In this document: positions 1 to 64,000 of the stretch, one piece after another | How the letters are laid out: every line of letters begins with the position of its first letter | Numbering within the stretch: the stretch's first letter is position 1 | Assembly: GCA_000002445.1 (NCBI GenBank) | Contig: CH464491.1 | Coordinates: 416,001 to 480,000, forward strand | Origin: Trypanosoma brucei | Taxonomy: Eukaryota | Direction of reading: 5' to 3' | DNA: 64,000 nt | Translations under genes and position numbers: made by a program | The notes under the pieces: generated by a model | The model's input: the letters and a program-made list of their open reading frames with translations, nothing else | The model's database searches: none | Told to the model about the DNA's origin: nothing

Positions 1-1015
1 GGAATATGGTGATGTAACCGTTAAGTTCCTCATGAGGTTGGATAACGCAAAGTATGAGGATGAAATCCGGCGCTTCGTTCTCACAGTGTACCCAGCAGAT
101 GATACTATCTCCATCTTCGAGCCTGTTATACGGAACATGGGCATTGTGGGCGGAAAATTTCTTCAGCGGCAGCGTAGCAAGCGCCCCAATGGTGAATTCT
201 ACACAGCAAAGGACTTCTTCGTTGGAGCGCGCTTGACCATCAATGGTTTCCCCTTCGTTATCTTATCCAGCGATGAGCGGTCTTTGAGCTATATGGAAAC
301 CAAACACGATGAGTTTATCCGCTCTGACATCAATTACGTGGTGAGGAAGCTACGGGCAATGCTTCTAAGTAGAAAAACGGGGTTGGTCGAGGCGTTCAGA
401 GAGGCGGATAAGGAGAACTCAACTGGACTGAAAATGGATGTCTTTCTGGATATTATGAACCGGCTAAAGTTAGACATATCCGAGCAAGAGCTGCTAAGTC
501 TCCTGAGGTACTTCGACAAACAAAATGAGTCGTATGTATCTTATGAAGAGTTCATGAGCCGTGTGATGCCTGAGGGAGTTGCAGTTGCTTCTGATGATCG
601 GCCATGGGAAGTAATCGATGCCCAAAGCGCCGAAGAGGAGCTCGCTGCCTTTGTGGTCGATCCCCGTATCGACGAGGAGAAACGCCTTCGAGCTGAGCAG
701 ATCTCCTTAGCTGCGCGAGGGGCAGAAGAGTTCCTCACCTTATACGACCAGCGCCGACAACTGGTGTTAAAGGAGTTTCGTGCCATGACGGATTACTCTC
801 CCGAGGGAGTTATTGGGGCCAAAGAATTCAAGATGTGTATTCGAAGGAAGTTGTTCGTGCAAACTATTCCAGATGCGGCACTCGATGCCCTTTGTGACAA
901 GTTATTCCCACCCGAGATGCCGAAACTTAGTCTGGAGGAGCTTACGAGAGTGTTCAACGGCACCTCTACCTTGCCACGGAATATGAAGGATATCAAAGCA
1001 GGTGAATCCAAGTAA
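1..1015 (+). CDS. C-terminal part of a Rib72/EFHC1-like flagellar protein (DM10 domain followed by an EF-hand-like region); the 5' end of the gene lies upstream of the window
   Basis: The reading frame is open from nt 2 to the window edge. Residues 1-105 of the ORF (FVLTVYPADDTISIFEPVIRNMGIVGGKFLQRQ...YTAKDFFVGARLTINGFPFVILSSDERSLSYME) fit the DM10 domain pattern of Rib72/EFHC proteins. A later segment (LDISEQELLSLLRYFDKQNESYVSYEEF) is EF-hand-like. Confidence 0.6.
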   Translation, partial: EYGDVTVKFLMRLDNAKYEDEIRRFVLTVYPADDTISIFEPVIRNMGIVGGKFLQRQRSKRPNGEFYTAKDFFVGARLTINGFPFVILSSDERSLSYMETKHDEFIRSDINYVVRKLRAMLLSRKTGLVEAFREADKENSTGLKMDVFLDIMNRLKLDISEQELLSLLRYFDKQNESYVSYEEFMSRVMPEGVAVASDDRPWEVIDAQSAEEELAAFVVDPRIDEEKRLRAEQISLAARGAEEFLTLYDQRRQLVLKEFRAMTDYSPEGVIGAKEFKMCIRRKLFVQTIPDAALDALCDKLFPPEMPKLSLEELTRVFNGTSTLPRNMKDIKAGESK

Positions 1016-1978
1016 TAATTAACTTGGAGTAGAAACTCAAGGAGGAGAGGGGAATTATGGGAGGGTTGGAAATGTGCCAAGGAGTGGAGAGGAAACAACA
1101 GGCAGTGACCATGAGGAGGAAGCGGGGAAGGGATGGTGATGAAGTGCATTAACATACTTTGCAGGTGAGATGAGCTCAATGCGCAACAACGATACAAGTG
1201 GAGGCACACCCACAGACATAGGCTCGGAAATAGATGTGCTCAGGTGGAGCCGCTTAATCTCATCTTTCCACATACAAAAGCGATGCAAAAGCGCTCCCAA
1301 CGCCTTCCATCGTCTCACGATGCTCCGCAGTTTGTGAATTCCCTAGACTCGTTTTGTCGAGGAAAGGATGCTGCTTTTTCTTTCTTTCTACTCTCCCACC
1401 CTCTCAACCTTGTTCCTTTTTTTTTCGCTATTGTTCCAAATGTCATCCTTATGTATTATATGTGAAATTAGAACCACTCAGCCGTGCCCACATCATAGGG
1501 GCGTGAATAACCTACTGGAAGGAAGAAGATGCAGACGTGAAACAGCTAAAAGAGACAACAGTTTCAAGAAGGGAAGAAAAGTTTGGGTTATGAACAGTGC
1601 TTGAGACGTCATCTGTTCCTTCACCACTTATCGGCCCTTTTTTTGTTTATTTGTTGCACACGCAAATATACACACACACACAAGCTGAAACGTAGACTAC
1701 TCTGGTTTAATCTGTTGTGAATGTCTTGAAGCCGTTTTTCCGAGAATAAAAGCAGAGAAGGGGGGAAAGCGATCTGAGAAAAACTCGCTCCCCACTCCTA
1801 CTGGCCGTATGATACTCGTACCCTTTTTGTTATGAGCTCTGCTTCGTGTTATTTACCTTTTGTTGCCTGTTTCCTTTCCCGATTTGCCCGGTTTCCTCCA
1901 CACCTTTTCAACTTGTTGTGCTGTTGGACACCCTTTACCATCCTTCGTATTATTTCCCACAATAATAAAAAAGAGGAT

Positions 1979-2485
1979 ATGATGTGCAATTCCTTTGTTG
2001 CCCTTTTGGTTTCTCTCGCGTTATCCCGTGGGAGCTTCGCTGATGTGGACGTTGGCGACTCCAAAGGGCGGCCAGCGGATGAGTGCCGCTTATTGGGATT
2101 TGACAAACCTAGTGTTCGTTGTCGTCATTGTACACTCCTGAAGCAGCACACAACAAATTTCACGCTGTATGAAGAGTGTCTGGCTTGCTGTGTAGATGAG
2201 AAGGTCCCACAGCTGTTATGGTACGCCACGGCCCGGTTAGTGGTGAAGAGCAAATCCCGGGACGAACCTGATCGAGAAGTGGATAAATTCTTAGCGAAGT
2301 ATAGGAATAAATTTGGGAACCGCTTACAGGTAGTGAACAGTGCAATTGGGCAACCGACACATCTGATCATGGTGGGCGAACGCGGCACCAGGGATGCGCA
2401 GTGGGTCGTCGAAGACTGGTCGGTAAGCTCTCTGCATGATTACCTGGTGCGGGCGTTCAATATGGAGACGGAGGAACTTTTGTAA
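1979..2485 (+). CDS. Sep15/SelF-family (15 kDa selenoprotein-like) secretory protein that lacks the Sec/Cys redox motif
   Basis: The Cys pattern C-R-x-LGF-x6-C-x2-C-x-LL...L-x3-C-x2-CC-x-E (ADECRLLGFDKPSVRCRHCTLLKQ...EECLACCVDEK) matches the UGGT-binding Cys-rich domain of Sep15 (human SEACRELGFSSNLLCSSCDLLGQ...DCRGCCQEE), and a C-terminal thioredoxin-like segment aligns as well. A predicted signal peptide (MMCNSFVALLVSLALSRGSFA) starts at an ATG near 1979. The track ORF begins at 1832, but that stretch is a polypyrimidine tract and probably 5' UTR / splice-acceptor sequence. The position equivalent to the CxU/CGU redox motif reads KSK, and there is no in-frame TGA. Confidence 0.45.
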   Translation: MMCNSFVALLVSLALSRGSFADVDVGDSKGRPADECRLLGFDKPSVRCRHCTLLKQHTTNFTLYEECLACCVDEKVPQLLWYATARLVVKSKSRDEPDREVDKFLAKYRNKFGNRLQVVNSAIGQPTHLIMVGERGTRDAQWVVEDWSVSSLHDYLVRAFNMETEELL

Positions 2486-3189
2486 CATTCCGGAACATGC
2501 TGAAGGAATTGTGGTGCTGTTTTGTTGCCGTTACAGATGTTTGTTGAGCGGTGGCGGTGGGGGGAAAGGTGCTATACGAAATGATGCAGCAGCGACCCGG
2601 ACATACCATTGTAATTTTGTCTCCTCTCCTCTTTCCTCTGACATGTGCCTCCTACTTGTGAATGTTCTTCCTCACTGCTTCTGTTGTGCCTTTGCACGTC
2701 ACATCAAATTTCAATATACATGTCCGATCACTCTCATTATTGTAATTCTTGCTTTTCTCGATTATTGGGTGTTGCTCCTTCTCCTTCACAAGAAGGTATA
2801 ACAACTTTAGCACGACCTTGGAGAGCATTTCGCGAGTTCCATCTCCAATCTTGAGCGTGATTATTTTAGTGTTTTCCCCTGTTTAATTTAAAGTTCCACT
2901 CAAATTTACCTGCGTTACGTGTATATACATAAACGAGTGTCAGTGTTACCGACGAGGGCGAGCGGAAGAAGAAGGGAAAGGGCAAAGAGGAGTGAGATAG
3001 GTTTTTATTTATTTCTTTATCATTTTCGGCCAATTTAAATATAATACGGTATACGGATTTACACCTTTCTACAGCTCGGCGGTCGGCAAGGACAGCGTTT
3101 CGTTCACTGAAGCTACATCAGTGAAGTAAGTTGTTTGCCATAACTTGTTTACCTACTATTGTGCGGCAGAATCATTTTATTCGAACACT

Positions 3190-6100
3190 ATGATGCGCCG
3201 TGCCTTTACGCGGGGTGCATGCGCAGCTCAGTCGTTCAGCATGGTACGCTTTTATACGGATGCCAAAACTGTTCGGCAGCCGCACCGCTACGACCAGGCA
3301 ATCACCGCTGAGAACGAAGTATACATTGAACAGCTGCTCAAACAATACGAACAGAACCCGTGCGAAGTGGACGGCAGTTGGATACCAATTCTTGAGAAAC
3401 TGCGTAGCGGCTCTCCGGATGCGCCTCTCGTGCAGGACTTCACCCGACCGGTGAAAGATGCCCCAAAAAGTGACAGCGAGCGTAGGCAAAGCATGGGCAT
3501 TACTTGGATGGTTACGGCATATGAAAGGTATGGTCATCACTACGCCAAAGTGAATCCTCTCAGGAGTGAGCAAGATGTGGAAAGTGACCGAAGGGACTTG
3601 TTAAATCTTCACTACTCCAACTTCGGTTTCACAGATCAAGACCTTACCAAGGTGTTTCCTGTAGATATTGGTGGTGGCTTAAAGGAGGCTTTTGGTGAGA
3701 ATGTGAAGGAAGCAACTCTGCAGCAAATAGTGGAGAAGCTACAGATGATGTACTGTGGTTCCATTGGATTTGAGTTTCTACTAACTGAGGGTGATGACGT
3801 CCGTCACTGGTTTCACAAGGAAATCTTGAAAACGTTTGAACCCCTTAGCAAGGAAGAACGTATTCACATTTTAGACGACGTGGTGAAAAGTTGTGGCTTT
3901 GAAACCTTCATTCAGCTCAAGTATGGGACGCAGTTGCGTTTCGGTCTTGACGGCGCAGAGGCTCTTGTTCCTGCTGTAATTGCATTGATGCAAGAAGCCA
4001 GCGACCTCGGCGTCACGTCCTTTGTCCAGGGCATGCCCCACCGCGGCCGTTTGAACCTTTTAGCCAATGTGAAGGTAAAGCCGCTAACCGACATACTAGC
4101 TGAATTCGAAGGGAAGACACACCGAAATGCGATCGCTCGTCTCGGTGATAACAAATATCACCTGGGAGCAGACAGACAAATTGAATTGCGCAACGGCAAA
4201 GTTATTAACTTTGATTTACTGTGCAATCCCTCCCATTTGGAGGCCATGAATCCCCTGGTTCTTGGCAAAGCGCGCGCACGCATGGTGGTCGAGAAGGACT
4301 CTGAGTGCGTCAGGACCCTCCCCATCATTGCACACGGTGACGCCGCCATATCTGGTTTGGGAATGGGCCACGAGACCATGGGTCTTTGGGATCTTGATAA
4401 CTACCGTGTCGGTGGTACCGTCCACATCATTACGAATAACCAAGTGGGCTTCACAACCGACTCGGTTGATGCTCGAAGGGCAAAGTATTGCAGTGACATT
4501 TCAAAAATACACGCCACACCCGTGTTGCACGTCAATAGCAACGATGTTGAGGCGTGTGTTCGCGCGGCGCGCATCGCGGCACGTTTCAGGCAGACGTTCC
4601 ACCGTGACATTATCATTGATCTTATCGGTTACCGACGAAATGGTCACAATGAAGCAGATTTCCCCGATTTTACCCAGCCGCAAATGTACCAAATCGTTCG
4701 ATCGCTTCGACCGCTGGTTGACCTTTACTCCGATACGCTGGTGGAGGAGGGTGTTCTAACAAAGGAAGATGTTAAGGCAAAGAAGAAGGAATACGAATCA
4801 CGACTGCGTGAAGCCTACGAAACTGCGCAGAGCTGTCCAGAGTACACAAAGGTGATCCCTAATTTAAGGGAAGATGCGGGGAATGCGAGCGAAGGCTACG
4901 ATCTTGCGGCTGAGAAGGAGGCAAACCTCCCAAAGGCAGTTGAAACGGGTGTCGACATTGAAGTACTACGCCGAGTTGGTTTGCACGTCACAACAATACC
5001 AAGCGAGGTAAAGAAGGTTCACCCCGTTGTGGAGCGTACATACGCGGCACGGAAGAAGGCCATTGAATCCGGTGAAGGTGCCGAATGGTGTTTGGCTGAG
5101 ATGCTGGCGTTTGGAGCCACGGCGTTGGAAGGAACACATGTGCGGTTGGCAGGGGAGGATGTTGAGCGGGGAACTTTCACTCAGCGCCATGCCGCGGTAA
5201 CAGACTTGGAGACAAACAAAAAGTACATACCGTTGTGTAGTCTGAGCGAAGACCAGGCGCTCGTCACGATATGCAACAGCAGTCTTTCCGAGTTCGGTGT
5301 GTCAGGCTTCGAATTGGGCTACAATGCCGTGAATCCACACACCCTGGGCATGTGGGAAGCGCAATTCGGCGACTTCGCGAATGGCGCCCAGGTTATTTTT
5401 GACCAATTCTTATGTTGTGGCGAAGAAAAATGGAATGCCAAATACAGCCTCGTCTTGTCACTCCCGCATGGTTACTCTGGTGCGGGTCCCGAACACAGTT
5501 CGGCCCGCATTGAGCGGTACCTGCAACTGTGCAGCGATACTGACGTGGTACCACACAACTTTCGTCGTGGCTGCCCACTCCAACTGCTGGAGGTCCGCAT
5601 CCAACGTTTCAACTGGCAGGTCTGTTATCCCAGCACACCTGCAAACTACTTCCATGTTCTCCGCCGTCAAGTGCGGCGGGGAGACCCCAAACCACTTGTT
5701 GTTTTCTTCTCAAAGGCGCGACTTCGTGCCCCTAATGTTTCATCTCTCAGTGAGATGTCTACGGGTACGTCATTTAAGCCAGTCATCGACACCGCTGTGA
5801 ACGACGAGGTTATTGCTCGCAAGGTTCTCTTCTGTACTGGTCAGATTGAGAGCATCGTGGATGATCGCCGAAAGAAGCTTCAAGCGGAAAAGCCAGGCGT
5901 TCACGACGATGTTGTACTGGTCAAGTTGGAACAGCTCTCACCATTTCCGTGGGAACAAGTGGCCGATGTATTGGAAAAGTATCACAGTCGGAACCCGAAC
6001 GTCCAGTTTGCGTGGTTGCAGGAGGAACCAAAGAACATGGGTTCATGGGCGTATGTGCGGCCGCGCCTTCAAAGACTGCTCAGACACTTGGGAATGGCGG

Positions 6101-6216
6101 GGTCAAGTGATTTCTTGCCATATGTCGGACGCGTGACAGCGGCCTCACCATCCACCGGATACGCCACCGTTCACGCTGAGGAGGAGGCAGAAATCATCAG
6201 ACAGGCGCTGGCGTAA
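3190..6216 (+). CDS. 2-oxoglutarate dehydrogenase E1 component (mitochondrial)
   Basis: The 1008 aa protein carries the hallmark OGDH E1 blocks: thiamine-diphosphate-binding transketolase-like regions (AHGDAAISGLGMGHETMGL, GDFANGAQVIFDQFLCCGEEKWNAKYSLVLSLPHGYSGAGPEHSSARIERYLQ) and the C-terminal OGDH domain. The N-terminus MMRRAFTRGA is Arg-rich and looks like a mitochondrial presequence. The track start at 3145 is a TTG, and the first in-frame ATG is near 3190. Confidence 0.93.
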   Translation: MMRRAFTRGACAAQSFSMVRFYTDAKTVRQPHRYDQAITAENEVYIEQLLKQYEQNPCEVDGSWIPILEKLRSGSPDAPLVQDFTRPVKDAPKSDSERRQSMGITWMVTAYERYGHHYAKVNPLRSEQDVESDRRDLLNLHYSNFGFTDQDLTKVFPVDIGGGLKEAFGENVKEATLQQIVEKLQMMYCGSIGFEFLLTEGDDVRHWFHKEILKTFEPLSKEERIHILDDVVKSCGFETFIQLKYGTQLRFGLDGAEALVPAVIALMQEASDLGVTSFVQGMPHRGRLNLLANVKVKPLTDILAEFEGKTHRNAIARLGDNKYHLGADRQIELRNGKVINFDLLCNPSHLEAMNPLVLGKARARMVVEKDSECVRTLPIIAHGDAAISGLGMGHETMGLWDLDNYRVGGTVHIITNNQVGFTTDSVDARRAKYCSDISKIHATPVLHVNSNDVEACVRAARIAARFRQTFHRDIIIDLIGYRRNGHNEADFPDFTQPQMYQIVRSLRPLVDLYSDTLVEEGVLTKEDVKAKKKEYESRLREAYETAQSCPEYTKVIPNLREDAGNASEGYDLAAEKEANLPKAVETGVDIEVLRRVGLHVTTIPSEVKKVHPVVERTYAARKKAIESGEGAEWCLAEMLAFGATALEGTHVRLAGEDVERGTFTQRHAAVTDLETNKKYIPLCSLSEDQALVTICNSSLSEFGVSGFELGYNAVNPHTLGMWEAQFGDFANGAQVIFDQFLCCGEEKWNAKYSLVLSLPHGYSGAGPEHSSARIERYLQLCSDTDVVPHNFRRGCPLQLLEVRIQRFNWQVCYPSTPANYFHVLRRQVRRGDPKPLVVFFSKARLRAPNVSSLSEMSTGTSFKPVIDTAVNDEVIARKVLFCTGQIESIVDDRRKKLQAEKPGVHDDVVLVKLEQLSPFPWEQVADVLEKYHSRNPNVQFAWLQEEPKNMGSWAYVRPRLQRLLRHLGMAGSSDFLPYVGRVTAASPSTGYATVHAEEEAEIIRQALA

Positions 6217-6240
6217 TGTTGGTTGAAGTTGCTGTTTTAT

Positions 6241-6275
6241 GGGGGGGGGGGAGGGGAAAAGGGGGGGGGAAAAGA
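6241..6275. repeat. G-rich homopolymer block (G11 A G4 A4 G10), potential G-quadruplex-forming, just 3' of the OGDH stop
   Basis: gggggggggggaggggaaaagggggggggg read directly from the sequence. Confidence 0.85.
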
Positions 6276-7745
6276 AGCTCGACTACAAATGGGAAGTTTT
6301 GTGTTGCGACCTCCCAAAGAGAAAAAAGGGGAGGAACAGTAAATATTATGGGGGAAGCGGTGAACACGAGGGATGGGCTGAATTAGTGGTAACGAAATAA
6401 ACGAGTGGATGAGTGAGAGGGCATGGGAAAGAAGCAAAGGGGGGGGATAACAAATCCGCGGATGAAAGAGAAATGACGAGGTGTAACAAATGCAACATGT
6501 GACGTCGTTCCCTCCCTCCCACCCCCATCTGTCCTTTCACTTTATCTTCGTCGCAGCGTTCGAATTTTCTGTTATTAATTTTGTCATTTTTGTTTGTTTT
6601 TTTTTTTTGGACTCCCTCTGGCATAAAGAACAACGGCATTGAGAAATCGAAGTGAAATGATGCTTCAGGGAAGCGGGATGTGGAGAACAGGAAAAAAATA
6701 AGCTGCGGTCATTGTGGAATTTGGTTTCGTCCTCTTATTATTATGTTGTATTGTTTTATTAACAAATGATAACAGAACGGGAATGAAAGAGAAAGCGAAC
6801 GGAAATAGAAAAGTACCTTGTTTATTATTATTATTTTTTTTCCTGACGGGCCTCGTCAGCTTTTGAAGATTTTCTGTTATAAGCGCGGAAGGGTGTGTTA
6901 ACCTGAAACGGGACAATGCGTGCAGGGCGAGTACGCAAATAAATATATATTTCACTTTAAATATATCAATCGGTCATCTATTTACATGATTCCTTTTAAC
7001 GGCGGGACAAGTTTTTCCCGGTTCCCACCCCGCTCCCCCTCCTCCGAGTGCCGTTGCAGGGAAAATGGAGGGGAGAAGGAAACGAGAGAAAAGCTCATGT
7101 TCTTGGTTTATTTGTTAATTGTTCCCCGTCTTTTTTTATTATTTTATCGGCGAGCTTACCTACCTCGTGGGCAAAGGAAGTCCACCACTTTTCAGCGACG
7201 GTAGTACCCTTTCTGCCTTTTTTTAAAAAAAAATTCAATCACCACCCGCTTTCCCGTTACACCTTGTTATATCTCCTTTATCTCCTGGGATTGTTGTTGT
7301 TGTTGTTTCATATCGGTTTGTTTCAACTACTTCGGTCGTCACATTGCTAACATCACAATCCGTTACAAAATGGTGATGAGGCGATGGTGTGGCGGAGTTC
7401 AGTGACGAGAGGAAGAAGTTAATGAAAACACAGTGAATAAGGGGGAAAAAAAAGAAGAAGCGAAGAAATAGGGGCAAAGAGCGTTTTTTTTTGTTAATGA
7501 TTGTTATAGCAGCTGTTGAGGATGCAAGTGTAACATGTTTTTTTTTATGTGTTGCTCTCACACATTTTAACGTTTGCCTCACTAATTTCAATTTACTTCA
7601 CTTGTTCTTGTATTACTTGTAGAGGGGGTGCTTCTGGTCCCAGCAACCTACAACACCAAAGCAAGGAAAAACAAATTTATGGTGAAATAATTTTTGAAAA
7701 GGGGAAGAGGAAAAAGAAATAAAAACAGAAATATATAAAAATCAT

Positions 7746-7800
7746 TTGTTGTTTTTTTTTTGCTAGTTTTATTCGTTTTATTCCCCTCCCCTCAAAGAAG
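7746..7800 (+). promoter_or_regulatory. polypyrimidine tract + AG, the likely trans-splice acceptor / upstream polyadenylation-coupling signal for the Fab1 kinase mRNA
   Basis: ttgttgtttttttttgctagttttattcgttttattcccctcccctcaaagaag lies immediately upstream of the ATG at 7851. In kinetoplastids such tracts direct SL addition. Confidence 0.5.
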
Positions 7801-7850
7801 TTTGGCTCAACTACCAGCGGTGGTTGTAGTTTTGCAGAAGGAGAGAAAAC

Positions 7851-10800
7851 ATGCGCAGTGCGCTTCCAGAACGAGCCCTGTGGGTTGACGACCAGTACGC
7901 AACGCGTTGTCGTGGGTGTGATGCTCCTTTCACATTACTTCGCCGCCGTCACCACTGCCGACACTGTGGACAGATATTCTGCGGCGACTGTTTAGCAACT
8001 ACTCATACGACTACTGCAGGCCGTATAATCACCGATAAAATAGCAACAATGGTGGGCCTTCGTGTGGATGGGTCCCACAAAATATGTCACGAGTGTGATC
8101 GCATTGTCCGCAAGCGCCGCTTCGTTAAGCGCTACATAGGGCAACCGGCAATGATTGCAAATGAGACATCTTTACATCACACAGATGAAACATCGGCACC
8201 AAAGCTTTCTGAATCACCGCCGACCCCAAACATAAGTGAAGAGCACGTCGATGTCGCAGCTTCAAGTGGAGAGATGATGCCGACTAAGTTAGAGGCAACG
8301 CTCTCTTCCTCCATAGACGAAAAGTGCAATGAGAAGGATGAGAATATGGTGGCAACAACAAAATTGGCACCAGTGCCGCTTGAATCGGAGCAACCGCCCA
8401 CGGAGGAAATTCCGACCCACCCCGAAACCCCGAAAGAGCGGGAGATCAGCTATAGCCTCGCAGAACTTCCGCTATACAGCCGCAACAGCATGACTGTGTG
8501 GATTGAGAGGTTACGGAGGGAGGCTCAGGGTCGCAAGTGGGACGGAGCCGCACGACCTCCAAAACCGTTAAGTAACCGTTGTGTCTTCAAAGCGGAACCC
8601 AAAGCCAAGTTCACCGTCCTGGAAGCCGCGGAGGGCCCCACCGCCTCAATGGCCACCGTTTTTACAGCACCTGTTGCTCAGGAAGAATTGCAGAAACTCG
8701 AACAGGAGGTGTCGTTTCACCTCATTAAACGTGCCTCGCGTCACTTTATGAGTGAGGAGGTGCTATTGTCGGGGGGGGGCTTGGATAAGGTGGAGTGGGT
8801 TGCTGGAATATGCGATTTAGCATGGCGTGTGGTGTCGCAAACCCTTGTCGTCCCTCGTGAACATGTACTTGCGCACTTGGACGTAATTTGTGTACCCGGA
8901 GGGTCGCTTTCTGAAACGAAAATCATTCCCGGGGTGGCCTTTCTGCAGACGGTGGCGTTTAGGCAAATGAGGACTACAGTAAAGCTCCCCCGTATTTTGC
9001 TCTTGGCGGGAGATGTGGGTGTTGCCGTGAAGCCACTGACAGACCTTACGGAATACATTGGAAGTTGTGAGGGCTATTTGGACAAGCAGTACCAACGTAT
9101 TAAACTGTGGAACCCCTCGGTGATTGTCGTAGAGGGAAGGATGCATCACTACCTGTTGGACAGGATTCAGAGGGAATCAGATATCACACTTGTTCTTCAG
9201 GCTGGGAAAGCGGCACTCCATCGGTTGTCGCGCTGCTGCAGTGCAAGCATCATAAGGGACTTGCAGTACGTGAGTGGTATGGATGTTAGTGATCCCTCCG
9301 CGTTGGGAACCTGTGACACTTTTCAGCTTATCCAAATAGGGGGTAAAAATATTTGTGCATTTAGTGGACTTCGAATGCCATCTTTTACAACCGTGCTATT
9401 ACGCGGAGGTGAGGGGGGGCAGTTGGATGCTGCTAAACGGATACTGGTTAATTGTGCCATAACAGCGTACCACCTTGCGCTCCAAGCGCACTGCTTCGCT
9501 GATTTCGGAATCGGGATGTGTCCAGAGTACAACCCCGATGGTGTAGCTGGCGATGAGGAGGGACGCGAGGAGAACCGGAGATTGCCATCGCCATGTGGAA
9601 ACTTGGCTGCTTCGAACCTTCACGATCACGTGGAGTGCATGACGTTTATTTCATCTTCCCCACGGGACGAGGACCTTGCGGCAACGCTATCGATGAATAT
9701 TGCTATTAAATACCCAGATGACGTAACCAACATGGACCCGAGGTACACCAAGCTGGTGACTGATTGTCTCGAAGTCGGCACTGCCTTGCTCGACACGGCT
9801 GCAGGTGATGATCCGGCTGGGGTAACACCGATGTCGTCTATGATCTCTAACGTCCACCAGCATTTTGAGTCATTTTCTTTTTACAGCGATGCCGATGAAA
9901 CGCTTCGTGAATACCTAACTGCTCGAGCCAGAGAGGGTGACGGCACGCGCCTCATTGTTCATGGAAATAAGCGTGTCTGGGTAACGGTAAAAGCAAATGC
10001 AAGCAGCGGCAGCAGGACCAACGCACAGGGGTCGCGCGCTTTTAGTGGGTTGGGCACGACATCGCAGAGCCTTAAGTTGGCGCAACCGTGCGGTTCCCTC
10101 CAGTTGGGGGAGAAACTGGAAAATGATTCTTGGAGACTCCCACTTCGAACTGAGGCCATTTGTAAGCAATGTATGCAGGATGTTACGTCCAACTTTAATA
10201 CAGTTCCAATGGAACCATGTTCTGTTCATACTTTGAACATTTCCTGGGGAGCGTTTTTGGAGTTTCTCATTTACACTTCACCTTCCGTTGTCATGACGTG
10301 TGGCCACCGCATGTGTGAAAGTTCCTTCCTCTCTTTCACATTGTTTCCCTACTCTACAGCGGAGGTTGCGGTATCTATTCGTGTGGAGGAACTCCCAGTG
10401 TACGACATTATTCCTCCTTCAATGACAATGCCTTTATGCGCTGACGTCGTCTCCATGTATTACCATCACGAGTTTGAGGAATTACGCCAGTGCGTTGCTC
10501 AAACTATTGCTATTGTTCAAACCGCATTGAGCCCCCAAATGAGTCAGCAAGTCGGAATGGCGAATCAAGCGAAGAATGCGAAGCAGACGTTTTCTCAACT
10601 CCTAAGCAGCCGTAATTGTATAACCGACGCTGACACAACTAATGTTACTGAGGAAAGAGGAAGATCATTGTTGAAGCAAGCGGAGGATCTTATTGGGCGC
10701 TTGTCGTCGCTGCAGAGCACGGAAGGTCTCACCCAGGTTCGTTGTGGCGAAATGGCGGAACTTATTATTGATACTCAGGATTGGTTTGCTGCGTATGTCG

Positions 10801-12194
10801 CTCTGCTGGAGCGCCGCGGAGGAAAGGTTTCCTCACTGGTGGACACATTGAACCTGGATTGCACATCCTGGGCGTTAGATATGGCGAGAAGCTACTGTGT
10901 TCGACCGGACGAGCCCTCATCCTTTTTGGCGGTAGCGCTTAGGGCTATAGGAATATGGTCGGAAAGCTCACAAGATTCCTTCAGAAGTGATTTGACTCCC
11001 TGCGGGGGTTATTGCCCAGCTCCCTTCGCCGATGCATACGCAGAGGACATCGAACTAACGGCCATTGGCGAAGAAGTGCAAAAAGAATCCATGGAGAAAA
11101 CTGTGGAGTTTGTGCTTGGTGTTTCCCCTTCCAATCCAACAGATGCATCTTCTCCGTTTGCAGCCATTTGCTCGGTATCTGATGCGCTTGAAGTGTTGGG
11201 TGAAGGAGTCACCAAAACGAAAGCAACATTCAAGCACGTTGTGGATTGCTTTTATCCATGGGACAAGGGAGAGACGTTCCGCGCAACGGTGGAAGTGATG
11301 TTCCCTACCCATTTCGCAGCATTGCAATACCTTTACACGGAGGGCAAAGTGGACGAGTTGATGTTATCACTTTCCCGTTGTCGTGCCTTCAAACCGCAAG
11401 GGGGGAAAACAAACAGCGATTTCTTCATCACGTTAGATGGACGTTTTTTGCTGAAGCAGATCAAGCAGGCGGAGTTGCTGCACTTCGCCGAATTTGGTCC
11501 GCGATACTTCACCCAGTTGCGTAAGGTCTATAGTCATGCGATCAGAAGTGGAGTTCGTGTAGGGTCGGTGCCATTTGGGTGTTCACTGGGCAAAGTCCTT
11601 GGTCTGTTCTCTTTGCATGTGAAAGGGCGGAAGCGACTCTCGGATTCCTCCACGGAAGCCCGCTTCTTCGTTGTAATGGAAAGCGTTTTCTACTCCCGCC
11701 AACCAGACGTCATGTACGACCTGAAGGGAAGTCAGCGGAACCGTGTAGCGCGTGAGGGATCAGTGGTTCTTTTGGATCAAGACCTCGCTAAGATCCTCTG
11801 CAGGGGCTCTTTTTTCTTCTGTTCCGGCGAGACCAAAAATCTCTTCATGGATAGCATAACATGCGATGCGCACCTGCTGGCTACCAGCTCCATTATGGAC
11901 TACTCGCTTATTGTTGGAGTCGATCACACAACCCGCCAACTTTACGTTGGAATAATTGACTATCTTCATCCCTACACAGGGGCCAAAGCCATAGAATCTA
12001 AGGTAAAAGCGGGACTGGAAACCGTTCTTGGTGGCCAGGGGCGCGACCCAACCATTATTGATCCTCCCAGCTACCGAGAGAGATTCACGCGGTGGTTAGG
12101 AGATTGTGTGTTTAGTGTGCCCACAAAAAGACTCGCCGTGCCGTGGGTTACGGGAAGGGAGGGAAAGTCAGGGGATTCATGCAGTTTGGCTTAA
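7851..12194 (+). CDS. Fab1/PIKfyve-type 1-phosphatidylinositol-3-phosphate 5-kinase (FYVE finger + CCT/chaperonin-like domain + PIPK catalytic domain)
   Basis: An N-terminal FYVE zinc finger (WVDDQYATRCRGCDAPFTLLRRRHHCRHCGQIFCGDC) is followed by a TCP-1-like central region. The C-terminal PIP kinase catalytic domain carries GKTNSDFFITLDGRFLLKQIK...MDYSLIVGVDH...IIDYLHPYT motifs. Confidence 0.9.
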   Translation: MRSALPERALWVDDQYATRCRGCDAPFTLLRRRHHCRHCGQIFCGDCLATTHTTTAGRIITDKIATMVGLRVDGSHKICHECDRIVRKRRFVKRYIGQPAMIANETSLHHTDETSAPKLSESPPTPNISEEHVDVAASSGEMMPTKLEATLSSSIDEKCNEKDENMVATTKLAPVPLESEQPPTEEIPTHPETPKEREISYSLAELPLYSRNSMTVWIERLRREAQGRKWDGAARPPKPLSNRCVFKAEPKAKFTVLEAAEGPTASMATVFTAPVAQEELQKLEQEVSFHLIKRASRHFMSEEVLLSGGGLDKVEWVAGICDLAWRVVSQTLVVPREHVLAHLDVICVPGGSLSETKIIPGVAFLQTVAFRQMRTTVKLPRILLLAGDVGVAVKPLTDLTEYIGSCEGYLDKQYQRIKLWNPSVIVVEGRMHHYLLDRIQRESDITLVLQAGKAALHRLSRCCSASIIRDLQYVSGMDVSDPSALGTCDTFQLIQIGGKNICAFSGLRMPSFTTVLLRGGEGGQLDAAKRILVNCAITAYHLALQAHCFADFGIGMCPEYNPDGVAGDEEGREENRRLPSPCGNLAASNLHDHVECMTFISSSPRDEDLAATLSMNIAIKYPDDVTNMDPRYTKLVTDCLEVGTALLDTAAGDDPAGVTPMSSMISNVHQHFESFSFYSDADETLREYLTARAREGDGTRLIVHGNKRVWVTVKANASSGSRTNAQGSRAFSGLGTTSQSLKLAQPCGSLQLGEKLENDSWRLPLRTEAICKQCMQDVTSNFNTVPMEPCSVHTLNISWGAFLEFLIYTSPSVVMTCGHRMCESSFLSFTLFPYSTAEVAVSIRVEELPVYDIIPPSMTMPLCADVVSMYYHHEFEELRQCVAQTIAIVQTALSPQMSQQVGMANQAKNAKQTFSQLLSSRNCITDADTTNVTEERGRSLLKQAEDLIGRLSSLQSTEGLTQVRCGEMAELIIDTQDWFAAYVALLERRGGKVSSLVDTLNLDCTSWALDMARSYCVRPDEPSSFLAVALRAIGIWSESSQDSFRSDLTPCGGYCPAPFADAYAEDIELTAIGEEVQKESMEKTVEFVLGVSPSNPTDASSPFAAICSVSDALEVLGEGVTKTKATFKHVVDCFYPWDKGETFRATVEVMFPTHFAALQYLYTEGKVDELMLSLSRCRAFKPQGGKTNSDFFITLDGRFLLKQIKQAELLHFAEFGPRYFTQLRKVYSHAIRSGVRVGSVPFGCSLGKVLGLFSLHVKGRKRLSDSSTEARFFVVMESVFYSRQPDVMYDLKGSQRNRVAREGSVVLLDQDLAKILCRGSFFFCSGETKNLFMDSITCDAHLLATSSIMDYSLIVGVDHTTRQLYVGIIDYLHPYTGAKAIESKVKAGLETVLGGQGRDPTIIDPPSYRERFTRWLGDCVFSVPTKRLAVPWVTGREGKSGDSCSLA

Positions 12195-12986
12195 GGGTAG
12201 TGGCATAGTGAGTTGCACACCGTCAACACCACCAGCATCCGGGGAAGCAAAGAAAAAAGAAGCGGCTCGATACCCGTGACGTGGTGACCCTTATAAGCTA
12301 TGCAACCCCCGCCCATATAAAACACCCATCGATATCAAACAAAAACACACAAAACAGTATATAAATAAATAAATAAATATATATATATATGTGTGTGTGT
12401 GTTTGAAAACACGCCGCTGGAGGTGTGCCAACTCGTTTCTCTGGTTGGTATTGCATGCAACACGCATATTTTCGCCCCTGCAACTGTAAGGGAATGACAG
12501 CTCTTAATTCACTACTGGTGTGGAGGCATTGACTTCAACGAAGGCCAGCCCCATCTGCGTCGTAGCAACTGCGCGACGGGACACTGTGCCACCACATTTT
12601 AAGAGTGAAACCTCCACGGACAGTTCTAGCCAGTGGAAGCTCCGCTGCGGAAGAGTGGATAGAGTACTGAGGTGTGGTGAGTGTTGCATCATTTGTTTTT
12701 TTGCTTTCCAAATAGTGAATCTGTGGAAAACGGCAACGAGGAAGTGAGTTAAACAAGTACTGAATGCCAGAAGAAGGGGTTTCACTACGGAATATCACCG
12801 CCTTACGTTTCAGCATTGATTTGTTAGACTAAACCGCAAACCCCTTATTCTTTTATTTGTTTTTGCATACTTTCTTAGTCGTACACACCTCTAGTAGGTT
12901 CGGCTACTTAACATAAGGGTGAACGAAGGAGAAAAACAAGAAGTACAGAACCTACCAGGGACACCACCTTTAGCGGGCACCAGTGG

Positions 12987-14300
12987 ATGCTGGTGTCCCT
13001 CCATTTCTTTTGCTGTCGTGCGCTGCTACTTACACTGGCCTCCTGGGCAGCAGCATCAGGAGACGACGACGAGCCGTCTACAAGATTACACAAGTCTCTA
13101 GGGAGCGATGCACTTCAGGTCGTATGTCATATAAAGCGGATTGCGGATCTGGCGCGAAAGGATACACCAACGTACATCCTAAACAGGATTAGGGAACGAG
13201 AAGCCTCAGCCTTGCATGCTGTGGGAAGGGTGAAGCACTATATAGATCAAGTCAATGCCATCATTGCAATGCGCAAGGGCACACCAGACGGTGAAAAGAC
13301 AGAGCCCCTCATGACCAAAATTTATCAATTGTGTGGGGAGGCCGAGGCGGCTGCGAACTCCGCATCGAGTACTGTAGGAAAAGCGAGAGCGAAGGCTGAA
13401 ACAGCCGCAGGGGATGTGATGAAGCACGCCGCTGAAGTGTCCGGGAGTCCTCAAGATAGAACAACGGACGGTACCGGCTTGCGGCAACTGCTCGATTGGC
13501 ATTGCAAGGGCAACGTTCGCATTCCTACTGAATTTGAGTGTGTCTCTTACGGGCCTTCCAGCTCTTCATCAGATGGTAGCAGTGGGTCAACAGTGGATTG
13601 TACCCAGCGGCGCCCCGACGTGAACTACAAAACTTTAGATTCCGCAAAAATGAAAGCAGCCATGGAGAAATGGGTTAGTGTGAAACCACCCGCCTCGGAG
13701 ACAGTTTCAACAGGATGCAGAAACTACAATACAAATGAATATTTGTGCGCGGAACTTGAGAAGTGGGTGCCGTCTTATAGACGGCTAACGGAAGGAATGC
13801 TTACCCTGGAGCAGGCATTGCGTGAAGTTAGTTTTGTGGCAGCGGCAGTAGAGCGACAGTGGACAATTGCGTACCATCTTTATAATGAGGTGGAAAAGAA
13901 TCATGATTTGGAATCCCTTTCACAAGTAGTTAATAAAAAAAAGCACGAGATTGAAGCAACAAGAAACAGCACAGAGGATATGGAATTTTTGCACCGCAAC
14001 GGCTCCTTCGACGACGGGCTTACTGACCTAAGTGGCTGCGAGGGGGAGGAAAACGTTGGCGGTAACGGTGACAGCACCGAAGGGGGTCCGCAGAGTAAAG
14101 AATCAGCGGAAGCCTTGAAAAAGTCGCAAAGAAGTAAGAAAATTATTGTATTTGTAACAGTTGGTTTCGTCTCACTTGCAGTTGCCGTTTCCATAGTAGC
14201 GGCGTTCTTGTGCGTGTGCAGGAGGCGGCGGCTGCGAGAGAGTGCCGCACGCACGGGGGAAGTCTCAAAGGAATGCGCAGAACCTTCAGCAAAGAAGTAA
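12987..14300 (+). CDS. hypothetical type I membrane protein (signal peptide, ~380 aa ectodomain, single TM helix, short basic cytoplasmic tail)
   Basis: The start is an ATG. The N-terminal hydrophobic leader is MLVSLHFFCCRALLLTLASWAAASG. The C-terminal IIVFVTVGFVSLAVAVSIVAAFLCV segment is followed by CRRRRLRESAAR...KK. I recognise no catalytic motif. The architecture resembles trypanosome invariant surface proteins, but this is not a sequence-level identification. Confidence 0.5.
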   Translation: MLVSLHFFCCRALLLTLASWAAASGDDDEPSTRLHKSLGSDALQVVCHIKRIADLARKDTPTYILNRIREREASALHAVGRVKHYIDQVNAIIAMRKGTPDGEKTEPLMTKIYQLCGEAEAAANSASSTVGKARAKAETAAGDVMKHAAEVSGSPQDRTTDGTGLRQLLDWHCKGNVRIPTEFECVSYGPSSSSSDGSSGSTVDCTQRRPDVNYKTLDSAKMKAAMEKWVSVKPPASETVSTGCRNYNTNEYLCAELEKWVPSYRRLTEGMLTLEQALREVSFVAAAVERQWTIAYHLYNEVEKNHDLESLSQVVNKKKHEIEATRNSTEDMEFLHRNGSFDDGLTDLSGCEGEENVGGNGDSTEGGPQSKESAEALKKSQRSKKIIVFVTVGFVSLAVAVSIVAAFLCVCRRRRLRESAARTGEVSKECAEPSAKK

Positions 14301-16295
14301 TTGTAAAAAAGAGCACAAGGGGAATAAAACATAGTGAAAGGGTAAAAAATTATATATTGCACGTTTACGCTTAGTGGATTCAGCTGGTGCTGTCATTCCC
14401 CCCTGAAAAGCCGTGACGGAGATGTGCGCGTTGAGGGGAAAGGCTGTAAATTCAACGCCTCTGCTAGGGGTTGCCTCTCGGGTGAGGTGGGGAGGTTAAT
14501 GCTCCCCTTGCAGCACCATGCACACAAAATAACTTTTGCTATGTTAGTCTATATTTTTAATTGTTGCGGCTACTTCTTTTACGGCTGTGGGCATACCAAC
14601 CCTTTTTCTTTTTATTTTAATCTCTTTTTTTCTTCCTTTTTGAATTTGTAAAAGTCACTCGGTTACCTCACCTGTTCATGGTGTGGTGTCTCCTGGTTGG
14701 AAAATATTCTCGTTGTATTGCTTTAATTGTCAATAAGAACGCAGAAGGCGTGTGACGCGTACTCCTTGAAAATGTGACCGCCTTCTCGCCTCCATACGTG
14801 CGTACATATGCATCTTCCAAACTTCACTTTACATCCCCCGCACACATTGTACAGACAATAGGAGCTCGTTTGCATCCAACTGGCTTCTAGCGCATACAGC
14901 CAAACAGCATGTTAGCTATGTGGAAAATCGCCTCCCGGTTTCGTTTCACGGGGTATGTTAACTACAACAGGAATATTCAGGTTCTCCTGCGTGTAGGGAC
15001 GTGCGACGCTGCAATTTATGTGTGATGTAGGGACTCTGAACCACAATTCTTGTTCCCGTCACATCCCTCCAGTTGTGCGGTAGCGACGTACGAGCGGCGG
15101 CAGCAAGTGGAGAGGGAAACAAATGGCCATCACCCTCAAAGTTGAATAATTTGCCACTGTCGGTGTATGTGGCGGGTGCAACAATGATTAATCCACTTGA
15201 CTGCAATTTCCATCCCTTCAGCAGGGAGATGGATTGTAAAAAGTGCATCCGTTAATTTTTATTCAGTACTGGTCGGTGCCGTGCTGGTATGGGGGCTCGG
15301 GCACCGGAGGGGCATATCCTTCAACCCTTTCTTCCCTGCTTCTTTACAAGAAGAGATTGTGAAACTGTTGGGATGCGTTTAAAAAGTTCTTATGTGGAGG
15401 GTGTGATGGTGTTGAAGACATGGAAAAGCTACTATATATAGTCGATAAAAAAAGGTCGATAATTTTTACTTGGCAGCGAACGAGATCACCGCTTGTTGCA
15501 TTCAGTTATGGGAACCACAAGTATTCCAACTACAAAGTTTGTGAAACGCTCACTAAAACGGCCGAAGGAACTCTGCCAATGTATGTGAACTCGCGGCAAG
15601 AGGCTGGAAAGCAAAAAATTCCACGGCCGCTCGCGCCACCCGGGTGGAACTTTGCGTTTCAACTGCGAACCGGAAAGAAACAATAGCATCCCGAATTCAA
15701 TAATAACCACAAATGCCCACTTCCTAGTACACCCCTGTCTGTCCACCCGACGAATATTGATGCAATTTACATATGTGGAACCTAGCAAGTTGCTAAACAT
15801 CGCCTCCTTTTGTTAATAAAAAATGAGACCCTTTAATTGCAGCAAAATCGAAAATTATAAACACATACATGTGCGCACGTTGCTTAATGTGAGATAAAGA
15901 GAAACCAACAGAAAGCTCAGAAATAATAGCAGGAGACGTTCATCGCATCAACACAATATCACATGTCAAAACACGATTTAAGCCGTTGCGACAAGTCACA
16001 ACGCCGCGTAGACACGGGAATCGCACGATACTCGGTTGAAATAGATGGAACAAACACAAAACTGTTGTTTGCCACAACACCACAGGTAGTGCGCAAACAA
16101 GAGAACGATGGCAGAGGATACATACCTCGTATGGAAATTCCTTCACATACAGTAACGGACGATCTTATAATAACTCATAACCAACAAAGTGTAGACCACG
16201 TGGGAAAGTTACAAAGTTAAAAAGACTTTACTTTTTTATGTATCAGCAAAACTAAAGACTACAGTCAGAGCCACCTTTGAGATGAAAGTTGCATA

Positions 16296-16352
16296 CCGCC
16301 CTTATTTTTGTCCAAACTATTTCCCCTTTGACCCCTTCCTTTTGTCGTCTGT
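16296..16352 (+). promoter_or_regulatory. polypyrimidine tract, likely the trans-splice acceptor region for GRESAG4
   Basis: cccttatttttgtccaaactatttcccctttgaccccttccttttgtcgtctgtaag lies ~40 nt upstream of the ATG at 16389. Confidence 0.45.
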
Positions 16353-16388
16353 AAGACATCTTAACGCTAAATAGAGACTAAACAAACA

Positions 16389-19300
16389 ATGCCGGCAGCT
16401 TTGTGCGGTTTGAGTTCTTCTGCACCACACACACGGGCGTCCTCTCACCGTATGAGGCACGTGACGCTACAACGAGGTGCAAAGGTTATTGGGTCGCTGT
16501 TGTTGTTAATAATGCTGACAGTCGGTTCACTCGCAAGGCCAATTGAAGCAACAGATGTTGTGACAGTCAAAGTGCTGAGCCTCATGTACGGCGCCGGCTC
16601 CCCCAACGACGTCGTTGACTCCCTCAACGCAGGTCTGGGTGCATCCCTTGCAGCACGTGAAGATGAAGTGAGCTCGATGTTCAAGGTTTCTCTGATCCAA
16701 CCTTCGTCGTACGATGAGCCAATCGAGCAGTTGTTTAACACCACAGTAGAACGGACGAACAACGAGCTTCTGGTCATCGTGGGGCCACTGGGTAATCAAA
16801 ATGTACTTTGGGTACAAGACAGGCTAGAGGTGCATGATTTGGTTGCCTTTGCACCTCTTTCTTACTCTGATAAAACCCGTGGGTGGAATCCCCACTTCTA
16901 TTATCCAAGTGTCGAGCCAGATGCCGAGTTACTTGCCCTCGTCCGCTATGCTATCGTATTCCTTCGGGTCCCGCGCGTAGGCTTCATGTACCTCAAGGAC
17001 ACGCACTTTGGTGAGACCTCGCTTCTATTCGCACGGGATGTGATGTCTATGATGGGATATAAGTTGTGTGGCACGTTTGCTATCGAAGGCGGTGATGATC
17101 GGAGCGAGGACGCTACATTCGAGGCGGAGTGGAAACAATTTGTGGATACACGCCCGCAGGCTGTTCTGTTATTTGGTTCCCCACACGACCTCACCGCGAA
17201 GTTCATCACGAAGATGGTGACGGATAATCGCACAGCAGGAGCGTATGTACTTACCGTCTCCAATATGCAAAATTTCCTACTCAAGAACTGGAAGAAGGCA
17301 CTGGAGGTGGCTGGTGCCAATCTCAAACCCGGACAAATCGTCATCACCGGTACAAGCCCACTCGCTGGTGATGCGCAATATGAAGTGATCCAACGCTTCC
17401 AAAGGGAAATGACTAAACACCTAGAGACAAACAAGGACTGGGGCGGTTTTGCGAAGCCAGGGCACTTTAGCACTAACCACAATGATGGGGAACTGATGGT
17501 TCTCGGGTGGCTCGCTGGGGAGTTGCTTGTGCGGGCACTAGTTGAAAGTGTCTCATTAACGAATCGTACCCTATTCAAGGCTTCACTGTATAATCAGCGC
17601 CGCTACCTGATCGACGACATGGTGATTGGTGACTTTGGCGGTGAATGCAGTGAGGACGCACAACGTCAAGGTGCCGTCCGCCGTTGCAACCAAGGGGGTA
17701 ATATAGTGTACATGAAGAAGGTTGTTGACCAATACCATTTGGAACCACTAAGGGAAGGATTCCTGACCTGGGGTACATCGCGGTGCTTCAGCGAGGGTGT
17801 CCGCGTAGGTGCCCCGCTTAGCGGTGTCGTCATATTGGCGTCCGATCACACTGTTGCTCATCGTGCCAATTCTCGGTACTTTAGTGGTGCAACGGCTCTC
17901 TCACGTAACGACCGGATCTGGGAGGATGACAGGCTCTTCCTTCATCCTCTCGAGTCCTCGCTTTCAGGGGCGGCAACAGACCTTCACGATAACCGCGATA
18001 AAATTGTCATTTCTGCTGTCTTCGGCGTTGTGACCAATGATGTGCTTAGCACAGAAGGTCTTATTTTCTTTGACCCGATGGTGGTTTTCCCTCAGTTGAG
18101 TATGTTCAGACGGCATGTTATACACTTCTTTCCTACGCTCGCACAGGAGCTCTACGTATTCGCCCGATACCTCTCACACTCGGAAAGCAGCTTCGCCGAT
18201 GCCATTATCCGAAGCGATGAGGCAGGTGAAATTGCCAAGGTATTGGCAATGTCATTGGTGACATTTGGCGTGTCACCTGGTTTTGGAGTGTTCTTGGATG
18301 TTGCTTCCCCTATTCGTGAAAGTCATCTCAAACGCGGTGGCGATACGTTCGTCCTTGGACTCACAGCTCCTGATGTAAAATTGATATCCAAGCACCTTGA
18401 AACCCACCCTGAGGCTCGAGTTTTCATCACCTTCACGGACCTGGTACTGCTGTACGAGGAGTTCATATCAGAGTTCAATGCAACTACAAACACTAAAGCA
18501 CAGCGCCTATTTTTCGCCACTAGTTTACCGCATTGGGCTGATAATAGTTCCAAATCAGAAACCATTACTGCTTACCACAGAGCTATTCCCGATCCGAAGC
18601 AGTGGTCGCCGATGTCACTGCGTGGTTTCGCTGTCGCCCGAGTGATGCAAACTCTCCTAGTACCCATGAAGAAAGTGAATGCCGCTTTACTCGCAGAGCA
18701 AGTGTTTTGGCAAACGTCGTTTGTTGTCGATGACATGAAGTATGGGCCCTTTAACGATGTCGACTGCGTCGCTAACGGCGTGCAACTGTCGAGTAATTGT
18801 GTTTGGAACTACGGTGCCACAGATATCGCTGTGTGGTCCTTCGCTCGTGTTCTGAACCCTTCTCTTCCTGTAGCGGAGGATCCCATTACGCCTTCGATGG
18901 AGTATAAGAAGCCTCGCGAGCAACTAACATCCTCTGAGATTGCTGGTATCGTAATGGGATCAGTTATCGCGTTGATGCTCTTTGCTACCCTTGGTGTTGC
19001 ACTACTATGCAGTAGGCGGAACAAGCGTGATAACGACCGAGCGCCGAGGGAACCAACTGATCCCGTGACACTTATCTTCACTGACATCGAGAACAGCACA
19101 GCCCAGTGGGCGGCGCATCCCGATCTCATGACGGAGGCGGTAGCCGCGCACCACCGCTTGATCCGTGCACTGGTGCTGAGGCATAACTGCTACGAAGTTA
19201 AGACCATTGGAGACTCCTTCATGATCGCGAGCAAGCACCCGTCCCAAGCGGTTCAACTGGCAGCAGATGTTCAACTCATGTTCTTGCACAACGACTGGGG

Positions 19301-20105
19301 TACGGATGTATTCGACAATTTCTACCGTGAGTTGGAGGAAACGAATGCGAAGGAGGATAATGAATACACTTCTCCTACTGCATGTCTGGACCCCGAAGTG
19401 TACAGTCGGTTGTGGAGTGGTTTACGCGTACGCATTGGTATTCACACCGGGTTGTGTGATATTCGGCATGATGAAGTCACAAAAGGTTACGACTACTACG
19501 GTCCCGCCACCAACATGGCAGCACGCACGGAGAGTGTTGCTAACGGTGGGCAAGTATTAATAACACATGCAACTTATATGTCTCTGAGTGAGTCGGAGCG
19601 GCAACAGTTCGGTGTGACCGCACTCGGACCCGTGGCATTGCGTGGCGTTCCTCAACCGGTGCAGCTGTACCAGCTAAGTGCGGTACCGGGTCGTACCTTC
19701 GCACCCCTCCGCCTTGACCGGGAGTATTTCTTCGAAGATGAAAATGAGACCACCAACTCCACAAGCGAAAATAGCTCGTCACGTGCGGAGCTTGGTGAAT
19801 CGGCACAAATGATTATGACTTCACTTCAGATGTTGCTCAGTACCTTCAAGGGTCCGCAGCGTGAGAAATTGCTAACGCCGTACTGTGAGCGCTGGCGTGT
19901 GCCGCTACCCCGGAAGTGTACAAGAGTGTGGGATGAGGAATATTGTCAGGAGGTTATGCGTCGCATTGCTGCAAAGGTCGGGCACGTGGCGGACCACTGT
20001 GCGGTGGGCCAAAGCAATCACTCCACAAGTACACTGAGCAGCGCATCAGTGGTGATTATCTCCGAAAACAAAGCTTTCCTCGATACATGTTCTTCCATGC
20101 TTTGA
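16389..20105 (+). CDS. GRESAG4: receptor-type adenylate cyclase (GRESAG4 family): signal peptide, large extracellular periplasmic-binding-protein-like domain, one TM helix, class III cyclase catalytic domain
   Basis: The catalytic domain block PVTLIFTDIENSTAQWAAHPDLMTEAVAAHHRLIRALVLRHNCYEVKTIGDSFMIASKHP...LRVRIGIHTGLCDIRHDEVTKGYDYYGPATNMAARTE is typical of trypanosome ESAG4/GRESAG4 cyclases. A TM segment IAGIVMGSVIALMLFATLGVALLC precedes it. The ORF starts at an ATG. Confidence 0.9.
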   Translation: MPAALCGLSSSAPHTRASSHRMRHVTLQRGAKVIGSLLLLIMLTVGSLARPIEATDVVTVKVLSLMYGAGSPNDVVDSLNAGLGASLAAREDEVSSMFKVSLIQPSSYDEPIEQLFNTTVERTNNELLVIVGPLGNQNVLWVQDRLEVHDLVAFAPLSYSDKTRGWNPHFYYPSVEPDAELLALVRYAIVFLRVPRVGFMYLKDTHFGETSLLFARDVMSMMGYKLCGTFAIEGGDDRSEDATFEAEWKQFVDTRPQAVLLFGSPHDLTAKFITKMVTDNRTAGAYVLTVSNMQNFLLKNWKKALEVAGANLKPGQIVITGTSPLAGDAQYEVIQRFQREMTKHLETNKDWGGFAKPGHFSTNHNDGELMVLGWLAGELLVRALVESVSLTNRTLFKASLYNQRRYLIDDMVIGDFGGECSEDAQRQGAVRRCNQGGNIVYMKKVVDQYHLEPLREGFLTWGTSRCFSEGVRVGAPLSGVVILASDHTVAHRANSRYFSGATALSRNDRIWEDDRLFLHPLESSLSGAATDLHDNRDKIVISAVFGVVTNDVLSTEGLIFFDPMVVFPQLSMFRRHVIHFFPTLAQELYVFARYLSHSESSFADAIIRSDEAGEIAKVLAMSLVTFGVSPGFGVFLDVASPIRESHLKRGGDTFVLGLTAPDVKLISKHLETHPEARVFITFTDLVLLYEEFISEFNATTNTKAQRLFFATSLPHWADNSSKSETITAYHRAIPDPKQWSPMSLRGFAVARVMQTLLVPMKKVNAALLAEQVFWQTSFVVDDMKYGPFNDVDCVANGVQLSSNCVWNYGATDIAVWSFARVLNPSLPVAEDPITPSMEYKKPREQLTSSEIAGIVMGSVIALMLFATLGVALLCSRRNKRDNDRAPREPTDPVTLIFTDIENSTAQWAAHPDLMTEAVAAHHRLIRALVLRHNCYEVKTIGDSFMIASKHPSQAVQLAADVQLMFLHNDWGTDVFDNFYRELEETNAKEDNEYTSPTACLDPEVYSRLWSGLRVRIGIHTGLCDIRHDEVTKGYDYYGPATNMAARTESVANGGQVLITHATYMSLSESERQQFGVTALGPVALRGVPQPVQLYQLSAVPGRTFAPLRLDREYFFEDENETTNSTSENSSSRAELGESAQMIMTSLQMLLSTFKGPQREKLLTPYCERWRVPLPRKCTRVWDEEYCQEVMRRIAAKVGHVADHCAVGQSNHSTSTLSSASVVIISENKAFLDTCSSML

Positions 20106-23071
20106 CGTCACGCCTGCACGTGTTTATGCGGACATATTAGCAGTTAAATATGTACGATCTTCCTCTGTATAGTCTAGTTATTAACCATTGAGTTAGCCAA
20201 GACCTGTTAACTTTCCGGTGTGAGCGTTCTTTTTTTCTTTTCTTTTTTTGTTTTCATTTTTTACTTTGAGTACTTTACAAATCAATAAGGCTTCGAAAAT
20301 GTTGTTTTCCTTTCTTTTTCCTTACTGCGTTACGGTAGCGGCGTTTTTTTTATCTTTTTTAATAACCTCAGGGACCTCTATGTAATATGCCAATTAGTTA
20401 CATCTCTCTAGGATAGGCATAATTTCTCATGATGTATAAATATAAATATCTTTTTTTATTTTTATTTTTATGTATATGCTTATCTAATCTATGTATTTTA
20501 TTTTCTTGTTTCATTTCCTCTTATGACTATTAATGTTTTCATCTTACACTAATTTAAATTTTTTCCACCCCGTATTACCGAACACATTTGTCACATTGGG
20601 CTCCGGTTCGGGATTTTGAAGACGCCTGGCTCATGCCTTCCTCCACTGCATAACACTGCCCATAACCGTTTAGCGGCACATAATAATATAAATAGTAATA
20701 ACAATGACAATAATGATAAATGTTTTTTTCTCATGAGCGTTTGCGGTATTACCCATGTATTTTCTTTGTTTTTTTTTTCGTCATTATTGCCGTTATTTTC
20801 ATCACCAATTGTTTACTCTCAACCTCCCAATGACACTTCCCTCAGCCCAACTGAATGCGCCCATAGAGCGCTTACCGTAGTGTTTATTATTATTTTTTCT
20901 TCCGAATCAAGTTAGTATAAATTTACTCGTGTGTTTTAATTTGATTTAACCTTATGCGTAGCACAAATGCATAATATCTTAGCAGGTACTGTCTTGATTC
21001 ATTCTTATTCCATGGTACTCTCTGTGGTTCACCGTGTTGATGAAGCTTTTGTATATTTATATTCCCCATCATTTTGATAGTGCACGAAAAAGCTGTAACA
21101 TATCTTCATAGGTGAAATTTATGCATTATACTCCCAACTGCTTTTGTAGGTGAGGGATGAGGTGCGGAAGGAAAAATCTGCACTGGATCCTCTGAGGTGT
21201 GTGGTGGTTGTCGTTGATTGAATTATGATTTTCTTGTCGTGACCCCGCCGCCGGGGGAAATTTGGCAGTCTCTTTTCGACAAATGCGATATAGGCTTGTA
21301 TGTTGGGCTGGAAGATGGATCGCCTGTGGTGTGTTGGGCTTTCTTTATTTGGTGTGGAAGCTTTATGCGCATTTTTGTTGTTGTAGAGGTGGTGAAAATC
21401 ACATTTTATGCACTTGGTGGTAGAAGTATTGGGAGGGTTTTGATGTTTTTCATGCCCTTATTCACGCACTCGAATGGCGCCACCTCAGCCGGGGAACTCG
21501 GCTCTCTTCGAAGTGTCGCATTCTTTTTCCTCCGCTTGTCCATACAATACCTACTCGCAAGCTGGTGAAAATTAAGCCGCCAAGTCCCTCTCAACGGTAT
21601 GCGCATAATCCGTGCCTGGCAAAATCAACTATTCTGAAACACTGTCTGTAGACACAAAGGGCGGTTAAGGCGCTCATTTTCATGTTCCATTTACACTTCC
21701 TCCATCACACAATCAAACAAAAAACTTTCTCATTTTAGTGACAATGCCATTCGAACGGCGTCTTCGAGTATGCCAAAGCGGACCCATGTGCCCTACTCGG
21801 GCCGCAACGCCAGCAGCGCGTTATGGCCTTTACCAAGGGTTTACTGGGGAGTATAGTCGTTTCTCCATATTCCTGCATCATAGTTCCCTCTGGTTGTATT
21901 TCCCACTTTCTTTCTATAATCCTTCTGCGTTGGTTGACGAATGGATGTGTTACGTGGGCAGTTGCTCCATCACTGCGAAATGGTAGAAGGTGGGGGTGAT
22001 AAACCTTGAGGTGTCGGGTGAAAGCAACCCTTTTCCACGTTCTGTACCGCCACATTCTGTATTCGGGTGCGCCAACCGCCGGCTTGAGTGCTTTTTCGTC
22101 CACATTGGCAGAAACGGGGTGCAGGTTGCAGAGTCCTTTTATTTATTTATTTTTGTGGGTGCCATACTTTTCAAGACTTCTCAAACAATTTCCTCTGCAA
22201 TGCCGTCAGCCGCCTATTCGAGGTGAGTTTATCTTAAGGGAAATGAGGCGCATGACAACGTTGTTTTTTTTTCCACTTTACCCACAGCGAGGGCCTTCGC
22301 AGGGGCCGACGCATTGCCTGCGACAAAATGCCCAACTTTTGATATGCTTCGTTTCTTGTTGGGGAAAGATTTCAGTGCGAGCTTCGTTTGAAGAGCGAAA
22401 ACAATTATGTATCTACGCTTTAAAGGGCATTTGATCAAAAGAAAATACCTTTCCACAGAGTTTCTCGTTGTCGTTAGTGTGTCCGATGTTCCGGTTAAGG
22501 TTAACAACTGGAGTGTGGATGTTTCCCGCAACGCGAAGCATTTTCACTTGGTAGTGGAAGCGGTGGCGTCGTCGGAACATGTCTTTTCGTGAGACTTTCG
22601 AGGTGTGATAAGGAGTTGTGTAGCGGTTCCGCGCCTATGCGAGTGTAAAGCCTGCAGGCTGTTTTCTTCCCGCCGCCGCGGTTTCCTGCTATGTTCAAGT
22701 GAGGTTGTCTCGTTCCGTTCGAATGTTGTTGTGGAGTTCACCCCTGGTGACCGGCATTCCCTTTAGGCAGTGCAATTCACCTTAGTTATCTGACTACTAG
22801 CCTTATTTTGCTCTGTTATTTAAATATATATTTGATTGCCGTTACAATCTGACACTGTGCTGAGGAAGGTAATTGGGAGACATCTATGATAAAGTTCGCT
22901 TGTGTATTGAAAGGATGCAAGCTCCATTACAAAATAGGTAATGTGTTTTATTTCAACTGGTCGCTCGAGGCATGCTATCTCGTGCTTTAAATATTTTCTC
23001 AGCCTTATTTTTTCTAGTGTTCAACACCTGAAGTTGTTGCTGCTACTTTTCGTCGGAAGGAAGGCGTGGGT

Positions 23072-23491
23072 ATGTCCTTTTTCCAGTTGGATTGGGAATG
23101 TTCATATCAAGAGTATATGAAAATGATCTATCATCACGCAACGAACTATGTTCCGCCACGGGTTTCACAAGAGAGGCACCTCATCACTTGTAGGGAGCTG
23201 CTGAATGAAGCTCAGAGGGAATGCAAGGGAGGCAAGTATGATCTTTCCTTCTTTCACTACCTTCGGTGTATGGAGATTCTCACTAAGGTGGGGATACCCT
23301 CTACATACAAAGATTCAATGGTTCTGAAGAAGCAGTGTATGGATGCCATTGAAGCCCTCATGAATAGCGCTCTTAAAAATCACTATGAAAAAATGGTTAA
23401 AGAATTAAAGTCAAAGAAGGAAGGAGTTGATGCGGTTGACTATAAATTGTATGGCGACAGACTTGCCCACGTATCTGGGGGAAACAGCTAA
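23072..23491 (+). CDS. possible small helical protein (AMSH/USP8 N-terminal dimerisation-domain-like), either a stand-alone gene or a truncated remnant
   Basis: The 139 aa ORF has a polypyrimidine tract plus AG immediately upstream. The pattern VPPR...(helix)...GKYDLSFFHYLRCMEIL...YKDS...KKQ loosely resembles the N-terminal MIT-like domain of AMSH/STAMBP (IPPRRYFRSG...AFILYNKYITLF...HRDYKS). No JAMM domain follows it. The track start (23066) is a GTG. The ORF sits in an otherwise ORF-free 7.4 kb stretch. Confidence 0.2.
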   Translation: MSFFQLDWECSYQEYMKMIYHHATNYVPPRVSQERHLITCRELLNEAQRECKGGKYDLSFFHYLRCMEILTKVGIPSTYKDSMVLKKQCMDAIEALMNSALKNHYEKMVKELKSKKEGVDAVDYKLYGDRLAHVSGGNS

Positions 23492-26400
23492 AGATGGCTA
23501 CAGAATATGTCGTTTGATGAATCCACATGGGCAAGGCGTTGGGAATGCAAAGAGCAAAAGCACAAAGACTGCGAAAAGTTGTGTTACGAGGGTCAGCAGC
23601 GGGGTCGCGCTCATTTTTACTCTACGCACAACCGACCCCGAATATGCTTAGCGAAACGTCAGGTGCCGTGGTGGATATGTGCACCGATGAATTTTCTATT
23701 GATATCAAGGAGCCTTCTCCAGAAGATGCAATTGTCGTAGCCAGCCTGACTCTACGAAAAAAAAAAATGCAAAAGTGGCGCGAAGAAAAGAGGACAGCAG
23801 CAAAGCCACCGAAGAGAGCACAGTCCGGGGCATCCACATGCACACTCAATTTTAACAAACAAGAAACCAGATGGCCTCTAAAGATTAGTGAATGCTAAAT
23901 TGTAGCGGTCACCGCATTGTCCTCACGCACCCCAAAGTTTTTCTTTTTTTGGGGGGGGGGCTCTACATCCTTAACTAATGCTAAACGTTGTGTCTTCCAG
24001 TCAGTGCGCTGCTGCACCACAGCAAATACAAAGCCAAAATGAATTGCATATAAAGGCAAAAGCCTCATACTAACATCATATGCCGACCCTGATAGTGGCT
24101 CGCGGCGTGCCGTGGCTGTTATTTGAAGGTGAAACAATACGAGCTCGAACAACAGATCCTATATATATATATATATATATGTACATATAAAGATTTGTGT
24201 ATCAACGGAGTTTTTTGTGACCGCAGTGTTTCCGACGACTGACCACGAATAGTCACTCCTGGAGCCAAACATCTCCTTCCAAACACATCCTCTGCGTAAA
24301 ATCACGGCCAATCATATTTTGAAAAATTATAATCGTGCCACTTCTGCTGGATTGGGAAACCGCCGACCGAACCTGCACATGAAGTTGGGTTCCGCGTTTG
24401 ACTTATCTCTGATAACACCCTTTTCACACATCCGGAGGTGCATGCGCTAAAGAGCTCGCCACAACGGAATTAACATGATATGAAAGCAAACGAACTCGCA
24501 GTCCCATTCCCGCCCGGTGCGTAATGGTCATCAATCAGACATCCGTTGGGGAAGAGTTTAAACGGATTGCACAGACGCCAAAACGAAGCAATTACATGTA
24601 GAAAAAAAAGGAATGAGGAAAGAAACCCTAGAGTCACATCGATATCGCAAGTGGGTAATGACCACAGATGGAGAAATCAACGCGTCGTTATCCGTCGGAG
24701 TCGGAACGCGACTTTCTTGGTCAAAGTCGAGGGAAGCCATAATGTCAGCACCGACTGTAGACCCCGTCCTTTCAGCTATGTACCAGAATCTGTAGCCTTT
24801 CCGACAGCACTACAGCAGCCGAATATCCAACGTACCCTCCGTAAACGAATTCCTATTTGCTAGCACTGACAGTTCATGCCTCGCAGCTACGCTAAACAAC
24901 GGCCAAATAAGCCAGAGAAGTTGAGCAAAGAAAGAAATGTGGATGAGGGCGCCTCACTATCCTAAAGCTGCATGATCGATACGTCGGCAATTTTAGCGAA
25001 GCCGCTGCGGAGTACAAGTTAACGAGTTGGCAGATGAATATGCAACGCAAGTTGTAGAAACCGGCGCATATGAGAAAACTTTAGCACTATAGCATACTTA
25101 CGCGAACCAGCCTCCACGAACGATGTGGAACCAAATCATTTCATATCTATAGCACCGATGTAAACTCGGGAAAATGGGTTCAAGGACGGAACACCTTGAA
25201 CTGAAACTCCTGGCGGCACCACACCATGTTGAAGTAAATACAAAAAAATATATCTTCACTACTCCCAAGAGGGCCGCTTTCTACAATATCCAAAGGAGGA
25301 CGTCAAAAATATATAAGACAGTCCGTGCACTGACCGTCCAGGCACGCAAACCACAAGACGATGGTTGACGCGAAACCACGGTCGATCTGGATTCGCACAT
25401 TGATTATTACAAAATTTTCAAATAGATTTAGAAGTTCAGAGCTAAATAAAACAAATGAATAAACATATATACACAACATCCCCTTTTATTTGCTTCCCTC
25501 ATGTCTCAATCTGTTTCTGTTTTCTTTATGCAACTATTTTGGAGCTGCTTCCGATGTGCCACTGCAGAATGAAAAAATGCTCATTGGAACAAATGCATGA
25601 GTTTGCATATAAATATCACACATAATTTATTTCATATTACGAGTGTTTGCAATATAATGGAAAACATGGAAAGGAAATGAATCAATGAATATGCGCCGCA
25701 GTTGTAAAAGGTTTGTGCTACTATTGTGCTTGCTTGTCTCAAAAACTCCTTCCCAATTGTTTAGTATGAAGCAAATTGTTGTAGCAGTTTAAATGAGAAA
25801 AAAGATACATAGTCCACTCTGTTTGTTCCAACAGCAATTTATCCTTTTTCAAAATGCTTCACACACAATACCAGAGAAAAATTACCTTTTTTTCTTGTCA
25901 GTACTGACATTCCTTCTTCGCAACGTACTCTGTAGAATTGGAAGTTTGAAACAATTGAAGGGACCTCCGCACACTCACGGAATGGCATCTGTTTTGCCTT
26001 CATAATGATAGTTTCATTCCTCCGCGGGTTGTGGCGTGATATCCTCCGCTTCTCCTCTTTTTTCCAGTTTTCGCGGTATTGGAGTCCATTCCCCCTCCCT
26101 TCATTCTTCCAAATAAATTATAAAGGTATCAAATGAAAGGGCTTTGAGGGCACTCGGCATTGACGAAAACACTACGAAGTTATTGTTCCCAATGGAATTT
26201 ATTCGTGAAGTGTAAGATACAAAGGAGGCCAAGTAGAGAAAATAATACAACCCAAAATGTCAGGGAACACGGGTATTTATTAGGAATGAACGTAGAACTA
26301 ACATGCGCAGATATGATACTGCAAAGACAACAATTTCGGCTAACATTTGTGTGCATGTTCAACTTTTACAACTGGAGAAATATTCACTACTAAAGTTTTC

Positions 26401-27505
26401 TCACAGTTGTAATAATAGCAATGCGTGAAAACACAAATACACGCTCCTCAAATGCATGATACAACCAGAGGTGTAAATAGCTCAAATGGTAGGATTCTCG
26501 ACACATGTGGAAACGAATTAACTCAACTAGCAATATTTTAGTTATATCGAAGCCTTACCACAATCGGTTCAGCTAAAATACTTCAAACGAGTCCTTCAAA
26601 ACCCCTGTTTGTTAATGCTTTTATTTATTTTATTCTGATGCCTGGTGAGCATATTTGGCTGCGATGGATTACTGCTGTACATGTTGGATGTGCGAAATCT
26701 TTCTCTAAATTCACAGAAATATATATCGTACCGTCTTTCATTTTACTACTCCCTTACATTCTCTCCAAACATACATAGATGATACCATAGTCATTATAGC
26801 TATTGAGGAAACTGATACCTTGGTCTTACATTGCCCTGGTCGTGGCCGAAACTTGCAACTTGATTTGTCGTGCATTCCGCTATCCATGCTGGAAGTTGTG
26901 TTGTGCAATATTTTCCCTCCGAGTTATGAGGTGTGATAACTGTCAGTCCTTCAGTTGTGCCCTACCAATCGAATCCATCAGCACTATTTTATTGCATCTC
27001 CTCATTCACTTCCCCTTTTACACAGACATATTTCTACCATTAAAAGTTAAAATGTGACTCATAAGCGATGATGAGACCACACCGAGTTGTTTTGCTATTA
27101 CCTCAGTAGCACCACATGAAAGCAAAGTGTTGGCTTTGCATTGCCCTTCTGTGCCAATAGTCGAAAACAGAAATATAGTGAGGAATGTTTGTTATTATTT
27201 GGAATCCTTTTATTGAGTGTGACTTTGGAATCGTAACATAATTGAAATAAGCAGAGAATGTGTCATCCCTCCCTTCCCATTAATTTTCTACATGTGCTGA
27301 GAGGAGATGAAAAGTGTTTTCAGTGTTTGAAGTTTTGACATTTCAGTGGCATAATACTTCAAGTTAGTGGAAATAAAATTGCATACCCAATGCCATTATG
27401 ATGCAAATACATTCAACTGACAGCATTCAATCATCTCATTGCCAAACTTTGTTTCGACTCTCAGAAATAATATTTTTAGTAGAAAACGGCTACCAAACAT
27501 AAGTA

Positions 27506-30500
27506 ATGGGAACTACAATGTCAGGAAACCAAGGAAGAAAGCGACAGCGCATCTCAACTCCTGAGCACTCAGAAGCTTTAAAGGAACCATCAACTTCTCA
27601 AAAAAATACACCAACCACCATTACAATCACCGAAGAAATGCGTGACTCCAGTAATGAAGGAACTTTGGTATCATTACTGAATGAGCGTGAGAAGTTGATT
27701 AAAGAAACACCACGGCTGGAAAGCAATGTGAAGGCATTCAGATATTTTATGAGTGGTCTCACAGCTATGAGTGTTGAAAGGCAAGGTGGTGTGTGTGATG
27801 ACGCCAAATGCATACGTACAGTAACGTTATATCATGCTGCTGATAATTCCTTTAGTGGCAAAGGACTAAATGAAGGTGCTCTTTCCTCACTCTGTGGTCG
27901 CATTCAAGCTGAGAAATTAACCATCACAATGTCAGAAGGTGAGAAATTTGACTTACAAGGAGTCAGTGAGCTAAAGCAGTTGGAAGAGTTACGCATTGAA
28001 TACCCACGTGGAAAACTTGTGAATATGATATCTTTGAAGAGACTGCACATGTTGAAAAGGCTTTATCTTAAGAGTAACAACATTGACGACAATGACGTTA
28101 GCCATTTATTCAATATTGTAACGTTGGAGGATTTGGTTGTTGCTGACACCATGCAACTGACAAATATCAAAGGAATCTCTCGCTTGACTAACCTGAAGTG
28201 TCTTGAGTTTAATTACACAAGCATTGATGATAGCTGTATAGAGGAAATATGTGAATGTGCTACACTTTCCAAGCTGAGTGTATCTGAATGCAACAGCCTC
28301 ACGGATGTAACACCAATTTCACAACTTGCAGCACTAGAAGAGTTGAATCTAAGCAATTGCTACCACATAACGAAGGGAATAGGAGCACTTGTAAGGTTGT
28401 TGCGACTGCGTGCACTTGACTTGAGTGGTGTCTCTGTGGAAGATAATTTTCTTAAGGATTTGTGTGATTGTGGACCGCTGGAAAGGCTGAACCTTTCTCA
28501 TTGCATTCAGTTGACAGATATCAATCCACTCTCCAACGCCACTGCTATTCAGGAATTGAACCTTAACCGTTGTCACCGAATAACACAGGGGATAAGCGTT
28601 GTGTGGGAATTACCAAAGCTACGCGTATTGCACATGAAGGACATGCACCTGAGCGAGTCATCTCTTGATTCGGTTGGAACTAGCGAATCACTTGTAAAAT
28701 TAAGTATTGAAAACTGTGCAGGTTTTGGTGACATGACACTCTTATCCAGCTTTGTTGCACTCGAGGAACTGAATATTCAAAAATGTGCTGATATCATTAG
28801 TGGTGTGGGTTGCCTTGGTACACTACCGTACCTGCGTGTACTTAACATAAAGGAAGCACACATCTCTTCCATTGGCTTTACTGGTATTGGTGCCTCAAAA
28901 TCCCTTTTACAGCTCACTATAGAGAGTACCACGGGACTGAGTGATGTGGAAGCACTCGCTAACATTTTAACTCTGGAAAAACTAAGCCTTCTCGGTTGCA
29001 ATGGTATTGACGCTGGAATTGGATGTCTCGGTAACCTGCCACAGCTTAAAGTGTTGGATCTGTCTGGTACAAATACTGACAGTGATTCTCTCAGAGGTCT
29101 ATGCGTATCACAGACAATAGTGTCACTCAACCTTTCCCATTGTTGGAAAGTAACAAGTGTGTTCCATATTTCAGCCCTTGAAACATTGAATGAACTGAAT
29201 TTAAGTGACTGTATTAGGATAAATGCAGGATGGGAAGCACTTGAAAAACTTCAGCAGCTACATGTGGCAATCCTCTCGAATACACATATTACTGATAGAG
29301 ACATATCTCATTTCAGCAAGTGCAAAGAACTTGTTACGCTGGATCTTTCTTTCTGCGATGAGTTATTTGATATTACATCCCTCTCCAACATCACTACGCT
29401 TGAGGATTTGAATCTTGATAATTGTTCAAAGATTAGAAAAGGGCTGAGTGTTCTTGGAGAGCTACCACGGCTTCGTGTGTTGAACGTGAAGGGTGTCCAC
29501 TTGACGAATTCTGTTATTGGATCACTAGGGAATGGCAAATCATTTGTCAAACTTATTCTTGATAATTGCAAAGGATTAAGTGATGTCACATTTCTTTCGA
29601 GCCTTTCAACACTTAAGGAACTGAATCTTCACCACTGTGACGCGGTAACCTCTGGAATTGGAACGCTGGGAAGGTTATTGCAGCTTCGTGTACTGGATTT
29701 GGGATGGACAAAAATTGATAATAATTCCCTTGAGGATATCTGCGCGTGCTCAAGCCCACTTGTATCATTAAACCTTTCGCATTGTAAGGAAATAACATCT
29801 ATTTCTGCGATAGCTTCCCTTAATGCATTGGAGAAACTCAACATTGACAACTGCTGTCATGTAACATCCGGCTGGAATGTATTTGGTACACTTCACCAAC
29901 TGCGTGTGGCCGTACTGTCGAACACACGAATTAATGATGAAAACATACGGCACATCAGCGAGTGCAAGTCTTTGAATACACTCAACCTCGCATTTTGTAA
30001 TGACATAACGGACATCACGGCACTTTCTAACATTACTATGCTCAGGGAATTGAACATTGATTGGTGCTTCAATATCGAGAAAGGTGTCGAAGCTCTTGGA
30101 AAGCTGCCTAAGCTTCGCGAGCTAGATGCAAAGAAATGTGGAACAAGTGTTAGATGGATGCAACAATATCCTTACAACACACTCTTCAAATCACTTGTGA
30201 AACTGAATCTCGAGAATGGACGTGAATCATTTTGTGTGGGAACTCTCTCCTCAACTGCTATAGTTGAAGAATTGCTGCTGGGACGCGCTTGTGAGCCGTA
30301 TCATCTACCCCCAATCTCCAGCCTAAGACGACTTCGTGTACTGAATTTGGATGATGGAAGGGTCTGTGACATATGGCTTGAGGGGATCTCTCAATCCAAG
30401 TCACTGCAGTCACTTAACGTATCAAACTGTAATTATATAACCGATATATCAGCATTATCTTCCCTATCAACGTTGGAGGAACTGAATGTTAACTGCTGCG

Positions 30501-31705
30501 ATCGAATACGAAAAGGTTGGGAGGCATTTGAAGCTCTGACTCGACTACGTGTAGCAACCCTTTCCGTAACTTGGGTTACCAACGAAGGCATACGTCTCCT
30601 CAGCGGGTGCAAAAATCTCAGAAATTTGGAGCTGTACTGTTGTGGAGATGTGTCCAATATCGAGCCGATAAATAACATTAAGTCACTGGAAGAGCTCACC
30701 ATTCAGAACTGCCATAACATTAATGAAGGTCTGCTCAAGGTTGGAATGCTACCAAGGCTACGGGTATTGGTTTTAAGGAAATTACAATCCACTTATTTCT
30801 CCCTCAGTTCACTAGGAGAGAGCAAATCTCTAGTGAAACTCACTATCGAAGGACCTGAAGAACTATGCGACATCAAACTTATTTCCAACATTGCAACACT
30901 TAAGGAACTGAAAATCGCCCATGGTGACCGATTATTGAATGATGTAGGGGATCTTGGAAAACTGCCATGGCTTCATGTACTAACCCTGAGCCATTTCAAC
31001 ATGGGAAATACCTGTTTTGAGAGTGTCTGCAAGATTCGATCGTTGAAATCACTTGACATTACCCACTCATTTGAATTGCCAGACATATATCATATATCAA
31101 ACCTTACGGCACTAGAAGAACTGAATCTGAGCGGATGTTACCACATAATTTCAGGCTGGGAAGCACTGACCGCATTACCACGACTCCGTGTGCTCAACTT
31201 ATCGTCCACAAGAGTTACAACCAGTTACGGTGGATATTATATCAGCAGATGCAAATCCCTCATTACACTGAACCTTGAATCGTGTGATATGACCGATGCT
31301 TCTTGTCTTGCTGATATCAAGACACTAGAGGAGTTACACATAGGGAAGTGCGAAGAGCTAACGCGGGGGTTTAGTGCACTTTTCACTCTTCCACAGTTGC
31401 GCATTCTTAACCTTATGGATTCTCTCATTACAGATGAAGATCTCAGGGAAATTCAACTATCCCATACCATTGAGGATCTCAACCTCTCTTATTGCAAGGA
31501 GCTTAATGATATCACACCCGTTAGGAGGATCAAATCAATTAAAAAAATGGACCTCCACCGAAGCTCTGAAGGCAGGGGACTAAGGGAAGGATTCAGAAGT
31601 CTTTTGGAGCTACCATGTCTTTCCTGGGTTGATATCAAAAATGCTAATGTCAGTTTTGATGTTTATAAAGAACTGAAAGAAAGGAAAGTGGATATATACA
31701 ACTAG
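27506..31705 (+). CDS. leucine-rich repeat protein (LRRP), ESAG8-like LRRs, ~45 tandem LRR units, no RING finger
   Basis: A 1399 aa protein built almost entirely from ~24-residue repeats of the type LxxLxLSxCxxITDIxPLSxLxxLEELNLxxC, as in trypanosome ESAG8/LRRP1. The N-terminus MGTTMSG fits an N-myristoylation consensus, and a basic KRQR cluster follows it. The ORF starts at an ATG. Confidence 0.85.
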   Translation: MGTTMSGNQGRKRQRISTPEHSEALKEPSTSQKNTPTTITITEEMRDSSNEGTLVSLLNEREKLIKETPRLESNVKAFRYFMSGLTAMSVERQGGVCDDAKCIRTVTLYHAADNSFSGKGLNEGALSSLCGRIQAEKLTITMSEGEKFDLQGVSELKQLEELRIEYPRGKLVNMISLKRLHMLKRLYLKSNNIDDNDVSHLFNIVTLEDLVVADTMQLTNIKGISRLTNLKCLEFNYTSIDDSCIEEICECATLSKLSVSECNSLTDVTPISQLAALEELNLSNCYHITKGIGALVRLLRLRALDLSGVSVEDNFLKDLCDCGPLERLNLSHCIQLTDINPLSNATAIQELNLNRCHRITQGISVVWELPKLRVLHMKDMHLSESSLDSVGTSESLVKLSIENCAGFGDMTLLSSFVALEELNIQKCADIISGVGCLGTLPYLRVLNIKEAHISSIGFTGIGASKSLLQLTIESTTGLSDVEALANILTLEKLSLLGCNGIDAGIGCLGNLPQLKVLDLSGTNTDSDSLRGLCVSQTIVSLNLSHCWKVTSVFHISALETLNELNLSDCIRINAGWEALEKLQQLHVAILSNTHITDRDISHFSKCKELVTLDLSFCDELFDITSLSNITTLEDLNLDNCSKIRKGLSVLGELPRLRVLNVKGVHLTNSVIGSLGNGKSFVKLILDNCKGLSDVTFLSSLSTLKELNLHHCDAVTSGIGTLGRLLQLRVLDLGWTKIDNNSLEDICACSSPLVSLNLSHCKEITSISAIASLNALEKLNIDNCCHVTSGWNVFGTLHQLRVAVLSNTRINDENIRHISECKSLNTLNLAFCNDITDITALSNITMLRELNIDWCFNIEKGVEALGKLPKLRELDAKKCGTSVRWMQQYPYNTLFKSLVKLNLENGRESFCVGTLSSTAIVEELLLGRACEPYHLPPISSLRRLRVLNLDDGRVCDIWLEGISQSKSLQSLNVSNCNYITDISALSSLSTLEELNVNCCDRIRKGWEAFEALTRLRVATLSVTWVTNEGIRLLSGCKNLRNLELYCCGDVSNIEPINNIKSLEELTIQNCHNINEGLLKVGMLPRLRVLVLRKLQSTYFSLSSLGESKSLVKLTIEGPEELCDIKLISNIATLKELKIAHGDRLLNDVGDLGKLPWLHVLTLSHFNMGNTCFESVCKIRSLKSLDITHSFELPDIYHISNLTALEELNLSGCYHIISGWEALTALPRLRVLNLSSTRVTTSYGGYYISRCKSLITLNLESCDMTDASCLADIKTLEELHIGKCEELTRGFSALFTLPQLRILNLMDSLITDEDLREIQLSHTIEDLNLSYCKELNDITPVRRIKSIKKMDLHRSSEGRGLREGFRSLLELPCLSWVDIKNANVSFDVYKELKERKVDIYN

Positions 31706-34700
31706 TATTTGATCCATTGTTTTGTTCTGTATTATGGTAATATACAGAACAAGAACACATCATTAAATGTAACAGCCAGTTCGAGTAGTTAACTGACCGT
31801 AGGCACCGTTATTGGGACAGATGCCAGCAACAATTCACGTAAACTTTATTGGATTTTACAATAACTTGAATACGAGATATACAAGGATTTCATTACAGTT
31901 TTGTAATTGTTTCATTTTTTTGTAAATTATACCCATTACATATTGTGAAGAGTAAAGAACAGTTAGAAAAGCGTGTGTCCATACAACAAGCTTTTTGCCC
32001 AATGGAAATTTGTATTTTAGTTGTAAGAGTAATGATTATTATATTGCGCTCATTCATGTTACAACTATACCAAATGGACATCTTGTTATTTTGTACTTCA
32101 TTCTAACTTTATAACGACATACTCTCACACACATATATTGAATAAATTATTTTGATTATCATTTACTGACAGAAATAACAAAGAAACTTTATTATAAATT
32201 ATATCAGAGCGGCATCTTGAGCACCAAGTTATTACAAGGGAAATTATTTTACAACACATTACGTTTCTTGTAAATCTTTTTTTTATACTTGATACAGACA
32301 GACATATATTCTCAAGCAGTTCAACGAAATTACACTGCTTCATTAAAATATTTTAACTTATTGTATTTGTTTTGTAATAACATAATTTATCCTATTACAT
32401 TTCCTTTCGGAGCTATTTGAACTAACCGTTTATGAAGATGTCATACATTCTGAAGCCTCTTGTACACAAGAATGAAGTGGCGCTGTTCCAATAGAAAATC
32501 TTACTTCCCTATCTGGCCTTTGTTTTGTAACGTAACGTTGGCTTGTAATATTTTATGCCCCAAGATGTAACGAACCGAGAAGAAATTTCGTTTGTTTTAC
32601 AGACGCCTCCAAATAACCGCAACTGTATGTTTGTTATTTTCTGGATTGTTGAGTCGTCCCCTGCTCTTTTTGCAACATTGAAACCCATTACTTTTCTTCA
32701 CTAGTGCGGAATATATTCTATGTTGATGTTTTGTTGTTACTTGGTGATATTTGCGTACCCTACTACTGTAAGATAGCGAAGTAGAAGAACTACATTTCTA
32801 AGGGTCGGAGGTTTCTGTTCCTACAGAAGTAAAAGAGTGTTGTGTTTCAAGGGATGCGTGCGCGGTGTGGCAATGTTGTTGAGCAGCGATACTGTCTTGA
32901 ACCCATGAAACCAAAAGGTGGAGAATATTTGGCCCCTCAAGGGTAATTATCATAGCATTCCGTGTGTTATTTTTTATAATGGAACTGAAGTGAGCCAGGT
33001 GGGTTTTTTAAATCTTCATACATGAACAGTGGTGTCAATTACCTCCTAGTGCATGCATGATACCGTCTTTCATATATGGATATTGAACCTACCAAACACC
33101 CAATGAATACGACCTTACGCCGTGCGTCACTTGTCTTCAATATTTTGAATGTTGTGTTCACTTAACTTTTCTCACCCTCAATAGTGTTGGAGGTGTGGAT
33201 AAGACTCAGAAAACGCGATACAGTTACGCTACAGAACAATGAAGTAGAGGGTAACGTGCTGATGGCAAAATTTTTACTTTCAATGCCTTTGCGGCCGGCG
33301 TCCTTTCCTCCTCGGTGAAACTCACGATTTTCCTTTCAACATCCCTGCGTTAGATGCATGGCACGCGAAAACATAACCATACCCACATGCAACCGTGTGC
33401 ATTAGGAGTGTGCATAACCGGGATGTTGGGAAAGAGCCCCCGATGCGACGCCGTATCATTTATGACTATGCCGGTGGTCGAAAACAGGGAACTTCCTCGT
33501 TCTCATTGGGCCCACCCATTCATAAGGTCTGGCGGTCGGGGATGGCCTTAATGCGACAGGTACACGTACGGCGACGCTGGAGACGGCTGCATTGTCAACG
33601 GGTAAGCCAAGTTCCTCTATGCGTCCTAATCTTTAGAGTTTTTGGCAGTCGGTTGGTTGAGAGCTCCTGTTTTGAAGAAAAGTAGCCATACCATCTGTTC
33701 TCTGAAGTGCTAAGGGTATCGCGTTTTCTTCCCGAACTCGAAGACGCACTACTTTGGGGATATATAGACTGGCTGTCATTCAGTGCGGATGTTGAGCACA
33801 ACCAAGGGTCCAAATTTTCACAGATGTTAATGAGGTGCCGGGGATCTTTCCCAGTCGAAAAGGCTCGAAATGATCGAGCATTCATGTGACTTCGAAGTCG
33901 ACTTCCACCTTCCGTAAACACAACCACGTACCGGAGTGGGCGAACACATACATTTCATGACGCCCTCGTGTTGGAATAGTATGGTTTCCCATAGGAGAAT
34001 GAACGTCCATACAGATCAGGAATAACAATGGTGCAATACAAAGTCAAAATCCTGTGGTGACCCCTCGGAGTATCAGTCACGTTTTCGCTTACAAAGAAGG
34101 TGCAAACTACGCTCGTGTGTATGCGGTCCCTGGGCCTATTCGCAGCAGTTATGTGTTGCAATCTCACTGCGGGGTCCAATGCGTATTTTAAAGGGCCAAT
34201 TAGAAAAACTTATACGTGGACTTACACAACTAATCCTTTGTCAGTTGATCCAGGTAAACTTTATCAGCAACAGGGTCATGCGGCTGTTCTTTATGGAATG
34301 TAATGGTGGGAAATAGGGGTGAGACCGTGAGGATATTTCGAAACTGCAAATCGTTAGTGAAACAGAAGGGAAAGGGAAAACATTACAGAATAAACTGGTA
34401 AGAACTGATACTCTAAATAAAGGTTGAGAGGGATCTCGCAGAACTGAGTGCAGTTTTGAGCGGTGATTGACAAAAGGCTGTCTCATTAGTTGATTGAGGA
34501 AGAAACTTACGTACCTGGTCCAGTGTGTCGCTTCCTTCTCTTCACTCTAACGGCAACATTGCATTAACTGAATTCTGCAGCTGTTGAGGGGGATGGGCAC
34601 GCAAAAGTACCTTATGTGTTTGGAGGCGCGGGCAAAACCAGGAAAAAGTAGTTCTCGTCACCCTGGTGAGTTTCACCCTCTTCCGTGCAGGTTTGTCTTT

Positions 34701-37660
34701 TAGCGTTTTCGGTACCGTTTTCAACATTGCTGTTGGCGCTGCTTCCACGCGGCAACTGCATCCCAATATTCAGATGTCCCTTTAATCCTGTATTTTTCCA
34801 TGTTGCCGATGATTATCGTTTCTGTGCCCGATGAAGCGTCTAAACTCACCAGTTCATTTGTTGAAACTTTTCACTCCTTCTTATTGAATATCCCTATTTT
34901 TTGCGGCGTATGAGAGCCCTCCCCCATTCGTCTTTTGCGTTTGCTTTTATACCCACCCACGGAAAGCAAATTTATTTTCTCCTCGGAATCAACATCCAAG
35001 GAGCTTTAAGTGTGGAGTGCACCCTGATTTTCGCCTTCGGAGCACCAGACCTCCACTGTATTCAGCCATTCAGGTATTGGATGACTTCTAGGATATTGCC
35101 GGTTTATTATGTCTGAAAAGCATCCTTTTTGGCACTTGACGTGAGGCGGTATTCCACAGCCCACTTTTTTGGTCTTTTCAAACAAATATCAGTCGTGCTT
35201 ATTTGAGCATATCTTGTTTGTTTGCGTGCGACGAAATCTCAGCAATCGTGTATGCCGACTGAGCTTCCTTGCTTTTCGCTTTCTCCCCGCTTGAAATGGA
35301 AACGGAGAACCGTAGAAATAATACCATAGTCCATCTTTGCTTAGATGGGTCGAGAGTGGAAAGCTGTCGGTGTTTCTTGGGAGTTTTGCTCAGGTGATAG
35401 CACAACTCTTGGCTTTATGAATCTTGTCGTCGCTGCCGCCGCCATTTGCCACACATAGATTGGTACCCCTTCGGTTGCCACAATGCGGCGCCAAACAGAT
35501 TTGGCGTATTGGCATCGCTCACCATTTTTCCACGACTCGTGAAAGCGCATGGCTCTCGAGTGCTCGGTCCAAGTGATTTGTACTCCACCTCCGCCGGCAC
35601 TTCCGTAAAGTGTCCCGTTTATCGCTCGGTCACAAATTACAGAACCTGCTATAACTTACCTCTAAATTCTCCTCGTCCGAATTGAGTCACTGTGAGTTCC
35701 ATTTCGTAACTGAATAAACTGTGCGCGAGTCCAGGGATCACGTTCAGTTCTTTGCCCGGTCGTCCCATCATTATGAGCCCGGACCCGACACAGACGTATG
35801 AGGAACAGTGCATGTCGACTCTACACTCCCCGATAAAGTGTTGTTTACTCCGTTTTGTTTTTGAGGGGGCTGTGAGAAGAACTGCCAAGCCCATACCCAT
35901 TGCCAAGTAATGTACAAAACTCATCGATCCCCATTTTCATACCACGGTTAAGAGAAGCGTCGCAAAGAGTGAGTTTTTGAAACGCCCACCGAACCCAACC
36001 GTCACCGCCTCCGCGCGGGAGGCAGGTTAAGGGCACTTCCACCACCTTCTTTACCGCCAGTAAATTAACTTCCATACAATTGAGGACTCGCACACTACAG
36101 AAATCCCCCTCCCAAGCAATTTTAACGGCCGGCGTTGTAGGCACAACAAAGGTTAAAATATTACTCCTCCTGCTCGTTTTCTCTTCATTCAACACAAAAA
36201 AGGCAATGTATGGACTGTTCTGCCCGTTTTTTTTTTTTTGAGAGAGAGGGATAGTGAGGCTTCTGCAGCGGTAAAATTGCGAGTCAAGTGTTACCACGCT
36301 GTGGGAGGACACGACGTATAATGAAGGAAACTTTTTTTTTGCTTGCGGGCGGTTTAAAGGGATATGCGTTTAAACCATTATATCTTGAGTGGGTGGCGCC
36401 CGAAAAAGATCGCGAAGCAGGCATGAAGCTTGCGAAACTTCTTGGGGCTCAAAGGACCAACGACACGGTGAACTTGACAAAATTTGAGGGATGTAGAAGC
36501 TACATGTTGAGGAGAGCACAATGCATTAGCACGGTTCCCTAGGGCACTGGCTTTATGGAAACGGTGGTAAGATACCCGCTGGGGAGGCGAGCCAAACGTG
36601 CATTCATTTGGTGTATGGACTGCTAATAAACAAATGTAACAGGCGGAAGTCGGAGTTGTCGCACGCGGTGAGGCACCCCGTTGAGACGGAAGTATGGACC
36701 GAAACAACCCTCACATATAAAATGAAGCGTTCGCGTCACCCCCCCCCCCCCAGCGGCAGACATTGGCATATATGCGTTCGCGCTTGCACTTCATGTCAAT
36801 TTCGCCACTGAAAGGAGCACTCCATCCTGCGTGTGTGTGTGTGTGTGCTTGCCTGTGCATCTTTTTTCGAACGCCGTTGTTTTTATGTACGAAACGGAGG
36901 GCGGGGAGGGAGGGGAATCCCAGGTGGAAGTTATATTTCATGGCAGGGGAATATTGCTGACAGAATACTGTTACCAGTGCCCCGGCTGGTGGGGTTCGCC
37001 AACACGAAAGGACAATAGTGAAAAAAAATAAGGACTGGGGGAATAAAAATTTACAGAAGTTACACAGTTAAAAACACCATGAGCAATCGACGATTTCCAG
37101 ACCCTCTAGCACCACGATTCGGAGGTATTATTACACATTCCAGAATTTGTAGAGGTTCAAATTCAAGTTCCACGGTTCCAGTAATCCATCAGCCCTCACA
37201 AAACGTGTAAAGAAGCGCCAAGTTACTTCATGAGTCTCATCCGACCCATCTCATTCACGCTTTTCAAATACATACACTACAAAAAATCTACTCCCTCCGG
37301 TCTCCACAGGACGCACAAATTTGTCAGCGTGAACCCTGGTCCATGACGTAGAAAGTGTCTTGCGCCACCCGAAATACGTGGCTGAAGGATTTCGCGGGAC
37401 GGATACAAACCCCGCTGGGTAAAAGTGTGTGGGAGTTATCGTGCCTTCCGGGACCTATCTCCACAGCACATGTTTTCACCTCAGGGCAAAACGCATGTGG
37501 CCGCCTCATGCGAAATGGCATATCGGGAACACACCGCACACAGCACATCGGATACTAGCACCTACTCGACTACAAACAAGTAGAAAACGCACATGCATAG
37601 TACATTACGCCCCAGCAACGGGGGTCCTCCCCATTGATGGACGTGATGCGTGCCGAAGAA

Positions 37661-37728
37661 CGTGGACTGTAATTTTACCCGAGGTGTAAGCGCGATGAAT
37701 CACACCTCGGGTAAAATTACAGTCCACG
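37661..37728. repeat. perfect 27 bp inverted repeat (hairpin with 14 nt loop) about 95 nt downstream of the last gene of the minus-strand polycistronic unit
   Basis: The left arm cgtggactgtaattttacccgaggtgt, the loop aagcgcgatgaatc and the right arm acacctcgggtaaaattacagtccacg are read directly from the sequence. The right arm is the exact reverse complement of the left arm. Confidence 0.9.
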
Positions 37729-37822
37729 AGCCTCGTCCACACGACCGGATGGGCAACTGCGTTGGAAACTACTTATGAAACAGAGTTAATAGTTTCTTTT
37801 GTTTAGAGGCGGGGGTCACACG

Positions 37823-38995
37823 CTATTTTCTCAGTGGTCGAATAAGCCATCTAGGGTCTGAAATGTCCGAGAGAGGGCACACACCACTAAGTTTCATATA
37901 CCGGCGTGCGCCCCACACAGTGTGGACTTCTACAGAGCTATTCTCCAATAGACGTCTGTAGGCATTTTTCTGTTGGAAGGAAGAATCTCGAAGGGCTCTA
38001 AACCAACTTGTTTGGTTGAGATATTTGGGCATCAGGTTCCTCCACGCACTAATTGAGGTTGGGAAGTGCAAAACCACGCCACTTTCGACCGAAACACTGT
38101 GGGGATAATGAAAAAAACGCGTCTCGTAATCGAGGGATATAATTCCCCTTCGCAGCAGTAATTTTGGCTTCACATGCTTCGGCCTACTGACGCTCCATGT
38201 CAACACTATAGTCCACATAGTTTGATCACATAGCCAAATAAGGCTCTGGCGTCTCAAATTAAAGAAAACTTTCAAAGCCTCTTTTAGCGCCCACACTCTG
38301 GCTATCACGCCTCCGCCATTAAGATACGACCTTCCCGATTCATTTACCCTTAAAATATTTTCAACTCCCACACCCCTTGTTGCATCCATTGCGTCATCAA
38401 ACAACTTCTTACAGTTTTGAAACTCCGACCTCCCCTCCGGCTTCACCATGATATTCAGCTGAGGAGTAGCGCAACCCTTCTCAGCGGTAAACAACATTGG
38501 AGGTGTCATTTCTCCTCTTAAAATAGCCGTCTCGTTGAACGCTTCAGGGATTTTTGGTGTAGTGTCGAGGAAATGCTTCACTGCCTCCTCCCTAACACCT
38601 GCATCGGTGAAATAGGTATCTCCCCCATCGAACAACATAATCACATCACTTTCGCGCATCTTCTCACGCACCATGTAACTATAAATCCAGTCCCACCTCT
38701 TCACATGCCCATACCAGCCTCCCATGCCCAGTGTCGCAACCGATGCATTAGTGAGTATAGAACTTACAATCATCCTGCACCACCCCGGAGAGTACCTCGT
38801 GTGCACCACAGCATAATACACCCTCGGCGTATAATTTCTACCACTGTCTTTCTTTCTTAACAACGTCCCTGTTTCCTTGTTCCTCACGCTCATTTCTCCC
38901 AAAAACCAGAGCACAGTTAGCAGCATCACCCCCACCATCGCGGCATATAGTCTTCCCCTTGTGCCCCCATAAATTGCCCTAGCCCCTTTCAACAT
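37823..38995 (-). CDS. type II membrane protein, glycosyltransferase-like (GT-A fold, DGGD DxD-type motif; PLOD/LH3 N-terminal GT-domain-like), paralog A
   Basis: An N-terminal signal anchor (LYAAMVGVMLLTVLWFLG) is followed by VATLGMGGWYGHVKRW...DVIMLFDGGDTYFTD, which resembles the GT domain of lysyl hydroxylase/PLOD (TLGLGEEW...MIIMFVDSYDVIL). The functional call is tentative. The track start at 39010 is a TTG. The first ATG gives MLKGARAIYGG..., matching the N-terminus of paralog B. Confidence 0.45.
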   Translation of the reverse strand: MLKGARAIYGGTRGRLYAAMVGVMLLTVLWFLGEMSVRNKETGTLLRKKDSGRNYTPRVYYAVVHTRYSPGWCRMIVSSILTNASVATLGMGGWYGHVKRWDWIYSYMVREKMRESDVIMLFDGGDTYFTDAGVREEAVKHFLDTTPKIPEAFNETAILRGEMTPPMLFTAEKGCATPQLNIMVKPEGRSEFQNCKKLFDDAMDATRGVGVENILRVNESGRSYLNGGGVIARVWALKEALKVFFNLRRQSLIWLCDQTMWTIVLTWSVSRPKHVKPKLLLRRGIISLDYETRFFHYPHSVSVESGVVLHFPTSISAWRNLMPKYLNQTSWFRALRDSSFQQKNAYRRLLENSSVEVHTVWGARRYMKLSGVCPLSDISDPRWLIRPLRK

Positions 38996-39128
38996 ATAAA
39001 AACTTCGCAAAAAAAAAATGGATTTACTTGGAGAAGGGTGATGCTTTTCCCCTCAACTCGGACACAGTGCGGATGCGTTTTTTTTTTTTTTAACTCTGGC
39101 GAACGGTTCGTAAAAATTCCGTGCGATG

Positions 39129-40292
39129 TTACTTTTTCAACTGCCCACTGAGCCAACTGGGGTCGGAGATGTTAGATATGGGGCATACGGTACTTAACTT
39201 AGCGTCTTTGCGGGAACCCCAGAAAGTGTACATCTCCACAGTGGAATTTTTCAGCAAACGAATGGAGGCCTCCCGCTTGGGGGAAGAATTGCTCAGTGCT
39301 CTATACCAATTTATCTCACTCAGATACTGTGGCAATGTACGCTTCCACACGTGAACTGGTCCCGCAAAATGCAGTATCATTCCACTCATAACCATCGTCT
39401 TGGATGGATAAAGGAAGTAACGCGTCTCATAGTCAAGAGATATTAGCCCCCTTCTCACCAACAGCGCTGGCTTTATATTCTCCGGCCTGGTGATACTCCA
39501 TATTAGCAAGAGTGCCCACATTGACTGGTCGCAACCCCAAACAAACTTTTTTTTTCTGAGGTTAAAGAATGCCTTCAGAGCCTCTTCTAGTGCCCACACC
39601 CTGGCAATTATTCCTCCCCCGTTGAGATACGATCTTCCCGATTCATTCGCCCTTAAAATAGAACGCAACCCTGTGCGATTGGAAACTACGAACGCCTCGT
39701 TGTACAGTTTACTGCACTGATGAGCGCGCTCGCTCTTAGGTGTCTTTACCATGAAATGACTTTGAGGGGTGAAACAGAAATTTTCGGCGGCCATCAACAT
39801 TGGAGGTGTCATTTCCCCTCTTAAAATAGCCGTCTCGTTAAACGCTTCAGGGATTTTTGGTGTAGTGTCGAGGAAATGCTTCACTGCCTCCTCCCTTACA
39901 TCCTCCCCTGTGAAGACCGTATCGCCCCCATCAAATATCACAATCACGTCACCCTCACTCATCTTCTTCTGCCGTAGGTACCGGTACAACCACAACCACC
40001 TGCTCACATGCCCATACCAGCCTCCCATGCCCACTGTGGCAACGCTCACATTAGTGAGTATCGAACTTACAATCATCCTGCACCACCCCGGCGCGTACCT
40101 CGTTTCTGCAACAAGAAAAAACACCCTTGGTATGTGATTACCGTAACTTCCATCCTTCTTCCCCTCCACGCTAGTTTCCCCACTCCCTACATTTCTTAAC
40201 CCCAACCACCAAAAAAATAACATCAGCACCAACCCCATAACATACAACCTGCCCCTTGAATCCCCATAGAATTCCCTAACACCTTTCAGCAT
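39129..40292 (-). CDS. type II membrane protein, glycosyltransferase-like, paralog B (tandem duplicate of 37823-38995)
   Basis: About 70% aa identity to paralog A, with the same VATVGMGGWYGHV and FDGGDT motifs. It starts MLKGVREFYGD at an ATG. The intergenic spacer to paralog A is only ~120 bp and contains a T13 tract. Confidence 0.45.
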   Translation of the reverse strand: MLKGVREFYGDSRGRLYVMGLVLMLFFWWLGLRNVGSGETSVEGKKDGSYGNHIPRVFFLVAETRYAPGWCRMIVSSILTNVSVATVGMGGWYGHVSRWLWLYRYLRQKKMSEGDVIVIFDGGDTVFTGEDVREEAVKHFLDTTPKIPEAFNETAILRGEMTPPMLMAAENFCFTPQSHFMVKTPKSERAHQCSKLYNEAFVVSNRTGLRSILRANESGRSYLNGGGIIARVWALEEALKAFFNLRKKKFVWGCDQSMWALLLIWSITRPENIKPALLVRRGLISLDYETRYFLYPSKTMVMSGMILHFAGPVHVWKRTLPQYLSEINWYRALSNSSPKREASIRLLKNSTVEMYTFWGSRKDAKLSTVCPISNISDPSWLSGQLKK

Positions 40293-40431
40293 ACAAACAG
40301 ATGTCTCTAAGAAATAAAAGGGTACGCACCCAGTGAGTGGACAACTACACGTTAAATCAAGGGAAACGAATAGTTAATGTTAAACATTAGTTTCCCAACA
40401 GTTAAGGCATGTAAATCCGGCACACCACAAC

Positions 40432-43400
40432 ACCAAAAACACATAAATATGTGCAACACCGATTATCTCGGGATGCTGATGCTCCCACTCGCCTACATAT
40501 GAAGGCAGTGGGTCTCAATGCATACCTCGTTAAATGTGAACCCAACGATAACGATATTCTGTGGGACAGATTCAAATAGATGAGACAACAGAGTAGTGTG
40601 CAGGCATTCAATACGTACAACAGTCAGACCTGTTGAGTTTGATTTAGTATTCAATAAGCGCGCTCATAAAGTAAGGCATATTGACCTTCACGTACACATA
40701 ATCGTTGTTTCCATCACACTGCCGCGTCTGTTGTGCATTCCCCCCATTTTCTTATCCACCTTCCCACCCAGATACCACAAACAAACCGCATGATCTCTCT
40801 TACACTTTCGAGCCAATACCGTCACCGAAAGTATACTGACAGGCAGCCAGACAGGGTAAGATTTGGTTCTAATGACATAATGCTGCGTAGAGCAAAGGTA
40901 GTGGGGGGGGGGAAAAAAAAGGATGTGGAGAGGGATGGAGGAAGGAAGGGAACGAGCTGCATAGCAGGCCATTGCTCAGCCGAAAGGTGATTTTTGATGT
41001 TCCGTTATCAATGCATCGCTCAAACTGTTTGGACCTCGAACAACAATTATGCATCACAGCATCAGTGGCCAAAAAGAAAACTAGTAGCACACATATACAC
41101 ACACACGAACATAAACATAAACATAAACATAAACAGGGATGAATGACCTATGAGGAAGAGGGTGGATAAAAACAAAATAATAAGGATGGATGATACTCGA
41201 TTCAGTGTGAGCTGAGTTAAAAATTATGTCTTCAAAATGGCTCTACTGCCGTCAGGCTGACAGGAAACTATTGACTGTCATCATTAGAGGGGAAGATAAT
41301 GCATTTGAGTGCCAAAACTACAAATGGCTCTCGCGCAACAGGACAGGGGCCACATCCCCACGGCATTAAATGGTTGCCACTGGCCCAAGGGATGCTGCGC
41401 TGTATTGTTTCAACAGCACATAAGCAAAAACACATAAATATGTGCAACACCGATTATCTCGGGATGCTGATGCTCCCACTCGCCTACATATGAAGGCAGT
41501 GGGTCTCAATGCATACCTCGTTAAATGTGAACCCAACGATAACGATATTCTGTGGGACAGATTCAAGTAGATGAGACAACAGAGTAGTGTGCAGGCATTC
41601 GATACGTACAACAGTCAGACCTGTTGAGTTTGATTTAGTATTCAATAAGCGCGCTCATAAAGTAAGGCATATTGACCTTCACGTACACATAATCGTTGTT
41701 TCCATCACACTGCCGCGTCTGTTGTGCATTCCCCCCATTTTCTTATCCACCTTCCCACCCAGATACCACAAACAAACCGCACGATCTCTCTTACACTTTC
41801 GAGCCAATACCGTCACCGAAAGTATACTGACAGACAGCCAGACAGGGTAAGATTTGGTTCTAATGACATAATGCTGCGTAGAGCAAAGGTAGTGGGGGGG
41901 GGAAAAAAAAGGATGTGGAGAGGGATGGAGGAAGGAAGGGAACGAGCTGCATAGCAGGCCATTGCTCAGCCGAAAGGTGATTTTTGATGTTCCGTTATCA
42001 ATGCATCGCTCAAACTGTTTGGACCTCGAACAACAATTATGCATCACAGCATCAGTGGCCAAAAAGAAAACTAGTAGCACACATATACACACACACGAAC
42101 ATAAACATAAACATAAACAGGGATGAATGACCTATGAGGAAGAGGGTGGATAAAAACAAAATAATAAGGATGGATGATACTCGATTCAGTGTGAGCTGAG
42201 TTAAAAATTATGTCTTCAAAATGGCTCTACTGCCGTCAGGCTGACAGGAAACTATTGACTGTCATCATTAGAGGGGAAGATAATGCATTTGAGTGCCAAA
42301 ACTACAAATGGCTCTCGCGCAACAGGACAGGGGCCACATCCCCACGGCATTAAATGGTTGCCACTGGCCCAAGGGATGCTGCGCTGTATTGTTTCAACAG
42401 CACATAAGCAAAAACACATAAATATGTGCAACACCGATTATCTCGGGATGCTGATGCTCCCACTCGCCTACATATGAAGGCAGTGGGTCTCAATGCATAC
42501 CTCGTTAAATGTGAACCCAACGATAACGATATTCTGTGGGACAGATTCAAATAGATGAGACAACAGAGTAGTGTGCAGGCATTCGATACGTACAACAGTC
42601 AGACCTGTTGAGTTTGATTTAGTATTCAATAAGCGCGCTCATAAAGTAAGGCATATTGACCTTCACGTACACATAATCGTTGTTTCCATCACACTGCCGC
42701 GTCTGTTGTGCATTCCCCCCATTTTCTTATCCACCTTCCCACCCAGATACCACAAACAAACCGCATGATCTCTCTTACACTTTCGAGCCAATACCGTCAC
42801 CGAAAGTATACTGACAGGCAGCCAGACAGGGTAAGATTTGGTTCTAATGACATAATGCTGCGTAGAGCAAAGGTAGTGGGGGGGGGGGAAAAAAAAGGAT
42901 GTGGAGAGGGATGGAGGAAGGAAGGGAACGAGCTGCATAGCAGGCCATTGCTCAGCCGAAAGGTGATTTTTGATGTTCCGTTATCAATGCATCGCTCAAA
43001 CTGTTTGGACCTCGAACAACAATTATGCATCACAGCATCAGTGGCCAAAAAGAAAACTAGTAGCACACATATACACACACACGAACATAAACATAAACAT
43101 AAACACGGGATGAATGACCTATGAGGAAGAGGGTGGATAAAAACAAAATAATAAGGATGGATGATACTCGATTCAGTGTGAGCTGAGTTAAAAATTATGT
43201 CTTCAAAATGGCTCTACTGCCGTCAGGCTGACAGGAAACTATTGACTGTCATCATTAGAGGGGAAGATAATGCATTTGAGTGCCAAAACTACAAATGGCT
43301 CTCGCGCAACAGGACAGGGGCCACATCCCCACGGCATTAAATGGTTGCCACTGGCCCAAGGGATGCTGCGCTGTATTGTTTCAACAGCACATAAGCAAAA

Positions 43401-45603
43401 ACACATAAATATGTGCAACACCGATTATCTCGGGATGCTGATGCTCCCACTCGCCTACATATGAAGGCAGTGGGTCTCAATGCATACCTCGTTAAATGTG
43501 AACCCAACGATAACGATATTCTGTGGGACAGATTCAAATAGATGAGACAACAGAGTAGTGTGCAGGCATTCAATACGTACAACAGTCAGACCTGTTGAGT
43601 TTGATTTAGTATTCAATAAGCGCGCTCATAAAGTAAGGCATATTGACCTTCACGTACACATAATCGTTGTTTCCATCACACTGCCGCGTCTGTTGTGCAT
43701 TCCCCCCATTTTCTTATCCACCTTCCCACCCAGATACCACAAACAAACCGCATGATCTCTCTTACACTTTCGAGCCAATACCGTCACCGAAAGTATACTG
43801 ACAGGCAGCTAGACAGGGTAAGATTTGGTTCTAATGACATAATGCTGCGTAGAGCAAAGGTAGTGGGGGGGGAAAAAAAAGGATGTGGAGAGGGATGGAG
43901 GGAGGAAGGGAACGAGCTGCATAGCAGGCCATTGCTCAGCCGAAAGGTGATTTTTGATGTTCCGTTATCAATGCATCGCTCAAACTGTTTGGACCTCGAA
44001 CAACAATTATGCATCACAGCATCAGTGGCCAAAAAGAAAACTAGTAGCACACATATACACACACACGAACATAAACATAAACATAAACATAAACAGGGAT
44101 GAATGACCTATGAGGAAGAGGGTGGATAAAAACAAAATAATAAGGATGGATGATACTCGATTCAGTGTGAGCTGAGTTAAAAATTATGTCTTCAAAATGG
44201 CTCTACTGCCGTCAGGCTGACAGGAAACTATTGACTGTCATCATTAGAGGGGAAGATAATGCATTTGAGTGCCAAAACTACAAATGGCTCTCGCGCAACA
44301 GGACAGGGGCCACATCCCCACGGCATTAAATGGTTGCCACTGGCCCAAGGGATGCTGCGCTGTATTGTTTCAACAGCACATAAGCAAAAACACATAAATA
44401 TGTGCAACACCGATTATCTCGGGATGCTGATGCTCCCACTCGCCTACATATGAAGGCAGTGGGTCTCAATGCATACCTCGTTAAATGTGAACCCAACGAT
44501 AACGATATTCTGTGGGACAGATTCAAATAGATGAGACAACAGAGTAGTGTGCAGGCATTCAATACGTACAACAGTCAGACCTGTTGAGTTTGATTTAGTA
44601 TTCAATAAGCGCGCTCATAAAGTAAGGCATATTGACCTTCACGTACACATAATCGTTGTTTCCATCACACTGCCGCGTCTGTTGTGCATTCCCCCCATTT
44701 TCTTATCCACCTTCCCACCCAGATACCACAAACAAACCGCACGATCTCTCTTACACTTTCGAGCCAATACCGTCACCGAAAGTATACTGACAGGCAGCTA
44801 GACAGGGTAAGATTTGGTTCTAATGACATAATGCTGCGTAGAGCAAAGGTAGTGGGGGGGGAAAAAAAAGGATGTGGAGAGGGATGGAGGAAGGAAGGGA
44901 ACGAGCTGCATAGCAGGCCATTGCTCAGCCGAAAGGTGATTTTTGATGTTCCGTTATCAATGCATCGCTCAAACTGTTTGGACCTCGAACAACAATTATG
45001 CATCACAGCATCAGTGGCCAAAAAGAAAACTAGTAGCACACATATACACACACACGAACATAAACATAAACATAAACATAAACAGGGATGAATGACCTAT
45101 GAGGAAGAGGGTGGATAAAAACAAAATAATAAGGATGGATGATACTCGATTCAGTGTGAGCTGAGTTAAAAATTATGTCTTCAAAATGGCTCTACTGCCG
45201 TCAGGCTGACAGGAAACTATTGACTGTCATCATTAGAGGGGAAGATAATGCATTTGAGTGCCAAAACTACAAATGGCTCTCGCGCAACAGGACAGGGGCC
45301 ACATCCCCACGGCATTAAATGGTTGCCACTGGCCCAAGGGATGCTGCGCTGTATTGTTTCAACAGCACATAAGCAAAAACACATAAATATGTGCAACACC
45401 GATTATCTCGGGATGCTGATGCTCCCATTCGCCTACATATGAAGGCAGTGGGTCTCAATGCATACCTCGTTAAATGTGAACCCAACGATAACGATATTCT
45501 GTGGGACAGATTCAAATAGATGAGACAACAGAGTAGTGTGCAGGCATTCAATACGTACAACAGTCAGACCTGTTGAGTTTGATTTAGTATTCAATAAGCG
45601 CGC
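40432..45603. repeat. tandem direct-repeat array: 5 full + 1 partial copies of a 984-991 bp unit, >99% identical
   Basis: The same 60-137 aa ORFs recur at 984-991 bp spacing (e.g. minus-strand ORF starts at 41450, 42434, 43421, 44410, 45399). The unit landmark cacataaatatgtgcaacacc falls at ~40440, 41431, 42415, 43402, 44391 and 45380. Copies differ only by a few SNPs, (CATAAA)3 vs (CATAAA)4, and a G8-11 A8 block. The array ends abruptly at ...caataagcgcgctc / ttttttttttggg. Confidence 0.95.
42180..42275 (-). ncRNA. candidate C/D-box snoRNA, one per repeat unit (coordinates given for the third copy); speculative
   Basis: On the minus strand the unit reads ...ccucuAAUGAUGAcagucaauaguuuccugucagcCUGAcggcaguagagccauuuugaagacauaauuuuuaacucagcucacaCUGAaucgag.... 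This gives a consensus C box (AUGAUGA), a CUGA about 22 nt downstream (D') and a second CUGA about 80 nt downstream (D), so the element is ~90 nt, a typical size for a trypanosome C/D snoRNA. The terminal stem is weak. No covariance search or expression data were available. Confidence 0.2.
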
Positions 45604-46826
45604 TCTTTTTTTTTGGGAGAGGGTTACTTCTATTTGCTATATTATTTTTCTTGAACTGCAATGCCTTGCGTGAAGAAAATTATGAGGTGAAAAAAAAAGG
45701 TGTCAAGTTTTTGCTGTTATGGAATTGGTTTTTTTAATGCTTACTTGCTAAACTTTTTTTTTTTGGAGCAGAAGTGTTTACACATTTTCTTTTTTTCAAC
45801 TCATCATCCTGTCTTCCATTTTGTTATGTAACTGATCTTTATACAAATAAGAATGGATATTTGCAATGGAGAACGTATCGGTAGGATGGATGTGAGTTCT
45901 GACCCTTTATTCTGTGATCAGTTGTGGGATTTGCAATATATCTCTCGTGCGTTTTTTTAGAAAAAATATACCAAAGGATGAACAACTTAATGGTAAACGT
46001 TGGATCTTTTCTGCCGAATTTTTTCTTTCTTTTCTTCCATAACTTTTTTTTCTTGGAAGGTGGTTCTTTTCTTAACTTCTACCAAAGCATCGCCGCGTTA
46101 TGCAGTGCAAAGAGGCGAGTTTTTTTTATGTCGATCGAACCACCCTTTAAAAACAAGCAAAACCACGGATACGTAAACGTGTTAATGAGGTTGAGTGATA
46201 GCTTTTGTGACCAATCACCTCACGTGTGGTAACGGTAAGTAAAACAAAACGATGTAAAATGCGGCAAGGCAACAACGCATATGCGCAGTCACTTATATAC
46301 GAACAAATAACGAAATGACATATATATAATGGCAATTCATAAAAAGTGAGAGTAACCATGCCTTTGCAGTTGTGGAATCGTTGTTTTCCCTATTTCATCG
46401 ATTCCCTTGGTGGTTTGCCTTCATATGAAGCTGTGTCGGGCGCTTTCGACATACCCATCAATGCAACAATTCAAACTTGCACTCAGTCACTTTTTCCTTT
46501 TCCCCGTATCGGCGTGAGCTCTACGCTATTTCTCCTCCACTCTGTAGATATTGAGACGCTTGAACGATAACGTATATGAAATGCCCAGCAGTTGCAACCG
46601 CAAGCTTACACATGGATCACTGGACCTTTCCCATGCATAAAGCTAAATGCCATCTCCGAGGCAAGGCAAGAGAGTCGTGAAATACATGATCAAACGAAAA
46701 AATACGAAATGAGGCGACAAACGGCGGACTTCGCTCCGCCCAATAACTCAAATAAATAACACGCACCATATCCTGATTGCTTTACATAACATCCATCTCG
46801 CCACCCCTCGTCAGAACAAACAATTC

Positions 46827-48062
46827 TTAAAGACTGTTGATCAAATCTTTCGTAATGTTCTTGTGATGTGCCTCGAGTGTGCCGCCGCCGATCTCAAGCA
46901 ACTTCGCATCCCGCCACAGCCGCTCCACCGGCATATCACGCGCATATCCCATACCACCCATAACTTGCATGGCGTTGTCAGCCGCCCGCTTCGCAACAGG
47001 CGCTGCAAACAATTTTACCGCATCGCTCCCCAGGCGGTTGCAATTTCCTGGCGCCACACTCCTGCTTACAGCATATGTAAGTGATTTGGCCGCCTCCGTT
47101 TCTGCAAACGTCTCGGCAATGTAGCGCTGAATCTGTCCATAATTCCAAATGTGTTTACCAAACGTCTTACGCTCATTGGCATAACACGTCATGAGTTCCA
47201 CGCAACGATCAGCAATACCCACCGCCATTGCGGCCAATGTGAGACGCTCAACCTCCAGGTTACGCATCATTGCCACAAGCCCTTTCCCTTCAGTGCCGAG
47301 CAGATTCTCCTCTCCAAGCACCACATTATCGAAGAAAAGTTGACACATGTGAGACCCACGCATGCCGCACTTGTCAATCTTCTTCCCCACAGAAAACCCC
47401 GATGCACCCTTCTCTACAACGAACGCGGTGATTTTGCCGTCAACCTTTGCATACACAAGAACAAGGTCAGCAACGGTACCATTTGTCACCCACGTCTTGC
47501 CACCGTTAAGAATATACTTTCCATTACTTTCTTTTGTCGCAGTGGTCAGCATACCAAGAACATCTGTACCCGCACCGGGTTCCGACATGCCCATTGCACC
47601 TATGTGCTCGCCTGTAAGCACTTTGGGGAGCCACCGCTCCCGTTGTGCCGCTGTGGAAGCATGATAGAAGTTGTTCACAAAAAGCATCGAGTGAGCCAAG
47701 TAGGCGAGACAAAAGCCTGGATCCACTTTGGAAAGCTCGTGGTGGATAACAACCGCTGCCGTGGCGTCCATTCCAGCACCACCGTCTCCCTCAGGAATGG
47801 TTACACCGAGTACACCAAGGTCACCCAACTCGCGTAGGAGATCAACATTAAAATGCATGTCAATATCGCTCTGTTTTGCCTGCGTTTCAACCCGCTCCGC
47901 TGCGAATCTTTGAACCGTTTCACGCAGCATCTTGTGTTCAGGTGTTGGGTTTAAAAGATAATCCAAGTTAACGGTCGTCGAAGGAGAGAAAAAACGGAGA
48001 CCACATGGTGCTACCAGCGCAGTGTAGTGTCGTCTAATAGACGCTAAACGATACGAGCGCAT
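46827..48062 (-). CDS. IVD: isovaleryl-CoA dehydrogenase, mitochondrial (acyl-CoA dehydrogenase family)
   Basis: Strong block-wise similarity to IVD: [67 protein letters not shown] and [15 protein letters not shown] align with human IVD GNLGVLGITAP..., [49 protein letters not shown] and LRDAKLYEIGAGTSE. The track start at 48101 is a TTG. The first ATG (~48062) gives [13 protein letters not shown]..., an Arg-rich mitochondrial-type presequence. Confidence 0.85.
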   Translation of the reverse strand: [411 protein letters not shown]

Positions 48063-48838
48063 GCTCAACAGGGGGAAATGAAACAAAACGCTCAAATTCA
48101 ATAAGGCTCCTGTTTTCCCCCTCTTTTAATTCCCCACAAGTACAAGTTTCTTTTTCGATAATACCAACGAGATGCCGCAACAATCCACTACCCTCCCGGT
48201 AGTGTCAGCAGTTTCCCCCTTAATTTTCCACTTCCCCCACGATTATCCTCTACCCACCAGTTGGCTGCGCAGCGTCTAAGCACAGCACAAACAGTCACCG
48301 GCGCGTGAAAAAAAAAAAACTTATTCTGTCAAAGGTTTGTCGTCCGATGGCCTCCCGTTTTCGCTTGTTTTTATCCCTACTACTTTTCCCTTCCCTTCAA
48401 TTTTTTTTCAGGCACTGCGTATTTTGGGATGCAACGATGTGTGCAGACACTATCGAGGGAAGAACGAAAGATAGGAAGAAGGCTACAAAACAACAAGTGT
48501 ATTACTAAAAGTGAAGCAGAAGCAAATCCACAGCAAAAAAGGGAGCTCATGTAAACCTCCCCCCCCCTTCTTTTACAGGAAGCCACAAAGTGAGGGGAGC
48601 GATGCGGTCAGCTCACGCTTGCACAAGATCAAACAACAACAACCACAACAACCGACAAATAAGGTAGCGACACTTCCCTTCCTCGAACCAATCCTTCGTC
48701 CCTCTTCTCCAGCTCAGTTTCCAACCACTTTGCCGTTACCGAACCCGACAATATACCTCAAAACCGACACAAACAATATCAGGGAGAACGTACCGCCGTA
48801 GTTTTAAAACATACAAACTGCTTTATGCCATCAGCCAT

Positions 48839-50413
48839 TCATTTTACACCTCCATCGCAGACTCGCACATCTGCAACTGCTTGCTTCTCGGGATGAAAGC
48901 TCATGAAAGTAATCTTCCCATCCTCACTCTCCAAGAACCTCATGTGTCGCACCTGCAGCAGGTCCTGCTCCGCAGCAGTCAATTCATCCACCTTCACCTG
49001 AGACATTAAGCGACGCGTTTCATCCAACAGGAACTCTGAAGAGAAAGAGTTCGTCAACTTTTCACCCTGGTTAACGCTCTCCTCTTTTATTACCATGTGA
49101 ATTGGAGAAGAAAAGCGACCACGGAGCCCCAATACAGCAATGCATTGTTCCAACGGTGAAAAGCACGGTAGAGGGGATTCCGACACGGGTCGGATCTTTC
49201 CTAACAATCCCTTAACGTGCGATGCTCCCTTCAGCATCCCCGCTGTCGGTTTCTTCGTATGTGCTCGAAATTTGTAATCGTAGCACTGACCGGCCACGAT
49301 GGATCTGAGAGCCCACACTGCACCTTTCAACAGCTCCACACCTTCCTCTATCGCCTCCCTCGAGAGTGGGGACTCCTTCATTGTCATTTGTTTAATTTTA
49401 GACATGTACTTGGCCGGTGAACTGACGTCTTTCACTGCCATTACGGCGCGCAGAAACTCAATATCCACATCGAAACCCTCTCCACGTATGAGTGATCTCT
49501 TAAAATAACCACAGTGGAGACGAAGTTCTCTGTAACGACGCCAGAAAACAAGAGCCACCTTTCCAATTCCCTCAAACCAGTCGCCTCCACTAAGCAGCAT
49601 TAGGAAGACGAAATCAATACGATACGACGGTAACAAATCGGGTCGTATTTGATTCCCCGGTGAAGACGACCCCCAGTGTTTGAAAAGTTCACCAACATCG
49701 GTCAGAGCGTAGTCTCGGGGATCCACTATGGTGAATTTGGTATATGGAGTGCAGGCAACACCAACTAGCACCAAGTCGGAATCATTTCCGACGACTATAA
49801 TTTCATCATCTCCCGTATATGTTTGTGACTTCCGTTGCTCCAGCCAGATGGTACGCAAGACACAAACCACTTTTAGCTCGCCTTCACCACCTTCAGCGCA
49901 GCCACTCATAATAATTGTGTAATTCCTTCCCTCTCCCGGTGGCACACAAAATTCACCACCAATCCCAAATGCACATCTCACCGCATCTTCGCACGCAAGT
50001 AAAAATTCAGACCCCGCGATAATTTCTTCGCGTGAAAATGAGATTTCCTGCCCAATGTAGTCGTGATTGTATCTTAACTCGAGCGAACTTGTACACTCGC
50101 TACTGTGTCGCTTGTTATACGATGCACGCCGGGTCTTCTGTGTCTGAAGTTTGGCGCAAGGCGCAACCCCGTCAAAGAGAATCACAAGGGTTTCACTGGG
50201 GGGAAATGCGGAAATGAGCTTCTGCACAGCCTCAACTACTCCTTCAATCACTGACTTGGTGGTGAAAACATTGGTTGGCACGATATAATGAACAATGGCA
50301 TTCATATCTAAAAGCAGGTGGTTGGTCCTCTTGACGACACCGTCCCTGCCCCTGCTCGAACTTCTGACGAGACCATGTTTCTCGACATAATTTCGTAGCC
50401 CCTTGGTGCCCAT
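48839..50413 (-). CDS. XRN-family 5'-3' exoribonuclease, short form (conserved XRN N-terminal nuclease core only, 524 aa)
   Basis: MGTKGLRNY...LLLDMNAIVHYIV matches the XRN N-terminus (MGVPKFFRW...LYLDMNGIIH). ILFDGVAPCAKLQTQKTRR matches AIDGVAPRAKMNQQRSRR. EGGEGELKV matches PGEGEHKI. VVGNDSDLVLVGV matches GLDADLIMLGL. The acidic catalytic residues are conserved. There is no long C-terminal extension. The ORF starts at an ATG. Confidence 0.7.
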   Translation of the reverse strand: MGTKGLRNYVEKHGLVRSSSRGRDGVVKRTNHLLLDMNAIVHYIVPTNVFTTKSVIEGVVEAVQKLISAFPPSETLVILFDGVAPCAKLQTQKTRRASYNKRHSSECTSSLELRYNHDYIGQEISFSREEIIAGSEFLLACEDAVRCAFGIGGEFCVPPGEGRNYTIIMSGCAEGGEGELKVVCVLRTIWLEQRKSQTYTGDDEIIVVGNDSDLVLVGVACTPYTKFTIVDPRDYALTDVGELFKHWGSSSPGNQIRPDLLPSYRIDFVFLMLLSGGDWFEGIGKVALVFWRRYRELRLHCGYFKRSLIRGEGFDVDIEFLRAVMAVKDVSSPAKYMSKIKQMTMKESPLSREAIEEGVELLKGAVWALRSIVAGQCYDYKFRAHTKKPTAGMLKGASHVKGLLGKIRPVSESPLPCFSPLEQCIAVLGLRGRFSSPIHMVIKEESVNQGEKLTNSFSSEFLLDETRRLMSQVKVDELTAAEQDLLQVRHMRFLESEDGKITFMSFHPEKQAVADVRVCDGGVK

Positions 50414-51678
50414 AACAATTTTCTCTGTGGCACCTTCCCTTCAAAAATAAACAAATAAATAAACGCAGTTTAGGGTAGCGTAGAGTAGTGTAAACGGGAA
50501 GAAAAAGTAAACTCAGCACTGGAGCAACGGCCCTTGCATGCGAAAACAAGTGCACTGAGGGAAAGAAAAGGTGCTATTTCTTTAGGAACCGGAATGTAAA
50601 TTACAGCATCTGAGTAAAAATTCGGGCAATCAGTAAAACCGCAGAACATCGAAAAGAGGCGGTTATTTCACGGAGGAAATGGCACACAGATTATGATAAG
50701 GCAATGTTTTCCGTGGTTCCGCCACAAGCGCGCACCACCTAGTGGGAGACACGGTGAAGTTGAATGTCAACACGACAATTTATAAAATTCTCATTCCGAA
50801 AAGTTCTATAAACGGTCATCACATTCACACGTTGCTCCTCTGACAATATGAAAACTGATTGAGCCGCATTAAACATCATTTCATGTACATCTCTCACCTT
50901 AATCACTTATTTACTGGATTCTCGGTAGTAAAGTCGCTCCATGTTTTGCGAAGATGCCTCCACACACACACGCACACACGCCTACAGTAGCACCAAATTG
51001 CATGAAACATTTCTGAATGTAATGAGTCATTAAGACATAAAAACATATGAACATATAAATATATATATATTTATATGTTTTTATGGGTGTACGGATGAAG
51101 TAACACCACGACATTTGTGCTCGCACCACCGCAAGCAGATTCAACCTTAATGATTTTCACCAGCTCTGGATTTACAATCATCAGCACCTGCTTTACTGTA
51201 TTAATGCACCGTTAGGCGAGCTAAACGTATGCACACACATTTCTCCCCTTCTTTATGGTATTTTTTTTCTTTTCGGTTTTGACTCAACAGAAATGAATAC
51301 CTTGTATACCTTTACTCTTCAACATTACCGAAAGTGATGAAAGTGTTGAATTATTATTATTATTATTTTGACGGTTGTGCGCGTATGTCCGTACGGCATC
51401 TGTCCACTTTCCCCCATCTAAAAAAAAAAAACAGCTCAACCTTGCCCACTTTGTTTTTTATTTCCTCCACAACCACTCCATCCTTCCCCACTCGAGCAAA
51501 CCACATCCCTTCCAGACATACTTTTTCTTTTTCTTTTCATGCCTTTGTCCATGTGGTGATGATAATTGTTATTAGCGTAAAATAACAAGACGTAAAACAT
51601 GAAAAAATAAATAAATAAAAATAAAGATAAAAATGAAGATAAAAAAGGAAGCGTGGAAAGGCATCACCTGAATTACAA

Positions 51679-52674
51679 CTACAATTTCTCCACCCACTTC
51701 TCATAACCCTCCCAGGGAGTGGACTCTCTGCAAATATCTTTTAATCCGCCCTCGCCCTGCTGGAACACCATAAAATGAGGAATTCCAGTCACCTTAATGA
51801 ACGGATGCGTGCGGTAGAGATATTTTGGGTTACCCAAATATACGGAGCGTTCAACATTGCATTGCACATAAACGACGCGGCGCTTCTCCTTCGCTGCCTT
51901 CACTGCGCGCTGCACCATTGGCTCTGCAAGAACACACGGAGGACACCACGACTTGTGGGTTTTGGGATGCGACACACCTTTTATAAGCACCACAAGGATA
52001 TCACCGGGTTGCAGTGCGGCTTTGACCTTCTCAAGTGTAGCATCGAAGTCCCTTGGATTTTTTACCAGAATGTTATCTGTATCATTCGCTGGGCCCATCG
52101 CTGTTTCGACTGGCGGATTGTTAATAAAAAACATGTGCTCCTCATGCGCTTCCACCGCTTCCTTGACAAGTGCTTCGGAAAGTCCAGCGGTGTCACGAGG
52201 AATGGGGCGAAAGGTTTCTGCGCGTCTGAAAAGACGGAGGCAAGTGGCGGGTCCCGAGTTGGAAGAAACAACTCGATGATACATTCCGGGGGGGAGAACA
52301 ATCACGTCACCCATTTTCCCCTCAATGCGTACCCACTCATCCTTCTCATTGCGCACATCCACATAAATAATACCACTTTCCACAATTCGCATTTGTTCAT
52401 CCACGTTAAGGTGTTCCATACTCTCATCCTTCGACGGTGTGGTAAACGTAACCTTCTCCAGTGTTTTGTAACCGAGGTTCCAAATGAGTCGCTGGGCGTA
52501 CGTACGGCCTTCATCGTCATCGGGGTGGCGTTCGTGAAGTGTTGCGACATCTATGCTGCGACTATAAACAAGAAATGTTTCCAATTGCACATCCGTCACG
52601 GGGACGTCTGGTGAGCAGTGACATGGTGCAGTAATATCACCCTCTTGTGTGTTCAATAACCAACTGCTCGGCAT
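51679..52674 (-). CDS. fusion protein: acireductone dioxygenase (ARD, cupin, methionine-salvage enzyme) N-terminal domain + TRP14/TXNDC17-like thioredoxin-fold domain (WCPPC motif)
   Basis: N-terminal half: SGIIYVDVRNEKDEWVRIEGKMGDVIVLPPGMYHRVV...CLRLFRRAETFRPIPR aligns with human ADI1 [35 protein letters not shown]...AMRLFVGEPVWTAYNR. C-terminal half: KSWCPPCVLAEPMV...VVYVQCNVERSVYLGNPKYLYRTHPFIKVTGIPHFMVF aligns with TXNDC17 KSWCPDCVQAEPVV...[33 protein letters not shown]. The track start (52716) is a GTG with a Lys-rich leader. The first ATG near 52674 gives MPSSWLL. Confidence 0.6.
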   Translation of the reverse strand: MPSSWLLNTQEGDITAPCHCSPDVPVTDVQLETFLVYSRSIDVATLHERHPDDDEGRTYAQRLIWNLGYKTLEKVTFTTPSKDESMEHLNVDEQMRIVESGIIYVDVRNEKDEWVRIEGKMGDVIVLPPGMYHRVVSSNSGPATCLRLFRRAETFRPIPRDTAGLSEALVKEAVEAHEEHMFFINNPPVETAMGPANDTDNILVKNPRDFDATLEKVKAALQPGDILVVLIKGVSHPKTHKSWCPPCVLAEPMVQRAVKAAKEKRRVVYVQCNVERSVYLGNPKYLYRTHPFIKVTGIPHFMVFQQGEGGLKDICRESTPWEGYEKWVEKL

Positions 52675-52822
52675 TGTTTGATTCTTCCGTTTTGTTTTCT
52701 TTTTTCTTTTTTGCACCTTTAATTAACTTACCTGCACGGGTTTCGCAAAAGTTGACGATGTCTGTAACCTCGATGGGCCCCTAATTAAAGTCCACGATAT
52801 CGGGAACGGGAAGGAAGAGGAG

Positions 52823-52824
<2 letters not shown>

Positions 52825-52878
<54 letters not shown>
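52825..52878. repeat. (CA)27 dinucleotide microsatellite in the intergenic region
   Basis: An uninterrupted cacaca... run of ~54 nt read directly from the sequence. Confidence 0.9.
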
Positions 52879-52879
<1 letters not shown>

Positions 52880-53808
52880 CCAAGGAAAGAAAAAAAAGGA
52901 AAGGAAAGGATAAAAAGATTTTTAAAATATATTTCAAGAATGGTTAAAAAACGTATTGAACAGTGATTGGGAAGAGCTCACAAAACAAAATGATGTTATT
53001 AACTCTCACAAAGTTTTCCCCACTTTTGGAGTCCACATGAATGAGCTGAAGTATACCGCGCAGATTTGTGGTTTCACACATCTCCATATTTTGGGGGAGG
53101 GGGGATCGAAACCGAACCACAGTTAAATGTCGTGTCGCATCATTTCAACAGGACCCGAATGTTTGCCGTCACTTGAAATGTATTTTGACATGCCTCTCAT
53201 CCGGGTGATGTTAAGGGAAAAAGGGAAAGGCAGTAAAACAAAAAACAAAAAAACAAAAAGAAAAAAAATAATAACAACAACAAACAAAAAATAAATACCA
53301 ACTACGCGTGAGAAGGCGAAACTTAAAATGTTATGATGATCTGGACATAAGCCGTCCAACCAGCCCCCGTACAGTTATGGGTTGATTTAATATGTGAAGA
53401 TGCCAATTTTTTTTTGTAATTGCGGCCACATTTAAGTGTTATACCCAATTTATTACCATTCTTAACACCAAATAAACGTCGACTAAACAACATATATAAC
53501 AGTCAAAAATAATTTAGAAAAGAAAAATATAAAACAACTTTTATATACGTTACGGAAGTGGACAGGGGGATCGAAATAAGCTTGCGGTGTGCGTGGAGAG
53601 GGAGGGGAAAGGAACAATAATAACAGTGAAACAAGAAAAAAAAAAGGAAAAAGGTCCGGAGCGAAAAAAAAAAACAAATAGAATTAAAGTGGCCCAGCTA
53701 TGCAGAAGTTATGGAACGGTACGAAAAATATTAAACAGGAGTAATGCACAAAGAGGGGGAGAAGGGAAGATGGCACGACATAAAGTACTGACGCGACTTG
53801 CGCCGACG

Positions 53809-55227
53809 TCAGGTCTTTCCGAAAGTGCGTTCATTCATCACTGCCATTATTTGATTCCTCAGACTTCTTCTTATGATGGGCTTGATGATGAAGAATATCA
53901 AGTTCGGAATGAAACCAGAGAAATCGGCACCGATGGAGCCGATCTTTAAGTTATCGCACCTGCGATATATGGTCACAAACCCACCACCTGCTAGTAAAAT
54001 AATGAGATCAACCTTCAGGGCACAATTCTCTACCTTTAGGTCAACAGTGCCGTGCGTGAAATCAGCCGACTTGTTCTTAGCATTGCGATACGAATACGAC
54101 AGCGTCTCCAAGACAATCCGGCGCAAATTTAAACATATTCTCAGGTATTTTCCCCCTTCCTCCAGTGAAGCATAATTGTGGCTCAACTCCACTGTTTTCA
54201 TCTTGATGGGTCCAAGTTTCACTTCGTATTCCCTGCGTAGGAAGCAACTGACAAAATGTGTGGGCTCAGCCACCAGCTCCCGGCCACACAGCTCCTGCTC
54301 CATCAAACTAAAACACGAGGTAATCAAATCAGGGAGAATGGGGGCCATGTTGTTGCACTTCAAAACAATCTCTCTAAGCACAAAGCATCCGGAGCTGCGG
54401 CTAAAGACATCCGCCCATTGTCGCATCATATTCTTTAGGTTCACACATTCACGTTCCTTTGCCACGGTAAACTCAAGGAGGTCCATGCAGCCCACGGAAC
54501 TACCGCTTATGTTGCAGCTTTCATGTCTCTCCTTACCATCAAACCTGAGGCCTTTGGTACCATCTTCCGAAGCGGTGGCGCAGTTTCGCTCAATACCCAC
54601 ACGATGCACACCAATTCTTGCGACACCAATTTTCGGCATTGCTTTCAGCCGTTGCGCATTCCCTGATGTGTTTGTTGTTTGTTGAGGCTTGGAGTCGATG
54701 GTACTCCCCTCTTCCTCGCGTTTTGCTTCACGTAAAGCAGTAATGTTAGCCCACGGGAGAGTTGGTGTCCGGGTGGGGCCGCCCCGCCGCAACATTTCAT
54801 CATCCTCCTCCGGTAACAACAGGGGCTGCGAGGCAGCGGGGTGTGGTGCAACAAATGGAGGGATGAATTTCACATCCCAAGAAGAAGTATCCACCGGGAA
54901 GGCAATGGCAACTTCGTTATACGCATCATGCTGCGAAACGTTGCTAAGTGGTTTACTCTTCATTTTTTCTATTTTGGCGGCAGCCTCCGCGGACAACGTT
55001 TCTTCTTGCTCATTACACCTCCTCACTGGTTGCGTGTCCTCTACGGATTGTATAAGGTACTTTCCGCAATGCGGCGCCAAGTCCACTTTGCTGTGCACGA
55101 ACCGCACAGCGTCCTCCACATCTTTGTTAAACTTGAGTGCGGCAGCAAAGTATTTTTTTCCAGCATATGGGAAGAGGGCCTGCAACAACAACATGTTGCC
55201 CTCCTCCATAGCACTTCCATTATTCAT
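53809..55227 (-). CDS. CUE-domain protein (N-terminal ubiquitin-binding CUE-like helix bundle); the remainder is uncharacterised
   Basis: The N-terminus EEGNMLLLQALFPYAGKKYFAAALKFNKDVEDAVRFV fits the CUE pattern (LxxMFP ... AL ... N.E.A...L). The rest has no motif I recognise. It starts at an ATG, and the antisense ORFs inside it are shadows. Confidence 0.45.
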   Translation of the reverse strand: MNNGSAMEEGNMLLLQALFPYAGKKYFAAALKFNKDVEDAVRFVHSKVDLAPHCGKYLIQSVEDTQPVRRCNEQEETLSAEAAAKIEKMKSKPLSNVSQHDAYNEVAIAFPVDTSSWDVKFIPPFVAPHPAASQPLLLPEEDDEMLRRGGPTRTPTLPWANITALREAKREEEGSTIDSKPQQTTNTSGNAQRLKAMPKIGVARIGVHRVGIERNCATASEDGTKGLRFDGKERHESCNISGSSVGCMDLLEFTVAKERECVNLKNMMRQWADVFSRSSGCFVLREIVLKCNNMAPILPDLITSCFSLMEQELCGRELVAEPTHFVSCFLRREYEVKLGPIKMKTVELSHNYASLEEGGKYLRICLNLRRIVLETLSYSYRNAKNKSADFTHGTVDLKVENCALKVDLIILLAGGGFVTIYRRCDNLKIGSIGADFSGFIPNLIFFIIKPIIRRSLRNQIMAVMNERTFGKT

Positions 55228-55852
55228 TTAAAAGCGACTACACACTTGTGATGATGAAGGGAAGAAGTCTGAGAAGGAAATGATAGACGCGCCTCCACAC
55301 ACAACCATAAGGCGGGTGTCACCGTTTGTTCAAAGCACCGCGCCAACTTAATGCGTTAACCAAGTGAACAAAAACAAAAACAAAAAGGAAAGTAACCCTA
55401 ACCACAAATAATCAAAAAATAGTAAACGTAAACATGAATCTAAGAAAAAGGTATAGGAAACGAAGGTATAGAAAGAAAGGTAATCTTTTACACAAAAAAG
55501 ACCCATTGTTCAACTATCACACTGTATGAGAAAATTACCCTCCTCCCACACACTTCAATAAAACCAAAAAGATAAAACAAAGTAATGCGTGAGGTCACGA
55601 GGATAGAGTGCACCCAATGACATTTAAAAGGTAAAAAAAAAATGAGTGCGCCTAAAACACACGGCATACACACTTCACAAAAAAAAAAGCAAAAAATAAG
55701 TAAATAAACAACAACCAAATACTCAGCTGAAGTACTAGCAATGTTATAAAAGAATAAGTCACCATCTATGGCATCTTTAAAAAAAAAAATGCACCACTAG
55801 CGCTTCCATTTGACAAATATATATATATATATATATATATGTATACGCCCTC

Positions 55853-58800
55853 TCAAGTAGACTTCAAACAGCGCCGAACACGGGCTGCAATACATGGAAA
55901 CGTGGGTTCCCACATCTTTAGGCACTCCGCCTCACGATGCAGCACTTCATCCAACACACATGTTATCCGCCTATCCGTATCAGACACGAGACCGGGGTTA
56001 CATAAGTTAAACCTGCGCTCCATTGCCTCACGGAGGTGCAACGCCACAAAAGTTTCCGGCGCTGGACGCTTGCGGCGCAATGGAGGGGTGTAATCTGACA
56101 CCATTAACACAATGCGGGATGCAACTGCCTCAGCTGCTGTAAGCCATTCCGCGCCCACGCCATCGCTTTCCCGCGGGATGCATCGGTAACGGATGAAACA
56201 GGTTAAAAGTAAGAGAGACCAAAGAAGAGTGTTGCGCGGGTGAGCGATAACCATGTCATCCTTCATACCGTTCAAACAGGGACGGGACACGGAATCGTTA
56301 TTTCCACACAAGTTACCGGTGGAAAAAACTTTACTGTGGCGGAATTCTTCAATCCAGCGACCGGTAGAACTGCACAGTGATGTAATGCATGTCAGAGAGT
56401 CCCAAACAACGTCATGCAACGCACAGAGGTTACGCCTGAATTCTTTGCACTGCCCAAACTCATCGAAAAACTGCGAGAGGAAAAATGTTATCTCCTTGTA
56501 CCCCACATTATGGGTAGTATGCGCATTACGGAAATCAGCATGCGTCATTTGTGCATAAGGCACCGTCTTCACGTCGTGAGTGACCTGCCCAATATCAGAG
56601 CCAACCATGGGGCGAATGGCAATGTTATGAAACAACTCCCCTATAAACAATGGAACAACGCGGAGAAACACACTATTGCGCATGAACGTCTGACGCTCCG
56701 CACAAGCAGCTTCTTTCATAGCGTCCATACTGTTTGGTTTTGTGTTGCTCCTTTCCAAAGCCTCACACTGCGCTTCCATGTAAAACCCCACAAGAACCGC
56801 CCGTCGTAGAGAAGCATTCAGTCGTGGGAGATCTTCCAGTAGACTTGAAACGATATTTAGAAGTTCAGCATGAGGCTGCCGGATCTCGTGCACGTCTGCC
56901 ACAACGCCTTCCACGCCGCCTTCGTTACGAAGGCGGGTTCTTTGGATCGCTGCGTACCGAAATGCACCCAACCAGACAAAAAAATCCAAAATATTGCAAC
57001 GCAGTGCACAATTCACACAAGTGTCATATTTCAGCTCTTGCTCTTTGCCACATTCACCACAGCACTCTTCTGACTTGTCATCACTGTCGGGAGCGGGCGT
57101 CATTGACGTCCGGCACAAGTCTGTGAAACGGCTTTGCAAGGCGCACCGCTCCGCCACACTTTTCGCTGGAAGAAAAAGAGCCGAGTAAAAGTTGTCAGAA
57201 CCGCTGCTTCTCACCCCCGCACGGTTCAAAATTACCCCCGTGGCGAGGCTTCTACAGTTATGGAACAGCCTCTTTACAATGCACAGCACTCTGCACGAAC
57301 GTGGAATGCACACAGCAAAAATATCGACCCCTTCACCTCCGCGAGCACTCCTCCGCTCAATGGGACAGATCACCGTCAACAGAGAAAACATAGTGATAAA
57401 GTAAGCAGAAGAACCAGCAGTGTTTTTCACGGCTGCCATTGCTACGCATAACCACGAGGCTGCTGTGGAAAGCCTCTCTGATTCCACAATAGATTCATAC
57501 CACTTCCTGCTACACCTGTTCTTTGTATCGGACAGAAGCATGCGAAGTACATGCACTAAAGGCTCAATGCTATCGCTTGACAAACTTCTTCGCCGGCAAA
57601 TGTTGGGAAGAACGACGTCGATTACGGATAGGCAAGTCCCCCTTTGAAGAGACGAATCCTGTAGCATAGTGCACAAGCATATAAGATCCGCATCGTGAGA
57701 ATAGCCCTGTATGCCAAAAAAATTTATGGCACGGATCTCATACCGCTCAAGTGCTTCCAAAAGCATAAACGCACACCCCTTTCTAGAAGAATTTGTTGAT
57801 GTCCCCACCCGCACTGCAAGCAACTCCTTGAGCGGCCCGATAACCTTGTGAAGTTGCCGCACGGAAGATATGTGAGGAACCCCATCGCCAATGTACAACT
57901 CCCCCAATATCTTGCACGTAAGATTGCAAAGGCCTTCGAACGACGGCGTGTAAGGCTCACCCGTGTCGTTACTTCGCCCTTCAATGGACATAAACCCGTA
58001 GTGACACAGGGAAATGAGCGATCCCGCCTTCTGCCAATTGGTATTCATCGCCTCAACACTGCGCATACTCTTTCCTCCACGCCCCTCTTCACTCTTTTGC
58101 AACATGTGAAATACGGCAACTAGGGAAATCTTAGTTCGTATTGCTGTCGCGTGTATTTTAGTAAATGAATCCCCCTCAGCCATGTCACCCCACAACATCA
58201 ACCCACCCTCAGCGACAGTCCTGATTTGGTTTAAAGACAAGGACGCCCCTTCCAAATGAGTCCTCAATCGGTTCATAGCATACAAAAGTTCTCCTTCAGC
58301 TCCCTGCTTGCCCGTGTGATCCCCGCGAAGATGATGCGCATACCGCAGTAGTGTGATGATTTGGTCAATACTCAACTTCACAAAGGGAGTACTGCACGAG
58401 CGAAAGCATTGCACTAAACGATATATAAGGCGCCTCTGGCACCTGCTCATTACCGTGCCGTGCTGCAGAGATTCCCAACGCGACGGCTGCTGATTCAGGG
58501 AAATTAGCAAACTCACAGCAAGGTGGTGATGCAGCCGATCCACAAGCGGCTCAAGGTATGCATCCACACGTTCTAAATGGACTGCTCCACCAAGTGCAGG
58601 ACAGAAGAACTTTAAAAAAAGTAGCAGAACGAAAAAAACGGGATCTCCTCCACCTTCCATGCACCCAAACCTATCCACAACCAGTCCGTCAGCGTTAGCG
58701 CCGCTTCCGGAATTAAAGCAACTGTTGTCTTGACGATATGTGCCTCTAATGCCGCAAGGAGGGGACAGGTCGCAACCCTCTTGCAGAAATTTCTCGATGG

Positions 58801-59266
58801 ACAAAAATAATCCTCGTATAAGCTGCACTGAGTACCCATACATATACAATGTCTGTAGAATAGACACAAAGGAGGCGAAGAATGAGTCCCTGTGGTCCGA
58901 CGGGAGACAAATAACTTGGGCCTCACCTTCAACAATCTCCTTCCCTCGCCCACGGACTGCACCACCGCGGTAACAGCGGAGAAAGATTTTCAGAAGATGT
59001 GCAGTTAGAACGGGGTGACGCACATTTAACCCTGATAGTCCCTTAAGAAGGTGGGCAACATGTTTCCCCCGATGAAAGTTCGGGAGCGCTGTTAGAAATG
59101 ATAACACAAATGCATGGACGTCGCGTGGAGGTATGCGCAACTCTCCAAGGGAAAGTACGGTGGTGCTTATCGTGTCCGCATCGTAGAAATGGAGGGAGCG
59201 GTATGCCTGCCGGGCCAATGCTGCCAAAACAGGGACACACTTAGAGAGTGAAGAAAAAGCTGGCAT
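55853..59266 (-). CDS. large hypothetical protein (1137 aa), predominantly alpha-helical and Leu/Arg/Cys-rich, no recognised catalytic motif
   Basis: A long uninterrupted ORF with an ATG start, in the same orientation as its neighbours in the minus-strand unit. Purine-rich (polyY on the coding strand) tracts and an (AT)12 microsatellite flank it. Its compositional character resembles trypanosome helical-repeat RNA-binding proteins, but I cannot assign a family. Confidence 0.55.
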   Translation of the reverse strand: MPAFSSLSKCVPVLAALARQAYRSLHFYDADTISTTVLSLGELRIPPRDVHAFVLSFLTALPNFHRGKHVAHLLKGLSGLNVRHPVLTAHLLKIFLRCYRGGAVRGRGKEIVEGEAQVICLPSDHRDSFFASFVSILQTLYMYGYSVQLIRGLFLSIEKFLQEGCDLSPPCGIRGTYRQDNSCFNSGSGANADGLVVDRFGCMEGGGDPVFFVLLLFLKFFCPALGGAVHLERVDAYLEPLVDRLHHHLAVSLLISLNQQPSRWESLQHGTVMSRCQRRLIYRLVQCFRSCSTPFVKLSIDQIITLLRYAHHLRGDHTGKQGAEGELLYAMNRLRTHLEGASLSLNQIRTVAEGGLMLWGDMAEGDSFTKIHATAIRTKISLVAVFHMLQKSEEGRGGKSMRSVEAMNTNWQKAGSLISLCHYGFMSIEGRSNDTGEPYTPSFEGLCNLTCKILGELYIGDGVPHISSVRQLHKVIGPLKELLAVRVGTSTNSSRKGCAFMLLEALERYEIRAINFFGIQGYSHDADLICLCTMLQDSSLQRGTCLSVIDVVLPNICRRRSLSSDSIEPLVHVLRMLLSDTKNRCSRKWYESIVESERLSTAASWLCVAMAAVKNTAGSSAYFITMFSLLTVICPIERRSARGGEGVDIFAVCIPRSCRVLCIVKRLFHNCRSLATGVILNRAGVRSSGSDNFYSALFLPAKSVAERCALQSRFTDLCRTSMTPAPDSDDKSEECCGECGKEQELKYDTCVNCALRCNILDFFVWLGAFRYAAIQRTRLRNEGGVEGVVADVHEIRQPHAELLNIVSSLLEDLPRLNASLRRAVLVGFYMEAQCEALERSNTKPNSMDAMKEAACAERQTFMRNSVFLRVVPLFIGELFHNIAIRPMVGSDIGQVTHDVKTVPYAQMTHADFRNAHTTHNVGYKEITFFLSQFFDEFGQCKEFRRNLCALHDVVWDSLTCITSLCSSTGRWIEEFRHSKVFSTGNLCGNNDSVSRPCLNGMKDDMVIAHPRNTLLWSLLLLTCFIRYRCIPRESDGVGAEWLTAAEAVASRIVLMVSDYTPPLRRKRPAPETFVALHLREAMERRFNLCNPGLVSDTDRRITCVLDEVLHREAECLKMWEPTFPCIAARVRRCLKST

Positions 59267-59827
59267 GAATAGAATGTCTCCTCTTTTTTAATATATATAT
59301 ATATATATATATAAGCAACAATTAGAGCTGAAAAAGAAAAAAAAAGTCGCAATTGATTTTTTTTTAAAAAAGAAAGTTCAAAAGGTTGAGTGCACATATT
59401 CACAACCCTGCGGATTCGTATCATTAGCTCATCATGTATTGTAAACACCACTCAGGCTGAAGAGTCGGAACCAATGACATGTCCCTTGGATAGTCCCACG
59501 TACCACATGAAAAGGCACAGAAAAACATTTAAAGAAACAATGAGTCGCCGCCGCCGTGCTTGTCTTGGGATAATAAAAAGGCAACCAAACAAACACCCAA
59601 CCAATGCCACGCGCTCACACAAAGATGCGCAACGGATCAAAAGGAGATTGCCAGAGCGTCTTCTCGCAGATGTCACAAACAAGAGCAGGCACATAAGAGT
59701 CATAACTTATAATAACAAAAAAAAAAAGCAAAGGCATGTCCAGCAGTAAAACGGACAAAAGCCCTAGTCGATGTCCATACCGGCTTGGTTTGCGCACTCA
59801 GTTTCTAATATTACAGAACATCTTGCG

Positions 59828-60529
59828 CTACTTTACTCGCGCCAACACCAGCGTCCCGCAGGGCACGTCTATTCTGTTGTAAAACCACAGCGCATTCTGT
59901 GCCCTCCGTTGGCCGCGTGCATCATCTGCCGTGACTCCCACGGATGAGTGCTTCAGCAAACTCGCCACCCCGCTACCACTCAATGAATTTGAACCACTCC
60001 CGCTAAGTAAAGGCGACTTGTTAGAACGATTGATACCAACATTGTCACCACTAACCGCTTTGTCAACCTCACCGGATGACTGTTCGTCACTCCTCTCGCA
60101 GAGATGTACCACAACGCGGTTACTCATCGACTCCCTGCCGCCATTTATTTCGGATACTTGACACCACGTGCCTTCAAACACCAACTCGCCAAATTCACGA
60201 GTCCGCAACCGCACTATTGGATGCGGAGTCTCCAGCGTGTCTGCATCAAACCTAAGCGCCTCAGGGGCAAATTTGGTTTCCATCCCCGAGGTCCCACCCT
60301 TAGATGCGTCTTGAGCTGAGTTACATAATGTTTCACATATATGCGCATTGCGGAAGAAATCGAGGCAGGGAAAACGGAGGAGAATTGTTCGTTTTTCCTC
60401 CACTGTTAGAATCTCCTCCACGAAAGATTCCTCAGTGTCTTTGCGTTCGGAGTCATCTTCTAACTTAAAATCCTTCTTATCCTCGTTGTGCCTCAGGGAC
60501 CTCGAGGTGGCCGACCGCCCGCGCTTCAT
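59828..60529 (-). CDS. hypothetical protein (~233 aa), Ser/Glu-rich, no recognised domain
   Basis: The ORF lies in the minus-strand unit. The track start (60571) is a TTG, and the first ATG near 60529 gives MKRGRSATSRSLRHNEDKK.... The protein has low-complexity SGSGSNSLSGSG and acidic stretches. Confidence 0.35.
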   Translation of the reverse strand: MKRGRSATSRSLRHNEDKKDFKLEDDSERKDTEESFVEEILTVEEKRTILLRFPCLDFFRNAHICETLCNSAQDASKGGTSGMETKFAPEALRFDADTLETPHPIVRLRTREFGELVFEGTWCQVSEINGGRESMSNRVVVHLCERSDEQSSGEVDKAVSGDNVGINRSNKSPLLSGSGSNSLSGSGVASLLKHSSVGVTADDARGQRRAQNALWFYNRIDVPCGTLVLARVK

Positions 60530-60875
60530 CAAGTAGAGGGTTGAAGAAAGAGGTACAGCGGTTCCTTTCAATTATCACAATTGCTCTTCCCTTTCTTTAT
60601 TCACTTTCCCCCGTTCCCTCCCCCTCCTTCTTTATTAATCTTACTGATGTTGCACCGTAAATATATGGTGAAAGAGAAACCGACAAATAAGATTAAGTCA
60701 GAGCGCTAGCGCTTCTTGTGAAACGGGAATGCACGTAACGGTGAATGAAGTAAGTAAGCCCATTACACGGTTCTTTAGAGTTGACATGAACAAAGAAGTA
60801 TAAGAGGGAATAAGTTGGTTGTTAAACTGGGGAAAAGAAAAACACCACAGGTCGCGGCAACCAATATGCCTAAAC

Positions 60876-61940
60876 TCAGATGTGAAACACCTCAACACAT
60901 GTTTGGTAGAACTGTTCTTGGGCTTCCTCCTCTGTAATATTTGCAAGAAAGGCATCCCCCCTCTCTTCCCCCATTGTTCTCACCGTACCAACGTAAGCTT
61001 CGAGTACCTGCCGCAAGTGGCAAGGCTCGGTGCGGCGCTCACTGCAGAGCGTCGGATCAAACGGCTTTCCCCTCCGATTGGTGGGAAACTGAGTTCGAAG
61101 GAAGCGGGCACCATAGTGCTGTTGCCTAATGTCGCACCATGGTGCATCGGTTTCCAGCATCAGCCGATCGCGCGGAATGCTACAAACCTGCTCAGAACGT
61201 TCCTTTTCCCTAAACGCACTGCCGTTTATGCTGAAATAAACACCTGGAATGGCGAGAAGCCGCTCCTGCTCCTCAGGACTCCCATTGTAGCTATGCACAA
61301 CACCTACGAATGGGGTTTCAGATGTCCACGAACGCACCTCCTCTTCAATTAGTTCAACGAAATCCATACCACAATCACGCGAGTGAAGTATGAATGGGAG
61401 ACCCAAAGTCCTGAGAACCCGAAACTGTTGAATAAAGTATTCCCTCTGTACCTCCTTTGGGCAGTAGGAAAGCTCTGCGTAATCCAAACCAATCTCCCCT
61501 ACAGCAACCACAACATCACGATTCTCATTCACCAATTCCACAAGTTTCTCCATACGCTCGTCAGAATGGTGTAGTGAGTCATCGGAATGTTCCCCTGCAG
61601 AGTAATAAGGTACTTGGATCGAAACATCATCTTCTGCTGCAGCTTCAATAGCCTTCCAATCCATCGGCCGTGTCATCTCCGCGCAATGCGCAGGGTGCAC
61701 CCCAACCGTGCAACGAAGGACAGATGGATAGCGACGGCAGAGACGTATCGCCTTTACACACTGCGGAAGGCTCGTACCAGTGATGATGATCTTCCCTACG
61801 TTGTGTTCCACTGCGCGACGCATCACCTCGTCAAAGTTATCATCATGAACACGTCGACCCTTCCAATCAACGCCACGGAAGACGCAATCGGTGAGGTTTA
61901 CCGCAATGTCGACTAAACAAGGAACGGAAGATCCCCTCAT
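60876..61940 (-). CDS. TatD-family metal-dependent deoxyribonuclease
   Basis: The TatD signature blocks are present: VDIAVNLTD (start), GVHPAH, VVAVGEIGLDY, LPFILHSRD, VVHSYNGS and LMLETDAPW. The track start (62102) is a GTG. In-frame ATGs occur at ~62030 (MSLDVG) and ~61940 (MRGSSVPCLVDIAVNLTD). I chose the latter by analogy with other TatD N-termini, and the longer form remains possible. Confidence 0.8.
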   Translation of the reverse strand: MRGSSVPCLVDIAVNLTDCVFRGVDWKGRRVHDDNFDEVMRRAVEHNVGKIIITGTSLPQCVKAIRLCRRYPSVLRCTVGVHPAHCAEMTRPMDWKAIEAAAEDDVSIQVPYYSAGEHSDDSLHHSDERMEKLVELVNENRDVVVAVGEIGLDYAELSYCPKEVQREYFIQQFRVLRTLGLPFILHSRDCGMDFVELIEEEVRSWTSETPFVGVVHSYNGSPEEQERLLAIPGVYFSINGSAFREKERSEQVCSIPRDRLMLETDAPWCDIRQQHYGARFLRTQFPTNRRGKPFDPTLCSERRTEPCHLRQVLEAYVGTVRTMGEERGDAFLANITEEEAQEQFYQTCVEVFHI

Positions 61941-62511
61941 GTCGTCTCTAAACGTTGGGTTTATCGTATAATTAGGGGAAAAAATAAGGGAAGGGTCAGA
62001 AGGTGTACAACTACCTACGTCTAAAGACATACGAGAGCTTCCGAATAGACTCAAACTCCCACCGCGGATGAAGTCACGTTTGCACGTAACGTTGTGGTGC
62101 ACTCAAATACACTCAAATATAATATGCCGATGCAGCCTGTGAGCAAATGTGTGATGTCGCTCATGTTAATAAGCAAAGTCCAAGAAAATAGAAAAAACGG
62201 AGACGCACAAAATAGCTGGCACACAACCGAAACAAGTGTGCCTTCACTTCGCACCAACCATAAAACATAACTCATGCAAAAGGTGAGGAAACCCTCATCG
62301 AAGCATACAGAGTTGCAAAGAAAAAAAAAAGGAAGCAAAAGATTAACACTTGCCTGATGGCACGAAAAAAAAAAAGACAGAGAAAACGAAAGCGCTGTGA
62401 AAGAAACCAAGTACACGAAAGGTAAGAGCGCACGTAGAGCGTTTATGTAACTTCCTATGGCGTCCACCATTCCCCTCCTTTTTCCATTATACACATCCTT
62501 CACAGCTGCGC

Positions 62512-63987
62512 TTACGTGTCTAAAACGCTGGCGAGGGTAACAACTTCAACAGAATCCCTCCTAGGAACCAATGGGGCAGGTGGGGACTTTGACTTCACAG
62601 CTGTCGCAGCGTCCGCTAGCCGCTTTTCTTGCTCAGCCTTTCGTTTCTCTTTCTCCATCTTTTGTCGTTTCTGTTCAGCCTTCTTGCGCTTTTTCGTGGG
62701 ACTCGAGCTGAATAACCCTCCTTTCTTACCAATGTCAGCTAAGGAACGGTCGAGCATACCAAAGAAGGAAGGCATTTGCTTCCAACCCGTTGTTGGTTTG
62801 TCGTCAGCGTCGCGTCTCTGGTGAGCAATGCGTTCATCCCACAAAGCTAACATGGAATTGCATGTATCCTCACCAATCTCTTTCTTGCGCGATAGTAACA
62901 AGAAACGCACAACAAATGTTGGGCAATCACCAAAGTCGTCAAGAAGGTCCTTCTGCACGATAAAATCAAAATCTACCGGTTTTCTCACGGCAAGAAGGTT
63001 CTTGACTAGTTCAAGCGCCTTATTCACCTTACTGATAAGCTTACCACGACTATCCGAAATGCGTGCCTTCCACATATCAATTGTTATGACAATGTCACGT
63101 ACAAAACAGTTCACAAACTCATTCCAGTCCTTTGCGGCTTTACTAGACGGATGCCGAACGGCATCTCCGAGAAACTCCATAAGCTCGGTCAAGAATTTCT
63201 GAATGTACCTTTGCATCATGCGATGCGTTACCGTGTGTAGCTGTGAAGCCTCGAAGGAACAGCTGAACTCCTCGTCGATAAAGTCCGCCATAGTGTCGAG
63301 GATTATTCGCGTTGGACTATCCTCTCCCTCATACCAACCTTTTGAGCGGAATACGTCCGGCCACTGCCCCTCGACCATTCGCTCCACATGCAATATAACC
63401 TCATCAATGTAGTGGGAAGCATGATCTACCAGAACATCCTGAGTCTGAATAAACGGTGAGTTGTCTTCAAGGCCCTCTTCCTCGTTCCAATAAGACACAA
63501 ACACGAGCTCAACCGTGTCCATGTTGCGCTCAATCACTGAACAGTCATTGCAAAAGGCATACAAAAACGCAAGTCGTCGCATCTTCCACTCCTCATTGCC
63601 GCTATTTCCACCAGATTTTTGCCTTTGCTCCATCTCCTCCCAACGGTCGTAATCAATTAACAACTTACATTCCGAAAAGTAGCTCTCAATTGCAGCTGCA
63701 CAGGCCCTGCCTATCTGTCGCATGACGTCGACTTCGATCGCCGTTGAGAGACCGGCAAGAGTTTGCTGCAGTACGGCAAACATGTCTTTTGGCCCGGTTG
63801 TAACAGGCAGACCACTAGAGCTCCGAAACGGTTTATTTCCATCCTCCAGGACAGTTCTAGCACATACCTTACATAGTTGCACAAGATGCATCATGAGCCC
63901 GTCCACAGCACCCGCCGTCATGCAGGCCGACAGTTTGTCCAGTGCAGCGATATCAACATGAGATGAGTAGTTTCCATCCTTCAACAT
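62512..63987 (-). CDS. hypothetical helical protein with a Lys/Glu-rich C-terminal tail; possibly 5'-truncated by the window edge
   Basis: A 491 aa ORF starting at an ATG at 63987. The same frame stays open to nt 64000, so the true start may lie outside the window. The C-terminus KKRKKAEQKRQKMEKEKRKAEQEKRL is highly charged. The body is helical, with a faint resemblance to vesicle-tethering (Sec6-like) proteins that I cannot substantiate. Confidence 0.45.
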   Translation of the reverse strand: MLKDGNYSSHVDIAALDKLSACMTAGAVDGLMMHLVQLCKVCARTVLEDGNKPFRSSSGLPVTTGPKDMFAVLQQTLAGLSTAIEVDVMRQIGRACAAAIESYFSECKLLIDYDRWEEMEQRQKSGGNSGNEEWKMRRLAFLYAFCNDCSVIERNMDTVELVFVSYWNEEEGLEDNSPFIQTQDVLVDHASHYIDEVILHVERMVEGQWPDVFRSKGWYEGEDSPTRIILDTMADFIDEEFSCSFEASQLHTVTHRMMQRYIQKFLTELMEFLGDAVRHPSSKAAKDWNEFVNCFVRDIVITIDMWKARISDSRGKLISKVNKALELVKNLLAVRKPVDFDFIVQKDLLDDFGDCPTFVVRFLLLSRKKEIGEDTCNSMLALWDERIAHQRRDADDKPTTGWKQMPSFFGMLDRSLADIGKKGGLFSSSPTKKRKKAEQKRQKMEKEKRKAEQEKRLADAATAVKSKSPPAPLVPRRDSVEVVTLASVLDT

Positions 63988-64000
63988 CTCCTTGTACCAT

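What the first reader, a model, noticed from the sequence alone, without database searches (positions are those of the whole stretch)
1979..2485. Sep15/SelF-like ER protein with the selenocysteine/cysteine redox motif replaced (KSK)
The N-terminal Cys-rich module matches the UGGT-binding domain of 15 kDa selenoproteins very specifically: C-x-x-LGF-x6-C-x2-C-x-LL ... C-x2-CC-x-E. A thioredoxin-like C-terminal half follows. However, the position of the CxU/CGU active site reads KSK, and the frame contains no in-frame TGA, so this would be a redox-inactive Sep15 homolog. Trypanosomes are reported to have only three selenoproteins (SelK, SelT, SelTryp). A Sec-less and Cys-less Sep15 relative retaining the UGGT-binding domain would point to a purely structural or chaperone role in glycoprotein quality control.
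Basis: partly seen in the sequence, partly recalled or inferred. Interest (0 to 1): 0.5.

Follow-up and report, generated by a model that had tools for sequence, protein, structure and literature searches.

The report
Redox-dead Sep15 homolog in trypanosome ER
This Trypanosoma brucei gene (Tb927.11.1440) encodes an ER-lumen relative of the selenoprotein Sep15/SELENOF that keeps the cysteine-rich domain used to bind the glycoprotein folding sensor UGGT, but has no cysteine or selenocysteine in its thioredoxin-like half, so it cannot use that domain's catalytic motif for thiol chemistry.

Summary
Window 1979-2485 (+) is an uninterrupted 168-codon ORF ending in TAA. It has a signal peptide, a Sep15-type cysteine-rich domain (CRD) with all six family-invariant Cys, and a thioredoxin-like domain containing no Cys.

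Three independent alignments place K90-S91-K92 (AAG AGC AAA, 2246-2254) on the CxU/CxC redox motif. Two Sec-encoding homologs carry their in-frame TGA exactly at the K92 column.

Family assignment fails with the single sequence (Pfam Sep15_SelM 14.6 bits against a cut-off of 26). It is clear at profile level: E 5.8e-16 to Drosophila Sep15 (2A4H), and hhalign probability 97.8%.

The loss is old. Every named or synteny-identified kinetoplastid ortholog lacks the motif. The CRD is the most conserved region and the former active-site loop among the least.

The four human SEP15 residues that contact UGGT1 are conserved (F41, L54, W147, Y155).

A 2026 preprint finds Tb927.11.1440 among the strongest BiP-proximity ER-lumen proteins in both life stages and calls it a potential Sep15 homolog. 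UniProt auto-names it "Selenoprotein F/M domain-containing".

The homology is therefore not new. The pan-kinetoplastid redox-dead state and its implication are. UGGT binding remains inferred; I could not obtain the TbUGGT sequence.

The parts
1979..2485 (+). Coding sequence of the Sep15-like protein (168 aa plus TAA), identified as Tb927.11.1440
   Evidence: Searches show the ORF. It is 98-100% identical to T. brucei proteins XP_828235.1 and RHW68500.1. The signal-peptide string MMCNSFVALLVSLALSRGSFA listed for Tb927.11.1440 in the preprint supplement equals residues 1-21.
1979..2041 (+). Signal peptide (residues 1-21; predicted cleavage after SFA)
   Evidence: A hydrophobic core FVALLVSLAL is followed by small residues at -3 and -1 (direct reading). 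The SignalP-NN entry in the preprint supplement gives the same 21 residues. This segment has low pLDDT in the model. All orthologs have a hydrophobic N-terminus.
2078..2194 (+). Cysteine-rich domain (residues 34-72) with C36, C48, C51, C67, C70, C71 and G40; F41 (2099-2101) and L54 (2138-2140) match human SEP15 F15 and L27, which contact UGGT1
   Evidence: The six Cys and G40 are invariant in 33 of 33 sequences. The model predicts three helices at pLDDT 94-97. Mean pairwise identity among 16 kinetoplastid-type sequences is 0.49, the highest of any region. Contact residues come from PMC11348098.
2195..2224 (+). Inter-domain linker (residues 73-82)
   Evidence: This segment has lower pLDDT (about 74) and low conservation (0.19).
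2225..2458 (+). Thioredoxin-like domain (residues 83-160), Cys-free; W147 (2417-2419) and Y155 (2441-2443) match human W118 and F126
2246..2254 (+). Former redox motif position: K90-S91-K92 (AAG AGC AAA) in place of CxU/CxC
   Evidence: Alignments. The TGA of the Sec-containing homologs on L005 (GTG TGC AAC TGA) and L006 (GTG TGC AAA TGA) falls in the K92 column. Loop 90-99 is the least conserved structured segment (0.13) and varies in length.
1832..1978 (+). In-frame upstream extension used by the older 217-aa gene model; most likely the untranslated polypyrimidine tract and trans-splice acceptor region
   Evidence: Positions 1836-1971 contain no AG and are 67-80% pyrimidine in most 30-nt windows. 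AG dinucleotides at 1972 and 1974 lie just before the ATG at 1979. Orthologs are 156-177 aa and begin with the signal peptide. The TriTrypDB signal peptide starts at MMCNS. This is an inference, not RNA evidence.
2486..3144 (+). 3' flank and intergenic region up to the 2-oxoglutarate dehydrogenase E1 gene; no SECIS element detected
   Evidence: An Rfam scan at E<=10 over 1500-3300 found nothing. A whole-window scan at gathering score found only snoRNAs. The method has limited power: in the positive controls a SECIS_1 match appeared downstream of one of two Sec genes, and only at 25 bits.

Best explanation
The gene encodes the kinetoplastid ortholog of Sep15/SELENOF. It is a soluble ER-lumen protein of about 147 residues after signal-peptide removal. 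Its N-terminal three-helix, three-disulfide CRD most likely still anchors it to UDP-glucose:glycoprotein glucosyltransferase (TbUGGT, Tb927.3.4630). Its thioredoxin-like domain keeps the fold and the two residues that in the human model dock on UGGT's TRXL4 domain. It has lost every Cys/Sec, so that domain cannot form mixed disulfides or isomerise them. The proposed mechanism is that of a non-catalytic UGGT accessory subunit. It would be retained in the ER by binding UGGT, since it has no conserved KDEL-type tail. It would then act sterically, for example as the glycan-trapping or pocket-gating lid that Williams et al. proposed as one redox-independent model, or by stabilising UGGT. What is shown: homology over both domains, absence of the redox motif, the age of the loss, ER-lumen residence and expression in both life stages. 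What is inferred: UGGT binding and the steric, non-redox mode of action.
For: Homology: the profile of hits matches Sep15 2A4H at E 5.8e-16 and SelM at 1e-4. The hhalign of the kinetoplastid profile against human SEP15 gives probability 97.8%, E 1e-12, over 124 columns spanning both domains. BLASTP against Strongyloides Selenoprotein F gives 8e-12. Of the 33 aligned sequences, 27 match Pfam Sep15_SelM.

Loss of the motif: KSK sits at CxU, the thioredoxin-like domain has zero Cys and there is no in-frame TGA. The Sec codons of two homologs fall in the K92 column.

The gene is functional, not decaying. The six Cys and G40 are invariant. The CRD is the most conserved region (0.49) and the ex-active-site loop among the least (0.13). 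Orthologs lie in conserved synteny directly upstream of 2-oxoglutarate dehydrogenase E1 in Leptomonas seymouri, T. theileri and three unnamed contigs, and all lack the motif.

UGGT-binding surface: human F15, L27, W118 and F126 contact UGGT1 in the mutagenesis-validated model (PMC11348098). Their counterparts F41, L54, W147 and Y155 are conserved: F/Y in 33 of 33, hydrophobic in 33 of 33, W in 29 of 32, F/Y in 29 of 32.

ER lumen: Tb927.11.1440 is among the strongest BiP-TurboID intensities in bloodstream and procyclic forms and is assigned to the ER by LOPIT in both stages. UGGT is enriched in the same data set.

Context: T. brucei has UGGT, glucosidase II and calreticulin, and UGGT is its only source of glucosylated N-glycans (PMC9472816).
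Against: No direct evidence of a UGGT interaction exists, and I could not obtain the TbUGGT sequence. So I could not test whether it has the helix-loop-helix SEP15-binding region that is missing from UGGTs of organisms without SEP15.

Three sequences, one placed in trypanosomatids by synteny and two by resemblance to it (P0015, P0022, P0029), have lost the W147 and Y155 equivalents. The thioredoxin-like docking contact is therefore not universally kept.

The C-terminally tagged protein in TrypTag is listed as 'endocytic, cytoplasm[reticulated]', not cleanly ER.

The single sequence is below Pfam's threshold. Fold search alone does not separate Sep15 from other thioredoxin-like folds; the NDUFA2/mL43 family scores higher.

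It does reproduce the paper's residue numbering and aligns to 2A4H at 1.4e-27.
Confidence: 0.6

Rival explanations
1. The protein descends from Sep15 but no longer partners with UGGT. The disulfide-locked CRD and the thioredoxin-like scaffold would have been re-used for another ER-lumen partner or client, for example as a BiP-proximal holdase or a cargo-specific folding factor.
For: The protein is among the very strongest BiP-proximity signals, alongside dedicated chaperones. The sequence is fast-evolving: 34-36% identity within the genus Trypanosoma. A trypanosomatid subgroup has lost the W and F/Y docking residues. The tagged protein is partly seen in endocytic compartments. In human cells, deleting SEP15 changed glucosylation of few UGGT substrates.
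Against: Within the CRD, the residues that stay fixed are the six Cys, G40 and the hydrophobic pair that contacts UGGT1 in the human model (F41 and L54). The CRD is the most constrained part of the protein. According to PMC12363830, the CRD fold has no known relatives outside SEP15. UGGT is present and abundant in the same compartment.
Confidence: 0.25
2. The protein is still redox-active through CRD cysteines. The C48-x-x-C51 or C67-x-x-C70 spacings would act as CxxC motifs and compensate for the lost CxU.
For: Two CxxC-spaced pairs exist in the CRD (direct reading). An older chemical-synthesis study proposed disulfides between adjacent Cys, as mentioned in PMC11348098.
Against: NMR, mass spectrometry and AlphaFold work on human SEP15 shows three long-range structural disulfides (C10-C42, C21-C43, C24-C39). 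The authors describe the CxxC appearance as deceptive. The same six Cys are invariant in redox-competent and redox-dead members alike, as expected for structural residues.
Confidence: 0.07
3. The missing Cys/Sec is an artefact of a wrong gene model, a frameshift or a sequencing error, or the locus is a decaying pseudogene.
For: Public models disagree on the start codon (217 aa against 168 aa). Sec genes of this family are mis-called elsewhere: TGA is read as W in P0037 and as a stop in P0038.
Against: The alignment is collinear through the site in a single frame, and the codons are AAG AGC AAA. The same state is found in T. b. gambiense, T. equiperdum, T. congolense, T. vivax, T. rangeli, T. 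theileri, Strigomonas, Leptomonas and three further syntenic contigs. The protein is detected by mass spectrometry in both life stages. The strong constraint on the CRD is incompatible with a pseudogene.
Confidence: 0.02

Closest known systems
Sep15 / SELENOF (15-kDa selenoprotein; human O60613, Drosophila Sep15 PDB 2A4H)
   Same: Both have the same two-domain architecture: signal peptide, six-Cys helical CRD, short linker, thioredoxin-like domain. Homology is collinear over both domains. The UGGT-contact residues are conserved. Both reside in the ER lumen without a conserved KDEL-type tail.
   Different: The trypanosome protein has no Sec, no TGA, no detectable SECIS and no Cys at either redox position or anywhere else in the thioredoxin-like domain. 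The former active-site loop is variable in sequence and length. UGGT binding is untested.
Selenoprotein M (SELENOM; PDB 2A2P)
   Different: SelM has no CRD and uses a CxxU motif. The trypanosome protein has the CRD and matches Sep15 far better than SelM.
Single-Cys and Cys-form Sep15 variants (Drosophila CTC, Strongyloides CEC, Tetraselmis CKQ)
   Same: They belong to the same family, and Sec has been replaced in each.
   Different: Those variants keep at least the first Cys. The kinetoplastid proteins keep none.
Redox-inactive thioredoxin-fold ER proteins (ERp29, ERp27, the b/b' domains of PDI)
   Different: There is no specific sequence relationship, and those proteins lack the CRD and any UGGT link.

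Membership tests
Sep15/SELENOF protein family (by descent) | N-terminal signal peptide and ER-lumen residence | tested here: met
   The hydrophobic N-terminus can be read directly. The SignalP string in the preprint supplement is identical to residues 1-21. LOPIT assigns the protein to the ER in both stages, and it is strongly labelled by BiP-TurboID.
Sep15/SELENOF protein family (by descent) | Cysteine-rich domain with six conserved Cys (human C10, C21, C24, C39, C42, C43) and the LGF motif | tested here: met
   C36, C48, C51, C67, C70, C71 and G40 are invariant in 33 of 33 sequences. Three helices are predicted at pLDDT above 94. The disulfide pairing itself could not be checked.
Sep15/SELENOF protein family (by descent) | Sep15_SelM thioredoxin-like domain (Pfam PF08806) | tested here: met
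   The single sequence is below threshold (14.6 bits against 26). The feature is met at profile level: 2A4H at E 5.8e-16, hhalign probability 97.8%, and 27 of the 33 aligned sequences match PF08806.
Sep15/SELENOF as a selenoprotein / thiol-disulfide oxidoreductase (functional class) | CxU or CxC redox motif in the loop between strand beta1 and helix alpha1 | tested here: not met
   K90-S91-K92 occupies this position, and there is no Cys after C71.
Sep15/SELENOF as a selenoprotein / thiol-disulfide oxidoreductase (functional class) | In-frame UGA (Sec) with a SECIS element in the 3' UTR | tested here: not met
   There is no in-frame TGA and no SECIS match at E<=10. The SECIS test is weak: the positive control scored only 25 bits in one of two Sec genes. 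The absence of TGA is decisive.
Sep15/SELENOF as UGGT co-chaperone | Conservation of the residues that contact UGGT1 in the validated human model (F15, L27, W118, F126) | tested here: met
   F41, L54, W147 and Y155 are present in T. brucei and conserved across the alignment. Three sequences of one trypanosomatid subgroup lack the last two.
Sep15/SELENOF as UGGT co-chaperone | Physical complex with UGGT, and presence of the SEP15-binding helix-loop-helix in the organism's UGGT | not testable with these tools
   The TbUGGT sequence could not be retrieved, and no complex prediction was possible. UGGT is known only to be present in the same ER proteome.
Selenoprotein M | Thioredoxin-like domain only, with a CxxU motif and no CRD | tested here: not met
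   A CRD is present and no CxxU/CxxC motif lies in the thioredoxin-like domain. The match to SelM is much weaker than to Sep15.

The most novel reading that the evidence does not exclude
All kinetoplastids have kept, under purifying selection, a UGGT-anchored Sep15 that has had no redox chemistry since before the trypanosomatid radiation. This would mean the core function of the Sep15-UGGT partnership is redox-independent (pocket gating, glycan trapping, or UGGT stabilisation or retention), with Sec/Cys chemistry an add-on in other lineages. In T. brucei UGGT is the only entry into the calreticulin cycle and has an unusually broad glycan specificity. The altered subunit could contribute to that specificity.
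Probability: 0.35. Interest if true: 0.65.

Novelty: new variant of a known kind. Interest (0 to 1): 0.4.

Why it matters
The role of SEP15's selenocysteine, and of SEP15 itself, in the UGGT folding checkpoint is unresolved. Williams et al. 2024 offer three models, only one of which needs redox chemistry. A naturally redox-dead ortholog that is abundant in the ER and conserved across a whole eukaryotic class is a ready-made separation-of-function allele. If it still binds UGGT, the redox-independent models become directly testable in a genetically tractable organism. T. brucei suits this test because UGGT is non-essential there and is the sole source of monoglucosylated glycans. The finding also corrects the functional label 'thiol-disulfide oxidoreductase' that could otherwise be transferred to Tb927.11.1440 by homology.

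Tried and rejected
1. Single-sequence searches were uninformative. Pfam was sub-threshold and the PDB search gave no hit. Profiles were needed.

2. The word-indexed homolog search performed poorly. It returned 1, 3 and 6 hits. One search was swamped by 8000 candidates sharing the most words (my guess is low-complexity segments in some query rows). As a result, named Leishmania, T. cruzi and Bodo orthologs were not retrieved, and no search remained for UGGT.

3. The TbUGGT sequence could not be obtained, so the SEP15-binding-region test and complex modelling were not done. The PNAS paper has no supplement held as text.

5. P0009 and P0021 from the exhaustive search are translated tandem repeats. 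They are false positives and were excluded.

6. dN/dS was not attempted. T. brucei subspecies are about 98% identical, and other species are at or below 54% amino-acid identity, so synonymous sites are probably saturated. Region-wise conservation was used instead.

7. A pseudogene or gene-model artefact was considered and rejected (see the rival explanations).

8. The C-terminal EELL is not a conserved KDEL-type signal. Orthologs end in DEQL, KEEP, VIKK and other sequences.

Full report
**What is there**

Window 1979-2485 (+) is a 168-codon ORF ending in TAA, with no other in-frame stop. It is 98-100% identical to T. brucei proteins. NCBI annotates these as 'hypothetical protein, conserved', and UniProt names them automatically 'Selenoprotein F/M domain-containing protein'.

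The gene is Tb927.11.1440, on two grounds:
- The ORF directly downstream (3145-6216) is a 2-oxoglutarate dehydrogenase E1. That gene is Tb927.11.1450 (PMC8094907).
- The signal-peptide string listed for Tb927.11.1440 in a preprint supplement, MMCNSFVALLVSLALSRGSFA, equals residues 1-21 of this ORF.

Some records use an older 217-aa model that starts at 1832. That start lies in an AG-free, pyrimidine-rich stretch (1836-1971) followed by AG at 1972 and 1974. This looks like a trans-splice acceptor region, not coding sequence. Orthologs are 156-177 aa and begin with the signal peptide.

**Checking the observation**

C67-x2-C70C71. No Cys follows C71.

The single sequence gives only a sub-threshold Pfam match to Sep15_SelM (E 0.035, 14.6 bits against a cut-off of 26) and nothing in the PDB.

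An exhaustive phmmer search over 1.84 billion representatives gave 35 hits at E<=1e-3. Two of them are translated tandem repeats and were discarded. The query and 32 of the remaining hits were aligned, giving 33 sequences. Profile-level evidence from that alignment is clear:
- 27 of the 33 aligned sequences match Pfam Sep15_SelM.
- A profile of the alignment hits Drosophila Sep15 (2A4H) at E 5.8e-16 and mouse SelM (2A2P) at 1e-4.
- A profile of ten kinetoplastid-type sequences aligns to human SEP15 over 124 columns spanning both domains, with hhalign probability 97.8% and E 1e-12. It reproduces the residue numbering of PMC11348098 and matches 2A4H at 1.4e-27.
- BLASTP against a nematode protein named 'Selenoprotein F' gives 8e-12 over the full length.

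In all of these alignments K90-S91-K92 (AAG AGC AAA, 2246-2254) occupies the CxU/CxC position.

Two hits serve as a positive control. P0037 was translated with W and P0038 was truncated. Both turn out to carry an in-frame TGA exactly in the K92 column and continue into a complete thioredoxin-like domain: GTG TGC AAC TGA and GTG TGC AAA TGA.

**Structure**

The AlphaFold2 model built from the 33-sequence alignment has a mean pLDDT of 84.5.
- Residues 33-70 form three helices at pLDDT 94-97. This matches the fold described for the human CRD.
- Residues 84-159 form a beta-alpha-beta-beta-beta-alpha thioredoxin-like domain.
- K90-K92 lies at the end of strand beta1, before helix alpha1.

**No selenocysteine machinery**

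There is no in-frame TGA. No Rfam match at E<=10 occurs in 1500-3300. The whole window yields only snoRNAs at gathering score.

The SECIS test has limited power. In the controls, a full-length SECIS_1 match (25 bits, below the gathering score) appeared about 125 nt downstream of one Sec gene and none downstream of the other. The absence of TGA is the decisive point.

Lobanov et al. 2006 report only SelK, SelT and SelTryp as kinetoplastid selenoproteins and do not mention Sep15.

**Age and constraint**

Named orthologs come from T. congolense, T. vivax, T. rangeli, T. theileri, Strigomonas culicis and Leptomonas seymouri. All lack Cys at both redox positions and throughout the thioredoxin-like domain.

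The gene order DM10/EF-hand protein, then Sep15-like, then 2-oxoglutarate dehydrogenase E1, then FYVE/PIP5K protein is the same in the window, in Leptomonas, in T. theileri and in an unnamed contig. Two further unnamed contigs also place their Sep15-like gene directly upstream of the E1 gene. The loss therefore predates the trypanosomatid radiation, and probably deeper kinetoplastid splits.

Among 16 kinetoplastid-type sequences, mean pairwise identity by region is as follows:

| Region | Mean pairwise identity |
|---|---|
| CRD (34-72) | 0.49 |
| Strand beta1 (83-89) | 0.40 |
| Other thioredoxin-like elements (100-160) | 0.21-0.35 |
| Former active-site loop (90-99) | 0.13 |

The loop also varies in length. 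The binding module is under selection and the catalytic loop has decayed. That pattern rules out a pseudogene.

Outside kinetoplastids the same search recovered CxC forms, CxU forms and single-Cys forms such as Tetraselmis CKQ. This hit list is biased toward the query and is not a census.

**Mechanism**

Williams et al. (PMC11348098) validated by mutagenesis an AlphaFold model of the human complex.
- The CRD residues F15 and L27 grip F243 of a helix-loop-helix 'SEP15-binding region' of UGGT1.
- The thioredoxin-like residues W118 and F126 touch UGGT1 TRXL4.
- UGGTs of organisms without SEP15 lack that binding region.

The T. brucei counterparts are F41, L54, W147 and Y155. Across the 33 sequences these positions are F/Y in 33 of 33, hydrophobic in 33 of 33, W in 29 of 32 and F/Y in 29 of 32.

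T. brucei has UGGT, glucosidase II and calreticulin. Its lipid-linked glycans are not glucosylated, so UGGT is the only route to monoglucosylated glycans (PMC9472816).

A 2026 preprint (10.64898/2026.04.03.716285) reports Tb927.11.1440 among the strongest BiP-TurboID intensities in both life stages. Its supplement lists LOPIT assignments to the ER in both stages. UGGT is enriched in the same data set.

My best explanation is a non-catalytic UGGT accessory subunit, held in the ER by UGGT binding and acting sterically. Williams et al. list a 'glycan-trapping' model that needs no redox chemistry.

Confidence by component:

| Claim | Confidence |
|---|---|
| Homology and loss of the redox motif | about 0.95 |
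| ER-lumen residence | about 0.9 |
| UGGT binding | about 0.55-0.6 |

**Weak points**

- I could not obtain the TbUGGT sequence to test for the binding region.
- Three trypanosomatid-type sequences have lost the W and Y docking residues.
- The C-terminally tagged protein is listed as partly endocytic.

**Novelty**

The Sep15 similarity is already recorded in UniProt's automatic name and in Fig. S3 of the 2026 preprint. That figure marks Sep15 cysteines without a match, while the text still describes the relative as a 'thiol-disulfide oxidoreductase'.

The following points do not appear in any paper I could search:
- the complete, ancient, clade-wide loss of the redox motif;
- the preferential conservation of the CRD and of the UGGT-contact residues;
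- the implication for Sep15 function.

A 2022 review of the trypanosomatid ER discusses UGGT and does not mention Sep15 or selenoproteins.

I rate this a new variant of a known kind, of moderate interest. Redox-dead thioredoxin folds are common in the ER. This one offers a natural separation-of-function test for an unresolved co-chaperone.

Noticed in passing
window 40466-45468 (-): There is a tandem array of about 988-bp units, each carrying the H/ACA snoRNAs TB11Cs4H1, H2 and H3. Rfam finds 16 matches in five to six units, all above gathering score. This is a known trypanosomatid snoRNA cluster.
   Followed up: partly
window 12987-14300 (+): This ORF of 437 aa matches Pfam ISG65-75, the invariant surface glycoprotein family, at E 1.4e-88.
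   Followed up: partly
window 7851-12194 (+): This 1447-aa ORF has FYVE, Cpn60_TCP1 and PIP5K domains, a PIKfyve/Fab1-type lipid kinase architecture. It is syntenic in Leptomonas and in an unnamed trypanosomatid contig.
   Followed up: partly
window about 31705-35845: Long ORFs switch from the + strand (up to 31705) to the - strand (from 35845). This suggests a convergent strand-switch region between two polycistronic units. There are also long stretches without ORFs of 150 aa or more at 20105-27506 and 40292-46827; the latter holds the snoRNA array.
   Followed up: no
L005 1501-1914 and L006 414-840: Two Sec-containing Sep15 genes are mis-called in public collections. In P0037 the TGA is translated as W. 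P0038 is truncated at the TGA, although the frame continues through a full thioredoxin-like domain. A weak SECIS_1 match (25 bits) lies about 125 nt downstream in L005 only.
   Followed up: yes
P0015 (L003 5361-5867), P0022, P0029: This trypanosomatid-type subgroup of the Sep15-like proteins has replaced the otherwise near-invariant W147 with F or M and Y155 with L, while keeping the CRD intact. Docking of the thioredoxin-like domain on UGGT may have been lost there.
   Followed up: partly
window 1832-1978 (+): The 217-aa model in TREU927 and DAL972 records translates a pyrimidine-rich, AG-free stretch upstream of the likely trans-splice acceptor. The extension is probably not coding.
   Followed up: partly
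P0009 and P0021 (hits): These two apparent hits, with 15 and 5 matched stretches, are translations of tandem DNA repeats. Their E-values are inflated by repetition and they are not Sep15 relatives.
   Followed up: yes
window 52825-52878: This is a perfect (CA)27 microsatellite.
   Followed up: no
window 2156-2164 (N60-F-T62): There is an N-glycosylation sequon inside the CRD of the T. brucei protein. It is absent from T. congolense and other orthologs.
   Followed up: no

What the first reader, a model, noticed from the sequence alone, without database searches (positions are those of the whole stretch)
20106..27505. A 7.4 kb AT-rich, ORF-poor stretch between the adenylate cyclase and the LRR gene
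Trypanosome intergenic distances are typically 1-2 kb. Here 7.4 kb separates GRESAG4 (stop at 20105) from the LRR protein (start at 27506) on the same strand, with no convincing ORF apart from one possible 139 aa gene. The first kilobase is extremely AT-rich low-complexity sequence (T-runs and tatgtatatgc-type motifs). There is an AAT/ATA-rich segment at 20.6-20.8 kb, an (AT)10 microsatellite at ~24160-24180 and a moderately GC-richer island at 24.2-25.4 kb. The candidates are an unusually long 3' UTR for the cyclase, unannotated non-coding RNA, or erosion of one or more former genes.
Basis: partly seen in the sequence, partly recalled or inferred. Interest (0 to 1): 0.5.

Follow-up and report, generated by a model that had tools for sequence, protein, structure and literature searches.

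The report
Spacer holding a truncated deubiquitinase gene copy
The 7.4 kb gap in Trypanosoma brucei chromosome 11 is a patchwork of the cyclase's 0.9 kb 3' UTR and two already-published low-abundance transcripts, one carrying a truncated copy of a deubiquitinase gene that lies about 100 kb away; it is ordinary and largely already documented.

Summary
7,400 bp separate GRESAG4 (stop at 20105) from the LRR gene (start at 27506), with no more ORF content than shuffled sequence gives. The window is T. b. brucei TREU927 chromosome 11 (window coordinate + 416,000 = Tb927_11_01_v4).

The interval is a mosaic:
- **20106-20983:** the mapped GRESAG4 3' UTR, which is the AT-rich first kilobase.
- **21081-22900 and 23003-26637:** two trans-spliced, polyadenylated "novel transcripts", Tb11.NT.19 and Tb11.NT.20 (Kolev et al. 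2010).
- **21473-23432:** a 1.96 kb segmental duplicate, 98.4% identical to 1,605 bp of upstream flank plus the first 120 codons of ubiquitin hydrolase Tb11.46.0014. That gene is the first gene of a transcription unit about 100 kb away.

The "139 aa gene" is therefore 120 residues of the hydrolase's MIT-like N-terminal domain plus 19 unrelated residues, with no catalytic domain. No domain relics, repeats, tRNAs or Rfam RNAs occur elsewhere in the interval. The origin of 23433-27505 is unresolved.

The same spacing is present in T. b. gambiense. The transcripts and the ORF's homology were published in 2010, so novelty is low. An internal promoter role for the duplicated GT-rich flank is disfavoured by published start-site maps.

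The parts
20106..20983 (+). GRESAG4 (Tb11.27.0001) 3' UTR, 878 nt. This is the AT-rich, T-run-rich first kilobase.
   Evidence: Kolev 2010 Table S3 gives CDS 432389-436105 and transcript 432345-436983 in Tb927_11_01_v4, flagged 'alt 3UTR'. The offset of 416,000 is verified on three CDSs. GC is 0.34.
20106..21227 (+). 3' flank belonging to the GRESAG4 repeat unit. The unit is window 16265-21227, and a rearrangement breakpoint lies at 21227/21228.
   Evidence: In T. b. gambiense the two tandem GRESAG4 copies share their downstream flank (1,107-1,118 bp in the two copies) at 97.8% identity and then diverge. Copy 1 is followed by a 1,842-bp spacer that is absent from the window.
21081..22900 (+). 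Published novel transcript Tb11.NT.19: 1,819 nt, trans-spliced and polyadenylated, 0.43 RNA per cell, with no coding signature.
   Evidence: Kolev 2010 Table S7, 437081-438900 (+). An AG dinucleotide sits at window 21079-21080, directly 5' of the start. The codon-usage score is not gene-like.
21001..21500 (+). The most G+T-rich 500-bp stretch of the whole window on the + strand (G+T 0.62). It lies inside Tb11.NT.19, mostly just 5' of the duplicated segment (last 28 bp inside it).
21473..23432 (+). A 1.96 kb segmental duplicate of the ubiquitin hydrolase Tb11.46.0014 locus. It comprises 1,605 bp of the gene's upstream flank (the edge of a divergent strand-switch region, including its splice acceptor) plus the first 361 bp of the CDS.
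   Evidence: blastn gives 98.4% identity over 1,966 bp to L003 8396-10361 and 98.5% to L004. The four-way alignment shows sharp boundaries at both ends.
23003..26637 (+). Published novel transcript Tb11.NT.20: 3,634 nt, 0.87 RNA per cell. It carries the 139-aa ORF at its positions 70-486, followed by about 3.1 kb with no coding signature.
   Evidence: Kolev 2010 Tables S7 and S8. An AG dinucleotide sits at window 23001-23002.
23072..23491 (+). The 139-aa ORF. It consists of 120 codons of the hydrolase's N-terminal MIT-like domain plus 19 read-through codons of unrelated sequence. The catalytic UCH domain is absent.
   Evidence: BLASTP identity of 116/122 to TREU927 Tb11.46.0014 / XP_828277.1, after which the sequences diverge. 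phmmer hits only the N-termini of 558-600 aa C19 peptidases. It is the only part of the interval with gene-like codon usage. T. b. gambiense annotates it as 'hypothetical protein, unlikely'.
23527..23898 (+). A 123-aa ORF, most likely spurious.
   Evidence: It has no Pfam hit. It differs from the gambiense version by +1 and +2 indels that shift the frame over 18 codons. T. b. gambiense annotates it as 'hypothetical protein, unlikely'.
23433..27505 (+). 4.07 kb of unique non-coding sequence of unresolved origin. It forms the 3' part of Tb11.NT.20 plus an 868-bp spacer and LRR-gene 5' UTR. It includes the (TA)n repeat at 24160-24189 and poly-pyrimidine tracts at 25882-25899 and 26040-26065.
   Evidence: No match to the rest of the window or to L002-L004. 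No Pfam relic in six frames. No Rfam or tRNA hit.

Best explanation
The interval is a non-coding patchwork spacer near the end of a long + strand polycistronic unit of T. b. brucei TREU927 chromosome 11. It sits in a block of lineage-specific surface and signalling gene families (ISG65-like, GRESAG4, LRRP).

It consists of four pieces:
1. The 878-nt AT-rich 3' UTR of GRESAG4. This UTR is part of a GRESAG4 repeat unit that ends at 21227.
2. A short GT-rich joint.
3. A 1.96 kb DNA-level segmental duplicate of the promoter-proximal flank and first 120 codons of the ubiquitin hydrolase gene Tb11.46.0014. The intact parent, syntenic with its orthologue in T. melophagium, lies about 100 kb downstream as the first gene of another transcription unit.
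4. About 4 kb of unique sequence of unknown source.

Because the interval lies inside a transcribed unit, the RNA is processed wherever splice and poly(A) signals occur. [quoted passage not shown] The result is two rare transcripts, each under one RNA per cell.

The 139-aa ORF is a truncated gene fragment: an MIT-like N-terminal domain without the catalytic domain. It is most likely an unconstrained pseudogene.

**Shown:** the coordinates, the duplication and its boundaries, the absence of the catalytic domain, and (from the literature) the transcripts and the UTR.

**Inferred:** that the copied acceptor drives processing, that the fragment has no function, and that the mosaic arose by recombination during expansion of these gene families.
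For: - **Identity of the window.** The GRESAG4, LRRP and ISG-like proteins are exact matches to TREU927 EAN79127.1, EAN79128.1 and EAN79126.1. The consecutive accession numbers mean no CDS is annotated between GRESAG4 and LRRP in that record.
- **Duplication.** 98.4% identity over 1,966 bp to the hydrolase locus, with sharp junctions. The ORF is 116/122 identical to the parent's N-terminus and then unrelated.
- **Direction of the duplication.** The parent locus is colinear with T. melophagium: TCP1(-), cation efflux(-) | USP(+), a 458-464 aa gene, a 222-223 aa gene, LRR, a 274-276 aa gene, a zf-CCCH gene, ArgRS. The window shares nothing else with that locus. The ORF is 95% identical to the T. 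brucei parent but only 47% to T. congolense and 32% to T. vivax, so the copy arose within the T. brucei lineage.
- **No catalytic part.** tblastn of three full-length orthologues finds only residues 1-117/123. There is no UCH Pfam hit in any of 88 six-frame segments.
- **No sign of constraint on the coding part.** Copy versus parent shows 19/1605 differences in the upstream flank and 5/361 in the CDS.
- **Transcripts, UTR and transcription-unit structure.** Kolev 2010 Tables S3, S7, S8 and S14. Table S8 prints the identical 139-aa sequence and names Tb11.46.0014.
- **GRESAG4 unit boundary.**
- **No known ncRNA.** The Rfam E-value scan of the interval is empty, while the same library detects the TB11Cs4 snoRNA array at 40.4-45.5 kb.
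- **Same architecture in T. b. gambiense.**
Against: - The source and any role of 23433-27505 (55% of the interval) and of 21228-21472 are unexplained. I could not search the rest of the T. brucei genome.
- The ORF is intact in two subspecies with only one amino-acid difference, and it retains a complete, confidently modelled helical domain. A function for the fragment is therefore not excluded.
- The published internal transcript boundary (22900/23003) lies in sequence 98% identical to the parent. Short reads from the parent locus may have contributed to it.
- The transcript data come from procyclic T. b. rhodesiense mapped onto TREU927, a single life-cycle stage.
Confidence: 0.85

Rival explanations
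1. Ectopic internal transcription start region. The duplicated 1.6 kb is the promoter-proximal, GT-rich flank of a divergent strand-switch region. Together with the adjacent GT-rich tract it would recruit H2A.Z and RNA polymerase II and re-initiate transcription upstream of the last gene of the unit, the LRR gene.
For: - The parent gene is the first gene of a 'Divergent' transcription unit (Kolev Table S14).
- The three most G+T-rich 500-bp windows of the 64 kb window on the coding strand lie at 21.0-23.0 kb. The duplicated part corresponds to the G+T-rich edge of the parent strand-switch region (G+T 0.56-0.60).
- Wedel et al. 2017 (PMC5579346) report that GT-rich elements on the coding strand, and relocated fragments of start regions, can drive directional transcription and H2A.Z deposition.
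Against: - Kolev Table S14 lists Tb11.03.0410 to Tb11.53.0001 as one unit starting at a divergent region, with no 'Internal' start site in it.
- Both interval transcripts are rare (0.43 and 0.87 RNA per cell).
- Tb11.NT.19 is trans-spliced at 21081, upstream of the duplicate, which is what read-through from upstream would give.
- Wedel et al. note that activity depends on genomic context.
- G+T richness alone is weak evidence.
Confidence: 0.06
2. The 139-aa ORF is a functional small protein: a stand-alone MIT-like domain derived from the USP8/AMSH-type N-terminus of the hydrolase. It could, for example, compete with the parent enzyme for ESCRT-III-type partners or for self-association.
For: - The ORF is open and nearly identical in TREU927 and T. 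b. gambiense.
- It lies 70 nt from the 5' end of a trans-spliced mRNA-like transcript.
- Codon usage is gene-like.
- The AlphaFold model has pLDDT 81 with four helices.
- The best structural matches are the AMSH/STAMBP MIT domain (TM 0.62) and the USP8 N-terminal domain.
Against: - The gene-like codon usage and the open frame are simply inherited from a copy only about 1.4% diverged.
- Substitution rates are equal in the CDS and the flank.
- The ORF ends in 19 arbitrary read-through residues that model as disordered.
- It is not listed among the novel transcripts with mass-spectrometry peptides: Tb11.NT.20 occurs only in Tables S7 and S8.
- The transcript is rare.
- The T. b. gambiense annotators flagged it 'unlikely'.
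- The Foldseek E-values are weak (0.007) and Pfam finds no MIT or USP8 domain.
Confidence: 0.06
3. One very long GRESAG4 3' UTR, or a very long LRR-gene 5' UTR, spans the interval.
For: - All of the interval lies on the transcribed strand of one unit.
- An alternative 3' UTR site is recorded for GRESAG4.
- Few strong poly-pyrimidine tracts occur between 20.4 and 25.9 kb.
Against: - The mapped GRESAG4 transcript ends at 20983.
- Two separately spliced and polyadenylated RNAs occupy 21081-26637.
- In T. b. gambiense the two GRESAG4 copies share only about 1.1 kb of downstream sequence.
Confidence: 0.02
4. The interval holds eroded resident genes or a decayed mobile element (ingi/RIME, RHS, ESAG or VSG relic).
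For: - The 21.0-25.4 kb block has near-coding GC.
- Strand composition flips at about 23.3 kb.
- The neighbourhood is made of expanding gene families, and an LRR-gene conversion patch is visible.
Against: - 88 six-frame stop-free segments of 45 aa or more give no significant Pfam hit.
- blastx against all window proteins and LRRP paralogues finds nothing.
- There are no internal or window-wide repeats.
- Codon-usage scores are non-coding everywhere except the duplicated ORF.
Confidence: 0.08

Closest known systems
Kolev et al. 2010 'novel transcripts' Tb11.NT.19 and Tb11.NT.20 (PLoS Pathog 6:e1001090, Tables S7 and S8)
   Same: The coordinates match after the 416,000 offset. The 139-aa sequence printed for Tb11.NT.20 orf_1_70_486 is identical to the window ORF, and its T. 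brucei homologue is given as Tb11.46.0014.
   Different: In the tables I could read, the ORF is listed only as homologous to T. cruzi, L. major and T. brucei genes. Those tables do not say that it is a truncated copy, that 1.6 kb of upstream non-coding flank was copied with it, or where the junctions are.
Non-processed (duplicated, truncated) pseudogene or gene fragment arising by segmental duplication
   Same: It shows high nucleotide identity to an intact parent, including non-coding flank. It has sharp breakpoints and covers only 22% of the CDS. Divergence is equal in coding and non-coding parts.
   Different: The fragment keeps an open frame and sits behind a working splice acceptor in a transcribed unit, so it is expressed as RNA. 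No target-site duplication or poly(A) tail is present at the junctions, so it is not a retrocopy.
USP8/UBP5-Doa4 and AMSH/STAMBP-type deubiquitinases with an N-terminal MIT/USP8-dimerisation domain
   Same: The parent protein has an N-terminal helical domain followed by a C19 UCH catalytic domain. More distant homologues carry Pfam USP8_dimer PF08969, and one is labelled USP8/UBP5 by its source. The model of the fragment matches the AMSH MIT domain and the USP8 N-terminal domain.
   Different: The fragment has no catalytic domain. Sequence-level MIT or USP8_dimer membership is not detected, and the structural E-values are marginal.
T. brucei RNA polymerase II transcription start regions with GT-rich promoters (Wedel et al. 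2017, EMBO J; Siegel et al. 2009)
   Same: The duplicated flank comes from the edge of a divergent start region and is G+T-rich on the coding strand.
   Different: No start site is recorded here in the published map. Chromatin marks were not examined.

Membership tests
Truncated segmental duplicate (non-processed pseudogene) of Tb11.46.0014 | Nucleotide-level identity to the parent that extends beyond the CDS into non-coding flank | tested here: met
   98.4% identity over 1,966 bp, of which 1,605 bp lie upstream of the ATG.
Truncated segmental duplicate (non-processed pseudogene) of Tb11.46.0014 | Only part of the parental CDS is present, while the parent remains intact at its ancestral, syntenic site | tested here: met
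   120 of 554 codons are present. No downstream relic is found by tblastn. The parent locus is colinear with T. melophagium.
Truncated segmental duplicate (non-processed pseudogene) of Tb11.46.0014 | Relaxed selective constraint on the copy | tested here: inconclusive
   Differences are 5/361 in the CDS and 19/1605 in the flank. In the gambiense copy-parent comparison, I counted by eye in the alignment 3 non-synonymous and 2 synonymous changes. These are too few to decide.
Peptidase C19 / USP ubiquitin hydrolase (functional member) | UCH catalytic domain with Cys and His boxes (Pfam PF00443) | tested here: not met
   No PF00443 hit in the ORF or in any six-frame segment of the interval. The orthologues carry the domain at roughly residues 230-596.
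MIT / USP8 N-terminal (dimerisation) domain | Helical bundle fold resembling solved MIT or USP8-N domains | tested here: inconclusive
   The model has pLDDT 81. Foldseek gives TM 0.61-0.62 to AMSH/STAMBP MIT (E 0.007) and E 0.04 to USP8 2a9u. There is no Pfam MIT or USP8_dimer hit at E <= 0.01.
Pol II transcription start region (T. brucei) | 5'-triphosphate RNA ends or a listed start site | tested here: not met
   From the literature only. Kolev Table S14 lists one unit, Tb11.03.0410 to Tb11.53.0001, with no internal site.
Pol II transcription start region (T. brucei) | H2A.Z, H2B.V, H4K10ac or Bdf3 enrichment | not testable with these tools
   No ChIP-seq tracks were available.
Pol II transcription start region (T. 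brucei) | G+T-rich coding strand | tested here: met
   The top three of 255 500-bp windows by + strand G+T lie at 21.0-23.0 kb.
Known structured ncRNA (snoRNA, tRNA, other Rfam families) | Match to a covariance model or a tRNA scan | tested here: not met
   The Rfam scan of the interval at E <= 1 gives 0 hits. ARAGORN gives 0. As a positive control, 16 snoRNA hits are found at 40.4-45.5 kb.
Trans-spliced, polyadenylated non-coding or 'novel' transcript | Mapped spliced-leader acceptor and poly(A) site outside annotated genes | tested here: met
   From the literature: Tb11.NT.19 and Tb11.NT.20. AG dinucleotides are present at the stated acceptor positions. Caveat: the 22900/23003 boundary lies in duplicated sequence.
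Retroelement or RHS/ESAG/VSG relic | Recognisable domain (RT, endonuclease, RHS, ESAG, VSG) or dispersed repeat | tested here: not met
   The six-frame Pfam scan is negative. No repeats are found in the window. A whole-genome search was not possible.

The most novel reading that the evidence does not exclude
A recent segmental duplication carried a piece of a transcription start region (GT-rich promoter flank, first splice acceptor, and the MIT-like first domain of a USP8-type deubiquitinase) into the interior of another polycistronic unit. There it would have acquired a function in one of two ways. It could act as a weak internal promoter or H2A.Z island that boosts the terminal LRR gene. Or it could produce a stand-alone MIT-domain protein that interferes with the parent deubiquitinase or ESCRT-III binding.
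Probability: 0.08. Interest if true: 0.45.

Novelty: already known. Interest (0 to 1): 0.15.

Why it matters
It matters little. For annotation, the result means the 139-aa and 123-aa ORFs should not be treated as genes. The first is a truncated copy of Tb11.46.0014 and the second is not conserved at the protein level. It also means short reads in 21473-23432 cross-map with the real hydrolase locus. That affects RNA-seq, ChIP-seq and RIT-seq/RNAi-target interpretation for Tb11.46.0014 and for the start region in front of it.

It gives a clean, dated example (about 1.4% divergence, after the split from T. congolense and before the brucei/gambiense split) of how spacer DNA accumulates around expanding GRESAG4/LRRP/ISG families in chromosome cores. 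It would become interesting only if the relocated promoter flank turned out to be active. That would be a natural experiment on whether start-region sequence is sufficient for initiation in trypanosomes.

Tried and rejected
- **Word-indexed protein search with the 139-aa ORF.** It found nothing, although the near-identical gambiense protein is in the collection. That negative result was a tool limitation, not biology; the full phmmer scan found the homology.
- **Exact-sequence look-ups of window proteins.** The gene-position index has no record for TREU927. Loci therefore had to be reached through T. b. gambiense, T. b. equiperdum and T. melophagium.
- **Pseudogene relics of neighbouring families (GRESAG4, LRRP, ISG).** blastx and blastn against all window ORFs and paralogues were negative.
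- **Catalytic-domain relic downstream of the ORF.** tblastn with three orthologues was negative.
- **Six-frame Pfam scan of 88 segments.** Only chance-level hits; the best was E 0.003 over 88 queries.
- **Csm6 HEPN hit on the ORF (E 0.0024, below the curated cut-off).** Rejected as chance.
- **Internal or dispersed repeats and inverted repeats.** Only low-complexity matches were found.
- **tRNA and Rfam scans.** Both negative.
- **Synteny between the T. melophagium hydrolase locus and the window.** None, which shows the window copy is the derived one.
- **Retrocopy origin.** Rejected because 1.6 kb upstream of the splice acceptor is included and there is no poly(A) tail or target-site duplication at the junctions.
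- **Logan contig L005.** I hoped it was a transcript, but it only breaks at the repeat edge and carries no spliced leader or poly(A) tail.
- **lncRNA paper supplements.** Those of Guegan 2022 and the polysome study are not held, and the nanopore study has no entry for these gene IDs.
- **Searches for newer gene IDs.** They mostly returned prefix matches such as Tb927.11.15100 or nothing.

Full report
**Identity of the window.** Pfam assigns the flanking ORFs as a receptor-type adenylate cyclase (16389-20105) and a leucine-rich-repeat protein (27506-31705). Upstream lie an ISG65/75-family gene, a FYVE/PIP5K kinase and a 2-oxoglutarate dehydrogenase E1. The cyclase, LRR and ISG-like proteins are exact matches to T. 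brucei brucei TREU927 EAN79127.1, EAN79128.1 (Tb11.53.0001) and EAN79126.1. The consecutive accessions show that the GenBank record annotates no CDS between cyclase and LRR gene. Three CDS coordinates in the supplements of Kolev et al. 2010 fix the offset: window coordinate + 416,000 = Tb927_11_01_v4 coordinate. They are Tb11.47.0005 at 417832-418485, Tb11.47.0001 at 428987-430300 and Tb11.27.0001 at 432389-436105.

**The observation.** The gap is 7,400 bp, the largest same-strand gap in the window. Its ORF content is what shuffled sequence gives: the longest ATG ORF is 139 aa, reached by 7% of shuffles. The T-runs, the (ATAATA)n tract at 20680-20719 and the (TA)n tract at 24160-24189 are present. 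'AT-rich' holds for 20.1-21.0 kb (GC 0.34) and 25.4-27.5 kb (GC 0.37). The central 4.4 kb has GC 0.45-0.46, against 0.49 for coding sequence. It is G+T-rich on the + strand at 21-23 kb and A+C-rich at 23.5-25.3 kb.

**What the 139-aa ORF is.** A codon-usage log-likelihood trained on the window's genes is gene-like only over 23072-23491. A word-indexed search found no homologue. An exhaustive phmmer scan then matched residues 1-117 to the N-termini of 558-600 aa proteins from T. melophagium, Phytomonas and an unnamed trypanosomatid. These are C19 ubiquitin hydrolases with the UCH domain in their C-terminal half. A profile search recovered the orthologue set across trypanosomatids, including an intact 554-aa TREU927 protein, XP_828277.1. 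The ORF is 116/122 identical to the N-terminus of that protein and then diverges completely. It is only 47% identical to the T. congolense orthologue and 32% to the T. vivax one. In the protein collection, the gambiense version of the ORF (CBH17043.1, 'hypothetical protein, unlikely') clusters with the hydrolase.

**The duplication.** The gambiense hydrolase locus (L003, FN554974.1:530175-551839) and the T. b. equiperdum locus (L004) were fetched. blastn shows window 21473-23432 equals L003 8396-10361 at 98.4% over 1,966 bp. That span is 1,605 bp upstream of the hydrolase ATG plus 361 bp of CDS. A four-way alignment shows abrupt loss of similarity at both ends, with no poly(A) tail or target-site duplication. 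This makes it a DNA-level segmental duplicate, not a retrocopy.

The parent locus is colinear with T. melophagium: TCP1 and a cation-efflux gene on the minus strand, then the hydrolase and six further genes on the plus strand. The window shares nothing else with that locus. The window copy is therefore the derived one. The copy exists in T. b. gambiense at the same place. Within gambiense, copy and parent differ at 19/1605 upstream positions and 5/361 coding positions, so there is no sign that the coding part is better protected. tblastn finds no trace of the catalytic domain anywhere in the window. The ORF ends after 19 read-through codons of unrelated sequence.

An AlphaFold model (pLDDT 81) has four helices and a disordered tail. 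It most resembles the AMSH/STAMBP MIT domain (TM 0.62) and the USP8 N-terminal domain, with marginal E-values. More distant homologues of the parent carry Pfam USP8_dimer.

**Published transcript map.** Kolev et al. 2010 (PMC2936537) mapped spliced-leader acceptor and poly(A) sites in procyclic cells.
- **Table S3** gives the cyclase transcript as 432345-436983. Its 3' UTR is therefore window 20106-20983 (878 nt, with an alternative site), which is the AT-rich first kilobase.
- **Table S7** lists two 'novel transcripts', described in the text as trans-spliced and polyadenylated. Tb11.NT.19 is 437081-438900 (window 21081-22900, 0.43 RNA per cell). Tb11.NT.20 is 439003-442637 (window 23003-26637, 0.87 RNA per cell). 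AG dinucleotides sit immediately 5' of both starts in the window sequence.
- **Table S8** prints the identical 139-aa sequence as orf_1_70_486 of Tb11.NT.20 and names Tb11.46.0014 as its T. brucei homologue.
- **Table S14** lists Tb11.03.0410 to Tb11.53.0001 as one plus-strand unit starting at a divergent region, with no internal start site. It lists Tb11.46.0014 as the first gene of another divergent unit.

Mapped RNAs thus cover 86% of the interval. One caveat applies: the 22900/23003 boundary lies inside the 98%-identical duplicate, so short reads from the parent locus could have contributed to it. The outer ends (21081 and 26637) are in unique sequence.

**The rest of the interval.** In T. 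b. gambiense the cyclase is tandemly duplicated. The repeat unit corresponds to window 16265-21227, so the first 1,122 bp of the interval belong to the cyclase unit and a breakpoint lies at 21227/21228. The gambiense inter-copy spacer of 1,842 bp is absent from the window.

The 245 bp between that breakpoint and the duplicate are strongly G+T-rich. Sequence 23433-27505 has no match in the window or the fetched loci. It also has no Pfam relic in six frames, non-coding codon statistics and no Rfam or tRNA hit. The same Rfam library does find the TB11Cs4 snoRNA array at 40.4-45.5 kb. The 123-aa ORF (23527-23898) differs from its gambiense counterpart by +1 and +2 indels that shift 18 codons out of frame, so it is not conserved as protein. 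I could not search the remainder of the T. brucei genome, so the origin of this 4 kb stays open.

**Mechanism.** The following steps are inferred. Polycistronic transcription runs through the interval. The cyclase mRNA is polyadenylated at about 20983, coupled to the acceptor at 21081. The copied hydrolase acceptor at 23003 brings with it a coupled upstream poly(A) site at about 22900, which splits the remaining RNA into Tb11.NT.19 and Tb11.NT.20. The latter is polyadenylated at 26637, upstream of the LRR gene's acceptor. The fragment ORF is probably a neutral by-product.

**Alternatives.**
- **Internal start region seeded by the copied promoter flank.** This is suggested by the G+T bias and by Wedel et al. 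2017, who showed that GT-rich elements and relocated start-region fragments can drive transcription. The published start-site table argues against it.
- **A functional stand-alone MIT-like protein.** This is not excluded, but there is no positive evidence for it.
- **A single long UTR.** This is contradicted by the end mapping.
- **Eroded resident genes or mobile elements.** I found no evidence for these.

**Verdict.** The feature is real but ordinary, and its key facts were published in 2010: the transcripts, and the ORF's homology to Tb11.46.0014. This analysis adds several things. It gives the exact extent and junctions of the duplicate and shows that most of the copy is promoter-proximal non-coding flank. 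It establishes the direction and approximate age of the duplication. It also adds the cyclase-unit breakpoint and the MIT-like fold of the fragment.

Noticed in passing
window 27900-29000 (inside the LRR gene 27506-31705): About 120 substitutions against T. b. gambiense are concentrated in about 1.1 kb, while the surrounding 15 kb differ by about 0.1%. This looks like a gene-conversion patch from an LRRP paralogue. It explains why the two orthologous proteins are only 95% identical.
   Followed up: partly
window 16265-21227; L006 10001-20501: T. b. gambiense has two tandem GRESAG4 copies (CBH17041 and CBH17042) separated by 3,073 bp, including a 1,842-bp unique spacer. The TREU927 window has one copy and lacks the spacer. 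This indicates unequal crossover or assembly collapse. One paper also refers to Tb927.11.1490 as an adenylate cyclase.
   Followed up: partly
window 40422-45661 (minus strand): A tandem array of about 990-bp units with 5-6 copies is the known H/ACA snoRNA cluster TB11Cs4 (H1, H2, H3), with 16 Rfam hits above gathering score. It explains the other large 'gene-free' gap, 40293-46826.
   Followed up: yes
window 12987-14300: The ISG65-like gene (EAN79126.1, Tb11.47.0001) is probably Tb927.11.1470. A 2026 preprint describes that protein as a receptor that inhibits the complement C3bBb convertase. The ID mapping is inferred only from its neighbour Tb927.11.1480 being an adenylate cyclase.
   Followed up: partly
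window 31706-37822: This is a convergent strand-switch region between the LRR gene (last + gene) and the first minus-strand gene. Kolev 2010 lists two minus-strand novel transcripts here: Tb11.NT.21 (window 34392-36860) and Tb11.NT.22 (window 37017-37569). A 34-nt inverted repeat (91% complementary) lies at 37654-37735.
   Followed up: no
window 16389-31705: The gene order GRESAG4 then LRR protein recalls, from my memory only and not tested here, the ESAG4-ESAG8 order of bloodstream VSG expression sites. The gambiense annotation calls this LRR protein 'T. brucei spp.-specific'.
   Followed up: no
window 20000-38000 versus L001: Divergence from T. b. gambiense drops from about 0.5-0.7% (17.5-23.5 kb) to about 0.1% (23.5-38 kb, apart from the LRR patch). 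This suggests a haplotype or recombination boundary near the right edge of the duplicate.
   Followed up: no
L003 2044-10001 (parent locus, T. b. gambiense): The roughly 8 kb divergent strand-switch region in front of the hydrolase carries five short called ORFs of 100-238 aa with no Pfam hits. The duplicate overlaps one of them (151 aa, 8074-8529, minus strand). These are probably also spurious calls.
   Followed up: no
window 23072-23491 versus parents: Residue 25 is N in both copies and in the TREU927 parent, but K in the gambiense and equiperdum parents. Residue 113 is N only in the TREU927 parent. This may reflect shared polymorphism or copy-to-parent gene conversion.
   Followed up: no

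What the first reader, a model, noticed from the sequence alone, without database searches (positions are those of the whole stretch)
37661..37728. Perfect 27 bp inverted repeat at the end of the minus-strand polycistron, within the convergent strand-switch region
The arms cgtggactgtaattttacccgaggtgt and acacctcgggtaaaattacagtccacg are exact reverse complements separated by a 14 nt loop. A 27 bp perfect stem is far longer than chance in a non-repetitive region. The hairpin lies ~95 nt past the stop codon of the last gene of the unit (37823), so it falls in the 3' UTR or read-through RNA. Trypanosoma brucei has an active RNAi pathway, and endogenous siRNAs derive from inverted repeats and from convergent transcription. 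This hairpin would form a Dicer-sized dsRNA stem exactly where two polycistrons converge. Alternatively, it could be a transcription-termination, mRNA 3'-end or stability element.
Basis: partly seen in the sequence, partly recalled or inferred. Interest (0 to 1): 0.6.

Follow-up and report, generated by a model that had tools for sequence, protein, structure and literature searches.

The report
Perfect 27-bp hairpin after ESAG3-like gene
A real, perfect 27-bp hairpin-forming repeat lies just after the last gene of a Trypanosoma brucei transcription unit and occurs in all four related genomes checked, but it looks most like a young DNA-copying accident and nothing here shows it has a function.

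Summary
The arms at 37661-37687 and 37702-37728 are exact reverse complements around a 14-nt spacer. No other non-low-complexity hairpin repeat was found in the 64-kb window, and chance cannot explain it (expected about 1e-9 per window; fold z = -9 to -12).

The window is T. b. brucei TREU927 chromosome 11. The hairpin starts 94 nt after the TAG stop of an ESAG3-like gene, which is the last clear gene of the minus-strand unit. It sits at the edge of a 6.1-kb gene-free convergent strand-switch region.

It is identical in T. b. gambiense DAL972, T. b. equiperdum and T. equiperdum OVI, so it is neither an assembly error nor a private indel. The flanks are about 99.4% identical too, so this says nothing about selection.

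- The pairing stops sharply at the 27-bp core.
- No other copy, transposon hallmark, paralogous flank or RNA-family membership was found.
- Published small-RNA counts for what is almost certainly this strand-switch region are among the lowest in the genome.

Best reading: a young inverted duplication made by template switching, carried inside the predicted 3'UTR. It could be diced or bound by a protein, but neither is shown. Interest is low.

The parts
37661..37687 (.). Left arm of the perfect 27-bp inverted repeat
   Evidence: Identical in L001, L004 and L005.
37688..37701 (.). 14-nt spacer (AAGCGCGATGAATC). On the minus-strand RNA its outer two positions pair, leaving a 10-nt loop.
   Evidence: Identical in all four genomes.
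37702..37728 (.). Right arm, the exact reverse complement of the left arm
37823..38995 (-). ESAG3-like gene (390 aa; XP_828241 / EAN79129, 'ESAG protein, putative'). It is the last clear protein-coding gene of the minus-strand unit. Its TAG stop at 37825-37823 is 94 nt from the hairpin.
   Evidence: No Pfam match.
39129..40292 (-). Upstream tandem paralogue of the ESAG3-like gene (387 aa, 58% identical)
   Evidence: Collapsed with its neighbour into one 279-aa gene in T. b. gambiense.
31706..37822 (.). Gene-free convergent strand-switch gap between the last plus-strand gene (LRRP, 27506-31705) and the ESAG3-like gene
   Evidence: no ORF over 155 aa. No tRNA. No Rfam family at gathering score. 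No remnants of the window's own proteins.
37020..37034 (-). First polypyrimidine tract on the minus strand downstream of the ESAG3-like stop codon. A stronger one lies at 36891-36917. It predicts a poly(A) site near 37.1-37.2 kb, which would put the hairpin inside a 3'UTR of roughly 650 nt.
   Evidence: The tract is shown. The poly(A) placement is my inference from the known coupling of polyadenylation to downstream polypyrimidine/trans-splice signals in trypanosomes. The hairpin persists when the whole predicted UTR is folded.

Best explanation
The hairpin is a young, single-copy inverted duplication. Most likely one short template-switch event during DNA replication or repair copied 27 nt of nearby sequence in reverse complement. 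This happened in the common ancestor of the Trypanozoon group. The repeat lies in the region transcribed as the 3'UTR or read-through RNA of the last ESAG3-like gene of the minus-strand unit. That RNA will carry a very stable 27-29-bp stem-loop. The structure is probably a tolerated by-product, not an element maintained for siRNA production, termination or mRNA control.

Shown: the repeat exists, its boundaries are sharp, it is single copy in the available sequence, and it is present in four genomes.

Inferred: the template-switch origin, the placement inside the 3'UTR, and the lack of function.
For: - The arms are perfect, while the flanks pair no better than shuffled sequence. A sharp boundary with zero arm divergence fits a one-step copy. 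An old structural RNA usually shows G-U pairs, bulges and compensatory changes.
- My calculation: zero differences in 27 paired sites is only likely (P >= 0.05) if less than about 5% neutral divergence per site has passed since formation or the last homogenisation. This makes it young relative to species splits outside Trypanozoon.
- Template switching is documented to create perfect reverse-complement repeats in one event at loci with no earlier similarity. One example is a 28-base event that created a hairpin stem (PMC10710096; PMC5453318).
- No other copy exists in the window or in a paralogous ESAG3-like array (L006).
- The 3' flank has no homology to the flank of that array or to the spacer between the two local paralogues.
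- There are no pseudogene remnants in the gap.
- There is no Rfam membership.
- Region-level small-RNA counts for the chr 11 strand-switch region at about 443-456 kb are low. This argues against an efficient Dicer substrate.
- The surrounding genes belong to lineage-specific families: ISG65/75, adenylate cyclase, LRRP and ESAG3-like.
Against: - No outgroup carrying the pre-duplication state could be obtained, so the template-switch origin is not demonstrated.
- No clear microhomology for fold-back priming is visible at the spacer-arm junctions.
- Conservation in four genomes is compatible with function as well as with neutrality. With 5 variable columns in 801, the chance of seeing none in 68 nt is about 0.65.
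- The stem length of 27-29 bp does match one Dicer product (22-25 nt bound to AGO1).
- The position at a unit end is suggestive.
- Small-RNA data were available only as region totals. The link between those coordinates and this window is inferred from the T. b. gambiense coordinates (hairpin at FN554974.1 449,067-449,134).
Confidence: 0.55

Rival explanations
1. The hairpin is an endogenous short-hairpin substrate for the trypanosome Dicers, most likely nuclear DCL2. It would yield one discrete siRNA or miRNA-like duplex, or its cleavage would sever the ESAG3-like mRNA from its poly(A) tail and lower its level.
For: - The 27-29-bp perfect stem with a 10-14-nt loop is very stable.
- It lies in a convergent strand-switch region. 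All 49 surveyed regions of this class gave DCL2-dependent AGO1-bound small RNAs (PMC3447711).
- The region that by coordinates covers it gave 461 reads, falling to 2% in dcl2-/- cells.
- Weak, generic resemblance to miRNA-precursor models.
Against: - Known siRNA-producing inverted repeats in T. brucei are 422-10,011 bp long.
- No miRNA-like RNAs were found in two life stages (PMC3683921).
- 461 reads over 9 kb, split almost evenly between strands (268/193), fits diffuse convergent transcription better than one hairpin. The figure of 2.7 RPM in bloodstream forms is among the lowest listed.
- The Rfam scores of about 26 bits are far below the gathering thresholds of 61 and 70.
- No second site complementary to the arms exists in the window.
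Confidence: 0.13
2. The hairpin is a cis-acting stem-loop in the 3'UTR of the ESAG3-like mRNA. A protein would bind it to set mRNA stability, translation or stage-specific expression.
For: - It begins 94 nt after the stop codon.
- It lies upstream of the first polypyrimidine tract on that strand, so it is predicted to be in the mature 3'UTR.
- It remains the dominant local structure when the whole predicted UTR is folded.
- Gene control in trypanosomes is largely post-transcriptional, through 3'UTRs (general knowledge).
Against: - The upstream paralogue and the chr 10 ESAG3-like array lack it, so it is not a family feature.
- In the cases I know of, protein-bound stem-loops are short and imperfect, not 27 perfect pairs.
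- No covariation is available.
- The poly(A) site was not measured.
Confidence: 0.12
3. The hairpin acts at the DNA or transcription level at the end of the unit. It could be a pause or termination signal for RNA polymerase II, or a cruciform-forming site affecting replication or recombination in the strand-switch region.
For: - It sits at the end of the minus-strand unit.
- The DNA hairpin is stable (-32.4 kcal/mol).
- Its position coincides with the change in GC skew near 38 kb.
Against: - Termination at T. brucei unit ends is attributed to base J and histone H3.V chromatin, not to hairpins (PMC4721609).
- A polypyrimidine tract and a small ORF annotated in T. b. gambiense lie further downstream on the same strand. 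This suggests transcription continues past the hairpin.
- A 14-nt spacer disfavours cruciform extrusion (general knowledge).
- No similar element was seen elsewhere in the window.
Confidence: 0.06
4. The hairpin is an assembly artefact, a private indel of the reference strain, or a copy of a miniature foldback transposon.
For: Short perfect palindromes can arise from chimeric reads. The arms resemble terminal inverted repeats.
Against: - It is identical in four independently sequenced genomes.
- It is single copy in all sequence available here.
- I saw no target-site duplication when reading the flanks.
- To my knowledge, no DNA transposons are known in T. brucei.
Confidence: 0.03

Closest known systems
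Inverted repeats and hairpins generated by template-switch mutation (Loytynoja & Goldman 2017, PMC5453318; Monttinen et al. 2023, PMC10710096)
   Same: Both are perfect reverse-complement repeats with a short spacer, created de novo in otherwise unrelated sequence. The arm length here (27 nt) is like the documented 28-nt event. Both have sharp boundaries and lie in a transcribed region.
   Different: The before-and-after states are not available here, so the event itself is not observed. Those studies are on primates and rodents, and nothing comparable has been catalogued for trypanosomes in the papers searched.
T. brucei siRNA-producing loci: long inverted repeats IR1-IR7 and convergent transcription units (Tschudi et al. 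2012, PMC3447711)
   Same: The organism is the same. Both involve an inverted repeat able to fold back. This one lies inside a convergent transcription unit, probably CTU44, that yields DCL2-dependent small RNAs at the region level.
   Different: The arms are 27 bp against 422-10,011 bp. No small RNAs have been assigned to the hairpin itself, and the region's read count is low.
Animal/plant miRNA precursors and synthetic shRNAs
   Same: Both are single stem-loops of about 70 nt, with a stem close to Dicer-product length and a loop of at least 10 nt.
   Different: The stem here is fully perfect. Rfam scores are far below threshold. Trypanosomes have no known Drosha-type step and no known miRNAs. 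No target site was found.

Membership tests
Template-switch-generated inverted repeat | Perfect reverse-complement repeat close to its source, with a short spacer | tested here: met
   27/27 complementary positions with a 14-nt spacer.
Template-switch-generated inverted repeat | Sharp boundary: similarity ends at the switch points | tested here: met
   Flank pairing is no better than shuffled flanks (p = 0.11 and 0.6).
Template-switch-generated inverted repeat | An ancestral or outgroup sequence has only the source arm, with unrelated sequence at the target site | not testable with these tools
   All four Trypanozoon genomes already carry it. The T. congolense contig is only 3.1 kb. The T. vivax contig ends 2.1 kb past the IVD gene and shows a different gene order.
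T. brucei long inverted-repeat siRNA loci (IR1-IR7) | Near-identical inverted arms hundreds to thousands of bp long | tested here: not met
   The arms are 27 bp, against 422-10,011 bp.
T. brucei long inverted-repeat siRNA loci (IR1-IR7) | AGO1-bound 22-25-nt RNAs map to the repeat | not testable with these tools
   Only region totals are published: 461 reads and 2.7 RPM.
Convergent-transcription-unit siRNA region | Lies between converging polycistronic units | tested here: met
   Plus-strand genes run up to 31705 and minus-strand genes start from 37823.
Convergent-transcription-unit siRNA region | DCL2-dependent small RNAs from both strands | tested here: inconclusive
   CTU44 gave 268 top-strand and 193 bottom-strand reads, falling to 2% in dcl2-/-. 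The match between CTU44 and this window is inferred from coordinates only.
miRNA precursor families (Rfam mir-729, mir-1204) | Score at or above the family gathering threshold | tested here: not met
   25.9 bits against 61, and 25.7 bits against 70. Nothing reached the gathering score.
Trypanosomatid single-hairpin H/ACA-like snoRNA | Match to a described family, and a hairpin with an internal pseudouridylation pocket | tested here: not met
   The stem is uninterrupted. There is no snoRNA hit at the hairpin, whereas genuine TB11Cs4 snoRNAs nearby score 67-90 bits.
Miniature foldback transposon | Multiple dispersed copies | tested here: inconclusive
   Single copy in the window and in the paralogous locus L006. 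The whole genome could not be searched.
Miniature foldback transposon | Flanking target-site duplication | tested here: not met
   I found no flanking duplication when reading the sequence.

The most novel reading that the evidence does not exclude
The hairpin is a newly born endogenous short-hairpin RNA gene in a trypanosome. It would have been created by one template-switch event and be processed by DCL2 or DCL1 into a single AGO1-loaded small RNA. Alternatively, it is cleaved in cis to down-regulate the ESAG3-like mRNA. Either way it would be the first miRNA-like or hairpin-autoregulatory locus in a lineage where none is known.
Probability: 0.08. Interest if true: 0.6.

Novelty: new member of a known kind. 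Interest (0 to 1): 0.2.

Why it matters
If the ordinary reading is right, it matters little. It is a clean example of how a perfect hairpin can appear in one step in a trypanosome 3'UTR, and a warning that a long perfect stem near a strand-switch region is not in itself evidence of an RNAi or termination element. If the hairpin proved to be diced into a discrete small RNA, it would give a natural test case for how new small-RNA loci arise in an early-branching eukaryote with RNAi but no known miRNAs. Existing public small-RNA libraries could settle this quickly.

Tried and rejected
- **Chance:** rejected.
- **Assembly error or private indel:** rejected, because the hairpin is identical in T. 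b. gambiense DAL972 (L001), T. b. equiperdum (L004) and T. equiperdum OVI (L005).
- **Feature shared by ESAG3-like gene flanks:** rejected. There is no similarity to the spacer between the two local paralogues or to the flank of the chr 10 array in T. b. gambiense.
- **Decayed pseudogene of a neighbouring gene:** no tblastn hit better than E = 0.02 in the gap.
- **Known RNA family:** nothing at gathering score. Only sub-threshold generic miRNA-model hits appeared. No tRNA.
- **Larger imperfect palindrome around the core:** not supported.
- **Selection test from conservation:** no power, because the flanks are about 99.4% identical.
- **Outgroup for the ancestral state:** failed. The T. congolense contig is too short, and the T. 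vivax contig ends early with a different gene order.
- **Exact look-ups of TREU927 proteins in the contig index:** found nothing.
- **Literature searches:** the old gene ID and the arm sequence both returned nothing.
- **Python access to loci:** L003, L004 and L006 never appeared in the Python data folder, so L006 was pasted by hand and L004 was read with the sequence tools.

Full report
**1. Observation**

The sequence at 37661-37728 is as described. The 27-nt arm CGTGGACTGTAATTTTACCCGAGGTGT (37661-37687) is followed by the 14-nt spacer AAGCGCGATGAATC, then by the exact reverse complement at 37702-37728.

A window-wide scan for inverted repeats of at least 18 nt within 300 nt found only this one, apart from AT/TA low-complexity palindromes at about 12.4, 24.2 and 51.0 kb. 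The arm has no further match with up to 3 mismatches, and no shuffle produced one. My own estimate of the chance expectation is about 1e-9 per window.

Predicted stabilities:

| Molecule | Energy (kcal/mol) | z-score |
|---|---|---|
| Minus-strand RNA | -67.1 | -11.4 |
| Plus-strand RNA | -56.2 | -9.1 |
| Single-stranded DNA | -32.4 | -11.8 |

On the minus-strand RNA, two spacer positions add pairs, giving a 29-bp stem and a 10-nt loop. The repeat finder's 34-nt, 91% extension is not meaningful. With the core fixed, the real flanks pair no better than shuffled flanks (p = 0.11 on the minus strand, 0.6 on the plus strand). The feature is a sharply bounded perfect core.

**2. Context**

The window is T. 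brucei brucei TREU927 chromosome 11. Four of the five ORFs looked up are exact matches to TREU927 entries EAN79128, 79129, 79130 and 79132. The TB11Cs4 H/ACA snoRNA cluster is present in 5-6 tandem units at 40466-45468 on the minus strand.

The long ORFs lie on the plus strand up to 31705. The last of these is a 1399-aa leucine-rich repeat protein, Tb11.53.0001. From 37823 onward the genes are on the minus strand. The 6.1-kb gap between them has these properties:
- no ORF above 155 aa
- no tRNA
- no RNA family at gathering score
- no detectable remnant of any of the window's proteins

The gene next to the hairpin (37823-38995, minus strand, 390 aa) is an ESAG3-like 'ESAG protein, putative'. 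It is 58% identical to its upstream tandem neighbour at 39129-40292. Its TAG stop is at 37825-37823, 94 nt from the hairpin.

On the minus strand, the first polypyrimidine tracts downstream of that stop are at 37034-37020 and 36917-36891. In trypanosomes, polyadenylation is positioned by the next downstream polypyrimidine/trans-splice signal (established knowledge). I therefore infer a 3'UTR of roughly 650 nt that contains the hairpin. The stem-loop remains the dominant local structure when that whole stretch is folded.

The plus-strand genes closest to the gap and the two ESAG3-like genes belong to lineage-specific surface or ES-related families: ISG65/75, receptor adenylate cyclase, LRRP and ESAG3-like.

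**3. Other genomes**

Three syntenic loci were fetched through neighbouring proteins:
- T. b. gambiense DAL972 chr 11 (L001)
- T. b. equiperdum GCA_003543875.1 (L004)
- T. equiperdum OVI (L005)

All three carry both arms and the spacer without any change.

It does not show selection. An 801-column alignment around the hairpin has only 5 variable columns. The chance of none falling in 68 nt is about 0.65 (my calculation).

No deeper outgroup was obtainable. ESAG3-like proteins were found only in T. brucei subspecies. The T. congolense contig with the neighbouring isovaleryl-CoA dehydrogenase gene is 3.1 kb. The T. vivax contig ends 2.1 kb after that gene, with a DUF1295 gene following on the same strand. 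The layout there is different, at least locally.

**4. What it is not**

- It is not a shared feature of ESAG3-like gene flanks.
- It is not a member of any Rfam family. The only hits are generic miRNA-precursor models at about 26 bits, against thresholds of 61 and 70.
- It lacks the internal pocket of trypanosomatid single-hairpin H/ACA RNAs.
- It shows no transposon hallmarks. It is single copy in the available sequence, and I saw no target-site duplication in the flanks.

**5. Small-RNA literature**

Tschudi et al. 2012 found AGO1-bound siRNAs at all 49 convergent units surveyed and at seven long inverted repeats of 422-10,011 bp. Their CTU44 (chr 11, 447-456 kb) had 461 reads out of 6.8 million annotated (268 top strand, 193 bottom strand). 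This fell to 2% in dcl2-/- cells.

Reynolds et al. 2016 list a chr 11 convergent region at 443,663-454,995 with 2.7 RPM in wild type and 9 RPM in the H3.V knockout. That is among the lowest values in the part of the table I read.

The T. b. gambiense hairpin lies at 449,067-449,134 on its chr 11, and the LRRP gene ends near 443.1 kb. These published regions therefore almost certainly cover this locus. That link is an inference from coordinates.

The low, strand-balanced counts fit diffuse convergent transcription. They argue against the hairpin being an efficient Dicer substrate, but they cannot exclude a weak one. A two-stage small-RNA survey found no miRNA-like RNAs in T. brucei.

**6. Most likely explanation**

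Four properties fit a one-step inverted duplication:
- perfect arms
- sharp boundaries
- a single copy
- a position in fast-evolving, lineage-specific non-coding sequence

Template switching during replication is documented to create exactly such perfect reverse-complement repeats at loci with no earlier similarity. One example is a 28-base event that created a hairpin stem.

Zero differences in 27 paired positions imply that little neutral divergence has accumulated since formation, less than about 5% per site at P >= 0.05 (my calculation). The repeat is therefore older than the very shallow Trypanozoon radiation, but young on the scale of trypanosome species.

I put this neutral-origin, no-dedicated-function reading at about 0.55. 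The rivals are:

| Rival reading | Confidence |
|---|---|
| Genuine Dicer substrate | 0.13 |
| 3'UTR protein-binding element | 0.12 |
| DNA-level or termination element | 0.06 |
| Artefact or transposon | 0.03 |

**7. Verdict**

The feature is a new instance of a known kind of sequence feature, and its interest is low. The one inexpensive and decisive test is per-nucleotide mapping of the existing AGO1-IP and small-RNA libraries onto the two arms.

Noticed in passing
window 40466-45468 (minus strand): Tandem array of 5-6 units, about 985-989 bp apart, each carrying the H/ACA-like snoRNAs TB11Cs4H1, H2 and H3 (67-90 bits). The distance from the hairpin to the IVD gene differs between assemblies: 9.1 kb in TREU927 and 3.8 kb in T. 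b. equiperdum L004. The array is aligned in T. b. gambiense (L001), but its copy number there was not counted.
   Followed up: partly
window 37823-40292; L001 10001-10840: The two tandem ESAG3-like genes of TREU927 (58% identical) correspond to a single 279-aa gene in T. b. gambiense DAL972. The alignment jumps from window 39795 to 38827. This looks like a recombination or deletion between the paralogues, or an assembly collapse.
   Followed up: partly
window 12987-31705 (plus strand) and 37823-40292 (minus strand): Relatives of expression-site gene families cluster on both sides of the strand-switch gap at a chromosome-internal site. They are ISG65/75 (12987-14300), receptor adenylate cyclase/GRESAG4-like (16389-20105), ESAG8-like LRRP (27506-31705) and two ESAG3-like genes.
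   Followed up: partly
L007 (T. vivax NLFJ01000259.1) 10001-13255: In T. vivax the isovaleryl-CoA dehydrogenase gene is followed on the same strand by a DUF1295 gene about 1 kb downstream. In T. brucei the same gene is followed by the snoRNA array, the ESAG3-like genes and the strand switch. The end of this unit may therefore be specific to T. brucei. The contig ends too early to be sure.
   Followed up: no
window 20106-27505: A 7.4-kb stretch between the adenylate cyclase and LRRP genes has no ORF of 180 aa or more and has low G+C (0.39-0.45). It also contains an AT/TA low-complexity palindrome at 24159-24202. Its content was not examined.
   Followed up: no
window 37722-37727 and 37735-37740: The hexamer GTCCAC at the end of the right arm recurs 7 nt downstream of it. 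This could be microhomology used in a template-switch return, but by my rough estimate it is not statistically remarkable.
   Followed up: no
window 36624-36941 (minus strand); L001 12049-12366: A 105-aa ORF is annotated in T. b. gambiense about 700 nt downstream of the hairpin on the same strand, just after the polypyrimidine tracts. In TREU927 it is only 76 aa (36711-36941). It may mark a further processed transcript beyond the ESAG3-like gene. If so, that gene would not strictly be the last transcript of the unit.
   Followed up: no

What the first reader, a model, noticed from the sequence alone, without database searches (positions are those of the whole stretch)
37823..40292. Tandem pair of glycosyltransferase-like type II membrane proteins with mosaic identity, a signature of gene conversion
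Two adjacent minus-strand genes encode ~390 aa proteins with an N-terminal signal anchor and a DGGD (DxD-type) motif. The segments ...VATLGMGGWYGHV...DVIMLFDGGDTYFTD... resemble the N-terminal GT domain of lysyl-hydroxylase/PLOD-type enzymes. Overall the paralogs are only ~70% identical. They nonetheless share patches of near-perfect nucleotide identity, for example ~110 nt at ~38475-38585 versus ~39785-39895 with about 3 mismatches. The antisense ORFs 38573-38860 and 40008-40199 share a 30-residue identical peptide for the same reason. Islands of identity in diverged tandem duplicates suggest ongoing gene conversion. The family has none of the motifs of the large trypanosome beta-3-glycosyltransferase family (no DDD motif), so it may be a distinct, poorly characterised GT family.
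Basis: partly seen in the sequence, partly recalled or inferred. Interest (0 to 1): 0.5.

Follow-up and report, generated by a model that had tools for sequence, protein, structure and literature searches.

The report
Tandem GRESAG3 glycosyltransferase genes with conversion tracts

Summary
Window 37823-38995 (gene A, 390 aa from the ATG) and 39129-40292 (gene B, 387 aa), both on the minus strand, are the annotated T. brucei TREU927 chromosome 11 'ESAG protein, putative' genes XP_828241 and XP_828242. They are chromosome-internal ESAG3-related genes (GRESAG3, Fam53). They share 58% of amino acids and 66% of nucleotides.

Two tracts stand out:
- 38492-38593 versus 39795-39896: 100 of 102 nt identical.
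- 38702-38800 versus 40005-40103: 89 of 99 nt identical.

Silent sites are identical only inside these tracts, and only between A and B. A Sawyer-type permutation test gives P<=5e-5. This is gene conversion.

The syntenic T. b. gambiense locus holds one B-5'/A-3' hybrid pseudogene. Its crossover lies inside the 102-nt tract.

A 2026 preprint shows that expression-site ESAG3 is a Mn2+/UDP-glucose O-glucosyltransferase of VSG with this fold. A and B are 31% identical to it. They lack its essential W242 and its H54/W345 interface, and they look membrane-anchored.

The genes are ordinary, known family members. The new details are minor.

The parts
37823..38995 (-). Gene A: GRESAG3 paralogue, 390 aa plus stop (XP_828241 / EAN79129 / Q387A2). 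It is the last gene of the minus-strand transcription unit before a convergent strand-switch region.
   Evidence: ORF. 100% match to a TREU927 protein. AlphaFold model pLDDT 91. LH3-like GT-A fold.
39129..40292 (-). Gene B: GRESAG3 paralogue, 387 aa plus stop (XP_828242 / EAN79130 / Q387A1), immediately upstream of A.
   Evidence: ORF. Identical to P0002. 58% amino-acid identity to A.
38996..39128 (-). The 133-nt intergenic spacer between the B stop and the A ATG. It holds an A14 run, then a T10 tract and an AG 12 nt before the ATG; the tract and AG are read here as a polypyrimidine tract and splice acceptor.
   Evidence: Sequence read directly. The function of the motifs is inferred.
38492..38593 (-). 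Conversion tract 2, copy in A (A residues 135-168, VREEAVKHFLDTTPKIPEAFNETAILRGEMTPPML).
   Evidence: 100/102 nt identical to 39795-39896. 30 of 32 silent codons identical, against 67/149 in the background. The T. b. gambiense crossover maps to its last 21 nt, 38492-38512.
39795..39896 (-). Conversion tract 2, copy in B (B residues 133-166).
38702..38800 (-). Conversion tract 1, copy in A (A residues 66-98, TRYSPGWCRMIVSSILTNASVATLGMGGWYGHV). It is either older or made of two sub-blocks.
   Evidence: 89/99 nt identical to 40005-40103. 23 of 26 silent codons identical (P 5e-6). The same stretch compared with the chr10 paralogue is at background, 7/20.
40005..40103 (-). Conversion tract 1, copy in B (B residues 64-96).
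38618..38629 (-). DGGD (D123-D126) of A. This is the DxxD metal-binding motif, equivalent to ESAG3 D110/D113 and LH3 D112/D115. B has the same motif at 39921-39932.
   Evidence: Invariant or nearly invariant in 42 homologues. Aligned to the LH3 motif FVDSYD. Ungapped offset of 13 from ESAG3. ESAG3 D110N is inactive.
38231..38233 (-). Leu255 of A (Gly253 in B). This position corresponds to ESAG3 Trp242, where the W242A mutant is inactive.
   Evidence: Ungapped pairwise alignments. All 18 other close kinetoplastid representatives with a residue here have Trp; only A, B and chr10 P0004 (Arg) do not. W242A data.
38891..38947 (-). Hydrophobic segment of A (about residues 17-35), preceded by a basic 16-residue tail. 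It is a probable type II signal anchor; B has the equivalent.
   Evidence: Only one hydrophobic window per protein. Predicted helix 11-38 followed by a disordered stem 39-51. Contrast with the short, classical signal peptide of ESAG3. Cleavage was not testable here.

Best explanation
The two genes are chromosome-internal members of the ESAG3-related family (GRESAG3, Fam53) of Trypanosoma brucei chromosome 11.

Each most likely encodes a secretory-pathway glycosyltransferase. The predicted layout is a short basic cytoplasmic tail, one membrane-spanning anchor, a flexible stem and a lumenal GT-A catalytic domain of the LH3/PLOD3 type. That domain would bind Mn2+ and a UDP-sugar through DxxD (D123/D126), a Gly loop (G228-G229), D257/Q258 and H310. 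By analogy with ESAG3 and LH3 it would transfer the sugar with retention of configuration to a protein or glycan acceptor.

The fold and the residue conservation are shown here. Activity, donor, acceptor and topology are inferred.

The duplication is old. Outside two short tracts, A and B are as diverged from each other (61% nt, silent sites near saturation) as each is from a chromosome 10 paralogue.

Two short non-reciprocal transfers between the neighbours (gene conversion) then re-homogenised about 100 nt each. The 98%-identical tract later served as the homology for an unequal crossover or single-strand-annealing deletion of one 1303-bp unit in T. b. gambiense DAL972. That left a single B-5'/A-3' hybrid, which has since acquired a stop codon.
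For: Identity and family:
- 100% match to TREU927 'ESAG protein, putative' on a 5.26-Mb contig.
- The neighbouring TB11Cs4 snoRNA cluster confirms chromosome 11.
- 31% identity, ungapped, to canonical expression-site ESAG3.
- Fam53/GRESAG3 is described in PMC6152948.

Fold:
- PDB profile hits are LH3 only.
- GT_PLOD Pfam hits occur in distant homologues.
- pLDDT-91 model.
- Foldseek E 1e-9 to LH3.

Catalytic residues: conserved across 42 homologues.

ESAG3 biochemistry: Mn2+, UDP-Glc, retaining, D110N inactive.

Conversion:
- Tract statistics and the chr10 paralogue control.
- Scan-corrected permutations.
- Sawyer-type test, A-B P<=5e-5, other pairs non-significant.

Recombinant in T. b. gambiense:
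- The gambiense locus aligns to B down to 39795 and to A from 38827.
- There is a single clean B-to-A switch between A nt 483 and 505.
- The hybrid differs from B at 2/498 nt and from A at 5/669 nt, including CGA to TGA.
- Jackson et al. 2010 list this locus (Tbg972.chr11.1620) as single copy in gambiense. [quoted passage not shown]
Against: - No enzymatic, localisation or expression data exist for A or B.
- The residue equivalent to ESAG3 W242 (W242A is inactive) is Leu in A and Gly in B. The H54/W345 interface pair is absent. Activity or specificity may therefore differ or be lost.
- Direct Pfam and PDB sequence searches with the single protein find nothing. The link to LH3 needs a profile or a model.
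- The conversion inference rests on one strain plus one recombinant assembly. With only two tandem copies the direction of transfer cannot be determined.
- The tracts were first chosen by eye, although scan-corrected tests remain significant.
Confidence: 0.82

Rival explanations
1. There was no gene conversion. The identical tracts are segments under unusually strong purifying selection, on the protein or on an embedded nucleotide-level element such as an RNA structure or regulatory motif.
For: Tract 1 encodes the family's most conserved motif (PGWCRM...GMGGWYGH), invariant in many homologues. Tract 2 encodes a helix just after the DxxD motif.
Against: - Silent codons are 30/32 and 23/26 identical in the tracts, against 67/149 elsewhere.
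- The same stretches compared with the chr10 paralogue are at background both for silent sites (9/22, 7/20) and, in tract 2, for protein (24/34).
- A family-wide constraint would also show in those comparisons. The Sawyer-type test is significant only for A-B.
Confidence: 0.05
2. A and B keep the glycosyltransferase fold but are catalytically inactive or non-enzymatic, for example lectin-like proteins, regulatory partners or decaying genes.
For: - The ESAG3 W242 equivalent is Leu/Gly, and W242A abolishes ESAG3 activity.
- The gambiense copy is a pseudogene, so the locus is dispensable in at least one subspecies.
Against: - DxxD, the Gly loop, D-Q and His are all intact in both genes.
- Both ORFs are intact despite saturated silent divergence, which implies long-term purifying selection.
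- LH3 has Asp at the W242-equivalent position, and distant homologues vary there, so Trp is not a general requirement of the fold.
Confidence: 0.15
3. The duplication is recent and specific to T. b. brucei, followed by very rapid divergence. This is how Jackson et al. 2010 describe their class of 'subspecies-specific segmental duplications'. On this reading the tracts are simply the parts that have not yet diverged.
For: The locus is listed as single copy in T. b. gambiense versus two copies in T. b. brucei, at distance 0.481.
Against: - The gambiense gene is not orthologous to one copy. It is 99.6% identical to B over nt 1-498 and 99.3% identical to A from nt 505 on, with one clean switch. 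Both diverged copies must therefore predate the subspecies split.
- Silent sites outside the tracts are saturated, and A-B divergence equals A-chr10 paralogue divergence.
Confidence: 0.03
4. Assembly artefact: either the mosaic in TREU927 or the hybrid in DAL972 is a mis-join of reads across the shared 100 nt.
For: Tandem repeats are error-prone in Sanger-era assemblies. The DAL972 assembly also has fewer snoRNA repeat units at this locus.
Against: - A 102-nt shared tract is much shorter than a Sanger read, so it is unlikely to cause a collapse.
- The identical tracts in TREU927 are flanked on both sides by copy-specific sequence in frame.
- In Jackson et al. 2010, this locus is not among those marked with an asterisk, where reads for the missing isoform were found among unassembled reads.
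Confidence: 0.05

Closest known systems
ESAG3 sensu stricto (bloodstream expression-site ESAG3 of T. brucei; Zhong et al. 2026, bioRxiv 10.64898/2026.01.27.701950)
   Same: Homologous over about 320 residues (31% identity, E 1e-63, ungapped). Both have the LH3-like GT-A fold. DxxD, the Gly-Gly loop, the acidic-Gln pair and the C-terminal His are all conserved. Both carry multiple N-glycosylation sequons, consistent with a lumenal domain.
   Different: - A and B sit in a chromosome core at a convergent strand switch, not in a telomeric VSG expression site.
- W242 (essential in ESAG3) is Leu/Gly.
- The H54/W345 interface pair that holds the octadecamer together is Arg and gap/Lys.
- E244 is Asp.
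- ESAG3 has a short cleavable signal peptide and is a soluble ER protein. A and B have a long basic N-tail plus a hydrophobic segment of about 18 residues, like a type II anchor.
- Donor, acceptor and oligomeric state are untested.
Chromosome 10 GRESAG3 tandem array (XP_823170-XP_823173; array Tb105a of Jackson 2007, PMC1855330)
   Same: Same family and same tandem head-to-tail layout with very short spacers. Closest paralogues: 56-57% amino-acid identity to A. Gene conversion was already reported there by GENECONV. The array is also reduced in T. b. gambiense, where the first copy is a 109-aa fragment.
   Different: It has four genes, including two 97%-identical copies, rather than an old diverged pair. 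The chr10 copies compared here (P5 versus P9-like) show no conversion signal.
Human LH3/PLOD3 N-terminal glucosyltransferase domain (PDB 6FXR, 6WFV) and mimivirus R699
   Different: Only about 18-22% identity. LH3 is a three-domain enzyme acting on collagen galactosyl-hydroxylysine. A and B are single-domain proteins with an extra C-terminal helical/beta region of about 80 residues and an N-terminal anchor. Their acceptor is unknown.
Trypanosome UDP-Gal/GlcNAc beta-3-glycosyltransferase-like family (GT67)
   Same: Both are type II-like secretory-pathway GT-A enzymes in multigene families of T. brucei. This rests on established knowledge, not on a test here.

Membership tests
ESAG3/GRESAG3 family (Fam53) | Significant full-length sequence homology to ESAG3 and ESAG3-like proteins of trypanosomatids | tested here: met
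   E 2e-63 and 7e-64 to canonical ESAG3 over about 320 residues. All close database hits are named ESAG/ESAG3-like.
ESAG3 sensu stricto (expression-site clade) | Located in, or derived from, telomeric/subtelomeric VSG expression sites, and more than 90% identical to the BES ESAG3 cluster | tested here: not met
   Only 31% identity. The genes are flanked by housekeeping genes and a snoRNA cluster in the core of chromosome 11. They therefore belong to the GRESAG3 lineage, not to ESAG3 proper.
ESAG3-type O-glucosyltransferase (functional class) | Catalytic residues D110/D113, G215-216, W242, E244/Q245 and H297 | tested here: inconclusive
   D123/D126, G228-229, D257/Q258 and H310 are present in A and B, but the W242 equivalent is Leu (A) or Gly (B). 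W242A is inactive in ESAG3.
ESAG3-type O-glucosyltransferase (functional class) | Mn2+-dependent transfer of glucose from UDP-glucose to Ser/Thr of VSG | not testable with these tools
   Needs biochemistry. The preprint tested no GRESAG3.
ESAG3-type O-glucosyltransferase (functional class) | Homo-octadecameric ring stabilised by H54/W345 stacking | tested here: not met
   H54 is Arg67. W345 falls in a 3-residue gap in A and is Lys in B. Only the residues were tested; the assembly itself was not.
GT-A fold glycosyltransferases, LH3/PLOD GT-domain type (Pfam PF25342 GT_PLOD) | Rossmann-like GT-A fold with LH3 GT as the closest structural neighbour | tested here: met
GT-A fold glycosyltransferases, LH3/PLOD GT-domain type (Pfam PF25342 GT_PLOD) | Match to the Pfam model above its gathering threshold | tested here: not met
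   A and B alone give no hit. Only 6 of 42 more distant homologues hit GT_PLOD, best E 3e-10. A family profile hits LH3 chains in the PDB at E 6e-9. This is remote homology, not Pfam membership.
GT-A fold glycosyltransferases, LH3/PLOD GT-domain type (Pfam PF25342 GT_PLOD) | DxD/DxxD metal-binding motif and C-terminal His | tested here: met
   D123 is invariant, and D126 and H310 are conserved in at least 90% of 42 homologues. They align to LH3 D112/D115 and H253.
Inter-paralogue gene conversion in tandem arrays (as in Jackson 2007) | Non-random clustering of shared silent polymorphism, specific to one pair | tested here: met
Inter-paralogue gene conversion in tandem arrays (as in Jackson 2007) | Phylogenetic incongruence between tract and flanks, tested with orthologues from several strains | not tested
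   Only TREU927 and the DAL972 hybrid could be retrieved. Look-ups for other strains returned nothing.

The most novel reading that the evidence does not exclude
A and B, together with the chromosome 10 P0004-type genes, may form a membrane-anchored GRESAG3 subclade. Its donor pocket is remodelled (the ESAG3 W242 position is Leu, Gly or Arg) and the ESAG3 ring interface is lost. Such enzymes could use a different donor or acceptor. For example, they could be the still-unknown enzymes that extend the O-glucose ESAG3 places on VSG, or they could glycosylate other surface proteins. Loss of the locus in T. b. gambiense would then be a real difference in surface glycosylation between subspecies.
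Probability: 0.15. Interest if true: 0.6.

Novelty: already known. Interest (0 to 1): 0.27.

Why it matters
Very little changes for the field.
- The genes have been annotated as ESAG-like since the TREU927 genome.
- The family's glycosyltransferase nature and LH3 resemblance are now experimentally established for ESAG3.
- Gene conversion in T. brucei tandem arrays, including a GRESAG3 array, was described in 2007.
- The copy-number difference at this very locus was tabulated in 2010.

Three small additions may be useful to specialists.
1. The T. b. gambiense gene Tbg972.11.1620 is a B/A recombinant pseudogene produced by deletion through a conversion tract. It is not the unduplicated ancestor, which corrects the reading of this locus as a brucei-specific duplication.
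2. This GRESAG3 subclade lacks the Trp that is essential in ESAG3, and lacks the ring-interface residues. This is relevant to the preprint's proposal that GRESAG3 enzymes extend VSG O-glycans.
3. GRESAG3 proteins look like type II anchored proteins, whereas ESAG3 is soluble.

Tried and rejected
- Direct Pfam scan of A and B gave only sub-threshold noise (DUF7672, PUA_4).
- phmmer of A against PDB sequences gave nothing meaningful. The ESAG3 cryo-EM chain is not in the PDB copy.
- The first AlphaFold run, with the 8-sequence alignment, was too weak to use (pLDDT 62). It was replaced by a 42-sequence alignment.
- Exact-protein look-ups meant to fetch DNA of A, B, P0004 and P0007 from other assemblies returned nothing. 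No multi-strain test of conversion was therefore possible, and the chr10 control had to come from DAL972.
- tRNA scan of the window found none.
- A literature search for the protein accessions found no paper.
- Ideas considered and rejected:
  - The tracts reflect family-wide constraint. Rejected by the paralogue control.
  - The antisense ORFs are genes. They are by-products of the shared sense-strand tracts, 64-95 aa long, and only the two copies resemble each other.
  - The 989-bp repeats upstream are part of the feature. They are the TB11Cs4 snoRNA cluster.
Full report
**What is there.**
The interval holds two intact minus-strand ORFs. Gene A is listed as 37823-39010 from a TTG. The ATG at 38995 gives a 390-aa product that is 100% identical to a database protein. 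Gene B is 39129-40292, 387 aa.

A search of about 5.8 billion proteins returned only eight clusters, all from the Trypanosoma brucei group. [quoted passage not shown] A and B themselves are present as XP_828241 and XP_828242 of T. b. brucei TREU927, on a 5.26-Mb contig.

Immediately upstream (40422-45661) lie five to six copies of a 989-bp repeat. These are the TB11Cs4 H/ACA snoRNA cluster, which fixes the window on chromosome 11.

Pfam scans of the neighbours show that the pair is the last coding unit of a minus-strand polycistron. It abuts a convergent strand-switch region (about 31.7-37.8 kb).

**The observation.**
A and B are 58% identical in protein and 66% in nucleotides on a codon alignment. 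Third-position identity is 53%.

Identity is strongly mosaic.
- The main tract is 38492-38593 versus 39795-39896 (offset 1303): 100 of 102 nt identical.
- A second tract is 38702-38800 versus 40005-40103: 89 of 99 nt identical.

The antisense ORFs it mentions share an 18-residue exact peptide (28 of 32 identical), a by-product of the second tract.

**Is it conversion?**
The decisive point is the silent sites. Consider codons that encode the same degenerate amino acid in both genes.
- Outside the tracts, 67 of 149 are identical.
- In tract 2, 30 of 32 are identical (binomial P 6e-9).
- In tract 1, 23 of 26 are identical (P 5e-6).

As a control for family-wide nucleotide or protein constraint I fetched a chromosome 10 paralogue pair from T. 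b. gambiense (L002). In the same two stretches, A or B against that paralogue is at background: silent identity 9/22 and 7/20, and protein identity 24/34 in tract 2.

Outside the tracts, A-B identity (61% nt) is no higher than A-paralogue identity (60%). The duplication is therefore old, and only the tracts are young.

The tracts were first seen by eye, so I ran scan-corrected permutations.
- The best 30-codon window of silent codons gives P=4e-4.
- The longest silent run gives P=2.7e-3.
- The nucleotide windows give P about 1e-5 each.
- A Sawyer/GENECONV-type test on the polymorphic sites of the four-sequence codon alignment gives, for A-B, a longest concordant run of 32 sites (P<=5e-5). All five other pairs are non-significant, P 0.19-0.88.

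**A natural recombinant.**
One database hit, P0003 from T. b. gambiense DAL972, looked chimeric in the protein alignment. Its locus (L001) is syntenic with the window.
- L001 aligns continuously through the snoRNA cluster and the 5' part of B down to window 39795.
- L001 aligns from window 38827 onward through the 3' part of A and beyond.
- The two alignments overlap on 336 nt of L001.

At the sites that distinguish A from B, the gambiense gene is B-type at almost every site up to A nt 483, and A-type at almost every site from nt 505 (one stray site on each side). This is one clean switch, inside the last 21 nt of tract 2.

The hybrid differs from B at 2 of 498 nt and from A at 5 of 669 nt. 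One of these differences is CGA to TGA at A codon 282 (the hybrid's codon 280). Gambiense therefore carries a single hybrid pseudogene, produced by loss of one 1303-bp unit through the shared tract.

Jackson et al. 2010 (PMC2854126, Table 1) list exactly this locus: Tbg972.chr11.1620, 'ESAG', one copy in gambiense versus two in brucei, distance 0.481. [quoted passage not shown] They discuss this class of loci as brucei-specific duplications with rapid divergence.

The hybrid structure shows instead that both diverged copies predate the subspecies split, and that gambiense lost one unit. The crossover used tract 2, so the tract probably already existed in the common ancestor. This fits its 2% divergence, against about 0.6% between the subspecies here. 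'Ongoing' conversion is therefore not demonstrated; recent conversion relative to the duplication is.

**What the proteins are.**
Single-sequence searches are silent (Pfam; PDB sequences).

An exhaustive HMMER search with the family profile found 79 representative homologues. They include ESAG-like proteins of T. vivax, T. grayi and T. conorhini, and canonical expression-site ESAG3.
- Six of 42 aligned homologues hit Pfam PF25342 'PLOD GT domain'.
- The family profile searched against all PDB sequences hits only LH3/PLOD3 (E 6e-9 to 4e-7). In that match FlDgaDtlF aligns with FVDSYDVIL, RyLNaGG with RFLNSGG, cDQ with DDQ, and ilHfaG with VVHGNG.
- With the 42-sequence alignment AlphaFold gives pLDDT 91.2 and pTM 0.84.
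- Foldseek against the PDB ranks ten LH3 entries first (E 1e-9), then mimivirus R699, UGGT and glycogenin.

**Comparison with what is known.**
A 2026 preprint (bioRxiv 10.64898/2026.01.27.701950) reports the following for expression-site ESAG3.
- It is a Mn2+-dependent, UDP-glucose-specific, retaining O-glucosyltransferase, required for O-glycosylation of VSG3.
- It has a GT-A fold closest to LH3.
- It is a soluble, N-glycosylated ER protein that forms an octadecameric ring.
- About 50 intact GRESAG3 genes remain untested, and are proposed as possible chain-extending enzymes.

A and B align to ESAG3 without gaps over about 290 residues, at a constant offset of 13.
- D110/D113 correspond to D123/D126.
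- G215-216 correspond to G228-229.
- E244/Q245 correspond to D257/Q258.
- H297 corresponds to H310.

All of these are present in both genes and are nearly invariant in 42 homologues.

Three differences stand out.
1. ESAG3 W242, whose W242A mutant is inactive, is Leu in A, Gly in B and Arg in the chr10 gene P0004. All 18 other close representatives with a residue there have Trp.
2. The H54/W345 stacking pair that stabilises the ring is Arg and a gap (A) or Lys (B).
3. ESAG3 starts with a short, classical signal peptide. A, B and other GRESAG3 proteins have a basic tail of 14-17 residues, then about 18 hydrophobic residues, then a disordered stem. This is the layout of a type II anchored glycosyltransferase.

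LH3 has Asp at the W242 position, and distant homologues vary there. The substitution therefore suggests altered specificity or gating rather than proving inactivity.

**Mechanism, with status.**
- Shown: homology to ESAG3, the LH3-like GT-A fold, conservation of the metal and UDP-sugar binding residues, the two conversion tracts, and the gambiense recombinant.
- Inferred: Mn2+/UDP-sugar dependence, a retaining mechanism, a lumenal orientation with a type II anchor, and the choice between unequal crossover and single-strand annealing as the deletion mechanism.
- Unknown: donor, acceptor, oligomeric state, stage of expression and direction of conversion.

**Prior art on the evolutionary pattern.**
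Jackson 2007 (PMC1855330) surveyed T. brucei tandem arrays. It reported 76 conversion events in 21 arrays, including ectopic conversion in the chromosome 10 ESAG array Tb105a. That is the array whose gambiense version I used as a control. Fam53/GRESAG3 is described as the ancestral, core-chromosome lineage of ESAG3 (PMC6152948).

**Verdict.**
The observation and both interpretations are sound. The genes, their family, the fold assignment, and gene conversion in such arrays are all already documented.

The modest new points are:
- the exact tracts;
- the hybrid (deletion) origin of Tbg972.11.1620;
- the loss of the ESAG3-essential Trp and the ring-interface residues in this subclade;
- the anchor-like N-terminus.

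Noticed in passing
window 40422-45661 (minus strand): Five to six tandem copies of a 984-991-bp unit, each carrying the H/ACA snoRNAs TB11Cs4H1, H2 and H3 (Rfam scores 67-90 bits). The array starts 130 nt upstream of gene B. The short ORFs that recur in this region are artefacts of the repeat. DAL972 aligns with fewer units.
   Followed up: partly
window 12987-31705 (plus strand) together with 37823-40292: Several genes related to expression-site or surface genes flank one convergent strand-switch region: an ISG65/75-family gene (12987-14300), a receptor-type adenylate cyclase of the GRESAG4 type (16389-20105), a 1399-aa leucine-rich-repeat protein of the ESAG8/LRRP type (27506-31705), and the two GRESAG3 genes.
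   Followed up: partly
window 37654-37735: A 34-nt inverted repeat (91% complementary, 14-nt loop) lies 90-170 nt downstream of the stop codon of gene A, in the strand-switch region. Its function is unknown; it could be a 3'UTR or termination-related hairpin.
   Followed up: no
window 38996-39128; L002 4180-4249: Spacers between tandem GRESAG3 genes are very short: 133 nt here and 70 nt on chromosome 10 in DAL972. This leaves little room for a 3'UTR, polyadenylation site, polypyrimidine tract and 5'UTR. The spacer here has an A14 run, a T10 tract and an AG 12 nt before the ATG.
   Followed up: partly
L002 (T. b. gambiense chr 10, FN554973.1 2259303-2266481) and TREU927 XP_823170-XP_823173: The chromosome 10 GRESAG3 array has four genes in TREU927, two of them 97% identical. 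In DAL972 the P0004-type copy survives only as a 109-aa C-terminal fragment, preceded by degenerate GRESAG3-like sequence. This is a second GRESAG3 locus that is contracted in gambiense.
   Followed up: partly
window 20001-34000: G+C content drops to 0.39-0.43 across 24-34 kb, compared with 0.45-0.52 elsewhere. The low-G+C stretch covers the LRR gene and the approach to the strand-switch region.
   Followed up: no
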